A stretch of DNA of 64,000 nucleotides from Candidatus Saccharimonadota bacterium (lineage in GTDB: Bacteria; Patescibacteriota; Saccharimonadia; Saccharimonadales; JACDBH01), in contig JAQGGW010000008.1 of NCBI GenBank assembly GCA_028289135.1, positions 98,385 through 162,384 on the forward strand, written 5' to 3'. The position numbers and the translations under genes are program-made. Below are positions 1 to 64,000 of the stretch, piece after piece (the first letter of the stretch is position 1; every line of letters begins with the position of its first letter). The notes beneath the pieces are model-generated. The model saw nothing but the letters and a program-made list of their open reading frames with translations, made no database searches and was not told where the DNA came from.

Positions 1-330
1 GAGTACGAAATGATTTATATGCAAACCCTTATGCACCGAGTTTTAGCAACTATATCACTTGACCCAACGACAGGCTCTAAAGAGCCGCTTGGCCTGCCGA
101 GGACACAGCTAACCAACCCTACCCTTCAGAAGGGTATTCAAACTTTCTTAGGAATTGCAGCGGCAGTTGCCCTGCTAATTATTGTTATATCGGCTTTTAG
201 AATGGTTATTTCACGCGGCAACCCGCAGGATATCGCTAAAGCTCGCGACGCGATTTTGTATGCATCCATTGGGCTGGTCATAACCATGATAGCCTTTAGT
301 ATAGTAACGTTTGTGATTGGACGGGTTTAA
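1..330 (+). CDS. VirB2/TrbC-like (T4SS-pilin-like) small membrane protein, paralog 1, probably 5'-partial
   Basis: Frame is open from nt 1 (first ATG at 10, no signal peptide visible). C-terminal TM-loop-TM hairpin (AAVALLIIVISAFRMVISRGNPQDIAKARDAILYASIGLVITMIAF) aligns with the conserved core of the four downstream paralogs. TAA at 328-330 abuts the next ATG. Confidence 0.6.
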   Translation, partial: EYEMIYMQTLMHRVLATISLDPTTGSKEPLGLPRTQLTNPTLQKGIQTFLGIAAAVALLIIVISAFRMVISRGNPQDIAKARDAILYASIGLVITMIAFSIVTFVIGRV

Positions 331-855
331 ATGCGCCGGTTATTTGTTGCTATCACTATCATGCTGTTTGGCCTGGCTGTATCGATGCCTCTAATAAGTG
401 CCCGAACTGTTTATGCTGCGGATTGCGCAGACGGATCGTCCTTTGATGCAAGCGGGCAATGCCCTTGCGCGGGCGGTGCTACGCTCGGCGCAGACAATAA
501 GTGCGTGTGCCCAAGTGGCAATTCTCCCGAAACAGATGGGACGTGTAGCGTAGCGCCTTTTGCGCAAGCATGCCTTCTCGGAGCTGCTACTGCATCTACC
601 TGTAAAACAGATCCTACTAAAAATCCTGTTTCCGGCAAGGACGGAGTTATATTTAAAGCTATTAACATATTCTCGTTTATTATTGGTGTAGCCTCTGTTG
701 TTATGGTGCTAGTTGGCGGGCTGCGGTACGTCATATCCAACGGTGATAGCAACAATATCGCAACAGCAAAAAACACCATTCTGTACGCTATTATTGGCAT
801 TGTCGTATTTTTGCTTTCCCGTGGAATAATTGTTTTTGTCGTTAATAAACTTTAG
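331..855 (+). CDS. VirB2/TrbC-like small membrane protein, paralog 2 (8-Cys variable region)
   Basis: Signal peptide MRRLFVAITIMLFGLAVSMPLISARTVYA. The variable segment has 8 Cys. Conserved hairpin follows: VGGLRYVISNGDSNNIATAKNTILYAIIGIVVF. Confidence 0.7.
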   Translation: MRRLFVAITIMLFGLAVSMPLISARTVYAADCADGSSFDASGQCPCAGGATLGADNKCVCPSGNSPETDGTCSVAPFAQACLLGAATASTCKTDPTKNPVSGKDGVIFKAINIFSFIIGVASVVMVLVGGLRYVISNGDSNNIATAKNTILYAIIGIVVFLLSRGIIVFVVNKL

Positions 856-867
856 GAGACTAAAAAT

Positions 868-1317
868 ATGTTAAAAAAACTAAAATATATTATCGCAGGC
901 CTTAGCCTAGCGATTATCCCTGCCCTTGCTGTAAGCTATGTTTCCGCGGATGCGGCTCAGGATTCGGTCTGCCAAGGCATTGGACTAGTAAGCTCCACTG
1001 GCGGCTGTGTTGAAGATGCAAGCTCTCCTTCTGTGGGCGGTACGGTGCATGCGGTTGTAACAATTCTTTCCTGGGTTGTTGGCGTTCTTTCGGTCATTAT
1101 GGTAATTGTCGGCGGCTTCAAATACATCACCTCCGGGGGTGATAGTACAAAAGTTGGCAGCGCCAAAAATACCATTCTCTACGCGGTTGTCGGCTTGGTG
1201 ATTGTTGCCATGGCTCAAGTAATTGTACGGTTCACTATTAATAAGACATCAGGTACAAATAACCCAGTGACTCCCGTATCTGCTCCCGTCACTCCTCCAT
1301 CGCAAACCCCGAGCTAA
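868..1317 (+). CDS. VirB2/TrbC-like small membrane protein, paralog 3 (Pro/Thr-rich C-tail)
   Basis: AGGAG RBS at 854-858. Signal peptide, 2 Cys, conserved GGFKYITSGGDSTKVGSAKNTILYAVVGLVIVAMAQVIVRF, and an extra tail NPVTPVSAPVTPPSQTPS. Confidence 0.75.
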   Translation: MLKKLKYIIAGLSLAIIPALAVSYVSADAAQDSVCQGIGLVSSTGGCVEDASSPSVGGTVHAVVTILSWVVGVLSVIMVIVGGFKYITSGGDSTKVGSAKNTILYAVVGLVIVAMAQVIVRFTINKTSGTNNPVTPVSAPVTPPSQTPS

Positions 1318-1382
1318 TAAGCGTATTTGCAAGGGGTCAGTCTTAATAGCGCTCTGGCAACATCCCTCAGCTGCCGAAAGGC

Positions 1383-1412
1383 TTGTATACGACCTCTGAA
1401 CTGTGCTATAAA
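1383..1412 (+). promoter_or_regulatory. sigma70-like promoter for paralogs 4-5
   Basis: TTGTAT (1383-1388), 18-nt spacer, extended -10 TGcTATAAA (1404-1412). AAGGAAA RBS precedes the ATG at 1445. Confidence 0.4.
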
Positions 1413-1444
1413 TAAACGTAAGTTAAAACAAGGAAATATTCACA

Positions 1445-1930
1445 ATGTTTAAAAAAATCAAAGATTCAATAATTCTAGTCGCAAGCATCGCTTTGTTCGC
1501 GGTTCCAGTACTCGTGCCCGTTACAGCGCATGCCGCTGCTGCATGCGCCACTGACCCAGCAACCGGTGCTGTAATCGTGCCACATAGTCCTGCTGACTGT
1601 ACGCCACCTACTGATATCCGAGGAAACCTTTGCGGTGGTGTTGACCTAAGCACTGACCCCAACGCCGCTAACTGTAATAATGTAGATGCTACAGGTGCAA
1701 GCAGCGCCAATGGCCTTATCTCTAACATCATCAACATCTTCTCTCTTGTAGTAGGTATCGTTGCTGTTCTAATGATCATCGTTGCAGGTTTCCGCTACAT
1801 TACCTCTGGTGGTAATGATGGCAATGTTGGTACGGCCAAGAATACTATTCTCTACGCTGTCATTGGCCTTGTTATCGTTGCTCTTGCCCAGATAATTGTC
1901 CGCTTCGTACTCAATAAAACAAAAGTATAG
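1445..1930 (+). CDS. VirB2/TrbC-like small membrane protein, paralog 4 (4-Cys variable region)
   Basis: Signal peptide ending VTAHA. 4 Cys. Conserved AGFRYITSGGNDGNVGTAKNTILYAVIGLVIVALAQIIVRFVLNK. Confidence 0.75.
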   Translation: MFKKIKDSIILVASIALFAVPVLVPVTAHAAAACATDPATGAVIVPHSPADCTPPTDIRGNLCGGVDLSTDPNAANCNNVDATGASSANGLISNIINIFSLVVGIVAVLMIIVAGFRYITSGGNDGNVGTAKNTILYAVIGLVIVALAQIIVRFVLNKTKV

Positions 1931-1950
1931 TCTAGGAGACTGTAACAGCT

Positions 1951-2355
1951 ATGTTAAAAAAAATCTTGCTTAGCATTTCTATCGTCCTCGCTGCAGCTAT
2001 GCCGCTTGCCTTTGCGGGCGGTGCGTACGCAGCAGAAGGTATCCAACAGAACCTTTGTGCTGGTGCCAACCTAAACGTAAATACCGACTGTAATAGCGGC
2101 GGCATTACCGATGCCGAGGCACAGCAGCGTATTAACGACATCTTACACAGCGTCATTAACCTGTTTTCGCTCGTTGTGGGCATCGTGTCGGTCATCATGA
2201 TCATCTTTGGCGGCCTTAAGTACATCACCTCCGGCGGTGACTCAGGCAACGTCGGCAACGCCAAAAACACCATACTCTATGCAATCATCGGTATCGTGAT
2301 CGTTGCCCTTGCCCAGTTCATCGTCAGATTCGTGTTAACAAAAATCGCCCAGTAG
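1951..2355 (+). CDS. VirB2/TrbC-like small membrane protein, paralog 5 (2-Cys variable region)
   Basis: AGGAG RBS upstream. Signal peptide ending GGAYA. 2 Cys. Conserved GGLKYITSGGDSGNVGNAKNTILYAIIGIVIVALAQFIVRFVLTK. Confidence 0.75.
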   Translation: MLKKILLSISIVLAAAMPLAFAGGAYAAEGIQQNLCAGANLNVNTDCNSGGITDAEAQQRINDILHSVINLFSLVVGIVSVIMIIFGGLKYITSGGDSGNVGNAKNTILYAIIGIVIVALAQFIVRFVLTKIAQ

Positions 2356-2375
2356 CAACTGACGCGTTCAAATTT

Positions 2376-2405
2376 AAAAAGGCTTCCCTCCCGGAAGCCT
2401 TTTTA
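2376..2405 (+). terminator. rho-independent terminator of the pilin-like array
   Basis: AAAAA, then GGCTTCC (2381-2387), loop CTCCC, GGAAGCC (2393-2399), then TTTTT. Confidence 0.8.
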
Positions 2406-2596
2406 AATACTTCGACTCCCAATTACGATTTTGGCCTATTACACCCAGAATCAAATTATTTTACGACCTAGTGGTTCGTTTGGGTTATGTCAGGCTGAGT
2501 CAGTTTGGCCAAGCGGTTAAATATTATTATGATTTCACTTTAGTGTGGGTCCTAGACTCGTTAGGATAGTGCAGCTTGGGATGAAAGCCGAGCACT

Positions 2597-2631
2597 AAAA
2601 AAGAGCTGTGCATAAGGCACTGCTCTTTTTT
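2597..2631. terminator. bidirectional hairpin terminator (serves hsp20 on the minus strand)
   Basis: AAAAAAGAGCtGTGC, loop ATAAG, GCACtGCTCTTTTTT. Stem has one T-T mismatch and is flanked by an A-run and a T-run. Confidence 0.65.
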
Positions 2632-2676
2632 ATGACGCAGGTTTTCGCCCAAGGGGCGCATCCTACGAGTTTAGGA

Positions 2677-3165
2677 CTACTGGATTTGAATCTTCTTGAC
2701 AGTATCTTGCTTAACCTTAGCAAAAGAAATAGTAAGTACGCCGTCCTTCAACATCGCTTCAATCTCTTCTTCCTTAACAGGAACAGGCAATGCAATGCTG
2801 CGGCTAAATTCGCCCCAGTAACATTCTTGGACAAAATAATTCTCGACGTCGTCTTCAGTTCCGGCGCTTAATGTGCCGTGAATACTGAGCGTATTGTCCG
2901 AGATACTAACATCTAGTTCGTTCTTGTTGACCCCTGCTGTGCGGGCTTTAACAACCAGCTTGTCTTTGGTTTCATAAACATCAACCGCCAACTGGCCTGG
3001 TACTGGTTCTTCGTCGTCCCAATCTGATGCAGTCGGCGCGTCGGCTTGGCCGTCGTCTGCCATCGGAGCATTCGAAGGCGCCATAGAAGTATCATCATCA
3101 CCTAAGAAGGCGGCTGTTAGCTCATCCTCCATCAAGAGGTCGTCATCCTGATTCCGTCGTGCCAT
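2677..3165 (-). CDS. Hsp20/alpha-crystallin family small heat-shock protein
   Basis: Alpha-crystallin domain LAVDVYETKDKLVVKARTAGVNKNELDVSISDNTLSIHG...GVLTISFAK after an acidic disordered N-terminus. Confidence 0.85.
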   Translation of the reverse strand: MARRNQDDDLLMEDELTAAFLGDDDTSMAPSNAPMADDGQADAPTASDWDDEEPVPGQLAVDVYETKDKLVVKARTAGVNKNELDVSISDNTLSIHGTLSAGTEDDVENYFVQECYWGEFSRSIALPVPVKEEEIEAMLKDGVLTISFAKVKQDTVKKIQIQ

Positions 3166-3223
3166 CTTATTCTCCCCTCATAGCTTAAAATAGACAAAAA
3201 GATTGATTTTTTATCTTGCTCCT

Positions 3224-3252
3224 AGTATAGCTATAGTTGTTACGGGGTGCAA
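3224..3252 (-). promoter_or_regulatory. sigma70-like promoter of hsp20
   Basis: Minus strand reads TTGCAC (3252-3247), 17 nt, TATACT (3229-3224). GAGGGGAG RBS lies before the ATG at 3165. No CIRCE here. Confidence 0.6.
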
Positions 3253-3301
3253 CGCTTTTGAGTACTTATTTACAACATAATAAAAACAACAGGAGTAATT
3301 A

Positions 3302-3973
3302 GTGCGTTTAATCGAACACTTTTTCAGCCTTTTAGCCCCTCACGACTGTATTAATTGCGGCCAAGAAGGTGCCCTTCTCTGTTCAGACTGTACTGTTAAA
3401 AAACTAGAACCCGTGCCTGGGCGGTGCTACAGGTGTTTTAGGCAGTCACTTAATTGTTCCACCTGCCCTGTTTGCCGCCATTATTCTGTACTCAAACACG
3501 TATGGGTACGCACGCAATATAACGAAACGGCGAAACAATTGGTGCACGAGCTTAAATTTAGCTTTGCCAAGGACGCCGCTCATAAAATAGCTAAAGAAAT
3601 ACAAACAACCCTTCCCTTACTTGCACCCGATACGATCATTGTACATATTCCCGCAGCCACTACACACGTCCGCCAGCGCGGTTTTGACCAGTCGGCCCTA
3701 ATTGCCCGCGAGCTTTCGTATTTAACTAGCCTCCCCCATATTCATGCTTTGAATAGGCTGGGCCAGCAACGCCAGGTCGGTGCAAGCGCTAAAACCCGTC
3801 AGCAACAGATGAAAAATGCCTTTCGTGCCGTTTCTAATCATGCGATTGAAGGTATGCAAGTGCTTTTGGTCGACGATGTATTAACAACTGGTTCGACCCT
3901 TGAAGCCGCTGCCCTAACCCTCCGGCGAGCAGGCGCAAAGTCAGTTTCGGCCGTTGTCTTTGCCCAGGCTTAG
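3302..3973 (+). CDS. comFC: ComF family protein (ComFC-like, PRTase fold)
   Basis: GTG start. N-terminal Cys-pair zinc-finger motifs (CINCG, CSDC, CYRC, CSTCPVC). C-terminal PRTase motif VLLVDDVLTTGSTL. Confidence 0.8.
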   Translation: MRLIEHFFSLLAPHDCINCGQEGALLCSDCTVKKLEPVPGRCYRCFRQSLNCSTCPVCRHYSVLKHVWVRTQYNETAKQLVHELKFSFAKDAAHKIAKEIQTTLPLLAPDTIIVHIPAATTHVRQRGFDQSALIARELSYLTSLPHIHALNRLGQQRQVGASAKTRQQQMKNAFRAVSNHAIEGMQVLLVDDVLTTGSTLEAAALTLRRAGAKSVSAVVFAQA

Positions 3974-3980
3974 TAAATAC

Positions 3981-4009
3981 TTCCATTAACAGAGATAAGC
4001 TGGTATAAT
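3981..4009 (+). promoter_or_regulatory. promoter of the tRNA-Ser pair
   Basis: TTCCAT (3981-3986), 17 nt, extended -10 TGgTATAAT (4001-4009), 27 nt before the tRNA. Confidence 0.55.
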
Positions 4010-4036
4010 TTCAATCTGTTACGCAATGTTTAATAC

Positions 4037-4129
4037 GGAGGGGTACCCAAGTGGCTCAAGGGGACGGTTTGCTAAATCGTTAGGGGGGAGAAATCTCCCG
4101 CGAGAGTTCGAATCTCTCCTCCTCCGCCA
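4037..4129 (+). tRNA. tRNA-Ser(GCU), class II, CCA encoded
   Basis: Acceptor GGAGGGG/CTCCTCC. Anticodon stem ACGGT/ATCGT with loop TTGCTAA (anticodon 4071-4073). Long variable arm. T-arm GAGAG-TTCGAAT-CTCTC. Ends GCCA. Confidence 0.9.
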
Positions 4130-4170
4130 TCCTTCGTCGCCAACCTTTTTAAAAGGTTAGCCACGGAGGA
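4130..4170 (+). other. imperfect 16-bp hairpin between the two tRNA-Ser genes
   Basis: TCCTTCGTCGCCAACC (4130-4145) pairs with GGTTAGCCACGGAGGA (4155-4170), with 2 mismatches and 1 G-U. Possible processing or spacer element. Confidence 0.35.
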
Positions 4171-4187
4171 TGTTTACAATCATATAC

Positions 4188-4275
4188 GGAAGGGTCGCAT
4201 AGTGGTCGAGTGCACCGGTCTTGAAAACCGGAGACCTGAGAGGGTCCGAGGGTTCGAATCCCTCCTCTTCCGCCA
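4188..4275 (+). tRNA. tRNA-Ser(UGA), class II, CCA encoded
   Basis: Acceptor GGAAGGG/CTCTTCC. Anticodon stem CCGGT/ACCGG with loop CTTGAAA (anticodon 4222-4224). Long variable arm. T-arm GAGGG-TTCGAAT-CCCTC. Confidence 0.9.
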
Positions 4276-4279
4276 ATCT

Positions 4280-4318
4280 AAAATAGCCATGCTGCAAAGT
4301 ATGGCTATTTTAGTTTGG
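4280..4318 (+). terminator. hairpin terminator after the tRNA-Ser pair
   Basis: AAAATAGCCAT (4280-4290), 10-nt loop, ATGGCTATTTT (4301-4311), then a T-rich tail. Confidence 0.65.
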
Positions 4319-4324
4319 TACAAA

Positions 4325-4346
4325 GGTCGAATCCCTCCTCTTCCGC
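4325..4346 (+). repeat. direct copy of the 3' end of tRNA-Ser(UGA)
   Basis: GGTCGAATCCCTCCTCTTCCGC matches tRNA positions 4251-4273 except for one deleted T. The 19 nt at 4328-4346 are identical to 4255-4273. Confidence 0.8.
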
Positions 4347-4371
4347 TCTTTATAATTTTCTTTTTGAAAAA

Positions 4372-4380
4372 TGCTACAAT
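4372..4380 (+). promoter_or_regulatory. extended -10 box abutting the ATG at 4387 (leaderless candidate)
   Basis: TGcTACAAT, with only 6 nt before the ATG and no RBS. Confidence 0.45.
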
Positions 4381-4386
4381 AAGCGT

Positions 4387-4989
4387 ATGCAAGAAGAGGG
4401 TAATCAGGAGCAACAGGCGCAGCCAGATGCAGGCTGGGTTTTTAAGCAAGGGCCTCAGCAGTCTTCCCCTTTAGCGTCTCAAACTTCCTCATCGGCCACG
4501 TTGCCGGGCGTATCCATGACTACATCACCAGAAGATGCTGTTACCTGGAGTGCTTCGGAGTATGTCGGCCACCCCAAGAACGCTGGCTGGTATCTTATGC
4601 TCGCCGGGGCAACAGCTTCCGTAGGTGTTATCGTCTACTTTTTAACGCGTGATGTTGTCTCCACTGTAGTCATCGCCATCTTAGGCATTGTCGTCGGAGT
4701 CTTTGCGGCCCGTCAGCCACAAGTAATGGAGTATGCCTTGGACAGGTCAGGTATCCACCTTGGTAGCCGATTTTATCCCTATAATGTCTTCAAGACCTTT
4801 TCGGTAGCCGAAGATGGTGCATTCAGCCACGTTACCCTCTTGCCGCTCAAGCGGTTTTTGCCCCCAATAACCGTGCATTACTCTCCTGACGACGAAGAAA
4901 AAATCATCAAAACCCTGGCCGACTATCTCCCGTTTGAAGAGCATAAAAACGACGTCATCGAAAACTTCAGCCGCCGCGTCCGTTTCTAA
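4387..4989 (+). CDS. membrane protein of unknown function (2 TM, PH-like C-terminal region)
   Basis: Start moved from track 4315 (which overlaps the tRNA copy and terminator) to the in-frame ATG at 4387 (MQEEGNQ...). Disordered N-terminus, two hydrophobic helices, soluble C-terminus. Confidence 0.6.
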   Translation: MQEEGNQEQQAQPDAGWVFKQGPQQSSPLASQTSSSATLPGVSMTTSPEDAVTWSASEYVGHPKNAGWYLMLAGATASVGVIVYFLTRDVVSTVVIAILGIVVGVFAARQPQVMEYALDRSGIHLGSRFYPYNVFKTFSVAEDGAFSHVTLLPLKRFLPPITVHYSPDDEEKIIKTLADYLPFEEHKNDVIENFSRRVRF

Positions 4990-5070
4990 ATTTTTGACAG
5001 GATTTGCATGATATATATTCCTAAAACCTTGCAAGCAAGTTTTAGGGTACCGCTGCGCTATTAAGGAAAA

Positions 5071-5150
5071 CATGAATAGCCGGCGGCTATTCATGCCTAC
5101 GACCTCCAGCTGGAGGTCGACAGTGTTCGAATCCAGCCAGAAACAAACCA
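5071..5150 (+). other. palindrome-rich segment containing tRNA-Arg-derived fragments (candidate small RNA or integration scar)
   Basis: 11-bp perfect hairpin CATGAATAGCC-GGC-GGCTATTCATG (5071-5095). 20-nt perfect palindrome CGACCTCCAGCTGGAGGTCG (5100-5119). CCTACGACCTCCAG (5096-5109) is identical to 5211-5224 inside tRNA-Arg. A GTTCGAATCC T-loop-like box is present. The strong terminator at 5153-5184 follows. Confidence 0.4.
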
Positions 5151-5152
5151 AG

Positions 5153-5184
5153 AAAAAAGTCCCACCGAAAGGTGGGACTTTTTT
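5153..5184. terminator. bidirectional rho-independent terminator
   Basis: AAAAAA-GTCCCACC-GAAA-GGTGGGAC-TTTTTT. Lies immediately 3' of tRNA-Arg (minus) and of the 5071-5150 segment (plus). Confidence 0.8.
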
Positions 5185-5186
5185 CT

Positions 5187-5263
5187 TGGTGTACCCGACA
5201 GGATTTGAACCTACGACCTCCAGTACCGCAAACTGGCGCTCTATCCAGCTGAGCTACGGGTAC
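5187..5263 (-). tRNA. tRNA-Arg(GCG), CCA encoded
   Basis: Minus strand reads GTACCCG-TA-GCTC-AGCTGGATA-GAGC-G-CCAGT-TTGCGGT-ACTGG-AGGTC-GTAGG-TTCAAAT-CCTGT-CGGGTAC-A-CCA. The D-loop resembles Arg tRNAs. Anticodon is the reverse complement of 5227-5229. Confidence 0.8.
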
Positions 5264-5346
5264 AAAACAGAGGTAATTTTAGCATCTTTCTCTAGTAAAG
5301 GCTAGTCCTAATGGTTAATCGTAAGGTATAATTGCCTCTGTCCCAA

Positions 5347-5436
5347 GGAAGGGTCGCATAGTCCGGTCTAGTGCGCCGCTCTCGAAAAGCGGTAAGGCGC
5401 AAGCCTTCGAGAGTTCGAATCTCTCCCCTTCCGCCA
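5347..5436 (+). tRNA. tRNA-Ser(CGA), class II, CCA encoded
   Basis: Acceptor GGAAGGG/CCCTTCC. Anticodon stem CCGCT/AGCGG with loop CTCGAAA (anticodon 5383-5385). Long variable arm. TATAAT at 5327-5332 upstream. Confidence 0.9.
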
Positions 5437-5472
5437 AACAAAAACGCTCTGCTTCAAAACAGAGTGTTTTTG
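5437..5472. terminator. hairpin terminator shared by tRNA-Ser(CGA) and the convergent 5474-6661 gene
   Basis: ACGCTCTG (5444-5451), 8-nt loop, CAGAGTGT (5460-5467), then TTTTT. An A-run lies on the other side. Confidence 0.65.
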
Positions 5473-5473
5473 G

Positions 5474-6661
5474 TTAAAGCTGGATCTTGCGCGGCGGCCG
5501 CGGCGGCCGTGGTGGGCGTTGTTGCTGCGGCACTGGCGGAGCGCTTGGGACTAATGGGCGTGGTTCAGCAGGGGTCAGGTCTCTTGCGGGTGGTACATTA
5601 TTACTCATAGGAGCCTCATGAACAACTGGGATGTCTTTGTGCCGGTGATGGCGTTTAATTAATACTGCAACGACTTTTACGATGACGCCAACCACAATAT
5701 ATGCAACGGTAAAGATAAGCAGATACCGCTCGACGTCCGTCAAGATTACCCGCACAAGATCAACGCCAAGCTTTTGATGTGAATCAAGCCCTCCCGGCAA
5801 GCTTGCGAGCCGTTTTGTACCCCAGTTAAAGAAGTAGCGTAACCCGGCATAGATAATGAGCAGCCCAAACCCAATAGTGAGGAAGATATTTCCAACCCGG
5901 TGCATTCCTTGCAAGCGTTTTTTACTCAAGAAAATAATGGCGAGGGATAATAAAAGCGTCGTAATGCCAAGCCCTATTGGCAAAAAGCCACCGAGCTTAT
6001 AAGCTTTTCGGGCCGCGACCAGTTTACTGTCGCTCGTAATCGGTATTTTCTTTCCGCTTTGAGAAACCATAATGTCACTACCAAGCACAACCGGTGTTTT
6101 AAAGAGTTTCTGCCCCGCAACGTAGTCATGTGCCATCGAAGCTACTTTGTCGGCGCTTACGCCAGCAGGTAAACAAGTAGCGGCCAATGGGTCGACCGGA
6201 CTGTTGCCATCCACTGCCCCGCACTTAGGCAGGCCGGCGGAACGGGTTTTGGCGTAAGCGGTTAAACCGTCCACTATCTGGGTTTTGATAGGGTTAAGGT
6301 CCAGCTTAAACATAAGATCTTGGTCCGAGCTGCCCAGCCACTGGTAGATGCTACCAATAAATGAATCTACCGAGTTTTTAACAAAATCACTCGAGAGTGC
6401 GTTTTTAACCACCGCCTTTACATTAGGGTCAGAAAAAGGCAGTCCCTCACCCCCGTCTTTTACGGTAGTTTTCTCTATATTTTCAAGCGCAATATCAGCC
6501 GCTTGCGAGTAAAAATTACTCCTATCCAGCCACCCAGTTACCGCCTGCCGGTTGCGTATAGTCGAGGCGCTAATATTGGTCCAAGCGAACCCAATCAAAA
6601 CCGTACCCAGCAATCCTCCTAAGAACCCTAGGAGCATTTTTCTCAAAACATTCATAAGCAT
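5474..6661 (-). CDS. multi-pass membrane protein with Pro-rich cytoplasmic tail, function unknown
   Basis: N-terminal TM, about 210-aa extracytoplasmic region, 3-4 further TM helices. Tail is PPVPQQQRPPRPPRPPRK. Confidence 0.6.
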   Translation of the reverse strand: MLMNVLRKMLLGFLGGLLGTVLIGFAWTNISASTIRNRQAVTGWLDRSNFYSQAADIALENIEKTTVKDGGEGLPFSDPNVKAVVKNALSSDFVKNSVDSFIGSIYQWLGSSDQDLMFKLDLNPIKTQIVDGLTAYAKTRSAGLPKCGAVDGNSPVDPLAATCLPAGVSADKVASMAHDYVAGQKLFKTPVVLGSDIMVSQSGKKIPITSDSKLVAARKAYKLGGFLPIGLGITTLLLSLAIIFLSKKRLQGMHRVGNIFLTIGFGLLIIYAGLRYFFNWGTKRLASLPGGLDSHQKLGVDLVRVILTDVERYLLIFTVAYIVVGVIVKVVAVLIKRHHRHKDIPVVHEAPMSNNVPPARDLTPAEPRPLVPSAPPVPQQQRPPRPPRPPRKIQL

Positions 6662-6718
6662 AATTGTACGTTAGAAATCCTAAACCCCAAAGCGTCTACT
6701 GCTATACTGATAGGTATT

Positions 6719-7117
6719 ATGGAAGACAGCGTATTTAGCAAAATTATTAAGGGCGAAATCCCTTCGCACAAGATCTATGAGGACGAAAAGACCTTGGCAT
6801 TTTTGGACATCCGCCCTGTTCAGCCGGGCCAAGTCGTGGTGGTTTCAAAGCTGCAGGTAAACTTTGTGTGGGATTTACCGGCTGAAGACTACGCTGCTCT
6901 TATGTCCACCGTACAAAAAGTTGGCCAGCATTTGCGGGAAAGCTTCCCCGAAAAACAGCGTATTGCCGTACGGATCGAGGGGTTTGACGTCAATAATCAC
7001 GCGCACGTTGTGCTTATACCTTCCAACAACCCGGCAGAATTCAACGCCCACCCCAACATGGAGGCCGAGCCGGATCACGAGGCATTAGCAAAATTAGCAG
7101 AAAGTTTGAGGTTTTAG
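6719..7117 (+). CDS. HIT (histidine triad) family protein
   Basis: N-terminus SVFSKIIKGEIPSHKIYEDEKTLAFLDI is typical of Hint. The triad region reads NNHAHVVLIP, so the first His of HxHxH is Asn. Confidence 0.75.
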   Translation: MEDSVFSKIIKGEIPSHKIYEDEKTLAFLDIRPVQPGQVVVVSKLQVNFVWDLPAEDYAALMSTVQKVGQHLRESFPEKQRIAVRIEGFDVNNHAHVVLIPSNNPAEFNAHPNMEAEPDHEALAKLAESLRF

Positions 7118-7118
7118 G

Positions 7119-7298
7119 ATGGGAAATGGTGTAATCGCATTTTTAGTCGCACTTGGCGCAGGAGCGTGGATTTTTAGTAAGGTACAGCGTACAACCGGCA
7201 ACAATACCAAAAGTTCATTAATTGTGGCCGGCATCTCGGTGGCAGTTATTTTTGGTGTTGTGCTCTTGTTACTTGGTTTGATCCCAAAATCAGCCTAA
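7119..7298 (+). CDS. small membrane protein (59 aa, 2 TM)
   Basis: Not in the ORF track (under 60 aa). ATG lies 1 nt after the HIT stop. Sequence is MGNGVIAFLVALGAGAWIF...VAGISVAVIFGVVLLLLGLIPKSA. Confidence 0.45.
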   Translation: MGNGVIAFLVALGAGAWIFSKVQRTTGNNTKSSLIVAGISVAVIFGVVLLLLGLIPKSA

Positions 7299-7380
7299 AA
7301 CAGCCAGTTTAACCAAAAAGTAGCCATTTAATACTACTTCTGGTCGCTATTTGCCGTCTTGGCTGGTATTATAATCCCAT

Positions 7381-8223
7381 ATGGATGAGCAGAGTTTGGG
7401 TAGGCATCTGCAGGCCGCGCGTGTTGCCGCGGGTCTGACACAGCAAGAACTATGTCAAAAAGCGGACATTTCTTATTCCACTTTGGCCAAGATTGAGCGC
7501 GGGGCCATTAAGTCGCCGTCAGTCTTTACCGTGCAGCGTTTATCAGAGGTACTGGGGCTATCTCTGGATGGCATGATGGGTAACACACACGGCGCAGCCC
7601 ACTCACAAAAGGGTCGCAGCCGGACCGGTGTGAGCTTTGTTTACTTCGACATCAACGGTTGTTTGGTGCGCTTCTTTCACCGGGCGTTTACCGAAATGGC
7701 GCGCGACACCCAAGCGCCGGCCGATGCAATCGAGAGCGCTTTTTGGCACCATAATGACGCAATTTGCCGAGGCGAGATTGGCCTGGACGAGTTTAACGCC
7801 TTGCTTGCCGAGCAGCTTGGCGTGGACACGATTGACTGGCAAAAATACTACATGGCCTCTGTTGATGCCATCCACGAAATGCACGATGTTGTAACCTGGG
7901 CTGCCCAGCATTACCGGATTGGATTGCTTAGCAACATTATGCCTGGGTTCATCGATGCCATGGTCGCAACCGGCCTCCTCCCTGTCCTGAGCTACGACGT
8001 TATAGTGGATTCTTCTGCCGTTGGCGCCATCAAGCCCGAGCGCAAGATTTATGATATTGCCCAAGAGCGGGCCAACGTCCCGCCGGAAGAAATTTTGTTT
8101 GTCGACGACAGCCGCACCAACCTAATGGCTGCCGAAAAACTGGGGTGGCACGTGATGTGGTTTGATGATTTTAGGCCGGAAGAATCGGCCGACCGGGTCA
8201 AAAACGCTCTCGACCCTATTTAG
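7381..8223 (+). CDS. XRE-family HTH domain fused to a HAD-like hydrolase domain
   Basis: N-terminus LGRHLQAARVAAGLTQQELCQKADISYSTLAKIERG. HAD-like motif I is FVYFDINGCLV (DxN rather than DxD). Motif IV is ILFVDDSRTNLMAAEKLGW. Confidence 0.7.
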   Translation: MDEQSLGRHLQAARVAAGLTQQELCQKADISYSTLAKIERGAIKSPSVFTVQRLSEVLGLSLDGMMGNTHGAAHSQKGRSRTGVSFVYFDINGCLVRFFHRAFTEMARDTQAPADAIESAFWHHNDAICRGEIGLDEFNALLAEQLGVDTIDWQKYYMASVDAIHEMHDVVTWAAQHYRIGLLSNIMPGFIDAMVATGLLPVLSYDVIVDSSAVGAIKPERKIYDIAQERANVPPEEILFVDDSRTNLMAAEKLGWHVMWFDDFRPEESADRVKNALDPI

Positions 8224-8231
8224 AGCCCAGG

Positions 8232-8363
8232 CTAGTGCTTAGGTCCGTGAAAGATATTGCCAAGAAATCTAAGTCCAAACGCTAGGGCCAAAACACTCGT
8301 GCCGATTTTAAGAATTTGCTCGCCGGGTGATTGTTTTTTACGTTCAGCTGTCTTTTCACTCAT
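8232..8363 (-). CDS. possible small protein (43 aa) downstream of valS
   Basis: MSEKTAERKKQSPGEQILKIGTSVLALAFGLRFLGNIFHGPKH. One hydrophobic helix. No homology evidence. Confidence 0.25.
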   Translation of the reverse strand: MSEKTAERKKQSPGEQILKIGTSVLALAFGLRFLGNIFHGPKH

Positions 8364-8390
8364 AGTTCTATTTTACGCTACCAGTCAATT

Positions 8391-10943
8391 TTACAGATTG
8401 AACGAGTCGATTTCGGTGGTAATTTGATGCAGCTTGGCTTCGGACTCTTCCAACTGGGCGCGGGTTTCAGCTACCAGCTTTTCGGGCGCGCTTTCAACGT
8501 AAGCCTTGTTGCTCAGGCGGCCCTTTAGACGCTCAACGCTCACAGCTTCGGCCGATTGTTTTTCTTCAAGCTTGCTCAAGTATTTTTGGGCGGTATTCGC
8601 GTCGACAATAATCCAGGCTTCAAAAGGCGCTCTCGTTAGGCGTAATCCATTGGCTTCTAAGCCCTTTTCGACGCTTCCAAGCCGCGCCAGACGCATAATC
8701 AGCCCAGCATGCATTTCGAGGAATTCCGAGCCCTTGTAGCCCAATATAGGCTTGCTGAGGCCAATGTTGGCAATAATGGTGCGGCATTCAACAACCATTG
8801 TTTGTATAGTTTCGAAGTCTCTGGCCTTTTTCGGGTCAGCAGCCAGGCTAATTTCTGGCCAGGAAGAGGTAATTAGCAAGCTATCGCCTTCCCACTTGAG
8901 CGTCTGCCAAATGGTTTCAGTAACAAAGGGCGCGAAAGGATGGGCTAGCTTCAGCAAGTTTTCCAAGAAATAAGCCAGCAGGCCCGGATTTGGCGTGGCT
9001 TTGCTAGCTTCCAAGTACCAGTCGGCAAAGTCGTCCCACACAGTGTGGTAGAGCGAATCGTAGGCTTCAGAAAATCGGTAGTTGTCTAAATCGGACGTAA
9101 CCCTCTCTGTTAATTGTTGTAACTTAGTCAACATCCAGTGGTCGGCGATTGAAAGGACCTCAGGCGTTTTGCGGGCTTCAAAATCGTCGCCAATGACGTC
9201 TTCAATATAGCGGGCAACGTTCCAAAGTTTGTTACAAAAGTTGCGTGCTGCCTGGATTTTGCCTGGGGCGAATGACGCGCTTTCGCCAGGTGACCGGCCG
9301 GCAATAATACCCATGCGTACGGCGTCTGAACCAAATTCTTTTAGCAGGGCGCCGTTATCAACGGTGTTGCCAATTGACTTGCTCATTTTGGTGCCGTCTT
9401 CGGCTCGGATATAGCCATGGATATAGACTTCTTTAAATGGGATGTCGTCGGTGACGTATAGGCCAAGCATAATCATGCGTGAAACCCAGGGGTATAAGAT
9501 GTCGCCGCCCGTTTCCATTAGGCTTAAGGGGTAGAACTTATCAAAGTCTTCACTCGGGTAATTGAGAGTGGCGTACGGCCAGCTGGAGCTGCTAAACCAG
9601 GTGTCAAACACATCTGGATCCCGGTGGTAGGTTTTGCCGTTTTTTTCAATGATTTCTTGGTCTGTATTGGTCTCAAAAATCCAATCGTCGCTGTCGTCAA
9701 CGTTCTGGAAAGCGGGGATTGGGATGCCCCAGGCAATCTGGCGGCTAATGTTCCAGTCTTTTAGGCCTTCTAGATAGGTAATCAGCTGGGTGCGCTTGCT
9801 GTCAGGGTAGAAATTAATCTTTTTAGCTTGGAGCGCTGCTATGGCCCTTTTGGCCAACGGCTGCATGTCGACAAACCACTGCTGCATTAGCATTGGCTCG
9901 ATGACCGTGCCGCACTTATAGCACTTCCCTACTCTGTTATGGTAGTTTTCGTCGACCTTAATAAGCAGGCCTTTTTCTTTCATGGCTTCGGCAACGGCCA
10001 AGCGTGCTTCCATGACCGTCATGCCGCGGTACTTCCCTGCTTTTTCGTTCATGGTGCCGTCGTGTTCGATAACCCTAACAACAGGCAAATTGTGGCGCTT
10101 TGCGACCTCCCAGTCATCAAAAGAATGGGCTGGAGTAATCTTCACTACCCCTGTTCCAAACTCCATATCAACCATTTCATCGGCAATTACCATAACGTCA
10201 AACGGCCCGTTTACTCCCTCAACTGTAACGGTCTTGCCTACCCATTTGCTGTAGCGTTTGTCATCCGGATGAACGGCCACGGCGGTGTCGCCAAACTTGG
10301 TTTCTGGGCGGGTAGTGGCCAGCTCAAAAGGACCGTATTTTATGTAATACAGCGGGGACACTGCGTCGCTATATTCAACCTCAATGTCGGCAAAGCCGGT
10401 GCGGTGGAATGTGCAGTAGTTAACCAGCCGTTCACCCCTGTAAATAAGCTTTTCGTCCCACATTTTTTTGAAGGTTTTATAGGCCCTGTCGACTATCTTT
10501 TTATCAAGCGTAAAGGTGAATCTTGACCAGTCGACAGATGCGCCCATTGTGCGCAGCTGGGCTTCAAAATTGTCTCTGTTAAGGGCAACAAAATCCCAAA
10601 TGTCCTTATAAAGCTCTTCCCGGCTAAAATCAAAGCGGCTTTTGCCTTCTTTGGCAAGGTGTTTTTCGTATACCGCCTGGGTTTCAAAGCCGGCATGGTC
10701 CGCCCCTGGCAAAAGTAATGCGGCTTCGCCCTTCATACGGTGGTAACGGACTGGGATGTCTTCTAAAACGGCGGTAAATTCGTAGCCAATGTGCATGTTT
10801 GCGTTGGCGTTGGGCGGCGGCATAACAATGCTATAGGTCTTGTCGCTACCCCTGTTTTTAGGTGTAAACGCCCCGCTCTTTTCCCACAAGTCATAGATAT
10901 CTGACTCGTATTCTCCCGGCTCGTAGGTCTTCGACAAATTCAT
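8391..10943 (-). CDS. valS: valine--tRNA ligase
   Basis: 850 aa. HIGH-type motif PPPNANANMHIGY, KMSKS (GTKMSKSIGN), CP1 editing-domain region and a C-terminal coiled coil. Confidence 0.95.
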   Translation of the reverse strand: MNLSKTYEPGEYESDIYDLWEKSGAFTPKNRGSDKTYSIVMPPPNANANMHIGYEFTAVLEDIPVRYHRMKGEAALLLPGADHAGFETQAVYEKHLAKEGKSRFDFSREELYKDIWDFVALNRDNFEAQLRTMGASVDWSRFTFTLDKKIVDRAYKTFKKMWDEKLIYRGERLVNYCTFHRTGFADIEVEYSDAVSPLYYIKYGPFELATTRPETKFGDTAVAVHPDDKRYSKWVGKTVTVEGVNGPFDVMVIADEMVDMEFGTGVVKITPAHSFDDWEVAKRHNLPVVRVIEHDGTMNEKAGKYRGMTVMEARLAVAEAMKEKGLLIKVDENYHNRVGKCYKCGTVIEPMLMQQWFVDMQPLAKRAIAALQAKKINFYPDSKRTQLITYLEGLKDWNISRQIAWGIPIPAFQNVDDSDDWIFETNTDQEIIEKNGKTYHRDPDVFDTWFSSSSWPYATLNYPSEDFDKFYPLSLMETGGDILYPWVSRMIMLGLYVTDDIPFKEVYIHGYIRAEDGTKMSKSIGNTVDNGALLKEFGSDAVRMGIIAGRSPGESASFAPGKIQAARNFCNKLWNVARYIEDVIGDDFEARKTPEVLSIADHWMLTKLQQLTERVTSDLDNYRFSEAYDSLYHTVWDDFADWYLEASKATPNPGLLAYFLENLLKLAHPFAPFVTETIWQTLKWEGDSLLITSSWPEISLAADPKKARDFETIQTMVVECRTIIANIGLSKPILGYKGSEFLEMHAGLIMRLARLGSVEKGLEANGLRLTRAPFEAWIIVDANTAQKYLSKLEEKQSAEAVSVERLKGRLSNKAYVESAPEKLVAETRAQLEESEAKLHQITTEIDSFNL

Positions 10944-11192
10944 AAGGCCAGTATACAGGATGTTATTAACAGTTAACAGGGGTAAATTAGGTTTCTATCT
11001 GCCCTGCTATCTTAAAGAGATTTTTCACATGAAACAAAAAAATACTAGGCCGCAATCACCTTCACGTGAAACCGGTTGTTGTATTTATTACCGAATTTAC
11101 CACCACTCTTCTCCGAGATCCCTACCGAAGAAAGACGTTTTGTTTGATGTACTACCGCTGTTAACGGCCCTAAACTTTTTGTTTTCATACTA

Positions 11193-11221
11193 AGCATAAG
11201 CCTAACTTTCACGGCATGCAA
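11193..11221 (-). promoter_or_regulatory. candidate valS promoter (implies a leader of about 240 nt)
   Basis: Minus strand reads TTGCAT (11221-11216), 17 nt, TATGCT (11198-11193). Confidence 0.4.
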
Positions 11222-11223
11222 GA

Positions 11224-11252
11224 TTGACAAAGCATAAGAATAATGCTATTAT
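11224..11252 (+). promoter_or_regulatory. consensus sigma70-like promoter
   Basis: TTGACA (11224-11229), exactly 17 nt, TATTAT (11247-11252). ATGs at 11256 and 11259. Confidence 0.6.
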
Positions 11253-11255
11253 GTA

Positions 11256-11561
11256 ATGATGACTATGACAACGCCAGAAATGAGGGATTTGAACCCACCA
11301 GACATGGCTCTTATTGATCTTGTGCCGGGGAACCCTATGGATAATGACTTGCTGAGACTAAGGGATTTTAAAGTCAGGGGAAATGCAGTAATGGCTGTAA
11401 TGATTTTAGCAGAGGTGGCTATAGGGTTTGACCTAGCTAGACGAGCTCTCCATGGCGAATTTGATTTCGTTGAAGCGGGCTTAGCGGTTGGCTTAGGTGT
11501 AGTAGGTGTAAGCACCGCAGAATTTATTGATAATAGAAGAGAACCTACATCGACAAGTTAG
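11256..11561 (+). CDS. hypothetical small protein (or noncoding antisense transcript)
   Basis: 101-aa ORF directly behind the consensus promoter. One hydrophobic stretch (AVMAVMILAEVAIGF). The 3' end overlaps the convergent tsaD by 17 nt. Confidence 0.3.
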   Translation: MMTMTTPEMRDLNPPDMALIDLVPGNPMDNDLLRLRDFKVRGNAVMAVMILAEVAIGFDLARRALHGEFDFVEAGLAVGLGVVGVSTAEFIDNRREPTSTS

Positions 11562-12606
11562 GTTGGATGTCGAGAGAGTAGGGGTCGGCAGTTGGCTGGT
11601 CGTGCATGGCTTTAAAGCAACCGAGGGTGGCGATCATGGCGCCATTATCGGTGCAGAGTTTGGGGTCCTGGTAAGTAATTTCAATCGGAAGTCGCTCTTT
11701 AAGCTGTTTACGAAGCTCGGGGCTGGCAGCAACGCCGCCAGCTATCACCACCGAAGCAGGGGAGAATTCTTCAAACGCTTGGATCGTCTTATCAACTACA
11801 GTTTCCAGGGCTACGCGCTGGAATACGGCGGCAATGTCGGCCTTCTGGGCCTCATTTAAGGCCTCTGGCAGTCTGTATGAAGGGAAGGTGAAGTCTTTGC
11901 CAACTGCGGCTTGAGCATGCCTTAAAACGGCGGTTTTGGGTCCAGAGAAGCTAAAGTCATACTTATTTGGCATCTTGGCCTTTGGCAATGTAAATGCATG
12001 GGGGTTTCCTTCGCGCGCTTTTTTCTCTACCGATGGGCCGCCAGGGTAGGGGAGTCCGAGAATTTTTGCGACTTTATCAAATGCCTCGCCAACGGCATCG
12101 TCTTGCGTTTGGCCAAGAAGGGTGTAGTCAAAGTGGTCACGAAAAAGAACCAGCTGGCTGTGCCCGCCAGATACTATCAGGCTTAAACAAGGGAATACTG
12201 GGCTAGTAGCTGGCAATATGTAGCCGGACAGGGAAGTGCTGGTTAAAAAGTTGGCATAAACATGGCCCTCAACATGGTTAACGGCGTAGAGAGGCTTGTT
12301 TTTAGTAATAGCCAGGGTGCGGGCGGTCATAACGCCCACCAGCAGTGATCCGCCAAGCCCGGCGCCATAGGTTACGGCAATGCCGTCAATATCATCCCAG
12401 CCCAGCTTTGAGTCTTTTAAAGCCTGCTCCAAAACAGGGATAATCGACTCAATATGGCTGCGCGCGGCAATTTCCGGCACGACGCCGCCGTACATAACAT
12501 GCAGATCCATCGAGCTTAAAACGGCGTTGGCCAAAAGCTCGCTGCCATCCCGTACAATTCCGACGGCCGTTTCGTCACAGCTGGACTCGATTCCCAAAAT
12601 TATCAT
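11545..12606 (-). CDS. tsaD: tRNA N6-adenosine threonylcarbamoyltransferase TsaD
   Basis: ILGIESSCDETAVGIV N-terminus, metal motif VNHVEGH, ASKHA-fold glycine motifs. Confidence 0.92.
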   Translation of the reverse strand: MIILGIESSCDETAVGIVRDGSELLANAVLSSMDLHVMYGGVVPEIAARSHIESIIPVLEQALKDSKLGWDDIDGIAVTYGAGLGGSLLVGVMTARTLAITKNKPLYAVNHVEGHVYANFLTSTSLSGYILPATSPVFPCLSLIVSGGHSQLVLFRDHFDYTLLGQTQDDAVGEAFDKVAKILGLPYPGGPSVEKKAREGNPHAFTLPKAKMPNKYDFSFSGPKTAVLRHAQAAVGKDFTFPSYRLPEALNEAQKADIAAVFQRVALETVVDKTIQAFEEFSPASVVIAGGVAASPELRKQLKERLPIEITYQDPKLCTDNGAMIATLGCFKAMHDQPTADPYSLDIQPNLSM

Positions 12607-12648
12607 GCCTCAAGCATAGCAGAACAGATGTGGAAACTTAAAGTGCTA

Positions 12649-12677
12649 TTGCGTTTATGTCATGCTTATGCTATTAT
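12649..12677 (+). promoter_or_regulatory. sigma70-like promoter
   Basis: TTGCGT (12649-12654), 17 nt, TATTAT (12672-12677). ATG at 12686. Confidence 0.45.
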
Positions 12678-12685
12678 ATATAATT

Positions 12686-13234
12686 ATGCCAGGGAATATG
12701 TACTCCAACCCTAATCCAGAGCAATTGTCTTCGAATGGCTTTGCAAAAGCTATTCTTACGCGGGCAGAAATGCAGCTTAGACGTGCTTCAGAGAAGTTGA
12801 TGACTCCTGAAGAATATAATGAACACCCAAGCGTGGTGCATGTATTTTATCTTGTGACGAATACCGATGCGCCTAGGGATCCTCTTTTAGTAGATGAGCG
12901 TACTTATGAGACTCATCAGTTAAGATTTCTTGGCAGGGTCGTACGTGAGATTACCTTTTCTAAAGACGAAGGTGATATTTCTTTTAGCGTACAGATGCAA
13001 AAAGATGCCGATTGCGAAGTGGGGCCAGGTGAGCGAATTCCAAGAGACATAGAGCTTTCGAGCAATCCGGACGGTGTGTTTATTAATTACGCACCCGTTG
13101 AACTGGCACTTGCTATGGAAGAGCGGCCAATTTTAGTTATGGATGAAATGTTTCCGCAAACACCAAAAGAGGGCAATATTTTGGAACGGCTTAGCCTGAT
13201 AATGGATGAAATCGAACTAGCCAAGGTGATATAG
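12686..13234 (+). CDS. hypothetical protein (orphan, AT-rich)
   Basis: The track ORF starts at 12662, inside the promoter. I prefer the in-frame ATG at 12686 (or 12698). No recognisable motifs. Confidence 0.5.
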   Translation: MPGNMYSNPNPEQLSSNGFAKAILTRAEMQLRRASEKLMTPEEYNEHPSVVHVFYLVTNTDAPRDPLLVDERTYETHQLRFLGRVVREITFSKDEGDISFSVQMQKDADCEVGPGERIPRDIELSSNPDGVFINYAPVELALAMEERPILVMDEMFPQTPKEGNILERLSLIMDEIELAKVI

Positions 13235-13251
13235 CCGCCATTTACCTTACG

Positions 13252-13280
13252 TAAACATCTTGGACGTTTTACCGTATAAT
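13252..13280 (+). promoter_or_regulatory. promoter of the murE-like gene (leaderless candidate)
   Basis: TAAACA, 17 nt, TATAAT (13275-13280). The ATG at 13288 follows after 7 nt. No RBS. Confidence 0.5.
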
Positions 13281-13287
13281 CTTTAGC

Positions 13288-14646
13288 ATGAGTTCAGTCA
13301 GAAGCCTCATTAAGAAGGTCGTTCCATCCAAGTTATTCCGTGATATTGAGCCATATGGGCACTTGCTTGAGGCCATGGCCGAAGAAGCGGCCGCCGGTTT
13401 TCCGGCCAAAAATATGAAAGTGATCGGCGTAACAGGGACGGACGGCAAAACCAGCACGTGCACGCTTATTAGCGCCATGCTGCGGAACGCGGGCTACAAA
13501 GTGGCTATGATGACGACAATTTCTATCGATTACGGCGACGGCGTTTTGCACGACAATCCAACCCGTCTTACTTCTTTGGGTTCGGCCCAGCTTATCAAGC
13601 GTTTAAAGCAAATTAAGGCCAAAAACCCCGATTGGCTGGTGCTTGAAACAACTTCTCACGCTCTTGCTCAGCACCGTGTCTGGGGCGTGCCATACAGCAT
13701 TGGTGTTATGACAAACGTCGGGCACGAACATCTGGATTACCACCGGACGTTTGAGCGCTACCGTGACGCCAAAAAGATGCTTTTTAAGCACGTGAATTCC
13801 AACAAAAAGGGCCTGCGGGTTGGGATCGCTAATGCCGATGATCCAAGCGGTGCTTTGTTTGCGGCTGCCGTAAAAAACCCGGTTTTATATGGGGTGGATA
13901 AGGGTGATCTTAAGGCTATAGATATTAAACCAACTCCAAGCGGGTCAACTTACATAGCAACTATTGGTAGCGAAACGTTCAACATTACTTGCCATCTGCC
14001 AGGGTCATTTAATGTCTATAACTCCTTGGCTTGCGTGGCCGTAGGGCGGGCAATTGGCCTCAGTAAAGAGCAAATAGAGCAGGGGATAGCGAGCCTAAAC
14101 AGCGTAGAAGGCCGCATGACACGCGTTGACGAAGGCCAGGATTTTGACGTTATTGTCGACTACGCCCACACGCCCGAAAGCTTCGAAAAAGTTATTAAAG
14201 AAGTCCGCCCACTGGTAAAGGGCCGGATTATCACGGTGTTTGGATCAGCTGGCCGCAGGGACATCGAAAAGCGCGCCGCCCAAGGCGAAGTTGCCGGCCG
14301 TTTAGGCGATATTGTTATTCCAACAGAGGAAGATGACCGTGATATTGATGGCAATGAAATCCTGGAACAAATAGCCAGCGGAGCTGAAAAAGCCGGCAAG
14401 GTAAAAGGTAAAGACTTATTTTTGATTCTAAAGCGTGAAGAAGCGATTGAAAAGGCGGTTAGCCTCGCCCAAAAGGGCGATATGATCCTGCTGCTAGGCA
14501 AAGGCCACGAAAAATCTATCTTATATAACGGGCCAAAAGCTACTGAATACCGCAGCCGTCCGCAAGACGACACTGACCCTGAGCGGGTGCTAAAACGTGA
14601 CTATGATGAAGTATCTTCCGTAAGCGCGATTCTAAAGAAAAAATAG
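13288..14646 (+). CDS. murE: Mur ligase, MurE-like (UDP-MurNAc-L-Ala-D-Glu:diamino-acid ligase) with short N-terminal domain
   Basis: P-loop VIGVTGTDGKTST. MurE-type VDYAHTPESFEKV. C-terminal GSAGRRDIEKR. The P-loop begins near residue 45, so domain 1 is shortened. Confidence 0.8.
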   Translation: MSSVRSLIKKVVPSKLFRDIEPYGHLLEAMAEEAAAGFPAKNMKVIGVTGTDGKTSTCTLISAMLRNAGYKVAMMTTISIDYGDGVLHDNPTRLTSLGSAQLIKRLKQIKAKNPDWLVLETTSHALAQHRVWGVPYSIGVMTNVGHEHLDYHRTFERYRDAKKMLFKHVNSNKKGLRVGIANADDPSGALFAAAVKNPVLYGVDKGDLKAIDIKPTPSGSTYIATIGSETFNITCHLPGSFNVYNSLACVAVGRAIGLSKEQIEQGIASLNSVEGRMTRVDEGQDFDVIVDYAHTPESFEKVIKEVRPLVKGRIITVFGSAGRRDIEKRAAQGEVAGRLGDIVIPTEEDDRDIDGNEILEQIASGAEKAGKVKGKDLFLILKREEAIEKAVSLAQKGDMILLLGKGHEKSILYNGPKATEYRSRPQDDTDPERVLKRDYDEVSSVSAILKKK

Positions 14647-14690
14647 TTATCCACCGTTCTCAGCTCGACAGATTGACAAGCCATAAGCTT
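14590..14690 (+). repeat. copy 1 of a 101-nt duplicated segment (murE 3' end + promoter box)
   Basis: Aligns without gaps to 15949-16049, with 19 mismatches by my manual count. The last 46 nt have 2 mismatches. Contains TTGACA at 14673-14678. Confidence 0.85.
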
Positions 14691-14745
14691 TTAACGTAGT
14701 GTGGCCTTATAAAGTAATTAAAAAATAACAGATTAGGATAAAACT

Positions 14746-15939
14746 ATGGACGAATCAAAAGGAACCTCATATTCAGTACCTGGCTCAGTGTCTGCAAGCC
14801 ACTTCTTCACGCTAATGCGTGCGGATGGCGACCCTGCTGTCTATATGCTCAACAACCGCGGCGAGCGGTTTCACGTAACCGAAGCTTTAAGTAACGAAAT
14901 GAAGGCTGGCGGCACTTGGTATGACCCAACACCCACAACTGCAGCCGACCTAAATTCACACCCACTCCGCTATGAAGTCAATACGCTGCATAATGTTGAA
15001 AGTATAAATAACCTGCCAATCGCGGCCAATTATATGCTTATTCGAGGTAATGGCGGTCCGTTGGATAACAATACTTTAATTGGCAATGGAAACGCAGTCT
15101 ATGCGGTTGATACGAATGGCAATAAATTTCACGTTACAGAATCTGCCTTCAACGAATTAACAAATGAAAACGGCGGTACACCGCCTGCTGTGGGCATTAT
15201 TGATCAAAGTTCAGTTGACTCAACACCAGTTAGCGGCGCATTAGCTGTTAACCCAGCTGGCGGTGTTCAAACAACAACCGACCAGATTATGGACCAGGCT
15301 CTCGCTTCGGCTATGAATGTTTTGGGTGGCGGTTCAAGCCAGCCTGCATCTGGCGCAACCACTACAGCCACGGGTTATGGCGTTACCTACTCTGTCCCTG
15401 GGCCAACTTCTCCGGACTACGACAGCGACACGTACTCAGTCCCAGGCGGACCAGTATATGACGACTCATATTCAGTTCCTGGAGGACCAGTATATGATGA
15501 CTCGTATTCCGTCCCAACACCATCAGGCTCATATTCTGTCCCAGACCCTAACGACCAAACCACATTGCCAACCACCACACAGGTTGCAGCCGACCCCAGC
15601 AACCCAGACCCAGGAAGCGTCGTCTATACGGACGGACCGTTTGCAGGCTACACCGTAGACCAAGTTAAAGCCTTTACAGACGGCGTTAATGCTGGAGGAA
15701 GCTTTAGCGATAGCGGGCAAGCTGCCGCGGCTTCTGCTAGCGCCGCTCCAACCGCTTCGGCAGTACCAGACCCCGGAAGCGTTGTTTATACAGATGGTCC
15801 GTTTGCAGGCTATACCGTAGACCAAGTCAAAGCCTTTTCTGACGGCGTAAACGCTGGCGGTAGCTTTATCAGCGGTGACTCTTCCTCTGGCATCCCAGCT
15901 GGTGCTCCTCCGATGCCAGGCTACACTAACCCTCAATAA
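14746..15939 (+). CDS. repeat-containing protein of unknown function, paralog A (no signal peptide)
   Basis: AGGAT RBS. Shares a module of about 200 aa (SHFFTLMRADGDPAVYMLNNRGERFHVT...) with paralog B. Has YSVPG repeats and two copies of DPGSVVYTDGPFAGYTVDQVKAF.DGVNAGGSF. Ends PPMPGYTNPQ. Confidence 0.75.
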   Translation: MDESKGTSYSVPGSVSASHFFTLMRADGDPAVYMLNNRGERFHVTEALSNEMKAGGTWYDPTPTTAADLNSHPLRYEVNTLHNVESINNLPIAANYMLIRGNGGPLDNNTLIGNGNAVYAVDTNGNKFHVTESAFNELTNENGGTPPAVGIIDQSSVDSTPVSGALAVNPAGGVQTTTDQIMDQALASAMNVLGGGSSQPASGATTTATGYGVTYSVPGPTSPDYDSDTYSVPGGPVYDDSYSVPGGPVYDDSYSVPTPSGSYSVPDPNDQTTLPTTTQVAADPSNPDPGSVVYTDGPFAGYTVDQVKAFTDGVNAGGSFSDSGQAAAASASAAPTASAVPDPGSVVYTDGPFAGYTVDQVKAFSDGVNAGGSFISGDSSSGIPAGAPPMPGYTNPQ

Positions 15940-15945
15940 ACATTA

Positions 15946-16002
15946 GCCCTAAAGCGTGACTATGACGAAATTAAAGCCATCAAAGCAGTTCTAAAGAAGT
16001 AA
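15946..16002 (+). pseudogene. relic of the murE C-terminus carried by the duplication
   Basis: Reads ALKRDYDEIKAIKAVLKK-stop, compared with the MurE C-terminus VLKRDYDEVSSVSAILKKK-stop. No upstream coding context. Confidence 0.6.
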
Positions 16003-16049
16003 AAGTTATCCACCGTTCTCAGCTTCACAGATTGACAAGCCATAAGCTT
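15949..16049 (+). repeat. copy 2 of the 101-nt duplicated segment
   Basis: See 14590-14690. Contains TTGACA at 16032-16037, followed by TACTGT 17 nt later. Confidence 0.85.
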
Positions 16050-16108
16050 ATTGCTACTGTTGCCTTATAGCAAATAAAAACAAAAATTAAAAAGTTAGGA
16101 ATAGAAAT

Positions 16109-18103
16109 ATGGCACTTTACCCTCTCTCATACGTAAAAAAAGAGATAGCTTCTATGCTCCAGCAAATCGGGCCACAAATTACGGACGATGTAGAAGGCAA
16201 AGACTATCCAAATGGCCTTGGCTCTCCTCAGGAGAGAAGTAATTATACGCAGTCGATGATAAAAAGGGTTAACTCTGCTACATCGGTATCGCAATTGGTC
16301 GGATTCATAAATGGGTTCAATACCGGCGATAAAAAACAGTTGATTGCACTGGCACAAAGTAAAGATACCTGGGCGGATCAGTTTAGTGGAAAGCCAATAA
16401 TCCCATTACCAGCAACTACACTTGCTCCAGCTTCGCAAACTCGTGATGAACATTCAGTTTTTAGTGGATCACCAGCTTCCGCAGCAAGCACTACACCATC
16501 AAACCAGAGTAATGGAGTCACTAGTAATATACCTACACAACCAGACCCTGGACGAATAGCGACTAAAGTTGCGGACTCTATTAACTGGCATGGGCTGTTT
16601 GGTGCATACCAAGATGAATCCCCGCAAGTTATGATGGACCAGTTGTGGAGTAATTATCAGGAATCTGCTAAAGGGGATTTCAGTGGTGCGGAAAGGCAAG
16701 GCTTCCGAGACAGTATTAACGAATTTGTAACTAAACTTAAGAGCAAAGGTATAACTGTAACGCACCCACCTTTCGCAGGGTTTGATACCGGCAAAGACCA
16801 TGACCAGCCCGTCTGGAGTCCAGCTGGCACTACGTCGACACCGGTACCATCTACAAATGACCGTGATCACGATCAAGTCACGTGGTCGGGTTCTGGTGCT
16901 GCTACACCCGCAGCTAACCCGGATAGTAACCCCGATGGAATTGGGAATACCCCGGGCGGTTCCCTTACAGTAGAGCCTCCAGCAACTTCACCAGAAATTG
17001 CTGCGGCAATCGATGAAGCAAATAAGCAGTTAGCAGCTGCTGGAATTACCGCGACTATTACGGATCCTACCTCTGTTCAAAATGTCCGTGACCAGTTATT
17101 CCTACAAATTACGGCAGCTAAAAACGCGGGCGGTACGGCAGACTATGCTGGCGCGCTGAGCAACTGGGATAGTGCTTTGTACTCAAAAGGAATTAGCTTT
17201 GTCCAAAACCATAAAATCAAAAATCCAAAGCCTCCCGTCATTGCCCCGCCCGTCACAACCGTAGATACGGCGACGGCCGCCGCGGCTGGTGCTGCCGCAA
17301 CTCCAGCCGTAACACCATCCGCCTCCGCCCCTGCCAGCCACTTCTTCACCCTCATGCAGGCAGACGGTGACCCAGCTGTATATATGCTTAACAACCGCGG
17401 TGAACGGTTCCATGTTACTCCCAACCTAAAAAACGAAATGATTGCTGGCGGTACATGGTACGATCCACCGCTAACAACTGCAGCCGACCTAAATTCACAC
17501 CCACTCCGCTATGAAGTTAATACGCTTCATAATGTTGAGAGTATTAACAATCCACCAATTGCTGGAAATTTCATGCTAATTAGAGGCTCAGGCGGCGCCG
17601 AAACCGATAACAGTAAGCTTATTGGCAACAGCAATGCTGTCTATGCAGTTGATACTAACGGCAAGAAGTTCCATGTTACAGAATCGGCATATAATGAACT
17701 AGTAAATGAAAGCGGCGGTACGCCGCCGGCTGTTGGCATTGTTGATCAAAGTTCGGTTGATGCCACACCAGTTAGCGGCGCGCTTGCTGTTAACCCTGCT
17801 GGCGGAGTTCAAACAACAACCGACCAGATTATGGACCAGGCTCTTGCTTCGGCTATGAATGTCTTAGGCGGCAGTCCAAGTACAGATAGTGGACAAGCTG
17901 CTGCTAGCGCCGCACCTGCCGCTGCAGCTGTACCCGACCCAGGAAGCGTCGTCTATACAGACGGTCCATTTGCAGGCTACACCGTAGACCAAGTTAAAAC
18001 CTTTAGCGCCGGAGTAAATGCTGGCGGAAGCTTTAGTAGCGGTGACTCCTCTGGAATTCCAGCTGGTGTTCCACCAATGCCAGGCTATACCAATCCTCAG
18101 TAA
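16109..18103 (+). CDS. repeat-containing protein of unknown function, paralog B (no signal peptide)
   Basis: Unique N-terminus of about 390 aa rich in Ser/Thr/Pro/Ala. Then the shared SHFFTLMQADGDP... module and one DPGSVVYTDGPFAGYTVDQVKTF copy. Ends PPMPGYTNPQ, as in paralog A. Confidence 0.75.
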   Translation: MALYPLSYVKKEIASMLQQIGPQITDDVEGKDYPNGLGSPQERSNYTQSMIKRVNSATSVSQLVGFINGFNTGDKKQLIALAQSKDTWADQFSGKPIIPLPATTLAPASQTRDEHSVFSGSPASAASTTPSNQSNGVTSNIPTQPDPGRIATKVADSINWHGLFGAYQDESPQVMMDQLWSNYQESAKGDFSGAERQGFRDSINEFVTKLKSKGITVTHPPFAGFDTGKDHDQPVWSPAGTTSTPVPSTNDRDHDQVTWSGSGAATPAANPDSNPDGIGNTPGGSLTVEPPATSPEIAAAIDEANKQLAAAGITATITDPTSVQNVRDQLFLQITAAKNAGGTADYAGALSNWDSALYSKGISFVQNHKIKNPKPPVIAPPVTTVDTATAAAAGAAATPAVTPSASAPASHFFTLMQADGDPAVYMLNNRGERFHVTPNLKNEMIAGGTWYDPPLTTAADLNSHPLRYEVNTLHNVESINNPPIAGNFMLIRGSGGAETDNSKLIGNSNAVYAVDTNGKKFHVTESAYNELVNESGGTPPAVGIVDQSSVDATPVSGALAVNPAGGVQTTTDQIMDQALASAMNVLGGSPSTDSGQAAASAAPAAAAVPDPGSVVYTDGPFAGYTVDQVKTFSAGVNAGGSFSSGDSSGIPAGVPPMPGYTNPQ

Positions 18104-18109
18104 AAATTT

Positions 18110-18982
18110 CTAATCCGCAAATAAACGCCGGCAGGTTTCTTGGAAGTAGCTTAAGAATTTTATATATTCATGGCTTCCGTTGTATTCGTATGCTACAAAT
18201 TCTAGCGCCAGATTGCCTTTAAGGCCTTGCAGGTGCGCTTTTGCAAAAAGTTTTACAAGAATATCAAAGCCTTGTTTGGCGCTTTCTTTATCGGACAGCG
18301 GCTGCCTGCTTCTTACCTGCATAATGCCCGTGCTTACGCCTCTCTTGGGGTGGGATGATATATAACGCCGCTCTGCCCAGCGGACAGCGCGCGGCCGTGC
18401 GACATCCTCTACGACCATAAAACTCAGCAACAGAGGCCGTAGGGCCGTAGGGTAGTTAGTGAATAGCTTCTCGTAGGTGGCTTTTAATCTTTTAGCTCGT
18501 TTTTCTGCCCAGGACACATAATGTTTATCGTACTTTCTAGTTCGGTATTTCTCCGCAAACAACAACAGTGAAAGTCCAAACACAACTACAAAAACGCGTA
18601 AGGGCAGGGCAAGAAACGGTGCGTAACAGGGCAACACAATTCCTGCCAGGAAAGTTTTAATAATCAGCTCCGACCGTTCCATTACGAACATCATAAACAC
18701 ATAGCAAAGATAAAGGGTTGTTACAGTAGCCGCAAACAAAACCAAATAAGAGCTAGGAACTTTAGCGCCAAGCAAAAGATTGTATGCAGCCAAAGCAATT
18801 ACTACGGTATTAGCAGAGGTCAGCCGGTCTTTAAATGGGAAAAAGTCAGTCACTTTTCCTGGCTCTAAATGGTGTTTTTTAAGGAGTATAAACGAACACA
18901 GGGTTGCTATAATCAATCCTGTAATAACGCCCAGTCCAATCAAGAATATAAGGTGGTCCAAGTACCTATGAGTATACTTCAA
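18110..18982 (-). CDS. multi-pass membrane protein with a C-terminal lytic-transglycosylase-like region (tentative)
   Basis: About 5 TM helices, then VVEDVARP...GIMQVRS...AYEYNGS, which resembles the SLT motifs E-S / GLMQ / AYNxG. Start is a TTG (18982 or 18961) and is uncertain. Confidence 0.45.
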   Translation of the reverse strand: MKYTHRYLDHLIFLIGLGVITGLIIATLCSFILLKKHHLEPGKVTDFFPFKDRLTSANTVVIALAAYNLLLGAKVPSSYLVLFAATVTTLYLCYVFMMFVMERSELIIKTFLAGIVLPCYAPFLALPLRVFVVVFGLSLLLFAEKYRTRKYDKHYVSWAEKRAKRLKATYEKLFTNYPTALRPLLLSFMVVEDVARPRAVRWAERRYISSHPKRGVSTGIMQVRSRQPLSDKESAKQGFDILVKLFAKAHLQGLKGNLALEFVAYEYNGSHEYIKFLSYFQETCRRLFAD

Positions 18983-19795
18983 CCAAAGCTTAAGAGTAAT
19001 AAAATTACTGGCTCTGACGTGCTCTTAAATAACTGGGACGTCGGCTACAAAGTAACGGACGAATCGGGCAAGCTTATCCGCTCCAAAAATCCGCATAAGA
19101 GCTACGAAAGCTCAAGCACGCTTAAGACTGCCCTAATGCATCTGTTCTTGAATAAAGTCAGCCAAAATGAGCTTGGTCTAGACCACGTATTCAGCATTAA
19201 AGACAGCCAGCGCTCAAACGGCTCGGGGATTGTTAACTGGACAGACTGGAACTCCTTGCCGTTGCATGCCGTGATTGAGCTAACGTGCGTTTATAGCGAC
19301 TGCACCACAACCAATATGATAATCGACTACCTTGGCGGCCAACAGATGGTTAACGAGCTTTTTAAGAATAGTGGCTATAAATATACCAAGCTAAACCAAC
19401 CGAGCCTGATGTTTGACGAATCAAAGCCCCGGATGGAAAGCGTTGGCACAACCACTCCGGATGAAGCTTCAAAGTGGTTACGTATGCTGCTTGAAGATTT
19501 TTCGATTAGTCCTGAAATTAAACAGCACTTTATAACCAGTACCCAGTCAATCCATACGCCATGGCTGGATTTGGGCGCGGAACACCACCCTCTTATTAAA
19601 ACTGGGTCGATGATAGACATTGGGCCGGCAGGCACCAGTGTTTTTAACGCCAACGGTCGCGTAAGCACAGGCAAGGGGTTATTATTCTTTGCCTTCTTTT
19701 CCAGGGGCGATTTAAGGGGCCAAGCAGTCTATGCACCCGAGGAAGCCAAGCGCCTTATCTCCAAATATATCCAAGATACCGTATTAAAAATCTAG
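18968..19795 (+). CDS. class A beta-lactamase-like serine hydrolase (no signal peptide)
   Basis: Start moved to the ATG at 18968. Contains SxxK (SSTLK), an SDN-like motif (YSDC) and KTG (IKTGS). Confidence 0.6.
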   Translation: MSILQPKLKSNKITGSDVLLNNWDVGYKVTDESGKLIRSKNPHKSYESSSTLKTALMHLFLNKVSQNELGLDHVFSIKDSQRSNGSGIVNWTDWNSLPLHAVIELTCVYSDCTTTNMIIDYLGGQQMVNELFKNSGYKYTKLNQPSLMFDESKPRMESVGTTTPDEASKWLRMLLEDFSISPEIKQHFITSTQSIHTPWLDLGAEHHPLIKTGSMIDIGPAGTSVFNANGRVSTGKGLLFFAFFSRGDLRGQAVYAPEEAKRLISKYIQDTVLKI

Positions 19796-19801
19796 CGCAC
19801 C

Positions 19802-21892
19802 TTAGTGCAGCCGTATCTCGACTTCGCCGTCTTCGTTCACAATCGGAACATTAAGAGTTGAGACGGGCATATTGATGGGTTTTGCCTGGGCTTCTTCTTG
19901 CTTATGGGCTGCCAAATAAGTCATAAACTTATCCATGGCCAAGCGGTCGACGTTTAATTTGTCTAGCTCCATGTCTTTTTTGGCCTTTTCCTGGTCGATT
20001 CCTTCAAGCACGCCCAGGTAGTAGTCCAGGCCGCCAAGTTCTTTGACGTCTTTTAGCGTACCGCTGTCGAGCACATAAATTGTATCCATAAGGCTCAAAA
20101 GGGCTTTACGGTGGGTTACCATGACGGTTGTCTTGCCCTGGATCATTTTGCTAAGTGAGTCGCGTATATAGTTCTCGCTTTTTACGTCCAGAGCCGCTGT
20201 GGGCTCGTCTAAGCAAAGTATTGGCGCGTTCTTGATAAGTGAGCGGGCAATGGCAATACGTTGCTTCTGGCCGCCGCTGAGGCTAGAGCCGTTCTCGCCA
20301 GCGGGTGATGTTATGCCAAGGGGCAGTTTAAGGGCAAACTCTGCGACGTTTGAGACAAAAACGGCATTAGAGATCTCTTCGTTCGAAATTGACCGGTATG
20401 GGTCGCCGTCTAGTAGGTTGTCCAAAATTGTGCCGCTAAACAGCTGCGGGTTCTGGCTGACCCAGGCAATCCGCTGCCGCAACTCTTTTAGTGACACCGA
20501 TTGGATGTCGATGCCGTCCATCAAAATCCGGCCGCTGGCAGGCTCAATAAACAGGGCAATAAGCTTTAAAATAGTACTTTTGCCGGCGCCGCTCGGCCCG
20601 ATGATGCCAATCTTTTCACCTTGGTTAATGTGCAGGTTTAAGTTTTGGAAAATAACCTGGTGGTTGTACGAATAAGAAACGTTCTGGAAGTCCAAGATAC
20701 CGCGGATGGTTGGCGGAATGTGGTTGTCTTTGCGCAAATCCTCTACTCCTTCATGGTCGCTCAAAACTTCGTAGATTCGGTTAACATCTATCAGCTTTTG
20801 GTTGCGTGAGGTAATCTGTTTTACCAGGTTTTCGATCGGCCCAAGCAAATAGCCCATGTAGGTCATAAATATCAACAGCTGCCCAAAGGTCATCTTGCCC
20901 TGCAGCGCAGCGGTGCCGCCAAAGTACATCACCGTCGATGTCGCCAAAATAGTCAAAAATCCATTGGTATTACTAAGCAGGTTGCCCCAAAGCATGCTTC
21001 TTTTTGTTAAAAAATAGCCTCTTTGCCACAGCTTGTCGACGTTTGCCAGCTGCTTGTCCTCAAGGGTATAGGCCTGGACGGTCTCGGCGTTGTCGATCGA
21101 CTCGTTAATGCGCGATGACGTCTCAGAAGCGACTTCTGTCAGCGCCCGTGAATATTTGCCCATTTTAGGCCCAAAAATACGCATTGTCAGGTACAGCAGC
21201 GGCATCAGCACAACAGAGACAAGAGTCAGTTTTGGGTTAAATTTAAGCATAATAATCAGCACCCCGATAATCATCAAAATTGAGCCGATTATCGAGGAAG
21301 TCGTCCCAAGTACCAGGTCCGAAAGGCTGTTCGTGACGACGTTTTGCCGGTAAACATAGTCGCCCTTGGCCAGCCGCTCCTGGTGGAACAGCGGCAGGTG
21401 CAAAATGTGCCGGAGCGACTCAATCTTAATACTGCGGTTTAGCCAAAAGCCCACTTTAAGGAGTAAAAACGAGCTAAAAAAGTCAAAAGTCGAGCCAATA
21501 ATAAACAGCCCAATCGTCATAAGGGAAGTAAGGAGGATCAGGGTAGGGGTGTGCGTATAAGGGGCAAGCGGACCCGGGGCGGGGATCCTGCCAAAAGCGG
21601 AGTCGGCCAAGATCTTAGTCGGCCACGGCTTCATAAGCGCAACGCCGGCTTGGATGGTACCAATAAACACCACCAGCACAACTGCGCCGCGGGCTTTTTT
21701 GCGGTAGCGGGCAACCCAGTCCTTAAAAGCGGTGGTTTTGGTTTGGCGGCCGTAGGTCTTTAGCCAGGCTTCAAGCGCCTGCCTGACAAGTTCGGGCGGC
21801 CACCCCTGGCGCACCAATGCGTCGCCAATTAAATTAACAGGTACGCCGTTCGCTACTGCCTGTTCAATAGCGTCGTACAGTTTAGGCATCAT
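19802..21892 (-). CDS. ABC exporter, fused permease/ATPase (MsbA-like) with N- and C-terminal extensions
   Basis: 6-TM domain. Walker A GPSGAGKST, signature LSGGQKQRIAIARSL, Walker B ILCLDEPTAALD. About 90 extra C-terminal residues. Confidence 0.88.
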   Translation of the reverse strand: MMPKLYDAIEQAVANGVPVNLIGDALVRQGWPPELVRQALEAWLKTYGRQTKTTAFKDWVARYRKKARGAVVLVVFIGTIQAGVALMKPWPTKILADSAFGRIPAPGPLAPYTHTPTLILLTSLMTIGLFIIGSTFDFFSSFLLLKVGFWLNRSIKIESLRHILHLPLFHQERLAKGDYVYRQNVVTNSLSDLVLGTTSSIIGSILMIIGVLIIMLKFNPKLTLVSVVLMPLLYLTMRIFGPKMGKYSRALTEVASETSSRINESIDNAETVQAYTLEDKQLANVDKLWQRGYFLTKRSMLWGNLLSNTNGFLTILATSTVMYFGGTAALQGKMTFGQLLIFMTYMGYLLGPIENLVKQITSRNQKLIDVNRIYEVLSDHEGVEDLRKDNHIPPTIRGILDFQNVSYSYNHQVIFQNLNLHINQGEKIGIIGPSGAGKSTILKLIALFIEPASGRILMDGIDIQSVSLKELRQRIAWVSQNPQLFSGTILDNLLDGDPYRSISNEEISNAVFVSNVAEFALKLPLGITSPAGENGSSLSGGQKQRIAIARSLIKNAPILCLDEPTAALDVKSENYIRDSLSKMIQGKTTVMVTHRKALLSLMDTIYVLDSGTLKDVKELGGLDYYLGVLEGIDQEKAKKDMELDKLNVDRLAMDKFMTYLAAHKQEEAQAKPINMPVSTLNVPIVNEDGEVEIRLH

Positions 21893-22027
21893 AACGTTAT
21901 TTTTTCCCTCTTTCTATGTCTATGCTTAAGCTTAACAGAGGCTAATTGTTATCGCAAAAGACAGATTTTGAGAGAACGGTACCAATGCCGAAACGTTTAG
22001 AGCGCTTGGGTGACACAAGTATCGAAC

Positions 22028-22873
22028 TTAAGAAGCAATAGACCGGAATGAGTGACCTATGCCGCTTTGATAAACGGGCATAATTTTTTCTGTTACTCTG
22101 TCCCTTATTGCTTCGGATTCTCGGCTAGGGATTACTCTAGAGTTACCCCCATTGATTGAAATGGCGTCCGTAGATTCTTTTATTAATTGTAGCAAATCAA
22201 GCCTTTTGCCTGCGGCAAGCTCGTCCGCGTCAAGTTCACCGGGGAACATAAATGTTTCTGGATCAGTAACTACCGGGTGCTGGGCATCTTTGCGTCTGAG
22301 GGCAATATTTCGTGGAGCCATATCCCCATGTATTACATCGCTGCCATGTAACGCTGCTAATGCTGAAGCAGAAGCAGACAACATGAGATCTACATCAATC
22401 TCGTATCCTTCAGGAGCCATACCGCGGTAACGCCGTTCCAGGTCAAAGAGCTCATCATCATAACGGGTTGCCATAAGGACACCTCTGCCAAAATTAGCTA
22501 TCATGACAGGCTCCAAAGTGTTTAAACCAGATCGTTTAGCCATATCATAAGCGCCTACTTCACGACGCCAATTCTGGGGTCCATTATTCGGGTTGTATGT
22601 TTTTATAGCAACAGGAAAAGGCCGAGCACTGCCTATGGCCAAATCGGCAAAATATATTTGATGTCTAGAGTCAATCTGTGGGGGCAGGTCAGGGTTCAAA
22701 GACACGCTGAATTCAGTTGCACCAGCGTGAGCAGGTAGTAAAACGTGTTTAGGGGGAATAATAAGCCCGTTAACTGCCGCCAACGGGTTTTCGGCACCAC
22801 TCAGATCTAGACCTTCAGTTATAACTCTGAAGTCTTCTGAAGAGGGCTCTCTTTGAGCTACCATTGTTGACAT
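22028..22873 (-). CDS. atypical protein-kinase-like fold protein
   Basis: VAIK (PVAIKTY), catalytic-loop-like HGDMAPRNIAL, and DPE in place of DFG (VVTDPETF). Visibly AT-richer DNA. Confidence 0.55.
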   Translation of the reverse strand: MSTMVAQREPSSEDFRVITEGLDLSGAENPLAAVNGLIIPPKHVLLPAHAGATEFSVSLNPDLPPQIDSRHQIYFADLAIGSARPFPVAIKTYNPNNGPQNWRREVGAYDMAKRSGLNTLEPVMIANFGRGVLMATRYDDELFDLERRYRGMAPEGYEIDVDLMLSASASALAALHGSDVIHGDMAPRNIALRRKDAQHPVVTDPETFMFPGELDADELAAGKRLDLLQLIKESTDAISINGGNSRVIPSRESEAIRDRVTEKIMPVYQSGIGHSFRSIAS

Positions 22874-22938
22874 GAAGCTATAATATCACAAATAAGCAAA
22901 AATGTAAAGCATAAGCGCGAGATTTTTTGGAATTTGTA

Positions 22939-23916
22939 TCAACTCTGGGTTTGGGCGTAGGTACCGGTTTCGCTGTTTCGGTCCATGTAGTTGGTGTACC
23001 AGCTGTAGTTGGTGCCTAGCAGTTTGGTGGCTAGCTCGATGCCTAGGTCGGCGGTTTTACCTTCGTCGTCGTTTACGGGGTTATATTCCACGACATCGAT
23101 GCCAACGACATTACAGTTTTTGCCAATATATTCGGTGATGGCGGCAATTTCGCGGTAGGTGTAGCCGCCGCGGCTCGGGATGCCGACACCTGGGGCGTAG
23201 GTGACATCAATGCAGTCTAGGTCCAGGCTGACCCAGATGTTGGGGACTCTTTTTTGGAGGTCGTCGATCATGGCAATCAGGGGTGCCAGGCCGTCTTTGA
23301 GGAAGTCGAACATGGTAAAACAGGCTAGGTTTTCGCGCGCAATCAGGTCAATCTCGGCTTGGTCAAAGTCGCTACCGCCGGCGTGGAGGAGGTTTTCTTT
23401 CTTAAGTTTGGCGCCTTGGCCGTAAACGTCTATAAGTTCGTCGCCGCCAAAGCCCATAAGGGAAGCGACGTGCATACCGTGGATGTTATGGCTAATGCTG
23501 ACATCGGGCGTGTTCATATCGCCGTGAGCGTCTAAGTAGATCAGGCCAATCTGGTCCGTGCCGCCAACTGCTGCTGCCGCGCCCGAAAAAGCACCGAGGT
23601 TAATTGAATGGTCTCCTCCAATAATTACCGGTCTTTTGCCATTCTTTATCGATTCATCAACCATTTTCGCGGCTTGTTCGTTTATCCGCACAATTTCGGC
23701 GGCATATGGCTTGAGCGGATCGCCAGGTTCAAGCTGGGAACGGTCAGTGCAGGGCAGGTCGCCCATATCTTCCACGGATAATCCAGCGTGCTGGAACTTC
23801 TCAACAATTTTACGTTTGCGAAAGGCGCTTGGGCCAATGTCCACCCCAAGTGACTCAGCGCCAAGATCAAGGGGGATGCCGATTAAAGTTACGTCGTTAG
23901 AAGGAGTTTGATTCAT
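22939..23916 (-). CDS. arginase/ureohydrolase family protein (arginase-like)
   Basis: Start moved to ATG 23916 (MNQTPSNDVTLIGIP...). Mn-binding motifs GGDHSI, DAHGDMNTP and SLDLDCIDVTYAPGVG. TGcTACAAT lies 7 nt upstream of the ATG. Confidence 0.85.
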   Translation of the reverse strand: MNQTPSNDVTLIGIPLDLGAESLGVDIGPSAFRKRKIVEKFQHAGLSVEDMGDLPCTDRSQLEPGDPLKPYAAEIVRINEQAAKMVDESIKNGKRPVIIGGDHSINLGAFSGAAAAVGGTDQIGLIYLDAHGDMNTPDVSISHNIHGMHVASLMGFGGDELIDVYGQGAKLKKENLLHAGGSDFDQAEIDLIARENLACFTMFDFLKDGLAPLIAMIDDLQKRVPNIWVSLDLDCIDVTYAPGVGIPSRGGYTYREIAAITEYIGKNCNVVGIDVVEYNPVNDDEGKTADLGIELATKLLGTNYSWYTNYMDRNSETGTYAQTQS

Positions 23917-24018
23917 ACTTAAAATTGTAGCATGGCAGTGATCTTGAAATCTTAAACATTGATTAATACAGGTTTTTAGAGCTGGTACAATAGTTATCAG
24001 TAAATCAAGGAGGGTTCG

Positions 24019-25365
24019 ATGACTGACTTTGCCGGAATCTTTAAAGCTTATGATGTGCGTGGAAAAGTGGGGACGGACCTTACCCCAGAATCTGTTGAGA
24101 TAATTGGGCGGGCGTATGGTGACTGGCTGCCAACGGATGGTGCGGTGGCTGTGGGCCGGGATATGCGCCCAGACAGTGCGGCGCTGGCGGCTGGCGTTAT
24201 TGCCGGGCTTAAAAAACAGGGCAGGGACGTTATTGATATCGGTGAAGTTACTAGCGACATGATCTATTTTGCAGTTGGGCACCTAAACCTTGCCGGTGGG
24301 GCAATGGTAACGGCCAGCCACAACCCAGGTGAGTACAACGGTATTAAGTTTTGCCGCGAAGAAGCTAAGCCAATTGGCGAAGAGTCAGGTCTGTACGAAA
24401 TCCGTGATGCGGCTATTGCGGGGACGTTTGCCGACAAGGCAGAGGGCAGCTCAAAAGAACAGGACATTGTTGAAGACTGGATCCAGCATGTTTTAAGCTT
24501 TATTAACGCCGCGGAACTCAAGCCAATTAAGCTGGCGGTGGACGCGGGCAATGGCATGGGCGGCAAGATTTTCCCTGAGCTGGAGCCATATGTGCCCTGG
24601 GAAGTTACCGAGCTTTATTTTGAGCTGGATGGGACATTTCCTAACCACATTGCCAACCCGTTGGAGCCTAAAAACTTAGTGGATCTCCAAAAATGCATTA
24701 AAGACACTGGTTCAGACGCTGGTATTGCTTTTGACGGTGATGGCGATCGGGCAGTGTTGATTGATGAAAATGGAGTAGCTTTAAGCGGTACAGTATTAAC
24801 AGCCATCTTGGCACGTCACTTTTTGAAAGATAACCCAGGCGCCACAATTTTGTGCAACGCCATCTGTGGACGGGCAGCTGCCAAGGCTGTTGAAGCGGCC
24901 GGCGGCAAGGTGCAGCGGACACGCGTTGGGCATTCGTTTATAAAAGGCGACATGCGCAAATACAATGCGGTTTTTGCGGGCGAACACAGCGGGCATTATT
25001 ATTTTAAGAACAACTTTATGGCTGATTCTGGGCTAATTGCGGCCGTTATTGGACTGTATGTTGCAAGCTTAAGTGGTAAAACACTTTCTGAGCTAGCAGA
25101 AGAATTCCGCAACCTGTATTTTGCGATTCCAGAGACAAACTTTGAAGTTGCCGACAAAATGGCGATGCAGAAAAAGATTGCTGAGGCGTTTAAAGACGGG
25201 GAACAAGACTGGCTCGATGGCCTGACGGTAAATTATCCTGGCGGCTGGTTTAATGTCCGACCAAGCAATACCGAGCCTTTGCTGCGCCTAAATGCCGAGT
25301 GGAACAGCCAGGCCGAGCTTGATAGCATTGTCGAAAAAGTCCAAGGCTTGATCGCTTCAGCTTAA
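24019..25365 (+). CDS. phosphomannomutase/phosphoglucomutase (alpha-D-phosphohexomutase)
   Basis: Active site TASHNPGEYNG, Mg loop FDGDGDR, sugar loop GEHSGH. AGGAGG RBS. TGgTACAAT at 23983-23991. Confidence 0.9.
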   Translation: MTDFAGIFKAYDVRGKVGTDLTPESVEIIGRAYGDWLPTDGAVAVGRDMRPDSAALAAGVIAGLKKQGRDVIDIGEVTSDMIYFAVGHLNLAGGAMVTASHNPGEYNGIKFCREEAKPIGEESGLYEIRDAAIAGTFADKAEGSSKEQDIVEDWIQHVLSFINAAELKPIKLAVDAGNGMGGKIFPELEPYVPWEVTELYFELDGTFPNHIANPLEPKNLVDLQKCIKDTGSDAGIAFDGDGDRAVLIDENGVALSGTVLTAILARHFLKDNPGATILCNAICGRAAAKAVEAAGGKVQRTRVGHSFIKGDMRKYNAVFAGEHSGHYYFKNNFMADSGLIAAVIGLYVASLSGKTLSELAEEFRNLYFAIPETNFEVADKMAMQKKIAEAFKDGEQDWLDGLTVNYPGGWFNVRPSNTEPLLRLNAEWNSQAELDSIVEKVQGLIASA

Positions 25366-25374
25366 GCCAGGGTC

Positions 25375-25402
25375 TTGACGAAGTTATTGGCACTCGTATA
25401 TA
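25375..25402 (+). promoter_or_regulatory. groES-groEL promoter
   Basis: TTGACG (25375-25380), 16 nt, TATATA (25397-25402). Overlaps CIRCE. Confidence 0.6.
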
Positions 25403-25413
25403 GTGAGTGCTAG
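25387..25413 (+). promoter_or_regulatory. CIRCE (HrcA operator) inverted repeat
   Basis: TTGGCACTC-N9-GAGTGCTAG compared with the consensus TTAGCACTC-N9-GAGTGCTAA. A second 8-bp hairpin AATTGGAG/CTCCAATT at 25415-25444 lies in the 5'UTR. Confidence 0.85.
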
Positions 25414-25464
25414 AAATTGGAGGCGTTTACGAGGGTCTCCAATTATCTTAAACGGAGGTTGATT

Positions 25465-25731
25465 ATGAGTGTACCCATTACTCCACTTGCTGACTATGTG
25501 GTGGCAGTTGCCGAAGTTGCGGCTAGCAAAACTATGAGTGGGCTTTATTTGCCGGAAGCGGCCAAAGAAAAGCCAAAAATAGCCAAGATTGTCGCTGTTG
25601 GCAAAGCCGTGCAGGAGCTTAAGCTTAACGACCGGATTATTTATAAAACCTATAGCCCCACCGAAGTAAAGGTTGGGTCTGTTGAGTACATTTTAGTAAA
25701 AGAAGAAGACGTCTTGGCGACGGTAAAGTAA
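25465..25731 (+). CDS. groES: co-chaperonin GroES
   Basis: GGAGG RBS at 25454-25458. Sequence MSVPITPLADYVVAV...GLYLPEAAKEKP...VKEEDVLA. Confidence 0.92.
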   Translation: MSVPITPLADYVVAVAEVAASKTMSGLYLPEAAKEKPKIAKIVAVGKAVQELKLNDRIIYKTYSPTEVKVGSVEYILVKEEDVLATVK

Positions 25732-25892
25732 TGATAGCTAACATTTTTTTGGGTGTTTTGCTGATTATTCTTGGAATAATTTCACGAATCAAAACAAAGC
25801 GGTTCACGGTACTTAATATAATTTTATTGGTTTTAGGTATCGTAATAACTGTTGCAGGAACGATATTTATTAGTATGTTTGATATTTCGTAA
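25731..25892 (+). CDS. small membrane protein (53 aa, 2 TM) between groES and groEL
   Basis: Not in the track. Its ATG overlaps the groES stop (TAATG). Sequence MIANIFLGVLLIILGIISRIKTKRFTVLNIILLVLGIVITVAGTIFISMFDIS. Ends 22 nt before the groEL ATG. Confidence 0.45.
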   Translation: MIANIFLGVLLIILGIISRIKTKRFTVLNIILLVLGIVITVAGTIFISMFDIS

Positions 25893-25914
25893 CATCCATT
25901 TTAAGGAGTAAATT

Positions 25915-27561
25915 ATGGCAAAAAAAGTATTTTATGATGATGACGCCCGCCGCAGAGTGCTAGAAGGCGCGCGGATGCTCTATGAAGCAGTAAAAACAAC
26001 TATGGGGCCAAAGGGCCGCAATGTAGTGATCGGTAAAAGCTACGGCAACCCAACAGTAACGCACGACGGTGTAACTGTGGCAAAGGCCATTGATTTGCCG
26101 GAAGACGAAGAGACTTTGGGATACAAAGTGGGCGCCGAGCTGATTAAACAGGCTGCCAACAAGATGAACGACGTTGCAGGGGACGGCACCACGACCGTAA
26201 CTGTTTTGACGTATCACATCTTAAACGAAGCCAATAAGCTGATTGCAGCTGGGCACAACCCTATGCTGCTTAGAAAAGGGCTCGAAGCAGCTGCTGCCGA
26301 CGCCATTAAGGCGTTGAACGGTATGAGCGAGGATATTACCGGCAAAAAGAACCGCGTGGCCGAAGTGGCTACTATCTCCGCTGGGGACGCGGAAATTGGC
26401 CAGTTGATTGCAAATGTTATCGACAAAGTTGGCAAAGACGGCGTTGTAACTGTCGAAGAAGGCCAGGGTTTGGCGCTAGAAAGCGAAGTGGTCGAAGGCT
26501 TTACGTTTGACCGCGGATTCTTAAGCGCCTATATGGTAACGGACTCAACACGCATGGAAGCAATTTATGACAAAGTGGCTATTTTAATTACCGACAAGAA
26601 AATTAGCTCTGTCCAGGAGATTTTGCCAGTTCTTGAAAAGCTGGCTGCCGTAGGCAAAAAAGATCTAATGATCATTGCCGAGGATATTGAAGGTGAAGCT
26701 CTTGCTACTTTGATTCTTAACCGCCTAAAAGGCGTATTTAACACCATCGCCATCAAAGCTCCATCTTTTGGCGACAGACGCCGCGATATACTGGAAGACA
26801 TCGCAATTTTGACTGGTGGTACGGTAATATCCGAAGAGCAGGGCGTATCGTTTGATGACGTTGAGCTCGGCATGCTTGGGACTGCACGTAAGGTAATCGT
26901 AACCAAGGACGAAACGACCATAATAGAAGGCGCTGGAACTGCAAGCGGTATTAAAAAGCGCATTACCCAGATCAGCGGACAGGCAAGTGCGGCCAAGTCG
27001 GACTACGACCGCGAACAATTAGAAAACCGCCGGGCGGCATTAAGCGGCAAAGTTGCCGTTATTAAAGTCGGCGGTGCAACCGAGACAGAAATTGAAGAAA
27101 AGAAGTTCCGCGTAGACGACGCCGTTGCTGCCGTAAAAGCCGCTTTAAGCGAGGGAATTGTAGCGGGCGGAGGCGTGACGCTAATTAACCTTGGCTCTGG
27201 CCTAAATACCGACGACGATGACACCTCTGTTGCCGCTGGCAAAACTATTCTTAAAAACACACTTGAACAGCCATTCCGTATCTTGCTTTCCAATGCTGGC
27301 CTCAATGCTGATGAGTGGCTTCCGCTGGTAAAAAAGGGCAAGCCAGGGCAGGGTGTAAACGTAAATGATCCAAGCAAACTTGTTGATCTTAAATCTGCCG
27401 GTGTTATTGATCCAGTTCGAGTTACTAAGGAAGCCCTACAAAATGCCGTATCAATTGCCGGAACGGCCATGACTATGGGCGCGTTAATTGTAGACGTCCC
27501 CGAATCTAAATCCGCTATCCAAGACATGTCTGGCATGGGCAGCGGCATGATGGGGATGTAG
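25915..27561 (+). CDS. groEL: chaperonin GroEL
   Basis: 548 aa. Contains AGDGTTT. C-terminal tail is GMGSGMMGM. AAGGAG RBS. Confidence 0.97.
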   Translation: MAKKVFYDDDARRRVLEGARMLYEAVKTTMGPKGRNVVIGKSYGNPTVTHDGVTVAKAIDLPEDEETLGYKVGAELIKQAANKMNDVAGDGTTTVTVLTYHILNEANKLIAAGHNPMLLRKGLEAAAADAIKALNGMSEDITGKKNRVAEVATISAGDAEIGQLIANVIDKVGKDGVVTVEEGQGLALESEVVEGFTFDRGFLSAYMVTDSTRMEAIYDKVAILITDKKISSVQEILPVLEKLAAVGKKDLMIIAEDIEGEALATLILNRLKGVFNTIAIKAPSFGDRRRDILEDIAILTGGTVISEEQGVSFDDVELGMLGTARKVIVTKDETTIIEGAGTASGIKKRITQISGQASAAKSDYDREQLENRRAALSGKVAVIKVGGATETEIEEKKFRVDDAVAAVKAALSEGIVAGGGVTLINLGSGLNTDDDDTSVAAGKTILKNTLEQPFRILLSNAGLNADEWLPLVKKGKPGQGVNVNDPSKLVDLKSAGVIDPVRVTKEALQNAVSIAGTAMTMGALIVDVPESKSAIQDMSGMGSGMMGM

Positions 27562-27566
27562 GCCAT

Positions 27567-27692
27567 ATGCTGTGTCCTCAAACAAAATCAGGTAAACACG
27601 AATGGCATGTGATGCAGGTTAGTGAAGACGAAACACAGAGTCAGACTTTTTGTAAATTATGTGGAATTCAGTACAGTAAAAAAAATACCTAG
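27567..27692 (+). CDS. possible 41-aa Cys/His small protein
   Basis: MLCPQTKSGKHEWHVMQVSEDETQSQTFCKLCGIQYSKKNT. C3/H11/H14 and CxxC at 29-32. No RBS. Speculative. Confidence 0.2.
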   Translation: MLCPQTKSGKHEWHVMQVSEDETQSQTFCKLCGIQYSKKNT

Positions 27693-27710
27693 AGCGTCGA
27701 CCTATTATAG

Positions 27711-27739
27711 TTGCAAAAAATACAGGTTTGTAGTATGAT
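27711..27739 (+). promoter_or_regulatory. sigma70-like promoter of 27769 gene
   Basis: TTGCAA (27711-27716), 17 nt, TATGAT (27734-27739). GGAG RBS at 27753. Confidence 0.5.
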
Positions 27740-27768
27740 ATACTTCTTAATTGGAGTTTTAAGAAGTC

Positions 27769-28284
27769 ATGGCCCTCTTTAACCGCAAAAAACCAAGTCC
27801 AACCGTTCTGCCCGAAATCGATAAGTATTACAATGCCGAAAAAAAGGAACGGATGGGGCTGGCATGGATTTTGGCCGTTATCTCAATCGCATGCGTGGCT
27901 CTTATTCTAATCGGCGGTTTCTTCGGCGGCAGATGGGTCTACCGCAAGGTAAACAACAAAAAGACTGGTGTAGCGACCATAACTGCTCCCGCGTCTAAAA
28001 TTACCCAGCAAAAAACTACCTCGACAGATACCCCAGATTCAAGCCCTCAAACACCTTCAACCCCTTCTAGTACTCCTGCACAGACGGCCCCAGTCAAAAC
28101 TCCTACTAACTCAACGCCTACACCTGCGCCGGCAACAACTCCACCTACAGTCCCATCTTCTGTGGTGTCTCCAACCAAATTAGCAAATACCGGTCCCGGC
28201 AGCACGCTGGCAGTATTTATTATCTCGGCATTAGGATTTGCCGGATTGCATAACTTCTTTATCCGCCGTACGAGCAAGAACTAG
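27769..28284 (+). CDS. Thr/Pro-rich surface protein with LPXTG-like (LANTG) sorting signal
   Basis: N-terminal TM (LAWILAVISIACVALILIGGFF), a T/P/S-rich linker, then LANTG + hydrophobic STLAVFIISALGFAGL + basic tail RRTSKN. Confidence 0.7.
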   Translation: MALFNRKKPSPTVLPEIDKYYNAEKKERMGLAWILAVISIACVALILIGGFFGGRWVYRKVNNKKTGVATITAPASKITQQKTTSTDTPDSSPQTPSTPSSTPAQTAPVKTPTNSTPTPAPATTPPTVPSSVVSPTKLANTGPGSTLAVFIISALGFAGLHNFFIRRTSKN

Positions 28285-28817
28285 TTTTTAGCAGTAAAAT
28301 CGTTGATCTTTTGGATAACGTCGTAAATTGCGGCGGCTTTGGCCTTTTCGTCTGGTAAGTTTTTGGCAGACTCATATACAGAGGTCAATAGGGCTTGGTC
28401 GTTGGTTTCTTCATATACCATTTTGGCGGTTGCATATTTTTCGTCCTGGGTTTGGTCAAGATGGTTAATAAGCGGTGAAAGTTCGTGCAATGCTTGTTGG
28501 CGAAGGCTGCTAAGGTCTTGCATTGAGTTGCCGGTACTTACAACTGCGGCTGGTGAAGACAACTCTTCGTCTGGGACGGGGGTTACAGGCACTGGGGCTG
28601 GAGCGGACTCAACAGGCGCTTCTTCAACTGGGTCTGGGCTCAGGCTTTCCATTTCTTCAGCTGGCGCTTCGACTGCTGGAGCCGGGAGATTTATCTCTTC
28701 TTGAGGGGCTGGAGCTGCTGGCGCAGGCATTGCGCTAGCGTCCGGAGTGCTCGGCACTACAGATACCTGTACGGTATTATCTTCGGTATTATCATCATTG
28801 TTGTCGCGTCCGAACAT
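28281..28817 (-). CDS. acidic Pro/Ala-rich protein, function unknown
   Basis: ATG at 28817 is preceded by AAGGGGGTG. The N-terminal half is low-complexity. The C-terminal 80 aa look helical. Confidence 0.55.
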   Translation of the reverse strand: MFGRDNNDDNTEDNTVQVSVVPSTPDASAMPAPAAPAPQEEINLPAPAVEAPAEEMESLSPDPVEEAPVESAPAPVPVTPVPDEELSSPAAVVSTGNSMQDLSSLRQQALHELSPLINHLDQTQDEKYATAKMVYEETNDQALLTSVYESAKNLPDEKAKAAAIYDVIQKINDFTAKN

Positions 28818-28940
28818 GCCCACCCCCTTGTTTGTAACTGCTATTTAATGGATAGTATATAGCATAACCGTTGTGAGAAAAAGTGTCACCGACAGACGAA
28901 CGGTTAACGACAAATATAGCAACCAAAACCAGGAGAGAAA

Positions 28941-29990
28941 ATGCTAGACGACCTCAAATATATCCATGATAAAGATACTCATGATGCTCTAGGAACGGCT
29001 GGTAAACAATGGCAGCAGCTTGAACATAATTTTGAACTTCCAGACATCGAAAACAAGTTTAGTAATGTAGTACATTCGGGTATGGGCGGCTCGTCGCACT
29101 GGGCGTACCTTAGCACTGCTTGGCCGGGTTATAATTTGCCGTTTGAAGTGGTCCGCGGCTATGATGCACCTAATTATGTAAGTGACAAAACACTATTCAT
29201 TGCATCAAGTTACTCTGGCAATACAGAAGAAACGTTATCTTCGCTTGCTCAGGCCGAAGAAAAGGGAGCTTTTATAGTTGTTATTTCATCTGGCGGGAAG
29301 CTCGTTGATATAGCGAAAAGTAAAGGCTATCCTTTGATAGAGTTGCCTAAAATAGACAAGCCGCGCTATGGATCCTTCTATGGATTTCGTGGTTTGCTTA
29401 CATTGGGAGACAAGTTAGGAATATTGGCCATCCCTAATGCGTCTAAAGAGCTAGAGAGTAATGCATCTTTTTTGCAATCTGCTATGGATTCATGGAAGCC
29501 GGACGTGCCAACGGATAAAAATCCGGCAAAGTTGCTAGCACACGAGCTAGCCGGCAAATCTATAGTCATGTACGGTGGCCCTTTGCTTTATCCTGCTGCC
29601 CACAAATGGAAGATTAGTTTTAACGAAAACGCCAAAAATGTCGCCTGGGAATATCCTTTCCCTGAGTTTAGTCACAACGAGTTTACGGGTTGGACATCCC
29701 ATCCAGTTGATAAGCCGTACGGCATTGTCTATCTGTTATCCTCGTTTGATAATGATCGTATTAAAAAACGGTTTGTGCTAACAGAAAAGCTACTAAGTGG
29801 ACGTTGGCCATCCCCTGAGCATGTAGAAGCGCAAGGCTCGACCAAGCTTCAGCATTTATTGTGGACGGTGGCGCTTGGTGATTTCGTAAGTTTGTATGTA
29901 GCTTTTCTAAATGGAACTAATCCAATTGAGGTTGGCGATAATGATGTTGTTGAACTTTTTAAGAAAGAATTAGGAAGCCCCAATGCCTGA
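28941..29990 (+). CDS. bifunctional phosphoglucose/phosphomannose isomerase-type SIS protein
   Basis: SIS motifs GMGGSS and ASSYSGNTEETLS. The size and two-SIS layout are typical of PGI/PMI. AGGAGA RBS. Confidence 0.7.
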   Translation: MLDDLKYIHDKDTHDALGTAGKQWQQLEHNFELPDIENKFSNVVHSGMGGSSHWAYLSTAWPGYNLPFEVVRGYDAPNYVSDKTLFIASSYSGNTEETLSSLAQAEEKGAFIVVISSGGKLVDIAKSKGYPLIELPKIDKPRYGSFYGFRGLLTLGDKLGILAIPNASKELESNASFLQSAMDSWKPDVPTDKNPAKLLAHELAGKSIVMYGGPLLYPAAHKWKISFNENAKNVAWEYPFPEFSHNEFTGWTSHPVDKPYGIVYLLSSFDNDRIKKRFVLTEKLLSGRWPSPEHVEAQGSTKLQHLLWTVALGDFVSLYVAFLNGTNPIEVGDNDVVELFKKELGSPNA

Positions 29991-30423
29991 TACCGATGTA
30001 CCACAATTTGACCCAAGCGGTTTTACGAATGACCCATATGTAAAAAGGGTAGAAAAACCTTGGGGATATGAGCTTCACTGGGTGCGCGAAGGTGCGCCCT
30101 ACATGGGCAAAATAGAGCATGTTAATGCAGGTGCAAGAATGAGCTTGCAAGTTCATGATCAGAAAAGTGAAAGCTGGTTCATGATGAATGGCAGGGCATC
30201 TGTAATTTGGGAAACCAGTAGTGGTGAGCTGATAGAGACCGAACTTAAAGCCGGCATGGGCTATACAACAAAAGTAGGCCAAAAGCACCGGCTCAAGGGT
30301 TTAACGGATTGCGATATTATAGAAGTATCTACGCCCGAAATGGGTACAACATGGCGGCTTGAGGATGACTATGCGCGGCCAAATGAAACGCCAGACCAGC
30401 GCAAAAAAGAACGTGGCGAATAA
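29983..30423 (+). CDS. cupin-domain protein (mannose-6-phosphate isomerase type II-like)
   Basis: Cupin motifs SLQVHDQKSESWFMMNG and GQKHRLKG. Overlaps the upstream gene by 8 nt. Confidence 0.6.
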   Translation: MPDTDVPQFDPSGFTNDPYVKRVEKPWGYELHWVREGAPYMGKIEHVNAGARMSLQVHDQKSESWFMMNGRASVIWETSSGELIETELKAGMGYTTKVGQKHRLKGLTDCDIIEVSTPEMGTTWRLEDDYARPNETPDQRKKERGE

Positions 30424-30428
30424 CCAGT

Positions 30429-31664
30429 TTATTCGTAGCGGAGTGACTCGATAGGGTCTTTTCGGGCTGCCTTAATGGCTGGTGCGGTGCCAAAAATAAT
30501 GCCAATTACGGTTGATGCGGCGACCGCCAAGCCAACAATCGGCCAAGTGGCAACCGGTGTTAAAGATGTGCCAATTCTAATAAAGAAGTTGGCAAGCAGC
30601 GCTACCAAAACACCAATTATGCCTCCAACCAAGCTAATGATGGTCGCCTCAATCGAAAATTGGCTGTAGATCTGGCGGTTGGTAGCGCCAATACTTTTTC
30701 TAACGCCGATTTCACGGGTGCGCTCGGTGACGCTGACAAACATTATGTTCATAATCCCAATGCCGCCAACAATTAGCGAAATTGCAGCAATCCCGGCAAT
30801 AAATGATGTTAACATCGACAAAGTTTTGCCTGTAAGTTTTACCGTTTCGGCCTGCGTTAACACCGTAAAATCTTGTTGGCCACCGTGCGTTTCGCTTAAG
30901 GCATCGGTTACTTCATGGCTTAATGCTTTCTCTGTAATTCCAGCCTTAGGTTTGACTAAAATCTGGTAAATATTGGTAGCGTTTCCGCTAATTGCTTTGG
31001 CGGAGCTGTATGGGATAAAAATGGCTGTGTTTAGGTCGCCGCCGCCGGTGTAGGCATTTGCTCCAAAACTGTCAAAAACACCGCCAACAATAAACTCATG
31101 CCCGCGAAGTAGGGCAACCTGGCCAATTGGGACGTTTTCCTGGAAAAGCTGCTCCGCAACAGTTTTGCCAATTATGGCCAAGTTGCGGTCGGCTTCAGAA
31201 TCGCTAAAAAAGCCGCCGTAACTAATCCTTTGCCCAGTTAACTTGGCAAAATCAGCGCCCGTGCCAATGACGATGCTGTTATATTGCCGGCCGTCTCTGG
31301 TGATAGCTTGGGCGGAAATAGTGCTAAGCGGGGTAGTGCTTTGTACATCCTGGATTTTTGTAATTGCTTGTAAATCTTGGTTGGTTAAGGCGGCCGTGCC
31401 GAATGCGGCTTGGTAGTTGGCGCTGGTAACATTCCCGTTTTTATCCCTGTTTACCAGTTTGCCAGGGCGGACGGTCAGGACATTTTTAGCGCTGGTAGCG
31501 ACGCTGCCGGCTATCTGTTTGCGGACACCTTCGCCCAAAGAAACGGCTGTAATAACTGAGGCAACGCCAATAATAATTCCAAGCATTGTCAGCACACTTC
31601 GCAGTTTGGTGCTTTTAATGGATTTAAGCGCCATGTGTACGTTGCGCCCGGCTAGAATCGTCAT
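30429..31664 (-). CDS. ABC transporter permease, MacB/FtsX family
   Basis: N-terminal TM, about 230-aa extracytoplasmic domain, C-terminal FtsX-type 3 TM. Overlaps the upstream ATPase by 4 nt. Confidence 0.85.
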   Translation of the reverse strand: MTILAGRNVHMALKSIKSTKLRSVLTMLGIIIGVASVITAVSLGEGVRKQIAGSVATSAKNVLTVRPGKLVNRDKNGNVTSANYQAAFGTAALTNQDLQAITKIQDVQSTTPLSTISAQAITRDGRQYNSIVIGTGADFAKLTGQRISYGGFFSDSEADRNLAIIGKTVAEQLFQENVPIGQVALLRGHEFIVGGVFDSFGANAYTGGGDLNTAIFIPYSSAKAISGNATNIYQILVKPKAGITEKALSHEVTDALSETHGGQQDFTVLTQAETVKLTGKTLSMLTSFIAGIAAISLIVGGIGIMNIMFVSVTERTREIGVRKSIGATNRQIYSQFSIEATIISLVGGIIGVLVALLANFFIRIGTSLTPVATWPIVGLAVAASTVIGIIFGTAPAIKAARKDPIESLRYE

Positions 31665-32560
31665 GATTTATTACCTGTAGTTTTAGCGGGAGTTTTTCGT
31701 TTCGTAGGCGTTTTACGGGCTTTTTTACCAGGCTTTTTGGTTAGTTTCTTACGCCCTGGAGCTGCCCGGGCAGGGATGGTACTCATAAATAGTGAAACGC
31801 CCTCCAGCTGCTCTTCTTCGTCGGTTTTTGGCTTGGCCTGGCCGCCGCTGCGGGCCCGGAGTGGCACTTCGCCAATCTTAGTTTGTTCGTCAAACATAAT
31901 ACCGCCGTCGTGCATGTACAAAACGCGGGTCGCATACCGAGTAAGCTCAGGGTTGTGGGTCACCATCAAGATCGTGCTGCCTTTGGCATGCAGCTCCGCC
32001 AATAATTCCAAGACAATCTTGCTGTTAACACTGTCCAGGTTGCCGGTTGGCTCGTCAGCAATAATGAGGCTTGGGTTGCCGACTAACGCCCGGGCAATAG
32101 CCACGCGCTGGGCTTCGCCGCCGCTAAGGTTTTTTGGCAGGTAATATTCGCGGTCGCTAAGGCCGACATCTTCTAATGCGCGGCCAGCTTGTTTGAGCCG
32201 TTTTGTCTGGGTCATTCCGCGGTAGGCAAGCGGCAGGGCAACGTTATCAAGTGCGGTAAGGCGGGGGAGCAGGTTAAAAGACTGGAATATAAATCCAATG
32301 TGGTCACGGCGGGCTTTAGCCAAACGGTTTGGCCGCAGGCGCGACACCACTCGGCCGCTTAAGGAATAGGTCCCGTGGGTTGGCCGGTCGAGCAAACCGA
32401 TGACGTTTAACAGGGAAGATTTGCCTGATCCGCTGGCACCCATAATTGCCACAAACTCGCCTTTTTTTACAATTAAATTAACCTCGTCCAAAGCCACGGT
32501 GGTAGCATTGCCGAAGCCGTAAATTTTGGATACGTTGGTGAGTTCAATAACATCAGGCAT
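31661..32560 (-). CDS. ABC transporter ATP-binding protein (MacB/LolD-like) with Lys-rich C-terminal tail
   Basis: Walker A GASGSGKSS, signature LSGGEAQRVAIARAL, Walker B LIIADEPTGNLD. Tail is PGRKKLTKKPGKKARKTPTKRKTPAKTTGNKS. Confidence 0.9.
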   Translation of the reverse strand: MPDVIELTNVSKIYGFGNATTVALDEVNLIVKKGEFVAIMGASGSGKSSLLNVIGLLDRPTHGTYSLSGRVVSRLRPNRLAKARRDHIGFIFQSFNLLPRLTALDNVALPLAYRGMTQTKRLKQAGRALEDVGLSDREYYLPKNLSGGEAQRVAIARALVGNPSLIIADEPTGNLDSVNSKIVLELLAELHAKGSTILMVTHNPELTRYATRVLYMHDGGIMFDEQTKIGEVPLRARSGGQAKPKTDEEEQLEGVSLFMSTIPARAAPGRKKLTKKPGKKARKTPTKRKTPAKTTGNKS

Positions 32561-32652
32561 GGTTTATTAAGTGTACGCAGTTTGCAATATGTTGTGCAAG
32601 GTATTATTGATGTATTTTTTCAGATATAATGAGCCCTGCACTAAAAACTTAT

Positions 32653-32742
32653 GGAGAGGTCGCATAGTGGCCTAGTGCGCCGCCTTGGAAAGGCGGTAAG
32701 CCCGCAAGGGTTTCGGGGGTTCAAATCCCCCCCTCTCCGCCA
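32653..32742 (+). tRNA. tRNA-Ser(GGA), class II, CCA encoded
   Basis: Acceptor GGAGAGG/CCTCTCC. Anticodon stem CCGCC/GGCGG with loop TTGGAAA (anticodon 32687-32689). Long variable arm. T-arm GGGGG-TTCAAAT-CCCCC. TATAAT at 32625-32630. Confidence 0.9.
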
Positions 32743-32754
32743 CGATTTAAGGAT

Positions 32755-33231
32755 ATGACTATGCATCCAGATGATTATTTAAATAAAGAAGACGAAACTA
32801 CTATTTATTTCTTTTCTTCACCATACGATGTTTTTAATAACTGGAGTGCTCACACAGTCACTATCTGGGGCAAAGAGTTCAATACTGCAGAGCATGCTTA
32901 TCATTACAAAAAGTTTCAAACTACCAATCCTGCAGTTGCCGAGGAGATTTTTAAAGCACCCAGCCCTTGGGCTTGCTTTCAACTATCCCGTAAATACAAA
33001 ACTGAAGTAGAGCCAGCATGGAATGACAACAAGCTAGCCGTAATGGAGACAATTATCAGGTCAAAAATGGCACAAAACGAAGACGTGGTTGAGCAGCTGC
33101 AAAAAACAGGCAAGCGTATAATTGCCGAAAACTCGCCTTGGGACAATTTCTGGGGTTTAGGGTCTGACGGTACGGGCGAAAATAGTTTGGGTAAGATCTG
33201 GATGAAGCTTCGCTCAGAATTATCTATTTAA
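32755..33231 (+). CDS. NADAR (YbiA-like) family protein
   Basis: IYFFSSPYDVFNNWS...FNTAEHAYHYKKF...DNFWGLGSDGTGENSLGKIWMKLR follows the YbiA/NADAR pattern. Confidence 0.8.
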   Translation: MTMHPDDYLNKEDETTIYFFSSPYDVFNNWSAHTVTIWGKEFNTAEHAYHYKKFQTTNPAVAEEIFKAPSPWACFQLSRKYKTEVEPAWNDNKLAVMETIIRSKMAQNEDVVEQLQKTGKRIIAENSPWDNFWGLGSDGTGENSLGKIWMKLRSELSI

Positions 33232-33785
33232 AGTTCAATCGTAAAACGCCATGGCTTGTCTGTGGCTTTTTTAATGCCGATCCGCTTTGTGGACTCAATT
33301 TCTCCAATGGGTTTAGCGGGCGGGATAAGTTCCAGCTTTGTGTGAATAAGCTTTTGCCCGCTGTAAGTAGGAGGTATTGCCAAAGCCTGCACCAAGCTTC
33401 CAGGCCCATTTGTCAGCCGTTTTATATCCGTTGTTTTACGATATTGCTGCATTAACTCAATGCCGTGCGTTGGCTTTAATGCACGCAACAAAACCGCCTC
33501 ACCGTGGCCTTCTTGGCCTGTAACAATGTTCAAACACCAGTGCATCCCATAGATAAAGTACATATACAGCGTACCGGCCTCGTCAAACATTGGCATAGTG
33601 CGTTTGGTTGGCCCGCGGAAGGTGTGCGATGCTTCGTCGTCCTGCCTGTATGCTTCTGTCTCAATAATAATCCCGCCAATATCACCAGCGGGAGTGTGAT
33701 GCACGAGCTCCCAACCAAGCAGGTTTTTGGCGCCGTCCACAGAGTTAGATAAATCAGGCAACATGCTTTTATCTTTGCATAACAA
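33228..33785 (-). CDS. mpg: DNA-3-methyladenine glycosylase (Mpg/AAG family)
   Basis: IIETEAYRQDDEASHTFRGPTKRTMPMF...LYMYFIYGMHWCLNIV. Confidence 0.85.
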   Translation of the reverse strand: MLCKDKSMLPDLSNSVDGAKNLLGWELVHHTPAGDIGGIIIETEAYRQDDEASHTFRGPTKRTMPMFDEAGTLYMYFIYGMHWCLNIVTGQEGHGEAVLLRALKPTHGIELMQQYRKTTDIKRLTNGPGSLVQALAIPPTYSGQKLIHTKLELIPPAKPIGEIESTKRIGIKKATDKPWRFTIEL

Positions 33786-33801
33786 ACGCTAGAGTAGAAG
33801 C

Positions 33802-34248
33802 ATGACAAAGTACTGGATAGGGGTTGTGAGTGCCGACCACGTGGCGCTGGCCGTACAAAATGGTTTTATACAGATTGGCCACGGTAAACGAACGGGCGTA
33901 GCGCGGCAACAAAAAGGGGATTGGATTATTTATTACTCCGCCAAAGCAACAATGGACAGCAAAGAACCGCTGCAAGAATTTACCGCCCTTGGCCAGATCA
34001 CCGATGACGAACCTTATCAAGGCTTGCGTCCAGATGGCTTTAAGCCCTGGCGCCGCAACGCGAACTTCGAAAAGGTAAAACCACTCCCAATCCGCCCGCT
34101 ACTCGGCGAGCTTAGCTTTATTAAAGACAAAACCCACTGGGGCGTAGCTTTCCGCTATGGAATTCTCGAAATCCCCGAACAAGACTTTAACTTACTAGCT
34201 GGCCTACTTCGCCAGTTTGCTGATGCTAATGATGACTTACCTTTTTAA
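33802..34248 (+). CDS. EVE (PUA-like) domain protein
   Basis: MTKYWIGVVSADHV...KGDWIIYYSAK...FTALGQITDDEPYQ pattern. Confidence 0.6.
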   Translation: MTKYWIGVVSADHVALAVQNGFIQIGHGKRTGVARQQKGDWIIYYSAKATMDSKEPLQEFTALGQITDDEPYQGLRPDGFKPWRRNANFEKVKPLPIRPLLGELSFIKDKTHWGVAFRYGILEIPEQDFNLLAGLLRQFADANDDLPF

Positions 34249-34254
34249 ACAGAT

Positions 34255-34800
34255 TTAGCCGAGAGTCAGTTTGAGTTCTTCAAGCGTTGTCTTGATAGCT
34301 GTATTGGTGGCTTCTTCATCGGTAACGTTGCCTTCTAGGTCTATTTCTTGCATGAAGCGGAGGTTTGCTTCGGTTTCGAGCGGTTTAGCACTAATAAGGC
34401 TGCCGAGAACAATTCGTAGAGCTGCAATGGCCTTTGCACCGCCAACCCATCCATAGCCAATCAAGGCAATTGGCTTATCGTTCCATGGCTTTGCCATCCA
34501 GTCGATGGCGTTTTTCAGTACGGCAGTAAAGCTGTAGTTGTATTCGGCTACTAACATAACAACGGCGTCGGATTCTTTAACCATAGCTGTCCATTTGATC
34601 ACGTTAGGATCTGTAGCTTCGAATCCTTCCGCTGCTGGAGACATAGGTGCGTCAAAGAAGGGCAGCGGCATTGTTTTGAAGTCGGCAACTGTAACTTCGT
34701 AATCAGGATAAGTGCTTAGGTGCTCCTGGACTTTGGCAGCAATTTTATCGGCAATCCGGCCTTCGCGCACGCTTGATGTAACTAGTAGTAATTTTTTCAT
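34255..34800 (-). CDS. NAD(P)H-dependent FMN reductase family oxidoreductase
   Basis: MKKLLLVTSSVREGRIADKIA and flavodoxin-like fold motifs. Cotranscribed with ArsR. Confidence 0.75.
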   Translation of the reverse strand: MKKLLLVTSSVREGRIADKIAAKVQEHLSTYPDYEVTVADFKTMPLPFFDAPMSPAAEGFEATDPNVIKWTAMVKESDAVVMLVAEYNYSFTAVLKNAIDWMAKPWNDKPIALIGYGWVGGAKAIAALRIVLGSLISAKPLETEANLRFMQEIDLEGNVTDEEATNTAIKTTLEELKLTLG

Positions 34801-34817
34801 GATGATTCCTTTTGAGG

Positions 34818-35081
34818 TTAGATTTTGCTGGGGTCAATGCCCATTGAACTTAATAATGCTGAGTTGAGTTCATAACTCTTTTCGGTGCCCTTTTTTTGCT
34901 CCAGTATCACACCGGCGTCCACCAGCTTCGTGAAGTGGTGGCTCATAGCGGGTTGGGATAGGGAAGAGCAGTCCTCGACAATGTCGCAGCCAGACACGGT
35001 GCCGCTGCTTTTTGCGAGCTTGCGGACGATGTCGAGCCGTGTTTTGTCGGCCAAAGCTTTAAAGATGTTTACGTTATCCAT
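34818..35081 (-). CDS. ArsR/SmtB family transcriptional regulator
   Basis: FKALADKTRLDIVRKL...SQPAMSHHFTKLVDAGVI winged HTH. Confidence 0.85.
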   Translation of the reverse strand: MDNVNIFKALADKTRLDIVRKLAKSSGTVSGCDIVEDCSSLSQPAMSHHFTKLVDAGVILEQKKGTEKSYELNSALLSSMGIDPSKI

Positions 35082-35163
35082 AACCTATATATAATAATCC
35101 AAACATTTAAATATGTAAATATATAAAAGTAATTCTATCTGTTATTTGGTATACTTATAGGCA

Positions 35164-35841
35164 ATGACTAAGCCAAGAATGAGTATAAAAAGGATCGTTG
35201 GGCCGCTGCTTGTGAGCAGTTTGCTCGGCGTTTTGCTTTATGTTTGCAGGGTTTTGGCCGTGCGAAGCTTTAATTATTGGTATTTGGTGTGGAACTTGGT
35301 GTTAGCTTGGGTGCCGTTATTATTGAGCTATGCGCTTATAAAGTGGCTGCGCATGGGCAGGTGGCTGTCGGTAAAGGGCTTGGCTTTGACGGCTTTATGG
35401 CTGGGGTTTTTGCCGAATAGTTTTTATGTGGTGAGCGACCTGATTCATCTTTCGCCGACGCATGAAATTGGGCTGTTATTTGACGCTGTGATGATCATGG
35501 TTTTTGCCTGGAACGGCTTGCTGCTGGGATTTATCAGTCTTTATCTGGTTCATTTGCAGCTTCGTAAGCGTTTGCAGCCCCGCCTGACCGTTATGCTTGT
35601 TGGGTTTATCCTTGTTTTGTCGAGTTTTGCGGTTTATCTTGGCCGGTCTTTGACCTGGAACACTTGGGATATTATCGTGAATCCAGGCGGCATTTTGCTT
35701 GATGTTTCGGACAGGATTATTAAACCAACGGCTTATCCTTCGACGTTTACGACCACTGTATTGTTTTCTGTCACGCTGATTGCTTTGTACTACACCGTAT
35801 ACAAGCTGGTGGCCGTCATAAGGGACGTCAGCAGAAGCTGA
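35164..35841 (+). CDS. DUF1361-like integral membrane protein
   Basis: About 6 TM. YWYLVWNLVLAWVPLLLS motif, recalled from the DUF1361 family. TGgTATACT lies 8 nt upstream of the ATG. Confidence 0.55.
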   Translation: MTKPRMSIKRIVGPLLVSSLLGVLLYVCRVLAVRSFNYWYLVWNLVLAWVPLLLSYALIKWLRMGRWLSVKGLALTALWLGFLPNSFYVVSDLIHLSPTHEIGLLFDAVMIMVFAWNGLLLGFISLYLVHLQLRKRLQPRLTVMLVGFILVLSSFAVYLGRSLTWNTWDIIVNPGGILLDVSDRIIKPTAYPSTFTTTVLFSVTLIALYYTVYKLVAVIRDVSRS

Positions 35842-35857
35842 TATACTAAAGGCCAAG

Positions 35858-37516
35858 ATGGAAGAGATAAGCAGAGTCATTTCGGGTTTGGTGCAAAAGC
35901 TATACGGCGAAGAAGTTATAGCAGTATTAACGCGCCCCGAAGAGCAATTTGGCGACTACGCGACCAATGTGGCGCTGCAGCTGGCCAAAAAACTTGGCAA
36001 AAACCCCCGTGAAGTCGCGGAACAAATTGCGGCTGAACTAAAACATGAGTCTGTGATTAAAACAGAGGTGGCAGGGCCTGGTTTTATTAATATTACGCTT
36101 AGCGATGCGGCACTTAGCCAACTAATTAGTGCAACGCCGGCCCAGAGCCTGGCGGGGCAAGTTGTTTTAGTGGAGTATTCCGATCCTAATCCATTTAAGC
36201 CATTACATGCAGGGCATTTGTACACTACATTAGTGGGCGACACAATCGCGCGGCTGATTGAAAATGCCGGTGCAGAGACTCATCGGATTAGTTACGGAGG
36301 GGACGTGGGGCTGCATGTTGGCAAATGCATGTGGGGGATTTTGCAGTTTTTGGGCGGTGAGCACCCCGAAAAGCTGGAAGATGTAGTTGATAAGCCAAAG
36401 TGGCTTGGCGAGCGCTATGTAGAGGGAAACAATGCTTATGAAGATGATGAAGCAGCTAAAGCGGAGATTATAGCCACAAACAAACGGGTCTATGAAATCC
36501 ATAGCCAGAATGACCATGAGTCACCGTTCGCCCAGATTTACTGGACTTGCCGGCAGTGGAGCTATGACTACTTTGAAGTGCTTTACCAGGAGCTGCAAGT
36601 ACACCCTTTTGACCGGGTTATTCCAGAGAGTGAAGTCACGGCACTTGGCATAACTACAGTTCGCGAACAGCTTGCGCGCGGAGTCTACAAAGAAAGTGAC
36701 GGAGCTGTGGTTTTTGAAGGTGAGACGTATGGCCTGCATACCCGGGTATTTATGAACTCCGCGGGGCTGCCAACCTATGAGGCCAAGGACGTGGGCCTAA
36801 TGTTGACCAAATGGCAGGATTATCACTACGACCATTCGTATTACATTACCGCCAACGAGCAAGCCGAGTATTTTAAGGTTATGTTTAAGAGTGTGGAGCA
36901 GTTTTTGCCCGAAGCTGCCGAGCGCGCAGTTAGCATTACGCACGGATTTGTGAAGCTGCAGGGCGGGGTCAAGATGAGCTCACGCAAGGGCAACATCGTG
37001 ACGGCGCTAGAAATCCTAGAGGCCGCCCGCGAGGCAGGCAGGGCAACCGGAACAAATCCTAATGAGGGCACAATTTTAGCCGCGGTTAAGTATGCTTTTG
37101 CCAAGAATCGTATGGGTGGTGATATCGTCTATGACCCAATCGAATCTATCGCCTTAGAGGGAAATAGCGGGCCGTATTTGCAGTACGCGCACGCCCGGGC
37201 GCGGAGTATTTTGCGCAAGGCTGGGGATGCGTCTGTTGAAAGTGGGCTGGCTAATTTTGAGGCGGGCGAAAGAAGCCTGGCGCGAAAACTTGGTGAATAT
37301 GCAGAAGTTGTCGACAAAGCGGCCACAGAGCTCATGCCGCATCACGTGTGCACCTATTTGTACGAACTTGCACAAACTTTTAACCGTTTTTATGAGAATA
37401 ATAAGGTCATCGGCGATCCGCGCCAGACCGAGCGGCTTAATTTGGTAACGCTTTATGCCAATACGCTCAAAAATGGCCTTAATCTCCTTGGTATCAATGC
37501 CCCAGAATCTATGTAG
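35858..37516 (+). CDS. argS: arginine--tRNA ligase
   Basis: HAGHL (HIGH), MSSRKG (KMSK equivalent) and a DALR anticodon-binding C-terminus ending in M. Confidence 0.95.
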   Translation: MEEISRVISGLVQKLYGEEVIAVLTRPEEQFGDYATNVALQLAKKLGKNPREVAEQIAAELKHESVIKTEVAGPGFINITLSDAALSQLISATPAQSLAGQVVLVEYSDPNPFKPLHAGHLYTTLVGDTIARLIENAGAETHRISYGGDVGLHVGKCMWGILQFLGGEHPEKLEDVVDKPKWLGERYVEGNNAYEDDEAAKAEIIATNKRVYEIHSQNDHESPFAQIYWTCRQWSYDYFEVLYQELQVHPFDRVIPESEVTALGITTVREQLARGVYKESDGAVVFEGETYGLHTRVFMNSAGLPTYEAKDVGLMLTKWQDYHYDHSYYITANEQAEYFKVMFKSVEQFLPEAAERAVSITHGFVKLQGGVKMSSRKGNIVTALEILEAAREAGRATGTNPNEGTILAAVKYAFAKNRMGGDIVYDPIESIALEGNSGPYLQYAHARARSILRKAGDASVESGLANFEAGERSLARKLGEYAEVVDKAATELMPHHVCTYLYELAQTFNRFYENNKVIGDPRQTERLNLVTLYANTLKNGLNLLGINAPESM

Positions 37517-37592
37517 CAAGTGCAATGTATGTTGTTTTTACCCGCATAAGCGGTTTGTTTTGGTATGATTGGGGTAAATTAAGGAGTTAATT

Positions 37593-38051
37593 ATGGCAGA
37601 AAATGAATCTTCGACCCCCAAAACCCCGCGTGAGGCAAAAGTAGCGGACGCGGCGCGGCTTAAGGCGCTGCGCGAAAACAGTGCAGTCGGCAAGCAGCTG
37701 GGCGGATTTATGGATTTTGTCCGTACCCAAGGAATTGTTGGCCTGGCGGTTGGTTTGGCGATTGGTACGCAGGCTAATTCAACGGTCAAATCCATCGTCG
37801 ATGGTTTTATTACCCCAGTTGTTGGCTTTATTATCGGCAGCCCAAAAGGTCTGGCCGCGGCAACGTGGAATGTTATCGGCAAAGACACAAAAACTACAGA
37901 TTATTGGTTGAGCCTCGGCAACAGGCAGCTCGTTATTGGCTGGGGCGGGGTACTATCTTCACTTATTACGCTTTTGGCAGTTGCGGCGGTTATTTACTTT
38001 GTTGTTAAAGGCTTTGGCTTCGGCAAATTAGACAAGAAAAAAGACAACTAG
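37593..38051 (+). CDS. mscL: large-conductance mechanosensitive channel MscL (N-terminal extension of about 35 aa)
   Basis: [22 protein letters not shown]1 signature and a second TM near the C-terminus. AAGGAG RBS. Confidence 0.85.
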
Positions 38052-38080
38052 TCCGGTCGGGAAGAGCGTATACTAGAGGT

Positions 38081-38476
38081 ATGGATATGCCTCAAACAGA
38101 AGATGAATGGAAAGCAAAGCTGACACCTGAGCAGTATGCTGTTTTGCGCGAAAAGGGGACAGACGCGCCTTTTAGCGGGGCATTGGTTAACAACCACGAC
38201 ACTGGCGATTATATGTGCGCGGCTTGCGGCTCTAAGCTGTTTGACAGCACGACAAAGTTTGAAAGCGGCAGCGGCTGGCCAAGTTTTTATGACCCAGCAA
38301 ACAAAGACGCCGTTAAACTAATCGAAGACAACAGCCTGGGCATGAGCCGCACCGAAGTTGTCTGCGCCACCTGCGGCGGGCACCTTGGGCACTTGTTTAA
38401 CGACGCCTACGATCAGCCAACGGGCAACCGCTTTTGCATGAATTCCACCTCGCTCGCATTTAAACCAAAATCGTAA
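38081..38476 (+). CDS. msrB: peptide-methionine (R)-S-oxide reductase MsrB
   Basis: CAACGSKLF...GSGWPSF...[12 protein letters not shown]...RFCMNS. Confidence 0.93.
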
Positions 38477-38491
38477 ATAAAGGGGGCGCTT

Positions 38492-38866
38492 ATGATAATA
38501 ACCACCGAAGAAGATGGCTTGTGCGTTATACTCCATGGGCGCGAGCAGCTGTGGGCCCTGCGTGCAAAGCTCCAGATTAACAGGGATGATATTCTTAATA
38601 TCAGCTTTGTGGGTATGTTTGACGACTGGCGTAAATGGGAAGTCCGGATGCCTGGGGCAAGCATTCCTGGGCGCCTTTTGGCAGGGTCGTACTGGACAGA
38701 AGAAGGCTGGGATTTTGTGTATGTCGTTAACCCGCGCGGGTTTGTAAAACCAAAGGCCGACAACGTTTTGGTCATAGAAACCGACCAAACCCGGTACAAG
38801 CGGATAATTTTGAGCTATGATACGGCGGAAGCAAAAAGGATAGTGGCGTGGTGGAAGAAAAAGTAA
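38492..38866 (+). CDS. hypothetical protein
   Basis: 124-aa ORF, GGGG RBS-like upstream. No motif recognised. Confidence 0.5.
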   Translation: MIITTEEDGLCVILHGREQLWALRAKLQINRDDILNISFVGMFDDWRKWEVRMPGASIPGRLLAGSYWTEEGWDFVYVVNPRGFVKPKADNVLVIETDQTRYKRIILSYDTAEAKRIVAWWKKK

Positions 38867-38874
38867 AACTAGAC

Positions 38875-40140
38875 ATGGACGATAGTTGGAACGCTGCCGT
38901 TGATAGGAAGCCGTTGCCAGTTAAAAAAAATCGTAAAAAGTTAATTTTGGCACTTGTTGTGGCTATTGTTTTAGTTGGTTTTGGGGCAGCGTTCATCCTT
39001 CATAAAAAGCCCGCATTAAAAACTGCTGGCAAAACAAATAACACCTCAAAAGTTATTGCGGACAAGCATGCGAACCGTATCCGTGTGCTGATGGCGGGGG
39101 ACTTTATCGCACATGATTCCATTAACTCCCAGGCCAAGCAGGCAAATGGAACTTATGACTACCTCCCAATGATCAAAGACTTTACGCCCATTTTTAGCGC
39201 GGCGGACATCCGTTTTTGCCATGACGCCAACCTCAACGGCGGGGCGGCTTTTACGATTGCCGGCTATCCAAAGTTTAACTCTCCGACCGAATTTGCCCGA
39301 GACATGGGCAAAGTTGGCTGCAATATTGTCGCCACTGGCAGCAACCATAGTTTTGACCGTAACCAAGCCGCAATCGACGCGTCTATTGATGCCTGGGAAC
39401 AGTCGCCTAACACCTTGGCGGTTGTTGGGCAGAACCATGACCAGGCCGCCCACGACGCGGTTAATTATTTTAGCGTAAAAGGGGTTAAATTTGCCTTTTT
39501 GGCCTATACGACCTACCTAAACACCGACGCGCCGGCTCAAAACGGCTACGGCGTAAATGTATTCAGCCAGGATTATGCGGCCAAGCAAATCAAAACCGCC
39601 AAGGACAATGGCGCGAAGATTATCATCACAAGCATCAGGTGGGGGACGGAGTATTCAGCCGATGTTTCTGCCTCGCAAAAGACCACTGCCCAGTTTTTGG
39701 CTGACCAAGGGGTCGACCTGATTATAGGCCATGGCTCACATGTTTTGGAGCCAGCGGCCCAGCTTACTGGCGCCGGCGGAAAAAAGTCCTTGGTTTGGTA
39801 CAGCATTGGCAACTTTTTAAACACCCAGGAGCCAGCCGAGACACTATTTAACGGCTTGCCGGTTGTCGATTTTGATAAGGATACGCTAGAAATTACCAAC
39901 ATGCAGTTTTTGCCAATCTACCAGCATTACGAATGGACTGCGGCACAGGCCAAGGCCGATGACATCGCTGCCAGGACAAACATTCATATGTACCTGCTAG
40001 AAAACGCTACCCAGGCTATGATTGATTCCCAACAGCTTAAGACTACTGTCCAGGCCCAAAAAGACCGCATTATGAACACGCTTAACTCCGACGGCCTCAC
40101 AATTCCGCTCATTACGTCTAAAACATATTACGAAGAATAG
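38875..40140 (+). CDS. CapA/PgsA-like metallophosphoesterase family protein (membrane anchored)
   Basis: N-terminal TM, then RVLMAGDFIAHDS, GSNHSFD, IIGHGSHVLEP. An alternative GTG start at 38848 would overlap the upstream gene. Confidence 0.7.
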   Translation: MDDSWNAAVDRKPLPVKKNRKKLILALVVAIVLVGFGAAFILHKKPALKTAGKTNNTSKVIADKHANRIRVLMAGDFIAHDSINSQAKQANGTYDYLPMIKDFTPIFSAADIRFCHDANLNGGAAFTIAGYPKFNSPTEFARDMGKVGCNIVATGSNHSFDRNQAAIDASIDAWEQSPNTLAVVGQNHDQAAHDAVNYFSVKGVKFAFLAYTTYLNTDAPAQNGYGVNVFSQDYAAKQIKTAKDNGAKIIITSIRWGTEYSADVSASQKTTAQFLADQGVDLIIGHGSHVLEPAAQLTGAGGKKSLVWYSIGNFLNTQEPAETLFNGLPVVDFDKDTLEITNMQFLPIYQHYEWTAAQAKADDIAARTNIHMYLLENATQAMIDSQQLKTTVQAQKDRIMNTLNSDGLTIPLITSKTYYEE

Positions 40141-40886
40141 CTTGGCGCAGCACCAAGGCTAAAGAATTCTTCTAGGGTTTCGATCTTTTCTTTGTGCATT
40201 TCGTTAGAAAGTGCGGTGCCAACGTAGCGTACATGCCATGGCTCGTATGTATAACCAGTAACTGGCACTTTGTCAGAGGTGTAGCGGATAATAAAACCGT
40301 ATTTGTAAGCATTTGCGGCCAGCCACACTCCTTCTGGCAGTTGGGCAAAGCACACGTCCACGTCGCATTTTTCGCTGGCCGGTTCAATATCAGCCGCCAA
40401 GCCGCTTTGGTGTTCGCTATATCCTGGCCGGGCACTGGTTTTGTCGGCTTCGGCAACGCTACTGCTGGCGACATAGCCGTTATATAGCCCCACCTGGTAT
40501 TGGTAAGACCTGTAGCCGCTGGACAGCATAAGGTTCAGGCCGTCCGCCTTTGCAGCTGCAAACATCATCTCAAGCGCCGTAGCGGTAACTTTGCGGACCT
40601 GCATGCTATCGTTGCCAGGAACGCGCAGAGGCACATTCGGGATCACTAGATCAGCCGGTACGTAGCTAACAGGGTTAATGGGGCGGTGTTTATTAACAAC
40701 CATCCAGATGCTTGCGGGGTCGCTTGTGGAAAATTGCTTTTTATCAAAAACGGGAGCCGTGCTGGCTTTTGGCGTAACCGGAACGAGTTCTTTTTTATCA
40801 TGCCGGATAATAAAGGTGCGGACGCCAATGCCTATCACCAGGAGGAATAAAACGATGCCTAAAAGCTTCAAAAATCTCTTTACCAT
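40128..40886 (-). CDS. D-alanyl-D-alanine carboxypeptidase family (VanY/peptidase M15B)
   Basis: N-terminal TM. SGYRSYQYQ, SEHQSGLAADI, EPWHVRYVG zinc and catalytic motifs. ATG at 40886 preferred over the TTG at 40901. Confidence 0.85.
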   Translation of the reverse strand: MVKRFLKLLGIVLFLLVIGIGVRTFIIRHDKKELVPVTPKASTAPVFDKKQFSTSDPASIWMVVNKHRPINPVSYVPADLVIPNVPLRVPGNDSMQVRKVTATALEMMFAAAKADGLNLMLSSGYRSYQYQVGLYNGYVASSSVAEADKTSARPGYSEHQSGLAADIEPASEKCDVDVCFAQLPEGVWLAANAYKYGFIIRYTSDKVPVTGYTYEPWHVRYVGTALSNEMHKEKIETLEEFFSLGAAPSYSS

Positions 40887-40910
40887 ACATCTAGTGTACA
40901 ATATTTTCAG

Positions 40911-41477
40911 ATGAGTAAAGATTTAGCGCCGCCAACCAAGCTCCTATGGATGGATCTTGAGTTTACCGATTTTGACTATCCAAACGCCTGTGTCCTGGAG
41001 GTTTCGGTTGAAGTTACGGACTTTAATTTTGTAACGCTCGGCAATTACGAGGCGCGTATTAAGAACAACCCCGAAAAGCTCGTCCAGCGCTTCAAAGTCA
41101 ATTCGTGGTGGCAGGACTTTGTACATAACAGGGACGATTTTATAAATAACAACGACAGCGGTAAGCCCGTAAAACAGGTAGAAAAAGAACTGCTGGCATT
41201 TGTTGATCAGCATTTTGGTAGCGAACCCGCTATTTTAGCCGGCAATTCGATCCATTCGGACCGCGGGGTGATTAAGGCGCACTGGCCGCTATTGGACCTA
41301 AAGCTTCATTACCGGATGCTTGACGTTACAAGCCTCAAAATCTTGATGCAGGGCAAATACGGGGTCGAATATGACAAGAAAAACACCCACCGCGCTTACG
41401 ATGACATCCAAGCTAGCATTGCCGAGCTACAATACTACCTCGACTGGTTTTCTGATAGTGGTAAGAATCCGTCCTAA
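40911..41477 (+). CDS. orn: oligoribonuclease (DEDDh exonuclease)
   Basis: LLWMDLEFTD, AGNSIHSDR, HRAYDDIQASIAELQYY. Confidence 0.85.
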   Translation: MSKDLAPPTKLLWMDLEFTDFDYPNACVLEVSVEVTDFNFVTLGNYEARIKNNPEKLVQRFKVNSWWQDFVHNRDDFINNNDSGKPVKQVEKELLAFVDQHFGSEPAILAGNSIHSDRGVIKAHWPLLDLKLHYRMLDVTSLKILMQGKYGVEYDKKNTHRAYDDIQASIAELQYYLDWFSDSGKNPS

Positions 41478-41487
41478 GCTCTAGTTT

Positions 41488-42450
41488 TTATGAACTAATT
41501 GCCTGCATTGCAACTTGCTTAGCTAGTTCAAGTACTTTGTCGCTGGCTTTATCTAAAATCTCCCTATTTGATCTTACTAACACGCGTTCATTATCGTCAC
41601 TGCTGCTTCGGGCACGATTTGAAGTATCTAAATAATCTTCGTATGTACCCCTAATCTCAGGTTTGTTTTTAATTCTTCGGTATCTGTTAAAAGTTTCTTT
41701 AGTAAATATCAGGGGACGAGTACCTAGTAGATTATCCATCATAATAAATAGTTTTCCTCTGCAGCCTGGCTGCTCTAATTCTCTTAAAGCAAGCCCAATA
41801 AAGTGGTCGCGTAGTTCAGCAGAATCTTCTTCAGATATATAGCTGCCAATTGTATGGGAATCTTCGCTATCAAGCATTTCATTACCGAAGTAAGTTTTCT
41901 GCAGGCTAGCTCTAATCTTTGCTTGCTCACTTGAATCGGCCATTTCATGTATAGCAGCATTCCAGCCTAATGCATGACGGGGTACTGAGCCTATATCTAC
42001 AAGTTCATCGTTGGTAGCTACCAATGCAGAAACGGCTTTTGTCATGAGCTCCGATGTAGTTATTCTAGAGCAAAGCTCATCATGTGTGGGAGAAAAAAGA
42101 CGTTCAGCACCAGTTTGGTCCCGGGGTAGTGCATACCAACTTGCACGAACTATACTTCCGCCAATTAATAAACTGCGGATGTCATCGCCACCGTACTTCC
42201 ATACAACATCGCGAATTTCCCTTCCGTGCGGATGCCAATTGACGCCCATTTCACCTACATTACTTCTAAAGACTTGCCTGCCTTCAAGTTCGTAGCCAAC
42301 TGATACCTTTTCAAGTTCTGCTCCTGTAAAAGCTAATTTACCAAATAGCTCTTGTTGGCTTGAGGGCGGAATACCGTAATTTTCTAATACTATTTCTTGA
42401 AATATTGGAAAACCTGCTACTAACGTTTTACCTTCATATGCTGCTTTCAT
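41488..42450 (-). CDS. hypothetical protein (orphan, AT-rich)
   Basis: 320 aa with no motif recognised. Three 60-nt lines spot-counted at 32-43% G+C, against 53% for one line of valS. Confidence 0.55.
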   Translation of the reverse strand: MKAAYEGKTLVAGFPIFQEIVLENYGIPPSSQQELFGKLAFTGAELEKVSVGYELEGRQVFRSNVGEMGVNWHPHGREIRDVVWKYGGDDIRSLLIGGSIVRASWYALPRDQTGAERLFSPTHDELCSRITTSELMTKAVSALVATNDELVDIGSVPRHALGWNAAIHEMADSSEQAKIRASLQKTYFGNEMLDSEDSHTIGSYISEEDSAELRDHFIGLALRELEQPGCRGKLFIMMDNLLGTRPLIFTKETFNRYRRIKNKPEIRGTYEDYLDTSNRARSSSDDNERVLVRSNREILDKASDKVLELAKQVAMQAISS

Positions 42451-42497
42451 TTAATGAATCCTTTTATAAGTTTTATATGATTTTACTTGCGTAACCG

Positions 42498-42552
42498 GGC
42501 AATAGTAACAATGCTCGGCAACGATAACAATAAGAAATGGCAACAAAAAATT
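42498..42552 (+). promoter_or_regulatory. three phased GGCAA-box direct repeats upstream of the TrmB-like gene
   Basis: GGCAATAGTAACAAT (42498-42512), GGCAACGATAACAAT (42517-42531) and GGCAACAAAAAATT (42539-42552). Spacing is 19 and 22 nt, ending at the -35 box. Confidence 0.4.
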
Positions 42553-42578
42553 GACAAAATTAACTACGTAATTAATAA
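42551..42578 (+). promoter_or_regulatory. promoter of the TrmB-like gene
   Basis: TTGACA (42551-42556), 16 nt, TAATAA (42573-42578). The ATG at 42588 follows with no RBS. Confidence 0.5.
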
Positions 42579-42587
42579 TAATGGCTT

Positions 42588-43349
42588 ATGAAAGATGACA
42601 ATACTACATTTTTAGCACTCTTAAGCCAGCTTGGTTTAAGAGAGGCAGAAGCTGAAACTTATAAAGCACTTTTAGAGCTTGAAGCTGTGTCTATCCGCAA
42701 GGTCGCAGACGTTACGGGAATCAACCGTGGTACTACCTATGAAATTATCAAAAGGCTGGTGACTATAGGACTTGCAAACGTACGTCAAAGCGGCCAGCGC
42801 GAATATTATTCTGCCGAATCGCCTGAAAAGATATACCATTTAATCCAGGAAAAACGAAAGGATTTATGGCATGCACAGCAGCTTGCCAAGGAGGTCATAC
42901 CGGAACTTATGGCCGAAAAGGCACGTCCACAAGGCCGCCCTTTGGTACGCTATTATGAAGATGACGAAGGCATCGTTACAATTTTAAAAGATGTACTGCA
43001 AACCTGCGCGCTTATGGAAAACCCGGAATATTATGTTTATTCGTCCCGGCCACTGCGCCAGTATATGTACCGCAAATTCCCGCAATTTACCCAGCGTCGT
43101 ATAGACGAAGGTATAAACGTAAAAGTCATCGCAGTAGGTGAGGGAGGCAATAAAGTAGATGCATCAGAGCGTAAATGGCTTCCCGAACCAACGAAAGCCG
43201 GTATATCGAGCTACGTTTTGATTTATGGTAATAAAGTCGCTAATATTTCGATTTCGAACGACTACACACCATATGGAGTAGTTATCGAGGACGCAGGCGT
43301 AGCATCCATGCAGCGGTTGTTGTTCGAGCAGCTTTGGGGAGTAATTTAG
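42588..43349 (+). CDS. TrmB-family transcriptional regulator
   Basis: N-terminal winged HTH LGLREAEAETYKALLELEAVSIRKVADVTGINRGTTYEIIKRLVTIGL, plus a C-terminal effector-type domain. Confidence 0.7.
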   Translation: MKDDNTTFLALLSQLGLREAEAETYKALLELEAVSIRKVADVTGINRGTTYEIIKRLVTIGLANVRQSGQREYYSAESPEKIYHLIQEKRKDLWHAQQLAKEVIPELMAEKARPQGRPLVRYYEDDEGIVTILKDVLQTCALMENPEYYVYSSRPLRQYMYRKFPQFTQRRIDEGINVKVIAVGEGGNKVDASERKWLPEPTKAGISSYVLIYGNKVANISISNDYTPYGVVIEDAGVASMQRLLFEQLWGVI

Positions 43350-43447
43350 CCCATAGGCTTGCGTTTGGCTAAAATGCGCAGTGCTGAGATCTTTGCGTTT
43401 AAACGCCTAAGCTTGCATGCGGGCTTTGGTGATGCGAAACTTGTGGT

Positions 43448-44107
43448 ATGAAGCTTAAGGCAGTTGTTTTTGATTTTGACGGCACATTGCTCAACACTTT
43501 TGAGCATATTGTTAGAGCCTTTGAAGTGGTGTTGCCAAAATATGGGGTCAAGCCAGACCGCGAAGCCATCCGCCGTGTGATAGGCATGACACTTATAGAT
43601 TGCTACAAGACGCTTGTGCCCAATGGCGACCATGAAGCAATGAAAAAGCTGCATCACGAAACCCAGCAAACACCCGAAATGTATGAGCTGATATTGGCTT
43701 ACGACAACTTACGTGAAACATTAGAAACTTTGCGAGAACAGGGTATTAAACTTGCCGTACAAACTAATCGGGGCCGTAAATCTGTTGATTTGATATTTGC
43801 GCATATTGGCCTAGCTGATCTATTTGATTATGTTATGACGGCCGATGAAATTGACAATCCTAAACCGGATCCGAAAGGTCTAATATTTATAGCCAAAGAA
43901 TTTTCTATTAAAACAAGTGAAATGGTTATGGTCGGCGATATGCCCATAGATGTAAAAACAGGGCAGAATGCCGGTGTGGCAGCAATTATTGGCATGACGC
44001 ACGGTTTTGGGACACGAGCGGAGCTTGAATCCGCCGGAGCAAGCTACATTTTAGATTCGTTTGCGGGGCTTCCATCTGTTATAACTAGACTACAGGAGAA
44101 GAAGTGA
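43448..44107 (+). CDS. HAD-IA hydrolase (phosphoglycolate-phosphatase-like)
   Basis: Canonical motif I VVFDFDGTLLNT, motif II QTNR and motif IV GDMPIDVKTGQNAG. Confidence 0.8.
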   Translation: MKLKAVVFDFDGTLLNTFEHIVRAFEVVLPKYGVKPDREAIRRVIGMTLIDCYKTLVPNGDHEAMKKLHHETQQTPEMYELILAYDNLRETLETLREQGIKLAVQTNRGRKSVDLIFAHIGLADLFDYVMTADEIDNPKPDPKGLIFIAKEFSIKTSEMVMVGDMPIDVKTGQNAGVAAIIGMTHGFGTRAELESAGASYILDSFAGLPSVITRLQEKK

Positions 44108-44427
44108 TGGACCACAAAACCGTAGAAGATTATATTTTATCAATGCCCAACTCGCGGCTCGACTACCCATTTGGCGAAGGGGTAGGGGTCTATAAAACTG
44201 GCGACAAAATGTTCGCACTTATTTCTGAAGACAAAAAACCGCTGCAAATTAGCCTAAAATGCGACCCCCAGCTGGCTATTACGCTCCGCGAAAAATACGA
44301 AACGGTGCTCGAGGGCTACCATCTTAACAAAAAGCACTGGAACACCATTTTACTAACGGGCCAGCTGCCTTGGGAAGAAGTCCAGGGGCTGATTTTGCAC
44401 AGCTATAACTTAGTTGCTGGAATCTAG
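44107..44427 (+). CDS. MmcQ/YjbR family protein
   Basis: LDYPFGEGVGVYKTGDKMFALI...HLNKKHWNTILL. Its ATG overlaps the upstream TGA. Confidence 0.7.
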   Translation: MDHKTVEDYILSMPNSRLDYPFGEGVGVYKTGDKMFALISEDKKPLQISLKCDPQLAITLREKYETVLEGYHLNKKHWNTILLTGQLPWEEVQGLILHSYNLVAGI

Positions 44428-44430
44428 GCT

Positions 44431-45069
44431 TTATTTTAATAAGCTGACGGTGTTTTTGTAACTGTCACTTAATGATGCTTTGATCTCGGGGCTGCTTACG
44501 CTTTGGTAGCTTTTCTTAAGATCTTTTGCGTACGTTACAAGGCTCTCCTGCAGAGTTGCCTTAAAAACCGTGACATAGTTGCCATTTGTGGTGGCAGCAG
44601 CAAGGGCGGCATCTGTTTTCTTGTTGAGCTTGCCATTTAGGACTACAGGCAAAATAACGATATTTTTTTGCTTAAGAAATTTTACGAGTGCCTGCTGCTC
44701 TGAGCTTATGGTTGACTCGGTGGTTGTTGCCCATGACTGTGTTTCCAGGTCACCTGCAGCACCCGCATAACCCAGGTTTGCCACCCGTATAATCTCCTGT
44801 TGTTCGGCCACGATATCTGTCAGCTGGGACGTAACTTGTTTGCTGGAGCGTGAAAGAAGAGAAGAAATCAAGATAATGGCAGCAATAACTACTGCTGCAC
44901 CGCCAACAATCACCAAAAGCCGTGAACGTAGCGATCCCGTTTTTAGCATCTGTTTTTTAGGTGGCTTTGGAGCATTCATAATGAAATGATAAGGGTTTTT
45001 TGGCTCCGCTGGGGGAGGCGGTTGGTTAGCGGGCGGCACAGTGCCCGGATTTAGATTGTTCGGATCCAT
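44431..45069 (-). CDS. membrane-anchored protein, function unknown
   Basis: Start moved to ATG 45069 (MDPNNLNPGTVPPANQPPPP...). Pro-rich N-terminus, one TM, about 130-aa external domain. Confidence 0.55.
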   Translation of the reverse strand: MDPNNLNPGTVPPANQPPPPAEPKNPYHFIMNAPKPPKKQMLKTGSLRSRLLVIVGGAAVVIAAIILISSLLSRSSKQVTSQLTDIVAEQQEIIRVANLGYAGAAGDLETQSWATTTESTISSEQQALVKFLKQKNIVILPVVLNGKLNKKTDAALAAATTNGNYVTVFKATLQESLVTYAKDLKKSYQSVSSPEIKASLSDSYKNTVSLLK

Positions 45070-45174
45070 ATTGCTATTAGCATAACAAATATAGCTTCCC
45101 TGAGCCAGTTGGAGAGCAATGTAATCCCCAGAGAGGAGCTTGCAAGCTGTCCAAGGTGATGCCACACTGTTAGT

Positions 45175-46935
45175 ATGGATGCAGTTTCAGAGGTAAAGGC
45201 CAGGCTATCTATCGAGGACGTTGTGGCGGAATACGTCCAGCTTAAACGCGCCGGCCGGAACTATAAAGGCCTGAGCCCATTCGGCAACGAAAAGACGCCA
45301 AGCTTTGTGGTCAGCCCCGAAAAACAGATATGGCACGACTTTAGCAGCGGCAAGGGCGGGGATATGTTTACTTTTATCCAAGAAGTTGAAGGCCTGGATT
45401 TTAAAGAAACCCTGGAGCTTTTGGCTAGAAAAGCCGGTGTGGATATGGAGCAGTTTAAAGGACAGACTAAGAGCAACAGCAAGCAAAAAGACCGTCTTTA
45501 TGAAGTACTAGACCTTAGCGCCAAGTTTTACCAAGCCCAGCTGCGGGGCAGCAAAACGGCGCTTGAATATTTGCTTAAAACTCGGGCGTTTACCAAAGAA
45601 ACGGTGCTTAAATTCCGCCTTGGCTACTCGCCAAACACCGGCGATGCCTTAATTAACTTCTTAAAATCAAAAAACTATACCCAGGAAGAAGCATCGGCGG
45701 CAGGTTTGATTACTCAGCGTTATAACGGCTGGGGCGACATGTTTAGGGGTCGGGTAATGGTGCCGCTGAGCGATGCCCAAGGCCGGGTAGTGGGATTTAC
45801 CGCCAGAATATTAGAAGACAACCCCGACGCGCCAAAATACATAAATACACCGAGCACTTTGCTTTATGACAAAGGCCGGCAGGCTTATGGGCTGCACTTG
45901 GCCAAAGAAGCTATTCGCAAGCAAAAATTTGGCGTGGTGGTGGAAGGCAACTTGGATGTGATTGCCAGCCATCAGGCAGGGATCGAAAACGTCGTGGCCG
46001 CCGCCGGGACAGCGTTAACAGAGGCGCATTTAAAAGACCTTGGCCGTTATGCGCCGGATATCCGGTTTGCTTTTGATAGCGACAAAGCTGGCATTGCCGC
46101 CACCGAGCGAGCCATCCCGTTGGCCCAAAAAGTGGGGGTAAACGTTAGCATAATCACCATCCCAGGCGGTAAAGACCCTGACGAGCTGGTGCGCAAAGAT
46201 CCAAAGCTTTGGCAGGACGCAATTGAACACCATCAGTACGCTGTCGATTGGCTGATTGAGCGCTATAAAGGTCTGCTGGACATAGAGTCAGGGCAGGGTA
46301 AGCGCCAGTTTACCGATGTTGTTTTGCAAATCATTCGCGGGCTGTCAGACAAGGTTGAACAAGATCACTACTTGGGAGAATTAGCTAAAAGCATTGGTGT
46401 CAGCAAAGAGGCAATGGCCGCCAAATTAACCGAACAAGCCAAAGAAATCCGCCCTATTAGGCTAAAAAAACCCGTTGCAAGTGTTCAGACAGAAACTAAA
46501 GAAACAGTTGAGCGGCGCAAAAGCGAACAGCGCCTGTTGTCACTGCTTTTAATGCAGCCAAAACTGCGCGTTGAGGCCCAAATGATTCGTCCGCAGATGC
46601 TAACCAGCCCCGAAGCCCAGGAGCTTTTAAACTTTTTGGCTGAGCATCCAGACTTTGAGAACGCCACCAAAGACATCCAGGAGTTGCAATCTATCGCGGA
46701 TTATGTAAAAATTACAGTATTACAGTTTGAAGAACTCTACCGGAACCTCGAGTATATAGAACTTCATAATGAAGTCACTCGGTTGCAGGAACGCTTGGTG
46801 GACATGTATGTCAAAGATCAAAAACAACGCGTCCGTAAGGCTATGGAAACAGCCTCAGACACTGATACGCGGAAACTCTTGGAAGCCGACAAACGGCTCA
46901 ACGACTTATTAAAGCAAGCGAAGGAGCACGCCTAA
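45175..46935 (+). CDS. dnaG: DNA primase DnaG (zinc ligands substituted)
   Basis: NEKTPSF motif, TOPRIM (VVVEGNLDVIA...FDSDKAGIAAT) and a C-terminal helicase-interaction region. Adjacent to rpoD. Confidence 0.92.
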   Translation: MDAVSEVKARLSIEDVVAEYVQLKRAGRNYKGLSPFGNEKTPSFVVSPEKQIWHDFSSGKGGDMFTFIQEVEGLDFKETLELLARKAGVDMEQFKGQTKSNSKQKDRLYEVLDLSAKFYQAQLRGSKTALEYLLKTRAFTKETVLKFRLGYSPNTGDALINFLKSKNYTQEEASAAGLITQRYNGWGDMFRGRVMVPLSDAQGRVVGFTARILEDNPDAPKYINTPSTLLYDKGRQAYGLHLAKEAIRKQKFGVVVEGNLDVIASHQAGIENVVAAAGTALTEAHLKDLGRYAPDIRFAFDSDKAGIAATERAIPLAQKVGVNVSIITIPGGKDPDELVRKDPKLWQDAIEHHQYAVDWLIERYKGLLDIESGQGKRQFTDVVLQIIRGLSDKVEQDHYLGELAKSIGVSKEAMAAKLTEQAKEIRPIRLKKPVASVQTETKETVERRKSEQRLLSLLLMQPKLRVEAQMIRPQMLTSPEAQELLNFLAEHPDFENATKDIQELQSIADYVKITVLQFEELYRNLEYIELHNEVTRLQERLVDMYVKDQKQRVRKAMETASDTDTRKLLEADKRLNDLLKQAKEHA

Positions 46936-48120
<1,185 letters not shown>

Positions 48121-48122
48121 CT

Positions 48123-49127
48123 TTAGGCGGCTTGAGCTAATGCTTGGACGAGGTATTCTTCGGGCATTTCTGCAATAATTTGCAAACGTCTTGGCATTTC
48201 TAATACTAAGCCTCGTGCGTTGTCGCGCTGTTCACGGTTCGCGTGCTTGCCATACATAATCCCGCTTAATGCTTGTTCAAGGCTATGAGCCGCTTTTTTA
48301 ATAGGTTCAGTTGCGGTGCCGGCTTCTAATTTGTTTATATTATCTTCATTGGCGATGTCAGCGACAGACGCAAACGTAAGACCAGATATATAATTTTCAA
48401 TGTTATTGTAGTGCCCATCAAGCTCAGCTTCGGCGGCATCAATTTCTTCTTTCGTGCCCGAACCAACTGCTTTTTGATATGTATGCAATAGAGTAACGCC
48501 CCGTGCCGCACAAGTTTTAAAAGCTTCTTCAGGTACTGTTGCCCAGACAAACATATGGGCGGTAAGATCATGTGAGCGATCCAGGGGTTCAGTAGCAATA
48601 AGTATATTTTCCTGGTCTAGCTCTTCAACCATAAGTTTTTGAGGGAAGTGCCCGCCGAGGAAGTCTTTATAACTCGGAGCAAAACCTGTTTCTTTTTCCA
48701 GGTAAACCATAATAGTGTTAAGCCTTTCGGTGCCTGGAGTAACCAATTCAGAAAAATTTACATTATCATGCGTAGTAATCCGATATCTAAAACCAAGTTT
48801 ATTTAATACCTTTTGAGCGATATCGTTTTTTGTGTATGACTGTTCAAAAGACATCGCATCAAGAGATAAATTATTTTCAAAAGTTAGTGTACCTTCCCCA
48901 ATTGCAGCCGATTCAATAGGCGGCAGTGTAGAGGATGGGTTGTCGATTTGTGCGGTGGCGAGTTTAAACTGCATCCCGCCATCGGGATTATGAATAATTT
49001 CTGCCTCTGTATAAACTTTATTGATTCCATACGCTTTTTGGGTAGCATAGTCGCTGCTCCAATGGATAAGCTGGGGTTCAATGGGTCTTTCGAGTGTTTG
49101 TGTTTGAGGTGCTTGTTCAGCAGACAT
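48123..49127 (-). CDS. hypothetical protein (orphan)
   Basis: 334 aa with no motif recognised. Last gene of a three-gene minus-strand unit. Confidence 0.55.
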   Translation of the reverse strand: MSAEQAPQTQTLERPIEPQLIHWSSDYATQKAYGINKVYTEAEIIHNPDGGMQFKLATAQIDNPSSTLPPIESAAIGEGTLTFENNLSLDAMSFEQSYTKNDIAQKVLNKLGFRYRITTHDNVNFSELVTPGTERLNTIMVYLEKETGFAPSYKDFLGGHFPQKLMVEELDQENILIATEPLDRSHDLTAHMFVWATVPEEAFKTCAARGVTLLHTYQKAVGSGTKEEIDAAEAELDGHYNNIENYISGLTFASVADIANEDNINKLEAGTATEPIKKAAHSLEQALSGIMYGKHANREQRDNARGLVLEMPRRLQIIAEMPEEYLVQALAQAA

Positions 49128-49174
49128 TAATATATATTAGCATTTTAAAGCTAAAAAGTCAACTAAGCGATCTG

Positions 49175-49582
49175 TTAGCTGTCGACAGATTGTTTTACAG
49201 AACCGCGGGTAATCAGCCCGTCAAGCCAGGCAGAGGTTGTGGCAATGTCGAGCGAATGGCGGACGGCTGAGCTGGCTTCGGCCTGCGGGGTCATTTCAAA
49301 GCCCTGCATAGTGGCGGCTTCGGTGTCGAGGTCAATAAGACTCGACGCGGCAGCGGAACGGTAGTCAAAGTGTACTTGGCCAAGGTGTCCGCTTGGGTAG
49401 CGCAGGCCGGTAATCATCAGGCGTTCTTCGGCCGAGTCATTTAAGTACAGCTCCACGCTTGTTACGGAGCGTTCCGTGCTAGTGGGCAGTATCGTATCAA
49501 TCCTCTGCAGCAGTGCCTGGAGCTCAGGGATGTTTAAGTTGCCTGGAGTAACAGGGTGGTCTGAGGTAGTTAGTGGATCCAT
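49175..49582 (-). CDS. hypothetical protein (orphan)
   Basis: 135 aa with no TM and no motif. Confidence 0.5.
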   Translation of the reverse strand: MDPLTTSDHPVTPGNLNIPELQALLQRIDTILPTSTERSVTSVELYLNDSAEERLMITGLRYPSGHLGQVHFDYRSAAASSLIDLDTEAATMQGFEMTPQAEASSAVRHSLDIATTSAWLDGLITRGSVKQSVDS

Positions 49583-49656
49583 ATTTCTATTGTCTCAGTG
49601 AGTTTCGATTTTGGCAAATATCCAGGAGATCAGCAGATGAGAACGGTCACGAATGG

Positions 49657-50289
49657 CTAAAGAATTGAAGGAAGCACCCGGGTTTCGATCTCATGGCGCA
49701 ATGATTCGACAGACTTTTCAAAATCAGCCCGCTCAAATGAGTTGTTAACTATTGTAAAGTGGGCCAGGGCAATCGGCGGAGCTTTATGCAAATTGTGAAT
49801 TTCACTGAGGTCGCGGTGGGCAAGCTCTTCTTCGTTTAACGGGCGGACTTCACGGTGTTTTGCGCGTTCAACCCGTACTTTCCAGTCGGCTGCCATTGCA
49901 ACTAGCGTTAGGTTCTCCTCGCCGTATTTGTCGACCAAAATCTCACGTTCTTCTTCGCTGTAAAGGTCATCGATCAGCACAATTTCACCAGCTTCAATTG
50001 CCGCGTCAATTTCAGGGATAGAAAGTTTAGCCATTGCGCCAAGCCCGTGCTGTTCACGCAGGCTTTCGCGGATATATTTTTCTTTTTGCTGGAAAGTCCA
50101 ACCGGCTTGCTCTTCGTTCCACCCATTCTCACCGTCACGCCGTTCAACTTCGTCCACGACAATACCGCCAAAATAAGCCTTGTGCCACTTGTGCCCCATG
50201 TCGTCCAAAAGCTTCTCGGTAACTTCTCGCGAAGTCGATTTTCCGGTAAAAGGCAGGCCAACAAAGCCAATGATAATAGGGGTATTCAT
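49657..50289 (-). CDS. P-loop nucleotide/nucleoside kinase-like protein
   Basis: ATG at 50289 gives MNTPIIIGFVGLPFTGKSTS (Walker A at the N-terminus). TGgTAATAT lies 10 nt upstream. The track start at 50328 is a TTG. Confidence 0.6.
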   Translation of the reverse strand: MNTPIIIGFVGLPFTGKSTSREVTEKLLDDMGHKWHKAYFGGIVVDEVERRDGENGWNEEQAGWTFQQKEKYIRESLREQHGLGAMAKLSIPEIDAAIEAGEIVLIDDLYSEEEREILVDKYGEENLTLVAMAADWKVRVERAKHREVRPLNEEELAHRDLSEIHNLHKAPPIALAHFTIVNNSFERADFEKSVESLRHEIETRVLPSIL

Positions 50290-50358
50290 ACTGCTGGCTA
50301 TATTACCATCAACAGAGGTAAAGTTCAAAGCCGCAGTCTAAACAAAAAGGCAGAATAA

Positions 50359-50367
50359 TGCTACAAT
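50359..50367 (+). promoter_or_regulatory. extended -10 of the GGDEF gene
   Basis: TGcTACAAT. AGGAAA RBS at 50382. ATG at 50390. Confidence 0.45.
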
Positions 50368-50389
50368 CGTATCTGTTAATTAGGAAATT

Positions 50390-51226
50390 ATGGCAGAGGT
50401 ACAACCCCAGAGTCCGTTTAACCCGCATATCTTCACCGCACAAGCAGGTGATTCTTTTCTTTATGATGGGAATAATCCAGATCATCGGCATAATCTTGAT
50501 CACATTAATTTAAATCTTGGATTTGTGGCCAGCAATAATATTTTCCCTACAGATCCTACGTATCAAAGCATGGCTAGTCTGGCAAAAGAAAACGTTGATC
50601 TTCATTATGGAGCTACTCACGACAGTCTTACCGGGATCGCAAACCGCCGCGCGCTTCAAGATTTCCTGAGTAATCCTAGTAATAAAGTAGAAGGCATGCT
50701 TTATATCGATCTAGACGGTTTTAAGGGTGTAAATGATACGCATGGCCATGACATGGGTGACGAACTGCTTAAACTGGTAGCAAGAAAACTCGAGCGTCTT
50801 ATTCGTAAGAGTGATTTCGTTGCGCGGATTGGCGGGGATGAGTTTGTCGTTGTAATTGGCTCTGGAGAAAACGACACAGCGCCTGCGGGCAAAGAGAACT
50901 TACGTGAAATAAAAACCCAAGACGAGATAGTCGATGGCGCCGAGAGCCGTTTGGTTCCAAGCGTGATAGAAGTAGTTACGCCTGCGCTAATTTCAACAGG
51001 GGTAACGGACGCCGCAATAATCCTAGAAATCGAGTCGCGTGTTAGCGCAAGTATCGGTGATGTCAGGAAAGGCCCTCTAGAAACAAACGAGCAGCTGCTT
51101 AGGCGTGCTGACGAAGCCATGTATAAGAATAAAAAAGGCCGTAAGGATGCACTGCAAGGGATTTTAACTGCAATTCCTGGAGCAGACTATGTTTCCCAGG
51201 GAAAAATTAAAAAACTCTCCGCATAG
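50390..51226 (+). CDS. GGDEF-domain diguanylate cyclase
   Basis: DSLTGIANRRAL, DLDGFKGVNDTHGH, an RKSD I-site 5 residues before GGDEF (RIGGDEFVVVI), and SIGDV...ADEAMYKNKKGR. Confidence 0.85.
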   Translation: MAEVQPQSPFNPHIFTAQAGDSFLYDGNNPDHRHNLDHINLNLGFVASNNIFPTDPTYQSMASLAKENVDLHYGATHDSLTGIANRRALQDFLSNPSNKVEGMLYIDLDGFKGVNDTHGHDMGDELLKLVARKLERLIRKSDFVARIGGDEFVVVIGSGENDTAPAGKENLREIKTQDEIVDGAESRLVPSVIEVVTPALISTGVTDAAIILEIESRVSASIGDVRKGPLETNEQLLRRADEAMYKNKKGRKDALQGILTAIPGADYVSQGKIKKLSA

Positions 51227-51333
51227 TAGACATATGCAAAACTCGCCATTATATTGGGTGGGGCAGGTAAATCTCCTTTGGACCGCACGACATATACAAA
51301 AGAACTTATAGATAGTAATAAGCTTGAGGTTGA

Positions 51334-51900
51334 ATGGTCGCAATGCTTGGTAGGGACCGTCCAGTTGACCAAGCTGAGCGTGCACGAGCGGGCGAATACG
51401 CAGGTGATGCTGCAAGTGAATTTGAACTTATGATTGCTGCAGCGCAAACTGTTTTTAATGCTGAATTGCAGGCCGACGACATATACGAATTAATGGATCC
51501 AAAAATTGCCGATAATCTCCCCAGGCACGCCCGCATTGCTTATATACAAGCAACAAGCCACCATCCTGATATTTTTATACTTTCGGCACCAATGTTGACA
51601 GACCCGTTCGAAATCCGTAATGGTAAACTAGGTACTCGTAACCGTACTAATACGCGTGATACCTATAATATGCTTAGTAAAGTAGCCGGTTTTATTCCTG
51701 GGGACAAGGCAGTAGCTGTTACAAATGCTCATTTTACTCCATTCCAGGGAGCTGATGCTGCGGGACAGCTGGCAAGTTTTGGCGTTGAAACTGAAGTTGT
51801 TGGATTTGATCCTAATCACTTTGGTAACCCGGCTAAAAAGTCGAACGAATTATTACAGGAAATGTTAACGGCTGCCGAATCGTTAGCTAAAGCAGCATAA
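51334..51900 (+). CDS. hypothetical protein
   Basis: GAGG RBS 4 nt upstream. 188 aa. VAVTNAHFTPF weakly recalls DUF218/YdcF, but this is not reliable. Confidence 0.5.
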   Translation: MVAMLGRDRPVDQAERARAGEYAGDAASEFELMIAAAQTVFNAELQADDIYELMDPKIADNLPRHARIAYIQATSHHPDIFILSAPMLTDPFEIRNGKLGTRNRTNTRDTYNMLSKVAGFIPGDKAVAVTNAHFTPFQGADAAGQLASFGVETEVVGFDPNHFGNPAKKSNELLQEMLTAAESLAKAA

Positions 51901-51941
51901 GCTTTTTACGTCTCTATCTGTTCAGCGTATACTTATAGGGA

Positions 51942-54626
51942 ATGGCTGAAGCACGGAAAAAGATTGCGATAATTGACGGAAAGTCGGTGTTTTACCGCGG
52001 CTATTATGCCATGCCTTCTTTGGCTCTGGCAGACGGCACACCGACGGGCGGGGTGTATGGCTTTGCGGCCATGAGTTTGGAGCTTATTAAGAAGTTAAAG
52101 CCCGATTATGTGGCGGTTGCTTGGGACAAGCCAAAGACCAATATTCGCAAACGGCTCGAGATGTATCCGGGCTATAAAGCAGGGCGCAAACCAGCACCGC
52201 CGGATTTTTATGCGCAGATCCCGATTTTGTATGACTTGCTGCGCGCTTTTGGCTGGCCGCTGTATGAGTTTGACGACTACGAGGCCGACGACATTATGTT
52301 TACGCTGGCCAAAAAGGCGCACAAACAGAACCTTGAAACTATGCTAATTACCTCTGATCTGGACGCTTTGCAGTGCATTGACGAACACACGCATGTTTAC
52401 ATTCTTAAAAAGGGTTTTAGCAACATTGAGCGTTTTGATACGGCGTACTTTGAAGAAAAACATGGCATTACGACAGGGCAGTTTTTGGACCTAAAGTCAT
52501 TAAAAGGCGATAGCTCAGACAACATTCCGGGCGTGCCAGGAATAGGTGAAAAAACAGCCACAGAACTGCTGCAGAAATATGAAACTTTGGACGGGATTTA
52601 TGAAAATATTGATCTGATTAAGGAAACTACGCGTAAGAAATTGGTGGCTGGCAAAGATTCGGCCTATCTTAGCAAGCGCGTAGCGCTGCTCATGGATGAC
52701 GCACCGATTGATGTTGATCTAATCGGCACTGACACGCGCTCGCTTGATGTACAAGCGCTTAAAACCTTGCTGCAAAAGCTGGAGTTTAAGAGTCTGCTGC
52801 GCAATTTGCCGGATTATATGCGGGTTGTTGACGTGGATGGTGCGCTGGAAGGCGATGCAGTGCCGGTTAAGGCCACAGAAGTTGGTGAAATCCACGAAAT
52901 AACACCTCTAAAAACCGTTATTGTTGATTCTATGGCCAAGCTAAAAGAGGTCAAAATTAATGCCGAAACTGATGGCCTTTTAGTACATTCATTGACCGCT
53001 GGAACGCACGGCCGTGACCCGCAAGTGTTAATTTTGGCTGACAAAAAAACGGCCTATGCATTTGATGTGCGAAAGCTTGATAAAAAAGTGTTTGTTGAGG
53101 CTTTAATTAAGGCTTTTGATCCTCTTCCAAACTTGATTGGTTACGATATTAAATCCACACTGCAGATATTTTTAGAGCTTAAAGTACCAATGCCAAACGT
53201 GGGCGCAGATGTGCTGATTGGCGGTTTCTTAATTGACCCGCTAAGCCGTGCCCGCAGCCTGACCGAAATGGCCGAAACTAGCCTTGGCTACAACGGCACC
53301 AGCCTAGATGAACTGCCGCCAGAAGACATGCTGTCAAAAGCAGGGGAGCTTGGCGCGATCATCTGGGCGCTCAACACATTCCAGGGTGAATCTATTAGCG
53401 AGCTGACCAAAGTAATCCAGCTTGCCGAAAAGGTGGAGTGGCCAGTAATACCGGTTTTGGCTGAAATGGAGCACGAAGGCATTGGGCTTGACTGTGACTA
53501 CCTAGACAAAATGGGTGACGAGCTCCAGGACCAAATTAGCGACCTTGAACAATCTATTTATGGGTTTGCCGACCAGGAGTTCAACATTGGGTCTCCTTCG
53601 CAGCTAGCAGAAGTGTTGTATGTCAAAATGGCACTGCCAACAACAGGGGTAAAGCGCGGAAAAACCGGATTTTCTACCGGGGCAGACGAGCTAGCCAAAT
53701 TGCGTGAACTTAGCCCCATTATCGACCTGATTTCGCAGTACCGCGAGTACACAAAGCTTAAAAATACCTATGTCGACACGCTGCCAAAACAAGTTGACGA
53801 AAATAACCGTGTTCATACCACGTTTGCGATGACAATCGCACAAACCGGGCGGCTCAGCAGCAACGACCCAAACCTGCAGAATATTCCTGTTAGAACGGAT
53901 GTTGGCAAGCGTATCCGCACAGCTTTTGTGGCTCGTCCAGGCCATGTATTTGTCAGCGGGGACTACAGCCAATTTGAGCTCCGTCTGGCTGCCGCAATGA
54001 GCGGCGATACCGACATGATCGAGGCTTTTAATAGCGACCAAGACATCCACCAGCTAACCTCTGCGGCAGTATTGGGTATTGCCCCAGAAGAAGTTACCAA
54101 AGAAATGCGCTACAAAGCCAAAGCCGTAAACTTTGGGATTTTGTACGGCCAGGGCCCGCACGGATTAGCTCAAACCAGCGGCATGAGCTATGGGGAAGCA
54201 CGTGATTTTATTACCAAATACTTTGAGGTGCGTCCAAAACTTAAAGAATACCTAGATGGCTTACGTGAAAAAGCCAAAACAAAGGGCTTTGTCGAGACAC
54301 TGCTGGGCCGCAGGCGCCCAACACCCGACGCGCAGAGCACCAACCACATGGTGCGCGAAACGGCGCTGAGGCAGGCCGTAAACATGCCAATCCAAGGCAC
54401 TGCCGCCGACCTAACCAAGCTAGCAATGGTTGAAGTGAATAAACTCCTGCCAAATGGTGCCAAAATGCTGCTGCAGATTCATGACAGCATCATGGTTGAG
54501 TGTAAAAGTAGTGACGCGGAACAGATTGGCAAAATGCTTAAAGAAACTATGGAGAACATTTATCCAGAACTTGGTGTTAAGCTTAAGGCAGATATTTCTC
54601 AGGGTAAGAACTGGGGTGAGTTGTAG
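51942..54626 (+). CDS. polA: DNA polymerase I
   Basis: 5'-nuclease domain (DNIPGVPGIGEKTA). Motif A DYSQFELRLAA, motif B KAVNFGILYGQ. Motif C is QIHDSIMVE. Confidence 0.95.
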   Translation: MAEARKKIAIIDGKSVFYRGYYAMPSLALADGTPTGGVYGFAAMSLELIKKLKPDYVAVAWDKPKTNIRKRLEMYPGYKAGRKPAPPDFYAQIPILYDLLRAFGWPLYEFDDYEADDIMFTLAKKAHKQNLETMLITSDLDALQCIDEHTHVYILKKGFSNIERFDTAYFEEKHGITTGQFLDLKSLKGDSSDNIPGVPGIGEKTATELLQKYETLDGIYENIDLIKETTRKKLVAGKDSAYLSKRVALLMDDAPIDVDLIGTDTRSLDVQALKTLLQKLEFKSLLRNLPDYMRVVDVDGALEGDAVPVKATEVGEIHEITPLKTVIVDSMAKLKEVKINAETDGLLVHSLTAGTHGRDPQVLILADKKTAYAFDVRKLDKKVFVEALIKAFDPLPNLIGYDIKSTLQIFLELKVPMPNVGADVLIGGFLIDPLSRARSLTEMAETSLGYNGTSLDELPPEDMLSKAGELGAIIWALNTFQGESISELTKVIQLAEKVEWPVIPVLAEMEHEGIGLDCDYLDKMGDELQDQISDLEQSIYGFADQEFNIGSPSQLAEVLYVKMALPTTGVKRGKTGFSTGADELAKLRELSPIIDLISQYREYTKLKNTYVDTLPKQVDENNRVHTTFAMTIAQTGRLSSNDPNLQNIPVRTDVGKRIRTAFVARPGHVFVSGDYSQFELRLAAAMSGDTDMIEAFNSDQDIHQLTSAAVLGIAPEEVTKEMRYKAKAVNFGILYGQGPHGLAQTSGMSYGEARDFITKYFEVRPKLKEYLDGLREKAKTKGFVETLLGRRRPTPDAQSTNHMVRETALRQAVNMPIQGTAADLTKLAMVEVNKLLPNGAKMLLQIHDSIMVECKSSDAEQIGKMLKETMENIYPELGVKLKADISQGKNWGEL

Positions 54627-54671
54627 TATTGTTAGGTTAAGAACGCATATTAAGTTTAAGAAAGGGATAAA

Positions 54672-55436
54672 ATGGAAGATTCAAAAGCGGGAATGATGTG
54701 GCTATCAGGTAAAAAATGGTACTTCTTAGTCCCCGCTATAATCGCGCTGTTCTTTATATTTTGTTTTAGAGTTGTTGGCGTTGGCCAGGTTGGTATTATT
54801 ACCCGTTTTGGCAACATTGCCCGCGAAGCCCAAAGCGGTGTTGTTATCAAAGCTCCGTGGCCAATCGAGCACTTGGTTAAGATGGATATCCGTACACAGA
54901 AAGAACAGCAAGATGCGGCCGCCGCGACGCACGACCTTCAAAACGTCACCACAACCGTTGCCCTAAACTATAACCTGACCGGCAAAACGGCTTTTGATGT
55001 TTACCGCAACATCGGTACGGACTACAAAACTGTCATTATCGACCCAACGCTGCAAAACTCCGTAAAAGCAATAACAAGCCAATACGACGCTGCCGATCTC
55101 ATTGCAAAACGAACTGAAGTCGCACAAAAGCTGACTGATCTTTTAACCTCAAAGTTGCTTGACCGGGGCATTACAGTGACAACTGTTAACATCGTTAATT
55201 TTGGCTTTAGCCAAGAGTTTAACGCCAGTATTGAAGCAAAGCAAATTGCCCAGCAAAACGCCCAAAAAGCAGAGTATGATCTGCAAAAGGCCAACTTAGA
55301 CGCCCAGTCTAACCAGGTTCAGAATGCGGCATTATCCGATGCGATTTTGGAGCAGCAAGCCATAAACAAATGGGACGGCAAAATGCCCAACTACCTAGGC
55401 AGCGGTTCGGTATTTAATATCCCTTTAACTAAGTAA
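54672..55436 (+). CDS. SPFH/band-7 (prohibitin-like) membrane protein
   Basis: N-terminal TM, then VGQVGIITRFGNI...VIKAPWPIEHLVKMDIRTQ and a coiled-coil C-terminus. Confidence 0.8.
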   Translation: MEDSKAGMMWLSGKKWYFLVPAIIALFFIFCFRVVGVGQVGIITRFGNIAREAQSGVVIKAPWPIEHLVKMDIRTQKEQQDAAAATHDLQNVTTTVALNYNLTGKTAFDVYRNIGTDYKTVIIDPTLQNSVKAITSQYDAADLIAKRTEVAQKLTDLLTSKLLDRGITVTTVNIVNFGFSQEFNASIEAKQIAQQNAQKAEYDLQKANLDAQSNQVQNAALSDAILEQQAINKWDGKMPNYLGSGSVFNIPLTK

Positions 55437-55449
55437 CTCTACATAGCCC

Positions 55450-55992
55450 GTGAAGCAACTTGGTGTTATTTCGATTGCTTTTATTTGGGCAGGGCTTTTG
55501 TTTTTGATTCGAAAGTGGAAGGGCAATGTCTCAATGACTTTTAGCCAGCACGCAGCCCAGTATAAATCATCACAGATTTATTACTTTGGATTATTCGTAA
55601 CAGCAATTCCAGTTTTCTCTCTGTTTTTATATAACTGGTTTATCCCTACGTTTAAAATGCCAGCAGTTTTTGGAATTCTGGCGGCTATTTCTATGGCCAT
55701 GATGATTGCCGCAATGATTGTCCCGGAGTTAGAAGGCAAGAAAACACAAATTCACCGTGCTGTTGCTTTCATAACTTTTATTTGTTTCATGCCGTTAGCT
55801 TTATTACTCGCACTTTCTGGAAATATCTCACCCATTGCAAGAGTATTTGCTGGCTTGGTAGCGGCCTACGAACTATTTGGCATGGCCTATCTTGCCCCAA
55901 AAAAAGGCTACCATCAAAAAGCTTTATGGTTTCAGATCTCTTTTATCGGATCGTTTCACCTGACAATAATCGCAGCAACATACCTTAGATAA
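55450..55992 (+). CDS. integral membrane protein, function unknown
   Basis: GTG start. 5-6 predicted TM helices. Confidence 0.5.
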   Translation: MKQLGVISIAFIWAGLLFLIRKWKGNVSMTFSQHAAQYKSSQIYYFGLFVTAIPVFSLFLYNWFIPTFKMPAVFGILAAISMAMMIAAMIVPELEGKKTQIHRAVAFITFICFMPLALLLALSGNISPIARVFAGLVAAYELFGMAYLAPKKGYHQKALWFQISFIGSFHLTIIAATYLR

Positions 55993-55993
55993 A

Positions 55994-56410
55994 CTAAGCT
56001 TGGTCGATGTTGACCATCCAGTGCATGCCAAATTTGTCGGTGAGCATGCCGAATGTCGCGCCCCATGGCTTGGTGCTGAGCGGGTCGCCAACTTTGCCAC
56101 CTTCCGCGAGGCCGTCAAAAAACTTGGTTAGTGTTTCTTCGTCTTCTTTTGCGCCTGAAAGGGAAAGGGTAACGTTTTCGCCGTCTTGCTTAACACCGCC
56201 CATTGGTAGGCTGTCGCTAATAAAAAGCTGGGTGCCGGCAAACTTAAAGTCGCAGTGCATGACAAGATTGTGTGAAGGGTCGTTCTCTGGCGTACCGAAC
56301 TCGCCGAACTTGCTAATCTTAGCCTCGCCGCCAAAAATACTCTTATAAAAATCGATCGCCTCCGTGGCGTTATCCACGAAGTGAACGTAGGGAACTAATG
56401 AAATTGCCAT
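55994..56410 (-). CDS. VOC/glyoxalase-fold protein (PhnB/YjdN-like)
   Basis: [12 protein letters not shown]...KFGMHWMVN. Confidence 0.7.
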
Positions 56411-56460
56411 ATAAAACTCCTTATTTACTAATTCAATTATACATCTGTTAAGGTAATAAT

Positions 56461-57027
56461 ATGATTAAAGCCATAATTTTTGACTGTTTTGGCGTTGTTT
56501 TGGTTGATGCTTTTGACGCGGCCTACGAGAAGTTTGGCGGGGACGTGGCAAAAGACCATGATTTTATTGTGCAGACGTTTTATGAGTCGCACACCGGCGG
56601 AGCGTTTTCGGGTGATGTTTTAGCAAAACATTTAGGCATTGACCCTAAAGAGTGGAAAGAGACGATTAACGAAGGCAGCACGCTTAACCAAAATGTTTTG
56701 GATTATGTAGGTGAGCTGCGCACAAAATACAAAACAGGTATGCTGTCGAATGTTGGGGGAGGTAGGTTGCCGGAAATGTTTGAGCCAGGGGTTTTGGAAA
56801 AATACTTTGATGCAGTTGTTGGTTCGGGCGACATTGGCTATGCCAAACCAGAGCCAGAAGCTTACGAAATTACCGCCGATTTGCTTGGCGTACGTCTAGA
56901 CGAATGCGTATTTATCGACGACAGGCAGCATTATGTTGACGGCGCTAAAGCCGTTGGCATGCAGGGGATTTTATATACATCTTTAAGCCAGTTAAAAAGT
57001 GATTTAGAAGTGTTATTAAAGAAGTAA
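56461..57027 (+). CDS. HAD-like hydrolase, paralog 1 (non-canonical motif I)
   Basis: MIKAIIFDCFGVV (D then C-F, so no second Asp), SN motif II, KPEPEAY, VFIDDRQHYVDGAKAVG. Confidence 0.7.
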   Translation: MIKAIIFDCFGVVLVDAFDAAYEKFGGDVAKDHDFIVQTFYESHTGGAFSGDVLAKHLGIDPKEWKETINEGSTLNQNVLDYVGELRTKYKTGMLSNVGGGRLPEMFEPGVLEKYFDAVVGSGDIGYAKPEPEAYEITADLLGVRLDECVFIDDRQHYVDGAKAVGMQGILYTSLSQLKSDLEVLLKK

Positions 57028-57062
57028 AATGATATCCTTAAGACATTCTAAGGAGACTGTAA

Positions 57063-57614
57063 TTGACTAAATTTATTTTTGTACGGCACGGCGAAAGCGA
57101 AGCAAACCGTGACTTTAAGCTTGGCGCGCTTGACACAAAGCTGACTCAAAAAGGCATTGAACAGGCACACCAAACGGGTAAAGAACTTAAGGGCAAAGGC
57201 ATTAAAATTATTGCGTGCTCCACATTTGTCCGCGCCCAGCAAACTGCCGAAATTATCGCCGGCGAACTTGGAATTCCAGTTGATAAAATTAAGGTTATCT
57301 ATGACCTTGCTGAGCGGCGCATGGGTAAATACGAAGGCAAAACAAAAGAGCACCCAACCGAGTGGTATTATTCACCAGAGGCAGAAAATCCGGAATTTGA
57401 GCCGCGCGCAGATCTTTTGAAACGTATGCATAAAACTTTGAATGAAATTGAAGAACTTAGCAAGGGTGGAATGGTGCTAGTTGTCGGCCATGCTCTGTCG
57501 GGGCTTTATTTGGAGGAAGCGTCCAAAGGAATTATGAGAGTTGAAAATTTGCCGCCAGGATCGATGATGGCAAATGCGTCATTTATGGAAATTGAGATCA
57601 AAAATGGAAAATAA
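57063..57614 (+). CDS. histidine phosphatase (phosphoglycerate-mutase-like) family protein
   Basis: TTG start with AGGAG 7 nt upstream. FIFVRHGESEAN. GH near the C-terminus (VVGHA). Confidence 0.8.
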   Translation: MTKFIFVRHGESEANRDFKLGALDTKLTQKGIEQAHQTGKELKGKGIKIIACSTFVRAQQTAEIIAGELGIPVDKIKVIYDLAERRMGKYEGKTKEHPTEWYYSPEAENPEFEPRADLLKRMHKTLNEIEELSKGGMVLVVGHALSGLYLEEASKGIMRVENLPPGSMMANASFMEIEIKNGK

Positions 57615-58212
57615 CGAAACTCTCGACACCTACAACCGCTCGGCCAGGGAGCTGGCAAAGTTTTATGCTCGGGCCGGGTCGCGCGTGAGCCATATTGAAC
57701 AAGCTTTAGAACTAGCTGGCAAAAACGACGGCAGCGGCAGGGCATTGGAGCTTGGCTGCGGCGACGGCCGTGACGCAATCGACATCATTAAGCGCACCGA
57801 AACCTACACGGGCATTGATTATTCGACTGGCCTTATTGGCCTTGCAAAGGCATTTTTGCCAACCGCCGATTTTCGCGTAGTAGACATGCAAAACTTTGAT
57901 TATCCTGCGCACGCCTACGATGTTATTTTCGCCTTTGATTCAATTTTGCACCTGGACAAAGAAAGCGTAAAACAGCTGTTTTCGGACGCGGCTCGCTCGC
58001 TTAAAGTAGGCGGTGTTTTCTATATTTCCACCAAATATGCCCGAGGCTACAGAAAAGAATGGAAAGAAGACAAACACGGCAAACGCTTGTTTTTTTACTA
58101 CCCTCCAAAAATGCTGGCCGATCTCTCAAAAGACCACTACGAAGTCGTAACAAGCGAAGTCAAGAAAATCCGTAACAAACTCTGGATAGAAATAGCCCTT
58201 AGGCGAAAATAA
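57604..58212 (+). CDS. class I SAM-dependent methyltransferase
   Basis: Start moved to ATG 57604 (11-nt overlap with the upstream gene). Motif I is ALELGCGDGRDA. Confidence 0.75.
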   Translation: MENNETLDTYNRSARELAKFYARAGSRVSHIEQALELAGKNDGSGRALELGCGDGRDAIDIIKRTETYTGIDYSTGLIGLAKAFLPTADFRVVDMQNFDYPAHAYDVIFAFDSILHLDKESVKQLFSDAARSLKVGGVFYISTKYARGYRKEWKEDKHGKRLFFYYPPKMLADLSKDHYEVVTSEVKKIRNKLWIEIALRRK

Positions 58213-58236
58213 ATTATTAGATGGTATCCTAAATAT

Positions 58237-58644
58237 ATGGATGAAATGAAGAAGTTTTATGTTGGGGTGAAGGGCATAATTGTAGATGCCGAAAAAGGGG
58301 CGCTTTTGCTGCGGCATAACAATGGTTTTTGGAATACGCCTGGCGGACGGATTAACGGCGACGAAAGCATTGATCAGACACTTATAAGGGAACTCAACGA
58401 AGAGCTACCAGGTATCCAGAATATAGAAAAAGGTAAGCTCCTGGATGCATGCCGGATACACAAAGATATTGTTCCTGACACAAGCTTGGTGCTTGTCTAT
58501 TTTTTGGTTACTGCCAAGCTGCCAGAACCGCTTAAAATTAGCGACGAACACGTAAGCTTTTTGTGGGTAAAAACCCGGGCTGATATCCCAGAAGATCTAG
58601 AAGAGCAAGTGGTTAAGATATTTAAAGATATTTTGCCCGCATGA
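58237..58644 (+). CDS. NUDIX hydrolase
   Basis: Nudix box GGRINGDESIDQTLIRELNEELPG. Confidence 0.85.
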   Translation: MDEMKKFYVGVKGIIVDAEKGALLLRHNNGFWNTPGGRINGDESIDQTLIRELNEELPGIQNIEKGKLLDACRIHKDIVPDTSLVLVYFLVTAKLPEPLKISDEHVSFLWVKTRADIPEDLEEQVVKIFKDILPA

Positions 58645-59231
58645 TTAAAGCCATAATTTTTGACTGTTTTGGAGTGCTGGCAGAGGACGGTTGGACGCCT
58701 TTTAAGCGCAAACACATTTTGCATGATCCAAAACTGGTTGAAGAGGTCGCCCGGCTTGGCGCCTTAACCGACAGGGGCATACTCTCGTATGATGAGACAG
58801 TGGGGGCGATTGCTAAGCTTTTGAATGTTAGCGTAGCAGAGCTTCGTGAGGCGGTCGACAGAAAAGTCCCGCACGAAGATATGTTTGAGCTGATTTTAAA
58901 CGAGTTAAAACCGCATTATAAAATTGGGCTGCTGAGCAACGCAAACTACGATGTTATTAACGAACTTTTTGCGGCCGAACAAGCGGCATTATTTGATGCC
59001 CACGTTCTTTCTTTTGAGACAAAACTCTTAAAGCCTGACCGCGCAATGTTTGAGCTTATGGCCAAGCGGCTTAAAGTCGAAATGAACGAATGTTTGTTTG
59101 TGGACGACCAGGCAAAGCACTGCCACGCGGCACGCACATACGGTATGGAAGCATTTCATTTTATAGATTACGACGACTTTTTAGAAAAACTGCCCCGCCG
59201 GCTTTCGGGCATGCAGCCATCCTCACGTTAA
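58641..59231 (+). CDS. HAD-like hydrolase, paralog 2 (non-canonical motif I)
   Basis: MIKAIIFDCFGVL, LLSN, KPDRAMF, LFVDDQAKHCHAARTYG. Its ATG overlaps the NUDIX TGA. Confidence 0.7.
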   Translation: MIKAIIFDCFGVLAEDGWTPFKRKHILHDPKLVEEVARLGALTDRGILSYDETVGAIAKLLNVSVAELREAVDRKVPHEDMFELILNELKPHYKIGLLSNANYDVINELFAAEQAALFDAHVLSFETKLLKPDRAMFELMAKRLKVEMNECLFVDDQAKHCHAARTYGMEAFHFIDYDDFLEKLPRRLSGMQPSSR

Positions 59232-59246
59232 GTTATAATGTAGCGT

Positions 59247-60059
59247 ATGAGTATACCCACAACAGATCTTGGAAACGGTTTATCAATCCCAAACGTCGGC
59301 TTTGGACTATGGAAAAACAAAGACGAAGCCGAGTGCATCGCCTCCGTTGAGATGGCCTTAAAAGCAGGATATACGCATTTTGACACGGCCCAGGCCTATG
59401 ATAATGAGCAATTTTTGGCTGCTGGGCTAAAAAAAGCCGGCGTGGACAGAAAAGACGTGTTTATTACGACCAAAATTAAGGTCGAAAACTTCTTGCGCGT
59501 TGAAAAAAGCTTCGCTAAATCACTTGAAAATTTGGATACCGACTATGTAGACCTACTGCTGCTTCATTTCCCGGTTACCGTACTCCGCCACAACGCCTGG
59601 AAAAAGGTTGAGGCGATTCATAAGGCAGGGCAAGCCAAAAGTATTGGCGTTAGCAACTACATGATCCGCCACCTTGAACATTTGCTTAAAGACTGCGAGA
59701 TTAAGCCAGCCGTTAACCAGGTTGAGTTACACGTGTTTTTACAGCAGCCAGAGCTCGTTAAATATTGCCAGGATAACGGCATTGTAGTGGAGGCATATTC
59801 ACCGTTGGCACACGGAAAGGGGTTGGATGACCCGGTTTTGGCCGAAATTGGCAAAAAGCACGGCAAGACTTCTACGCAAATTATGCTGCGCTGGTGCATT
59901 GAAGTCGGCACTATTCCGCTTCCAAAAAGCACACACGAAGACAGAATCCAGCAAAATATCGACATTTTTGACTTTGAACTAGACGAAGAGGATATGGCAA
60001 AGATCAAAGGCATCGAGCGTAATTTGCGCACCTGCTGGGATCCTACACATATCATCTAA
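59247..60059 (+). CDS. aldo/keto reductase
   Basis: GFGLWKN, HFDTAQAYDNE, LLLHFP, IPKS-type C-terminal motifs (IPLPKSTHEDRI). Confidence 0.88.
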   Translation: MSIPTTDLGNGLSIPNVGFGLWKNKDEAECIASVEMALKAGYTHFDTAQAYDNEQFLAAGLKKAGVDRKDVFITTKIKVENFLRVEKSFAKSLENLDTDYVDLLLLHFPVTVLRHNAWKKVEAIHKAGQAKSIGVSNYMIRHLEHLLKDCEIKPAVNQVELHVFLQQPELVKYCQDNGIVVEAYSPLAHGKGLDDPVLAEIGKKHGKTSTQIMLRWCIEVGTIPLPKSTHEDRIQQNIDIFDFELDEEDMAKIKGIERNLRTCWDPTHII

Positions 60060-60082
60060 GCCGCTTAGAGCACTAAGGTGAT

Positions 60083-60319
60083 CTAGCCAATCCGAATAAC
60101 TAGGCGCTTTTCAGTTTTAAGCTGTTTGGCGAGCTTGTATAGGTGAGGCCGCAAAGATCCGGCAAGGGCGGCCGAGCGGGTTGTAATAACAATCATGCGC
60201 TCTTGGACGGCAACGCCCACTTCTACGTTAAAGTGGCGCTGTACGTACTCTTTAATCTCGGTAACTTCGGGCGGCAACCCAAAATCTTTGTTCCCCATAA
60301 TGTCTGACAAGCTCTGCAT
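60083..60319 (-). CDS. DUF721/DciA-like small protein (tentative)
   Basis: ATG at 60319. MIVITTRSAALAGSLRPHLYKLAKQL...RLVIRIG resembles the DUF721 pattern. Confidence 0.45.
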   Translation of the reverse strand: MQSLSDIMGNKDFGLPPEVTEIKEYVQRHFNVEVGVAVQERMIVITTRSAALAGSLRPHLYKLAKQLKTEKRLVIRIG

Positions 60320-60411
60320 CCGTCTATTGTACCCGCTACTCAAAGAAACCGCTTGCATAAGCATTAACAAAAGTGCAGAATGAGCTTAATTAACTAAAAC
60401 GCAACAAAAAT

Positions 60412-61311
60412 ATGGTCATAATCTCGCCTGATACCAGGCATATGCCTGCTCCCGAACTCGAACTTGCTGGTCGAGTGGGGGAGAGAGGGCCCGAGGTAAA
60501 TTGCAGCGTTGTATTGGCAGACAGAGCGGACCCTACTGAAGCACAGACATTAGAACTTGTTGCTGGTTATGGTGGCCGTGCTCAACATTACTATCCGTTA
60601 CAAACTCATCTGGCAAGGCTTGGGGTAAATTCAATTTGTGTAGACCCTGTATATGCTCCGACCCGCGAACAAAACCGCCAACAGGCAAAGGCTTCAGAAG
60701 TTGGGCATGATTATATAAGAAAAGAGTATGGTATTGCCCCCGAGAACTTTTATGGTCACTCCTGGGGTGGGCAAAAACTGGCTTCCTGGCTTCGGCATGG
60801 TATCCCAGGTGCTAAACTAGCTATTTTTCACGCTACTTCTGGCATTGAAGATCCTATCAAAAATATGGTTACACACCCTTGGGATGCTATACGCCAAGGA
60901 TTCCATGAAATGAAAGGTGTTTTTAGGCCTGTAGCTGAACAAACCGATGAAGAAGGGCTGGAGCATGATTTATTATTCCCGTCACTAAAACCGGGCGAGT
61001 TTTTTGCTTTTTTACAGCAAGGATTTACGGCTGCTCACCATAGAAAATTGGTCGAACATCTCGGCAAGGTTAAGGCCAGACAAGAAGGTGTAACTACTGT
61101 GGGCCTATGGCCTGAACACGATCTGTTATTCAGGCTAAAAGAGCATAAAATTTTTGATTATAATCAGTCTTTGCCAAAGTCTGTTCATACAGAGCCGCAA
61201 GCCAATGCAAAGAGGATGGCAAAAGAACTTGCAGAAGTCATTGAGCTACGTCCTAAACTCGAGGAAGCCAAAGCCGTTGGGGCTGCCTTGCCCGAAAAAT
61301 TTGCAGCCTGA
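60412..61311 (+). CDS. alpha/beta hydrolase fold protein
   Basis: Nucleophile elbow GHSWGG. Function otherwise unknown. Confidence 0.6.
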   Translation: MVIISPDTRHMPAPELELAGRVGERGPEVNCSVVLADRADPTEAQTLELVAGYGGRAQHYYPLQTHLARLGVNSICVDPVYAPTREQNRQQAKASEVGHDYIRKEYGIAPENFYGHSWGGQKLASWLRHGIPGAKLAIFHATSGIEDPIKNMVTHPWDAIRQGFHEMKGVFRPVAEQTDEEGLEHDLLFPSLKPGEFFAFLQQGFTAAHHRKLVEHLGKVKARQEGVTTVGLWPEHDLLFRLKEHKIFDYNQSLPKSVHTEPQANAKRMAKELAEVIELRPKLEEAKAVGAALPEKFAA

Positions 61312-61317
61312 TACAAT
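61309..61317 (+). promoter_or_regulatory. extended -10 of mutM (leaderless candidate)
   Basis: TGaTACAAT spans the stop codon of the upstream gene. The ATG at 61324 follows after 6 nt. No RBS. Confidence 0.5.
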
Positions 61318-61323
61318 ATACGC

Positions 61324-62202
61324 ATGCCAGAGTTACCAGAGGTCGAAACAGTAAAACGCGGTTTGCGCCGCTTAATCGTGGGCAAAACTATTCAAGCTGA
61401 AACGCACAATAACGCAAAAAGTTTCCCCAATCCGCCTGGCGATGTGAAGGCGTTTTTGGTAGGCGCTAAAGTAAAAGATGTTCGGCGCCGGGCCAAGGTG
61501 CTATTAATTGATCTGAGCACCGGCTACACTTTAGTAATACATCTAAAAATGACTGGCCAAATGGTTTACCGCGGCAAAGAAGTTTTTGGGGCAGGGCATC
61601 CCAACGACAGCCTTATTGGCAAGCTCCCGGACAAATCAACACGCGTAGGTCTAACTTTTACAGACAATTCCCATCTGTTTTTTAATGACCAGCGCAAATT
61701 TGGCTGGATGCGTTTAATGCCCACGACTGAAGTACCCAACACTGAATTTATGAAAAAAGTCGGCCCGGAGCCGTTAGAAGACGCATTTACGCCTAAAATC
61801 TTTATCCAAAGAATCCGCAGGCGCGCCAACACCACGATAAAAGCTGCAATATTGGACCAAACAGTCTTGGCAGGAATCGGTAACATCTATGCCGACGAAA
61901 GCCTTTGGGGAGCCAAAATCCACCCGGCAGAACGAGTTAAAGATGTGCCGGACAGCAAGCTAAAAACCCTCCACAAGGAGATACGTTTTGTTTTAAACCT
62001 GTCGATTGAAAAAGGCGGCTCAACAGATAGAAATTACGTTAATGCCGAAGGCAAAAAGGGCAGTTACATCGACTTTGCCCGTGTTTTTAGGCAGGAAGGC
62101 AAAGACTGTCCGCGCCACCCCGGCGTTACGATCATTAAAACCCGTGTGGCAGGCCGCGGCACCCACACCTGCCCAGTTTGCCAGGTATTAAAGCTCGCTT
62201 AA
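61324..62202 (+). CDS. mutM: formamidopyrimidine-DNA glycosylase
   Basis: MPELPEVETV N-terminus, H2TH region, C-terminal zinc finger CPRH...CPVCQ. Confidence 0.93.
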   Translation: MPELPEVETVKRGLRRLIVGKTIQAETHNNAKSFPNPPGDVKAFLVGAKVKDVRRRAKVLLIDLSTGYTLVIHLKMTGQMVYRGKEVFGAGHPNDSLIGKLPDKSTRVGLTFTDNSHLFFNDQRKFGWMRLMPTTEVPNTEFMKKVGPEPLEDAFTPKIFIQRIRRRANTTIKAAILDQTVLAGIGNIYADESLWGAKIHPAERVKDVPDSKLKTLHKEIRFVLNLSIEKGGSTDRNYVNAEGKKGSYIDFARVFRQEGKDCPRHPGVTIIKTRVAGRGTHTCPVCQVLKLA

Positions 62203-64000
62203 GTCGCGCAGCAGTTCGTGAACGTGCTGGACATCTTTAATCCTAAATCGGGCTGCAGTTTTACCGCGCCCGACTTTTACAGAATATCCAGTGCGGGGCA
62301 TTGCCCTAAACATATCTTCGTCAGTGTAATCGTCGCCAATAGCCAAAATAAAATCGTGATGCGGCCTTAAGATCCGGCCAATAGTTGTCCCTTTTACCAG
62401 CTCTACAGGTTTTATCTCAAGTATTTTGTGCCCGCTATGCATAACCAGGCCGTATTTTTCCAGGGCTGGGCGCAATGCTTGACGCAAGATAACAATGTTT
62501 TTCTGGGCGTGGTAGGGCGATGCGTTGCGGTAATGCCAAACAAGAGCGTAATCTTTTTCTTCAACAAATGCGCCTGGAGTTTGGGCAGCGTATTTCTCCA
62601 GAGCCAATTTTAGAGGTACTTTCCATAACGTTGATGACTTGATCATTTCTTTCCATTCGCCGTTTCGCAGCTTCATGCTCGCGCCGTGTTCAGCCACCAG
62701 AACTACCGGCATATTCCCAAACCATTTTTGCAGTTCTTTTTGTGACCGTCCGCTAATAATAACAACTTCAGTTTTTGGGTCTTTGCTCAGGCTGCGCAAA
62801 AGTTCCCGTTGGTTTTTGTCGGGGCGGGCAGCGCTGGGGTCATTTACGAAAGTTGCCAATGTACCGTCATAATCAAGCATAATAAGGCGCTTTTTAGAGC
62901 GCGCAAAATGGTGCACAGCTTTATCATAAGTTTTGCCCGCTAGCTGTTTTGCGCCAACCTGAACCGTTGCAGGCTGTTCAAGCGTTTCCATAAATGTCTC
63001 CACCCAGTCATGGATCGTGTGGGTAGAAAGCTGCTTTTGCATGCGGCTAAGCCTTGGTTTAAGCTCGCTTTTTGGCATTGTAAGGGCTTTGGTCAGGCCT
63101 TTTACCAATGTACTTGGACGTTTTGGATTAACTAGCACGGCGTCGAGCAGCTCCTCGGCCGCCCCGGCGGTTTTGCTCAAAACCAGCACGCCGTTGCTGT
63201 TGCTGGCTATGTATTCTTTTGCCACCAGGTTCATGCCGTCTTTAACAGGGGCCACAAATGCTACATCGGCCACCTGGTACATGGCGCTTAACTCATCGAA
63301 AGGTACAGTTTTATGCATGTATTCAATAGGTTTCCAACGCGGCGTACCAAAAGACTCATTAATCTCAACCACCAGCGCTTCAACCTGTGCGCGTAAATCT
63401 TGGTAAGCTTTTATTTCGCCGCGGGTTGGGATGGCAAGCATGAGCATGACGACTTTCTTATGCAGCTGCGGGTTTTTCTTTAAAAGGGTTTTATACGCCG
63501 TAAGCCGCTCCACAAAGCCCTTGGTAATATCAAGCCGGTCGACTGTTACGATAACTTTGTGGTGTTTATGTTTACGCCTTAGTTTGCGGACAGCTTTTCT
63601 GACTTTGCGTGACTTATTGGCTTCGGCAAACTTGGCATAGTCGATGCCAATGGGGAAGTCGGCAACCTTAATAACGCGGTCGTTTAAGATGATCTGGCCC
63701 TCTGTCACTGTGCCAACATCAAGCTCGCTGCAGGTATCCAAAAAGTTTTGGACATAAGATGGCACATGGAACCCGACTACATCAGAGCCGAGCAAACCTT
63801 TTATAAGCTGTGAGCTTTCGGATAATTCCGCAAAGCGGTTGTTATCGGGGAAAGGGATATGCAAGAAAAAGCCAACCGAGAGTTTGGGGCTCTGTTCGCG
63901 CAGCATTTTTGGCACTAGCATTAGCTGGTAGTCGTGCACCCAGACATTACTGTCCGGCTTTACTTGCCCCAGTACCGCAGTTGTAAAAATATTATTTACT
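62188..64000 (-). CDS. otsA: fused trehalose-6-phosphate synthase/phosphatase (OtsA-OtsB), 5'-partial at window edge
   Basis: The frame stays open upstream of the track start to nt 63999 (...VNNIFTTAVLGQVKPDSNVWVHDYQLMLVP, the GT20 signature). The C-terminal HAD-type TPP domain has LIMLDYDGTLATF and GDDYTDEDMF. Overlaps the mutM 3' end by 15 nt. Confidence 0.85.
   Translation of the reverse strand, partial: VNNIFTTAVLGQVKPDSNVWVHDYQLMLVPKMLREQSPKLSVGFFLHIPFPDNNRFAELSESSQLIKGLLGSDVVGFHVPSYVQNFLDTCSELDVGTVTEGQIILNDRVIKVADFPIGIDYAKFAEANKSRKVRKAVRKLRRKHKHHKVIVTVDRLDITKGFVERLTAYKTLLKKNPQLHKKVVMLMLAIPTRGEIKAYQDLRAQVEALVVEINESFGTPRWKPIEYMHKTVPFDELSAMYQVADVAFVAPVKDGMNLVAKEYIASNSNGVLVLSKTAGAAEELLDAVLVNPKRPSTLVKGLTKALTMPKSELKPRLSRMQKQLSTHTIHDWVETFMETLEQPATVQVGAKQLAGKTYDKAVHHFARSKKRLIMLDYDGTLATFVNDPSAARPDKNQRELLRSLSKDPKTEVVIISGRSQKELQKWFGNMPVVLVAEHGASMKLRNGEWKEMIKSSTLWKVPLKLALEKYAAQTPGAFVEEKDYALVWHYRNASPYHAQKNIVILRQALRPALEKYGLVMHSGHKILEIKPVELVKGTTIGRILRPHHDFILAIGDDYTDEDMFRAMPRTGYSVKVGRGKTAARFRIKDVQHVHELLRDLSEL

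Follow-up and report, generated by a model that had tools for sequence, protein, structure and literature searches.

A window of 64,000 nucleotides from a metagenome-assembled genome (MAG) of Candidatus Saccharibacteria opens, at positions 10-2355, with five consecutive genes on one strand whose products resemble each other in a C-terminal pair of hydrophobic helices and differ in what precedes it. Saccharibacteria are obligate epibionts with tiny genomes, and the locus raises the question of what such an array does: whether the products are pilins, which machinery would assemble them, and whether the paralogs are interchangeable variants or distinct parts of one structure. We are confident, on the evidence presented below, that these genes belong to a seven-gene VirB2-like pilin operon of a chromosomal, monoderm-type (MPF-FATA-related) type IV secretion system (T4SS) in Candidatus Saccharibacteria (TM7, Patescibacteria). 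The array is recognisable from raw sequence. It is another genome's copy of an already known system and nothing new in kind.

Layout of the array and family membership

The five window genes, designated pilins C to G (Table 1), are the last five in a row of seven. A first-pass annotation made from the window alone had described five same-strand pilin genes in an array that runs off the 5' edge. All five are indeed consecutive on the plus strand, and a Logan contig that is 100% identical to the left end of the window over 4087 nt adds two upstream pilins, A and B. The edge itself cuts no pilin gene, however, for the pilin C reading frame is complete and cannot be extended upstream. The start of pilin D abuts the stop codon of pilin C.

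Table 1. Features of the pilin array, with positions counted in nucleotides from the first letter of the window
Feature	Position	Strand	Details
Pilin C (window gene 1; third of seven)	10..330	+	106 aa; PF18895 45.9 bits
Pilin D (window gene 2)	331..855	+	174 aa; PF18895 33.2 bits
Pilin E (window gene 3)	868..1317	+	149 aa; PF18895 42.9 bits
Largest intergenic gap in the array	1318..1444	+	127 nt, before the last two pilin genes
Pilin F (window gene 4)	1445..1930	+	161 aa; PF18895 54.0 bits
Pilin G (window gene 5; last in array)	1951..2355	+	134 aa; PF18895 55.7 bits
Intrinsic-terminator-like hairpin	2372..2408	+	stem GGCUUCC/GGAAGCC, flanked by an A tract and a U tract

Signal peptides were judged by hydropathy and by AxA-type sites read by eye. 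The products of four of the five window genes, and of six of the seven array genes, begin with a hydrophobic segment followed by an AxA-like site, the exception being C. The layout originally given for every gene (signal peptide, variable region, core) is therefore true of D to G and fails for C, which has no N-terminal hydrophobic signal peptide by hydropathy, contains no cysteine and consists of little besides the two-helix hairpin. In pilin D, hydropathy and cysteine positions delimit a predicted signal peptide and an ectodomain of 73 aa containing 8 Cys, followed by the hairpin core. Pilin E carries a predicted signal peptide, a 2-Cys loop with the motif CQGIGLVSSTGGC, the core and a 22-aa Pro/Thr-rich C-terminal tail, and pilin F a predicted signal peptide, a 56-aa ectodomain with 4 Cys and the core. 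The Cys-containing ectodomains of the six signal-peptide paralogs are about 27-120 aa long.

The hydropathy profiles show, for each of the five window genes, a C-terminal pair of hydrophobic helices with a short loop between them. The AlphaFold monomer of pilin G likewise places helices at residues 54-93 and 98-133 with a 4-residue loop between them (block-mean pLDDT 83-94 over most of the hairpin), and the topology read from the letters is thereby confirmed. When this model was compared with the PDB by Foldseek, the best match had E = 1.4 and the matches were unrelated helical hairpins, with the Aeropyrum conjugation pilin 8dfu appearing only at E = 9.7. Because a helical hairpin is too generic a fold to discriminate, this result is used neither for nor against the pilin identity. 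A profile search of PDB sequences with the pilin alignment gave nothing relevant, its only matches being OSTC and cytochrome bd subunit II at E > 1.

All five window genes exceed the gathering score of 26.6 bits for Pfam PF18895 (T4SS_pilin), as does upstream pilin A (30.7 bits), and upstream pilin B lies just below it (25.6 bits). To judge from these scores, the matches of the five genes are no chance pattern. The TrbC/VirB2 model PF04956 (cutoff 27.9 bits) is passed by F (32.2); G, at 27.8, is 0.1 short, E scores 22.3, and C and D show no match to it. NCBIfam NF045849 (Mbov_0395 pilin-like; cutoff 40) is passed by C alone (42.1 bits), the other six paralogs scoring 19.9-30.1 bits. A tblastn search with F matched a Pontibacillus gene annotated as a pilin-like conjugal transfer protein, which sits in a Gram-positive T4SS cluster with a CD1110-type VirB4; tblastn of C against plasmids gave no match. 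Exact-sequence database look-ups of C and D found neither on record, although G and the VirB6-like protein described below both led to the same contig.

The VirB2/TrbC-type identity proposed at first is upheld by these searches, and so is the statement that the proteins are not type IV (PilA-type) pilins: the G/FTLIE class III motif is found in none of the seven N-termini. Type IV pilins (PilA, T4P/T2SS) have in common with this array only the name and an N-terminal hydrophobic segment, and differ in their class III signal peptide, PilD-type processing site, fold and assembly machinery. Separate T4P loci exist in Saccharibacteria (PMC10633639).

Linked secretion genes and conservation of the locus

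The suggestion that any machinery would lie upstream proved correct. On the same contig (L084), upstream of the pilins, a divergent operon includes genes for a 148-aa protein, a 1305-aa VirB6-like protein and proteins of 528 and 509 aa, and continues with a PrgI/VirB3-domain protein (400 aa), a TrsD-like protein (338 aa) and the N-terminus of VirB4 at the contig end. The start of VirB4 is about 10 kb from the first pilin gene. In this genome VirB4 is represented by a 146-aa N-terminal fragment that is 68% identical to the VirB4 of a relative (L008), which passes NCBIfam NF045971 with 356.7 bits (cutoff 325). Full VirB4 proteins of about 635-641 aa are present in all four relatives tested (L008, L016, L057 and L078). 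The 1305-aa protein is labelled VirB6 from a precomputed PF19590 (TrbL_3) assignment, its operon position and a weak TrbL match of an orthologue (E = 0.009); Pfam and NCBIfam scans of it and of its 148-, 528- and 509-aa neighbours assigned no family. Its sequence has 100% identity to an NCBI protein of a Candidatus Saccharibacteria bacterium. No VirB5, VirB7, VirB9 or VirB10 was seen in the locus, nor a relaxase or coupling protein. Because the pilin models match and T4SS genes lie upstream, the pilin identification stands.

We also considered, and rejected, the idea that the locus is a mobile element (ICE). Its flanks are housekeeping genes, with Hsp20 syntenic in 76 of 80 related loci and ComF in 66 of 80, and the 34 larger window ORFs scanned include no relaxase, coupling protein or integrase.

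The locus is conserved across Saccharimonadales, being present in nearly all of 80 related species compared. The comparison set consists of the best 80 related loci, nearly all of them from Saccharibacteria or Saccharimonadales MAGs. Seventy of these have 6-9 pilins, 6-7 being usual, and a VirB6-like neighbour is found in 56. Classified by best BLAST hit, the first gene is of type A and the second of type B wherever the start of the array is present, and the third is of type C in most; the copy number of the D-G types varies from 3 to 6 between species. In the 70 related arrays the third gene is mostly about 87-116 aa long and is free of cysteine in 53, and the median gaps from the first gene to the fourth are -4, -1 and -1 nt, a spacing that implies, as far as gene positions can, that translation of genes one to four is coupled. 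In 44 of the 70 the widest gap comes before the last gene, and in 21 before the last two (65 together). For each of the last three pilin genes, the number of cysteines before the core is even and non-zero in 68-69 of the 70 arrays, as would fit an extracytoplasmic ectodomain.

Arrays of this kind have been described before. An array of small signal-peptide proteins in TM7x was noted in 2018 (McLean et al., bioRxiv 10.1101/258137). In Southlakia epibionticum ML1 the pilin array (SEML1_0006-0019) is essential for epibiotic growth by Tn-seq (Wang et al. 2023, PMC10633639). A survey of Patescibacteria catalogued 441 VirB2 arrays (Quinonero-Coronel et al. 2025, PMC12102498), and the array is also described in PMC12857230. 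Because the array is published and essential in a cultured relative, our reading, though correct, recovers a known system and reveals no new one. Like the arrays of S. epibionticum, TM7x and the survey, the present one is a chromosomal tandem of divergent VirB2-like genes without a relaxase, has the same neighbours (VirB6-like, PrgI/VirB3, TrsD and VirB4, with a GntX/ComF-like gene downstream) and belongs to the same phylum and class. Full-length identity between its paralogs, 15-52%, falls inside the published range (mean 25%, maximum 54%). The definition given in the survey, at least two tandem VirB2-like genes on a Patescibacteria chromosome with virB4, describes the seven genes here; S. 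epibionticum is reported to have six.

In the parts that we read of the published array papers we found no mention of the fixed A-B-C order or the signal-peptide-less third member, nor of the way the genes overlap, the even cysteine counts or how extremely conserved the last pilin is. These comparative details (order, coupling, last pilin, Cys ectodomains) provide experimental handles, feasible in S. epibionticum, that bear on which paralogs are major and which accessory, and on the role of the ectodomains in host specificity.

PrgF of Enterococcus pCF10 and the Mbov_0395 proteins of Mycoplasma, Firmicute ICEs and plasmids are likewise small proteins of two helices and a short charged loop, and their genes lie beside VirB6-like, PrgI and CD1110-type VirB4 genes in monoderm T4SSs, and the Pontibacillus gene matched by F belongs to this class and lies in the same gene order. 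However, those systems are single-copy and conjugative and their pilins have little or no ectodomain, whereas the present array counts seven paralogs, of which six have a predicted signal peptide and a Cys ectodomain, in a system that appears to be non-conjugative. The diderm VirB2/TrbC/TraA pilins (PF04956) similarly have a long signal peptide, a two-helix hairpin and a dependence on VirB4 and VirB6, and the multi-copy virB2 genes of Bartonella and Anaplasma, as cited in PMC12102498, offer a parallel tandem expansion with divergent exposed parts. In contrast with the diderm pilins, PF04956 is passed by a single window gene of the five, the organism is monoderm, the ectodomains are much larger and, by prediction, disulfide-rich, and nothing points to cyclisation or acetylation.

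Divergence of cores and ectodomains

The first-pass annotation had called the cores near-identical and the N-terminal regions unrelated, and both statements require qualification. Over a 72-aa core, E, F and G are mutually 61-69% identical, but D is only 43-49% identical to these three and C 25-38% to the other four window genes, so near-identity is an overstatement (the range outside the last three is 25-49%). The loop motif reads R/K-Y-I-T-S-G-G-D ... A-K-N; the S and G of S-x-G are invariant in all seven paralogs, and across the seven cores only S, G and I are invariant. The N-terminal parts are indeed unrelated for most pairs (shuffle z < 2.3 for every pair but one). The exception is F and G (z = 4.4), and D to G also have in common a motif, C-x-G-x(2,3)-L-x(4-14)-C, immediately before the core.

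A relative whose housekeeping proteins are 82-91% identical to those of this genome served as a rate reference. Against it, the pilin cores are 84-95% identical, the ectodomains of A to F 25-62%, that of G 97%, and the VirB6-like protein 41%. Compared with the closest long relative, dN is 0.38 for the variable parts and 0.07 for the cores; because synonymous sites are saturated (pS about 0.7-0.8), dN alone can be compared and positive selection is neither claimed nor excluded. Pilin G is the most conserved member of the array. Against two relatives with housekeeping identities of 75-91%, its ectodomain is 97% and its core 95-97% identical, and it has 5670 homologues at E <= 1e-5. Its conservation, gene position, Shine-Dalgarno-like site and low synonymous divergence make it a candidate for the major subunit.

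How the pilins may be assembled

The solved VirB2 pili have their termini on the outside and their loop along the lumen, and PrgF, a Gram-positive protein, acts as a pilus subunit of the VirB2 kind (bioRxiv 10.64898/2025.12.18.695078). By analogy with those pili, six of the seven pilins would be inserted by Sec and lose their signal peptides at the AxA site, leaving the hairpins in the membrane with the short conserved loop toward the cytoplasm. VirB4 and the VirB6-like platform would then pull the hairpins out of the membrane and build a tube from them, in which the loop faces the lumen and the N-terminal, disulfide-stapled ectodomains lie outside. The array would work as a fixed kit whose members are not exchangeable for one another: three ancient specialised subunits (A, B and C, the one that lacks a signal peptide) would be translationally coupled with the next gene, and the final gene or pair of genes, here F and G, would stand behind the intergenic gap, with G as the major structural pilin. 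The fast-evolving ectodomains of A to F and the fast-evolving VirB6-like protein would face the host bacterium. The structure is most likely a conduit that connects epibiont and host cell, for contact or for transport, and not a conjugation pilus; a recent perspective calls the role of the Saccharibacterial system "completely unknown" (PMC11665869).

We put forward only tentatively, at rather less than even chances, the more specific proposal of a conserved heteromeric kit composed of A, B, a PrgF-like C, an expandable set of canonical pilins and a near-invariant major G, in which the ectodomains and the VirB6-like protein set host range. The same caution applies to its further elements, namely that C resembles an ancestral Gram-positive PrgF-type subunit and that the T4SS conduit is essential and non-conjugative.

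The proteins might instead belong to the T4SS channel itself, embedded in the membrane or spanning the wall as a short stalk or collar on VirB6, with no extended pilus. To our knowledge no filament has ever been seen for any Saccharibacterial T4SS, monoderm T4SSs were long believed to be pilus-free, a hairpin suits an integral membrane anchor, and the ectodomains might just be displayed at the cell surface. We nevertheless regard this as unlikely, given the homology to the pilus-forming VirB2/TrbC proteins and an S-x-G loop core that is invariant in all seven paralogs, as would be expected for a shared packing geometry. The PrgF class, moreover, has experimental support for extrusion into a tube (bioRxiv 10.64898/2025.12.18.695078).

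Less probable still is a set of alternative major pilins, expressed one or a few at a time, that would match host strains or evade host defences. This is modelled on proposals for the VirB2 arrays of Bartonella and Anaplasma, comes near the "interchangeable" filament imagined at first pass, and is the interpretation offered in PMC12102498. Ectodomains that are wholly different between paralogs and that, from one close relative to the next, change much faster than the cores would be expected of such variants, as would the varying number of D-G types. However, the order of the first three types is the same in essentially every array across the order, and one member lacks a signal peptide. Overlapping or abutting reading frames in the first four genes imply that these are translated together, not selected one against another. 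It is also hard to square redundancy with the essentiality reported for the S. epibionticum pilin genes (PMC10633639). A fixed mixed assembly appears to account for the conserved order and the translational coupling better than interchangeable paralogs would.

There is very little chance that the proteins are Sec-secreted effectors delivered to the host, as in the TM7x reading of "six putative effector genes" or a "Sec secreted array". Six of the seven do carry predicted signal peptides, and a TM7x transcriptome preprint regards small genes in the neighbourhood as effectors, three of which rise in stable symbiosis (bioRxiv 10.1101/2022.03.25.485537). Yet all members end in two strongly hydrophobic helices and pass or nearly pass the T4SS pilin model, and soluble effectors would not retain a conserved membrane hairpin as the remainder diverges. 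That they are ordinary small inner-membrane proteins, such as fragments of cytochrome bd oxidase subunit II, is effectively refuted: many homologues bear the automatic JGI name "cytochrome bd-type quinol oxidase subunit 2" and there are weak Cyt_bd_oxida_II matches, but these (PF02322) reach 14.6-22.2 bits against a cutoff of 35.6 over about 60-90 of 302 model positions, the window proteins are 106-174 aa long where about 300-380 aa and 8-9 transmembrane helices are expected, the pilin models pass their thresholds, and the genes always adjoin T4SS genes.

The 127-nt gap before F and G may hold an internal promoter. A promoter consensus scan of the array gave counts equal to shuffle expectation and no site in this gap, and the RNA fold of the gap is unremarkable (z = 0.29). 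Downstream of G, the hairpin listed in Table 1 putatively closes the pilin operon as a terminator-like element; the fold of 2368-2410 has a free energy of -21.2 kcal/mol (z = -8.0), and none of 200 shuffles was as stable.

Pilin genes and upstream machinery

All five window genes (pilins C to G of the array) exceed the gathering score of 26.6 bits for the Pfam family PF18895, "Type IV secretion system pilin". Gene 4 also passes the TrbC/VirB2 model PF04956 (32.2 bits against a cutoff of 27.9), which gene 5 misses by 0.1 bit, and gene 1 alone passes the NCBIfam model "Mbov_0395 family pilin-like conjugal transfer protein". The first-pass annotation, in calling these genes VirB2/TrbC-type pilins, thus interpreted the sequence correctly. 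Hydropathy reveals two C-terminal hydrophobic helices in each protein, and the AlphaFold model of gene 5 (71 sequences) places a disordered stretch between a signal-peptide helix and a hairpin formed by helices 54-93 and 98-133, with block-mean pLDDT values of 83-94 over most of the hairpin. The proposed succession of signal peptide, variable region and core holds for genes 2-5, in which hydropathy places an N-terminal hydrophobic signal-peptide-like segment with an AxA-type site, and not for gene 1, which lacks this segment and has no cysteines; its ORF is complete, no upstream extension being possible. The claim of near-identical cores was too strong. Over a 72-aa core, genes 3-5 are mutually 61-69% identical, gene 2 matches these three at 43-49% and gene 1 matches the other four at 25-38%, and the only residues invariant across all paralogs are S, G and I. 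The N-terminal regions had been described as unrelated, and for most pairs of window genes pre-core similarity is indeed not significant; the exceptions are genes 4 and 5 (z = 4.4), and a C-x-G-x(2,3)-L-x(4-14)-C loop just before the core is common to genes 2-5. Homologues of gene 5 often carry the automatic JGI names "cytochrome bd-type quinol oxidase subunit 2" or "heme/copper-type cytochrome/quinol oxidase subunit 2"; this misannotation stems from a weak resemblance in transmembrane segments.

Coordinates of the features discussed (window positions, except those marked L084, a Logan metagenome contig)
Feature	Position	Strand	Length	Remarks
Pilin C (gene 1)	10-330	+	106 aa	PF18895 45.9 bits
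Pilin D (gene 2)	331-855	+	174 aa	PF18895 33.2 bits
Pilin E (gene 3)	868-1317	+	149 aa	PF18895 42.9 bits
Largest gap in array	1318-1444		127 nt	
Pilin F (gene 4)	1445-1930	+	161 aa	PF18895 54.0 bits
Pilin G (gene 5)	1951-2355	+	134 aa	PF18895 55.7 bits
Terminator-like hairpin	2372-2408			closes pilin operon; -21.2 kcal/mol, z = -8.0
Hsp20	2677-3165	-		
ComFC/GntX-like phosphoribosyltransferase	3302-3973	+		Cys-rich N-terminus
Four-tRNA cluster	4037-5436			Ser-GCT, Ser-TGA, Arg-GCG (- strand), Ser-CGA
Multi-pass membrane protein	5474-6661	-	395 aa	Pro/Arg-rich C-terminus; no Pfam match
ORF	16109-18103	+	664 aa	no Pfam family at E <= 0.01
Arginase-family ORF	22939-24282	-		
Phosphoglucomutase ORF	24019-25365	+		
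Fifth tRNA	32653-32742			Ser-GGA
Trehalose-6-phosphate synthase/phosphatase fusion	62188-63939	-		Glyco_transf_20 + Trehalose_PPase
VirB6-like protein	L084 5785-9702		1305 aa	precomputed PF19590 TrbL_3 match
Two proteins	L084 9755-13007		528 aa, 509 aa	between VirB6-like and PrgI-domain genes

The array had been expected to run past the 5' edge of the window, with secretion machinery upstream, and both expectations were confirmed on L084, which agrees with the window at every position over 4087 nt and reaches further left. Two extra pilin genes, A (228 aa, 30.7 bits for PF18895) and B (163 aa, 25.6 bits, against the gathering score of 26.6), lie ahead of gene 1, and together with the five in the window they therefore make up a seven-gene array (A-G). 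Upstream, a divergent operon encodes, in order, proteins of 148, 1305, 528, 509, 400 and 338 aa and the N-terminus of a VirB4. The 400-aa protein contains a PrgI (VirB3-like) domain (38.7 bits), the 338-aa protein matches TrsD and the N-terminal part of VirB4 models, and the 146-aa fragment at the contig end shares 68% identity (E = 9e-74) with the first part of the 641-aa VirB4 of a relative, which in turn scores 356.7 bits (cutoff 325) for the NCBIfam model "VirB4-like conjugal transfer ATPase, CD1110 family". The VirB6 label of the 1305-aa protein is the least secure among these assignments, since our own Pfam and NCBIfam scans matched it to no family and did not reproduce the precomputed PF19590 match, and the TrbL match of its orthologue is weak (E = 0.009). 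This protein has a large, extracellular-looking N-terminal region and is 100% identical to an NCBI protein of "Candidatus Saccharibacteria bacterium" (locus tag JWO47_989).

Array organisation and evolutionary rates

When one genome was scanned for each GTDB species, at least 573 matching stretches were obtained; the best 80 of these loci were analysed, and almost all are from Saccharibacteria or Saccharimonadales MAGs. In 70 of the 80 there are 6-9 pilin genes on a single strand, most of the others being interrupted by a contig end. The neighbours are also kept, namely the VirB6-like homologue (56 of 80 loci), Hsp20 (76) and the ComF/GntX-like phosphoribosyltransferase (66), and the upstream operon in relatives runs from a small protein through VirB6-like, PrgI-domain and ~320-aa proteins to a VirB4 of ~635 aa. 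For the 528- and 509-aa proteins, neither Pfam nor NCBIfam gave a family and BLAST found no counterpart in the other 80 loci; in relatives, one unrelated protein of ~390-480 aa occupies their position. From the conserved neighbours and operon order it follows that the pilin/T4SS locus is an ancient chromosomal feature kept in synteny across the order, and not a mobile element.

Pilin types were assigned in relatives by best BLAST hit to the seven proteins of the window genome. In every array with its start present, the first gene is of type A and the second of type B. The third is of type C in most arrays, usually ~87-116 aa long and mostly without a signal peptide, and among the remaining 3-6 genes types D, E, F and G, closely related to one another, are mixed. 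Genes 1-4 of the 70 arrays overlap or abut (median spacings -4, -1 and -1 nt), and the largest intergenic gap falls before the last gene in 44 arrays and before the last two in 21. For each of the last three pilin genes, 68-69 of the 70 arrays have an even, non-zero number of pre-core cysteines, and for the first gene 59 do; the third member is free of cysteine in 53. As judged from sequence, the even counts fit disulfide-bonded extracytoplasmic ectodomains.

Rates were compared between the window genome and a relative with 82-91% identity in its housekeeping proteins. The pilin cores are 84-95% identical in this pair, and the ectodomains of A-F just 25-62%, against 97% for that of G, which retains 97% identity in both ectodomain and core even in a more distant relative. 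Between the window genome and the 82-91% relative, the VirB6-like orthologues share just 41% identity. Order-wide median identities are 17-33% for ectodomains, 40-69% for cores and 75% for Hsp20. Synonymous sites are saturated, so that only dN, and no dN/dS, is given: 0.38 for the variable parts versus 0.07 for the cores. Synonymous divergence from the locus of one relative (L082) is lower for pilin G (pS 0.32-0.43) than for the six preceding pilin genes (0.57-0.99), which could result from strong codon constraint imposed by high expression, or from recent recombination.

Known systems and a proposed assembly

Arrays of this kind have been described. Quinonero-Coronel et al. (2025) reported 441 arrays of 2-11 pilin genes each in 383 assemblies, especially of Saccharimonadia, with a mean within-array paralog identity of 25% and a maximum of 54% (PMC12102498), and the full-length identities here (15-52%) lie inside the published range. 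A 2025 review singles out the six VirB2-like pilins of S. epibionticum (PMC12857230). The source array is therefore an orthologous copy of the described Saccharibacterial pilin system and is already known; what remains of interest is its organisational regularities. A term search of the literature on these arrays, together with one full section, yielded no mention of the regularities in order, spacing, cysteines and rates. With gene 4 as query, tblastn found a gene on a Pontibacillus megaplasmid that bears the annotation "Mbov_0395 family pilin-like conjugal transfer protein" and heads a cluster with a CD1110-type VirB4 and a cell-wall hydrolase. This match agrees with the VirB4 phylogeny, which puts the Patescibacterial system beside the MPF-FATA class (PMC12102498), and with a preprint in which PrgF of Gram-positive systems was shown to function as a VirB2-like subunit (bioRxiv 10.64898/2025.12.18.695078).

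These data directly show that the proteins belong to the pilin family, have the two-helix topology and are linked to the machinery, and that the locus is conserved; the following scheme builds on this. By analogy with solved VirB2 pili (bioRxiv 10.64898/2025.12.18.695078), the hairpins would be stored in the membrane with the loop towards the cytoplasm, and VirB6 would be the platform on which they are stacked as a tube; the lumen would be lined by the loop and both termini would lie outside, so that the N-terminal ectodomains would coat the exterior. Organisation and rates suggest that A, B, C and D may be co-translated accessory subunits, that the last one or two genes may be expressed separately, with G the probable major subunit, and that the fast-evolving ectodomains may face the host. 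Taken together, the organisational regularities suggest that the assembly is heteromeric and fixed and that its major subunit is conserved. Because neither a relaxase nor a coupling protein is encoded in the locus, and the T4SS of S. epibionticum is essential, competence not (PMC10633639, PMC12857230), the system is more likely to be a conduit for host contact or transport than a conjugation apparatus.

Genomic surroundings

The rest of the window is chromosomal housekeeping, including ValRS, ArgRS, GroEL, DnaG, sigma-70, PolA, a Mur ligase, TsaD and five tRNAs. Among the 34 larger window ORFs scanned, several of which have no family match, none matched relaxase, coupling-protein or integrase families. 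Hsp20 and the phosphoribosyltransferase directly follow the pilin array, and the adjacent GntX gene was already remarked by McLean et al. (bioRxiv 10.1101/258137). The four-tRNA cluster lies 1.7 kb past the array and, with the fifth tRNA further on, brings to four the different serine isoacceptors in the window. The 395-aa membrane protein, syntenic in relatives, is 65% and 42% identical in those with housekeeping proteins at 75-91%, which makes it one more envelope protein in the vicinity of the T4SS locus that evolves fast.

T4SS loci are reported to be origin-proximal in some Patescibacteria. In the stretch 1-24000, cumulative GC skew reaches its minimum at ~6-20 kb and rises steadily beyond, which may mark an origin-proximal region; no dnaA was found among the window ORFs scanned. 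The arginase-family and phosphoglucomutase ORFs overlap by 264 nt, and the arginase Pfam match starts only at residue 130, so that the real start of the former is probably internal. Finally, the trehalose-6-phosphate synthase/phosphatase fusion, whose Glyco_transf_20 match begins at model position 147, is carried in a reduced Saccharibacterial genome.

Follow-up and report, generated by a model that had tools for sequence, protein, structure and literature searches.

Probable tandem duplication of a unit beginning inside murE and carrying a putative promoter and a repeat-protein gene in a Saccharibacteria genome

In the 64-kb window (the whole 64,000-nt stretch of DNA analysed here), murE is followed by two related genes, paralogues A and B, between which a copy of the murE 3′ end is found. 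The original prediction proposed that these genes arose by tandem duplication of a unit starting inside murE, and this was supported by the colinear arrangement of the copies, the single-copy state of related genomes and the reciprocal closest relationship between A and B. It is likely that the duplication took place in situ and was followed by shortening of A, drift of the murE tail and selection on the promoter core. The locus is a well-preserved case of a known process, a clear but ordinary tandem duplication, and leaves the current understanding of gene duplication unaltered. The coordinates of the features are listed in Table 1.

Table 1. Features of the duplicated region and its neighbours in the window
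Feature	Coordinates	Strand	Description
murE	13288..14646	+	452 aa, intact; UDP-N-acetylmuramoyl-tripeptide synthetase type Mur ligase
Tail copy 1	14590..14646	+	Last 18 murE codons and stop; part of the live gene; left end of unit 1
45-nt block, copy 1	14646..14690	+	GTTATCCAC ... ACAGA TTGACA AGCCATAAGCTT
Putative sigma-70-type promoter of A	14673..14702	+	TTGACA 14673–14678, 18-nt spacer, TAGTGT 14697–14702
5′UTR of A	14691..14745	+	AGGA ribosome-binding site; homologous to the B 5′UTR, 4 indels
Paralogue A	14746..15939	+	397 aa; hypothetical protein JWO47_1010 (NCBI)
Duplication junction	15940..15948	+	Unit 1 3′ flank ACATT (homologue of the AAATT that follows B), then AGCC
Dead murE 3′ fragment	15949..16002	+	17 codons and TAA; no start codon or upstream gene body
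45-nt block, copy 2	16005..16049	+	Repeat of 14646..14690
Putative promoter of B	16032..16060	+	TTGACA 16032–16037, 17-nt spacer, TACTGT 16055–16060
Paralogue B	16109..18103	+	664 aa, ancestral architecture; hypothetical protein JWO47_1011 (NCBI)
B-specific N-terminal coding region	16113..17330	+	About 1.2 kb; D5 homology resumes at 14792/17331
Right end of duplication unit 2	18104..18109	+	Homology to the sequence after the A stop ends at 18108
ABC exporter (fused permease and ATPase)	19802..21892	−	Not duplicated; conserved in convergent position next to the A/B family genes of all relatives

An exact recount of the ungapped 101-nt match between 14590–14690 and 15949–16049 gave the 19 mismatches originally counted, with 17 at repeat positions 1–55 and two, adjacent to each other (CG/TC), at positions 56–101; in the repeat search, the same pair showed 81% identity (family D4). 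The first 55 nt had been described as diverged, which holds for the number of mismatches but not for their distribution, as 12 of the 17 are clustered inside 19 nt (14611–14629), and the 21 nucleotides of 14590–14610 contain only two. The BLASTN self-search of the window aligned 14590–14749 with 15949–16112 at 76% over 165 columns (E=4.5e-24), indicating that the similarity is far above chance, and gapped homology extends past the limit originally given, reaching the ATG start codon of each gene. In the 64 kb, both halves of the conserved block (a 20-mer and a 23-mer) were confined to the two repeat sites, compared to 0.00–0.01 expected occurrences. Alignment of the flanks revealed no similarity 5′ of 14590 and 15949, and on the 3′ side homology ended 5 nt beyond both stop codons, at 15944 and 18108 (repeat family D7). 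Unit 1 (14590–15948) and unit 2 (15949–18108) are adjacent, colinear and on the same strand, and both show, head to tail, the order murE tail, block, 5′UTR with ribosome-binding site, start codon, shared domain and stop codon. The AGCC at the junction directly abuts the murE-tail copy. CTAA, a string of only 4 nt lying 1–4 nt off the homology ends, occurs at 14590, 15949 and 18110 and may, as weak evidence, represent microhomology at the unit boundaries.

Chance similarity or an artefact of assembly is an exceedingly improbable source of this arrangement. Though the contig derives from a metagenome assembly, the E value stated above argues against chance, and a collapsed or expanded repeat would be identical, while these copies are 19% diverged and dN/dS is 0.08 in both genes. 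The junction between A and the murE remnant (15940–15949) contains no repeat able to cause a false join, and this, together with the 19% difference between copies, indicates that the locus is not a collapsed or expanded repeat. The direct repeats, which contain a gene 3′ end and surround a 1.2-kb insert, resemble the products of 3′-end integration, and could then be the attL and attR sites of a small element integrated at the murE 3′ end with a replacement tail. However, gene A stands alone between the repeats, the insert encodes no integrase or transposase, and no Pfam or NCBIfam domain was detected in A. The supposed cargo is, moreover, a paralogue of B just outside the repeats, homology does not stop with the repeat but takes in the UTR, the start codon, the shared domain and the stop codon, and the repeats are 19% diverged. 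With no recombinase, integration of a mobile element is effectively refuted and is given almost no probability here.

In the comparison with related genomes, two loci had a single member of the family in the interval from murE to the ABC exporter. In L082, the gene order is tsaD, murE, the gene for P0004 (668 aa) and the ABC exporter, and its MurE and ABC exporter share 86.5% and 88.9% amino acid identity, respectively, with those of the window; in L084, murE and a small ORF are followed by P0006 and then by the ABC exporter. The single long B-like gene of L082 and L084 indicates that the window gained a copy. Locus L081 has its own separate expansion of the family, without a murE tail. A and B differ at 40% of 4-fold sites (46/114), compared to 51% for murE between the window and L082 and 65% between the window and L001, indicating that the duplication is younger than both splits. 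The informative loci were obtained by a HMMER search of representative proteins and contig look-ups, and neither the promoter block nor A/B beside murE was found in 80 species-representative Saccharibacteria genomes. A word-indexed protein search returned A and B themselves and nothing else, and a metagenome scan by family alignment yielded two new loci, neither with murE. None of the related loci belonged to a close relative carrying the duplication. The A/B family, whose repeat domain has no Pfam or NCBIfam annotation, has 24 representatives among 1.84 billion and is always paired with an ABC exporter in Saccharibacteria.

The two paralogues differ in architecture. Residues 6–111 of B can be aligned with the N-terminal end of P0004, the single-copy orthologue, and residues 405–664 are the part common to A. 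Paralogue A is a short derived copy without the ancestral N-terminal region, in which the counterpart of the approximately 1.2-kb region of B is 42 nt (14750–14791), and compared to B it carries about 0.35 kb of additional YSVPG repeats in the linker, as well as a second PDPGSVVY...GGSF module. Because the units are unequal by about 1.2 kb and 0.35 kb, at least two later events must be assumed. In the shared domain, A and B have 85% amino acid identity, and the next best match among 1.84 billion representative proteins reaches 45–48%; both are about equally related to P0004. With a dN/dS of 0.08 and a dS of about 0.97 between them, both genes are under purifying selection. However, B and P0004 are only about 44% identical, while the neighbouring MurE and ABC exporter are 87–89% identical, a pattern at odds with a constant dN/dS of 0.08 that points to episodes of fast evolution, replacement of the gene or homogenisation of A and B through conversion. 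For the shared domain, structure prediction gave a confident core (pLDDT >85 for residues 10–170). Its best PDB match, EccB1 (E=2e-3), had a TM of 0.19 and was rejected as an unusable assignment.

The resident murE contains the Pfam domains Mur_ligase_M (5e-44) and Mur_ligase_C (4e-28), and its product shares 87% amino acid identity with the Saccharibacteria orthologues of L001, L002 and L082. The second copy is, as predicted, a MurE tail with no gene attached, reading LKRDYDEIKAIKAVLKK-stop against LKRDYDEVSSVSAILKKK-stop in MurE, and no ATG, GTG or TTG start was found ahead of it. This remnant bears the Saccharibacteria MurE tail motif KRDYDE[VI], which is present at the C-terminus of MurE in 46 of 80 Saccharibacteria murE loci, and among 91 related loci a second KR.YDE[VI] murE-tail motif occurs only in the window. 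It lies in the frame of gene A, 3′ of the TAA stop of A; read-through of A into the remnant is unsupported, the sharing of a frame being a one-in-three chance. The tail had been interpreted as a dead coding part. Its divergence (17/55 mismatches) does not differ from neutral (p=0.31), but most of the differences appear, from polarised comparisons, to have arisen in the live murE copy rather than in the dead one. With L082 as the outgroup, 11 changes were placed on the live copy and 4 on the dead copy, and a vote among three outgroups placed 8 and 5, respectively, the asymmetry involving about 15 sites with P about 0.06–0.1. Neutral decay after a plain duplication does not predict that the live tail changes more, though the numbers are small, and for dating by comparison of the tail with orthologues the sequence is too short to decide.

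A different origin, in which DNA of a related strain comprising a murE 3′ end, a promoter and an A-type gene was added to the locus instead of being duplicated in place, could bring about such an asymmetry. On the left side, homologous recombination would have occurred inside murE, and on the right side an illegitimate join at the equivalent of 14590 would have moved the native tail, its promoter and B further downstream, a case of homology-facilitated illegitimate recombination. The remnant tail matches the L082 murE tail at 39/54 nt, close to the gene-wide 78%, whereas the resident tail matches it at 31/54 nt and has a core nearer to L001 (13/21) than to L082 (7/21). In addition, similarity to L082 along murE is lowest in the final 90-nt segment (0.63), A and B differ structurally, and Saccharibacteria possess DNA-uptake machinery. 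However, A and B resemble one another much more than either resembles any other known protein, they are about equally close to P0004, and no donor-like sequence was present in the 91 loci or the protein databases. The donor would also need a 96% identical promoter block yet a 20–30% diverged tail and gene, and the tail asymmetry rests on the few sites counted above. Addition of a foreign allele is thus improbable, and duplication in place is retained as the preferred explanation.

The two copies of the block are identical at 43 of 45 positions. The orthologous spacer of L082 keeps GTTATCCAC (9/9) and TTGACAAGnCATAAG (14/15), unlike the 4-fold sites between L082 and the window, of which 51% differ. 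The TTGACA box had been interpreted as part of a promoter, and in agreement with this, TTGACA followed after 16–18 nt by TAnnnT was found upstream of every family member examined, forming a candidate promoter whose layout is, by alignment, common to the family genes of L081, L082, L084, L090 and L091. The −10 hexamer of L084, TACTGT, is the same as that of B. As this layout is kept in L084, L090 and L091, where murE is not adjacent, the predicted promoter belongs to the family gene. A stricter consensus scan (at least 4/6 in each hexamer) listed neither the promoter of A nor that of B, missing the former because its −10 hexamer matches at just 3/6. Global alignment of the A and B UTRs gave 42 matches, 11 mismatches and 8 gap columns, above 500/500 shuffles. 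An extended motif, TTGACAARSCATAAG, recurs at 11224. A structured RNA (riboswitch or leader) was rejected, as Rfam gave no relevant match at E≤1 for the conserved block and its fold was no better than that of shuffles on both strands (z −0.08 to +1.9). An antisense 27-codon ORF covering block and tail in each copy (14684 down to 14601; 16043 down to 15960) was rejected as a gene, being frame-shifted in L082 and having many non-synonymous differences. The segment GTTATCCAC matches 8/9 positions of the E. coli DnaA-box consensus TTATCCACA; TTATCCAC occurs four times in the window compared to 1.7 expected, a count reached by 6/100 shuffles, and is kept in L082 but not in L081 or L084. The enrichment is not significant, and GTTATCCAC is no more than a tentative candidate for a DnaA box.

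The non-coding part of the repeat was confirmed to be kept better than the coding sequence, with 2/46 mismatches compared to 46/114 at 4-fold sites of A and B (Fisher p=2e-6). Judging from the retention of GTTATCCAC and TTGACAAGnCATAAG in L082, the identity of the block is partly due to selection, and patchy gene conversion probably also contributed. The A and B coding sequences contain exact runs of 44 nt and 38 nt, all synonymous sites included, with codon-shuffle p values of 0.009 for the longest and 0.001 for the top two, so that the near-identity of the block is not creditable to selection alone. A recent short conversion tract between the copies, rather than promoter selection, is somewhat unlikely to be its main cause, though it has the strongest claim among the alternatives we considered. 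Besides the exact runs in excess of codon shuffles, 19 of about 21 block positions not conserved in L082 are still identical in both copies (19/21; P=0.002 at 60% identity). However, both segments persist in L082 despite the 51% difference at 4-fold sites, the −35 hexamer and its spacing to TAnnnT are kept in five further loci, and the tract would span just about 60 nt and stop right before the −10. The conservation in L082 and in the five loci thus indicates selection on the core, whatever conversion adds.

Considering the observed repeat and its extent, the single-copy relatives, the selection on both genes and the conservation of promoter motifs across species, we infer the following scenario, including the mechanism of duplication, the order of later events, promoter activity and the shares of selection and conversion. 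In the ancestral locus, murE may have been followed by a strong sigma-70-type promoter with a single long B-like gene, and then by the convergent ABC exporter. A tandem copy of about 2.2 kb, which took in the last 57 nt of murE and ended about 5 nt beyond the stop codon of the B-like gene, would then have been generated, probably by illegitimate or microhomology-mediated recombination. The upstream copy would have stayed joined to murE, leaving that gene intact, and the downstream copy would have given rise to the orphan murE tail, followed by another promoter and another gene. Since promoter, UTR and ribosome-binding site were all part of the unit, expression of the two copies would have been possible at the same time, and both were retained (dN/dS of 0.08). 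Later, the 1.2-kb N-terminal region may have been deleted from A and the linker repeats of A may have multiplied, while the orphan tail would have accumulated changes at about the neutral rate. The core of the promoter, consisting of the −35 hexamer with its flanks and the upstream GTTATCCAC, was probably under purifying selection, with short patches of gene conversion between the copies as a probable addition to its near-identity.

Bacterial tandem duplication via illegitimate or microhomology-mediated recombination is known (e.g. PMC8639346; PMC11111574; bioRxiv 10.64898/2026.02.28.708716). The locus resembles such duplications in its head-to-tail copies, the new junction between the 3′ flank of the unit and its 5′ end, the possible CTAA microhomology at three boundaries and a unit that brings its own promoter, from which both copies would be expressed. 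However, duplications from laboratory and clinical settings are young and unstable and have identical copies, whereas that in the window is old (dS about 1), fixed and diverged, with copy A remodelled by the 1.2-kb loss and with a mechanism proposed from a 4-nt match only. As with gene-fragment pseudogenes at duplication boundaries, a 3′ fragment of the essential murE between paralogues marks the left breakpoint; unlike them, the fragment is an in-frame, consensus-like MurE tail apparently less changed than the live copy. The exact runs of 44, 38, 23 and 20 nt amid 19% divergence are reminiscent of concerted evolution of tandem paralogues, a comparison of two sequences, but the core of the block is also conserved across species. 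The perfect −35 hexamer TTGACA, the 17–18-nt spacer, TAnnnT and a position kept in orthologues are those of a sigma-70-type promoter, while the weak −10 hexamers (TAGTGT and TACTGT), the unusually conserved extension TTGACAAGCCATAAG after the −35 and the conserved GTTATCCAC 18 nt upstream differ from a typical one.

The scar is a clean natural record of gene gain by a reduced, host-dependent bacterium. The breakpoint within the essential murE pins the left boundary of the duplicated unit, the dead murE fragment provides an internal clock independent of the genes themselves, and the copied promoter may account for possible expression of the new copy from the outset. The analysis also brings a rare unannotated gene family to attention. 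The family protein has FHVT-type repeats of about 90 aa and ends in a conserved motif, GDxSG.P.G.PP..GY..P(H/Q)-stop in type, and no signal peptide was apparent by eye in the N-termini of the family. It is conceivable, though doubtful, that the block goes beyond a promoter and is the control region of an undescribed Saccharibacteria module consisting of a very fast-evolving repeat protein and a dedicated convergent ABC exporter, in which the repeat protein would be exported via its C-terminal signal for host or cell-surface interaction. The family promoter is conserved better than the family coding sequence. If such a module exists, the independent tandem duplications in the window and L081, together with this conservation of promoter over gene, would reflect diversifying selection acting on the cargo under fixed regulation, and TTGACAARSCATAAG, with its further occurrence at 11224, could mark a small regulon.

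The original prediction described a gapless 101-nt repeat with 19 mismatches (14590-14690 versus 15949-16049), and an exact recount gave the same figure and the same split, with 17 mismatches in the first 55 nt (the murE tail) and two in the last 46 nt (the promoter block). In self-BLASTN of the window, the check then proposed, 14590-14749 matched 15949-16112 (E=4.5e-24), and homology between the copies ran on through the 5′ UTR and RBS to both ATG codons with a few indels. The second copy proved to be without a gene, as claimed, reading LKRDYDEIKAIKAVLKK-stop with neither start codon nor gene body. The MurE C-terminal motif [LIV]KRDYDE[VI]..A...LKK is kept across dozens of genomes of Saccharibacteria, to which the related loci and NCBI names assign the source organism, so the orphan copy is a genuine 3′ fragment of murE. 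Across 91 related loci, a second MurE-tail motif was confined to the window. Neither half of the promoter block occurred again in the 64-kb window, and no terminators were predicted between murE and paralogue A or between A and paralogue B. Judged from the sequence, the arrangement is an old tandem duplication, fixed and well preserved, in which a gene fragment remains as a scar and a putative promoter was copied along with the gene. It is a fresh example of a well-known type of event, not a new type, and stranger features surround it. The E-value, together with copies that differ by 19% and selection acting on A-side and B-side genes alike, excluded chance similarity and misassembly.

No Pfam or NCBIfam domains were found in A and B, which have in common a ~190-aa domain plus a C-terminal module and show 81% nucleotide and 85% amino acid identity in their main block. 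B has ~406 extra N-terminal codons (16113-17330) at a place where A has 14, and A has a second PDPGSVVY...GGSF module as well as ~0.35 kb of additional YSVPG-type linker repeats. Across 236 aligned codons, pS was 0.545 (dS ~0.97) and dN was 0.078; the dN/dS of 0.08 therefore indicates that both are real genes under purifying selection. Despite differences at 40% of 4-fold sites (46/114), A and B are identical over coding stretches of 44 and 38 nt, longer than expected from codon shuffling (p=0.009 and 0.001, respectively), which points to patchy gene conversion between the two. The core of the predicted shared-domain structure was confident, and its comparison with the PDB gave no convincing match (best EccB1, E=2e-3, TM 0.19).

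Homologues of A/B and the promoter block were absent from all 80 species-representative murE loci fetched first, and synteny with the 87%-identical L001 and L002 was lost immediately after murE, returning at window position 24019. A complete HMMER search of 1.84 billion representative proteins recovered just 22 other family members, every match being through the shared domain, and the contigs of these members provided the informative loci. MurE and the ABC exporter of one of them, L082, were 86.5% and 88.9% identical in amino acids to those of the window. The gene orders of the relatives indicate that the ancestral locus held one long gene; L082 and L084 carry one gene and the window one more, so that the proposed comparison with related genomes favoured a duplication. 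Residues 1 to ~110 of B align to the N-terminus of P0004, the L082 gene product, and B is thus the ancestral form and A a derived, shortened copy. With P0003, P0004, P0006 or P0007 as outgroup, 6-10 amino acid changes in the shared domain fell on B and 1-4 on A; the copy with the ancestral architecture therefore evolves faster there. A and B are by far closest to each other (85% vs ≤48% to others), and their 4-fold divergence is lower than the murE divergence that separates the window from L082 (51%), L002 (55%) or L001 (65%), which dates the duplication to the window's own lineage.

Features of the window and gene orders at related loci
Feature or locus	Position	Strand	Size	Description
murE	13288-14646	+		Mur_ligase_M and Mur_ligase_C domains
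A	14746-15939		397 aa	ORF directly after murE
B	16109-18103		664 aa	ORF after A
Shared domain	14785-15339 / 17324-17881			A / B
Exact runs	14935-14978 / 17474-17517		44 nt	A / B; B coordinates computed from alignment offsets
	15265-15302 / 17807-17844		38 nt	As above
ABC exporter	19802-21892			Fused permease-ATPase
Third promoter-like site	11224-11252	+		Extended -35 TTGACAAAGCATAAG, 17 nt, TATTAT; in conserved spacer 11022-11251
ORF	12662-13234		190 aa	Between tsaD and murE; no Pfam match
Small paralogous proteins	331-855, 1445-1930			Signal-like N-terminus, Cys-rich middle
Repeats	1075-1217 / 1796-1906 / 2173-2315			72-73% nucleotide identity; mark more copies of the small proteins
tRNA genes	4037-5436, 32653-32742			Four tRNA-Ser (GCT, TGA, CGA, GGA), one tRNA-Arg
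Shared ORF start	56461-56495, 58641-58675		35 nt	97% identical (MIKAIIFDCFG...), then divergent
L082				tsaD, murE, one 668-aa gene (P0004), convergent ABC exporter
L084				murE, small ORF, one 619-aa gene, ABC
L081				murE, four family ORFs, ABC; internal repeats of its own; murE tail absent
L083, L090, L091				Family gene, convergent ABC; murE not adjacent
L085				Family gene, convergent ABC; upstream region lost to contig end

The A/B family is very rare and evolves very fast, B and P0004 being ~44% identical in amino acids and the flanking genes 87-89%. At least two genomes show independent expansions of it. L081 has its own tandem family expansion after murE (2757-8070), with internal 212-nt repeats of 83% identity, and its ORFs 3905-4585 and 4640-5953 resemble one gene broken by a frameshift or assembly error. 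Since L081 has no murE-tail remnant, its breakpoints differ from those of the window.

Polarised by L082, 11 changes in the tail fell on the live murE copy and four on the dead copy (eight and five by a vote of L082, L001 and L002), and the remnant matched the L082 tail at 39/54 nt, the resident tail at 31/54. The dead copy appears to preserve the ancestral tail in fossil form, the live tail having moved (small numbers, P ~0.06-0.1). This asymmetry, and the low likeness to L082 of murE in its last 90 nt, favour a rival that we considered, in which a related strain's allelic cassette was added on one side; that addition would require an unseen donor with a near-identical promoter. Tandem duplication of a unit starting inside murE, as originally put forward, agrees with the colinear repeat, the single-copy relatives and the mutual relationship of A and B. 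The simplest history would have four steps: one ~2.2 kb tandem duplication from 14590 to ~5 nt beyond the stop codon, in-frame loss of ~1.2 kb from the upstream copy, linker expansion in that copy (A), and drift of the orphan murE tail. CTAA at 14590, 15949 and 18110 fits microhomology-mediated tandem duplication weakly, as a match of only 4 nt. Att-type integration was rejected: no recombinase was found, and the 'cargo', A, is a paralogue of its neighbour B.

The mismatch rate of the murE tail did not differ from the neutral 4-fold rate (17/55 vs 46/114, p = 0.31), whereas that of the promoter block (2/46) was far below it (Fisher p = 2e-6) and below that of the tail (p = 7e-4); the non-coding promoter part was indeed kept better than the dead coding part. 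Twelve of the 17 tail mismatches clustered within 19 nt (14611-14629). At block positions not conserved in L082, the copies were still identical at 19/21 (P=0.002), and short gene-conversion patches probably add to the near-identity of the block, besides selection on core motifs.

Both blocks carry a perfect TTGACA, followed after 18 nt by TAGTGT in copy 1 and after 17 nt by TACTGT in copy 2. The same putative layout precedes family genes in L082 (TATATT), L081 (TATCTT) and L084 (TACTGT), and the same architecture lies upstream of those in L090 and L091; because murE is not adjacent in L084, L090 and L091, the putative promoter is that of the family gene. L082 keeps GTTATCCAC immediately 3′ of the murE stop codon, and also TTGACAAGgCATAAG. 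In this family, the putative promoter shows stronger conservation than the coding sequence. A stricter consensus promoter scan did not list the A and B sites because their -10 hexamers match just 3/6, and searches of the promoter region gave neither an RNA-family match nor a stable fold. TTGACA-N16-18-TANNNT occurred at three sites only in the 64-kb window, the third, which shares the extended -35 motif of the two blocks, lying in the 600-nt spacer from a valS-like gene to tsaD. The 230 nt around it, with 81% identity to L001 (above neighbouring genes) and neither an Rfam match nor a conserved ORF, could represent a regulatory region or small RNA that lacks annotation.

Every homologue of the A/B shared domain on the seven contigs recovered (L081-L085, L090 and L091) stood tail to tail with the ABC exporter, as in the window, with or without murE nearby. 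The family proteins are built of repeated ~90-aa modules (..GNG.AVYAV...G.KFHVT..), those of the murE-linked subclade share the conserved C-terminal ending GD.SG.P.G.PP..GY..P(H/Q), and no signal peptide was apparent by eye in family N-termini. The pairing suggests a cargo protein and its exporter. Between B and the exporter (18110-19795) lie two genes, one (-) for a predicted membrane protein of 290 aa and one (+) that is class-A-beta-lactamase-like (Beta-lactamase2, 1e-23); their called ORFs overlap by ~110 nt, and both are missing from syntenic L081, L082 and L084.

Elsewhere in the window, the 190-aa ORF had a single weak tblastn match (L049), the tsaD-murE gap of L082 being 44 nt. The small paralogous proteins have a common C-terminal transmembrane segment (..NTILYA.IG.V..). 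The tRNA cluster, with three Ser genes and the Arg gene, is the source of several internal nucleotide repeats. The ORFs with the shared 35-nt start encode 188 and 196 aa and lie 2.2 kb from each other; they may be HAD-type hydrolase paralogues, or a small conversion patch may account for the common start.
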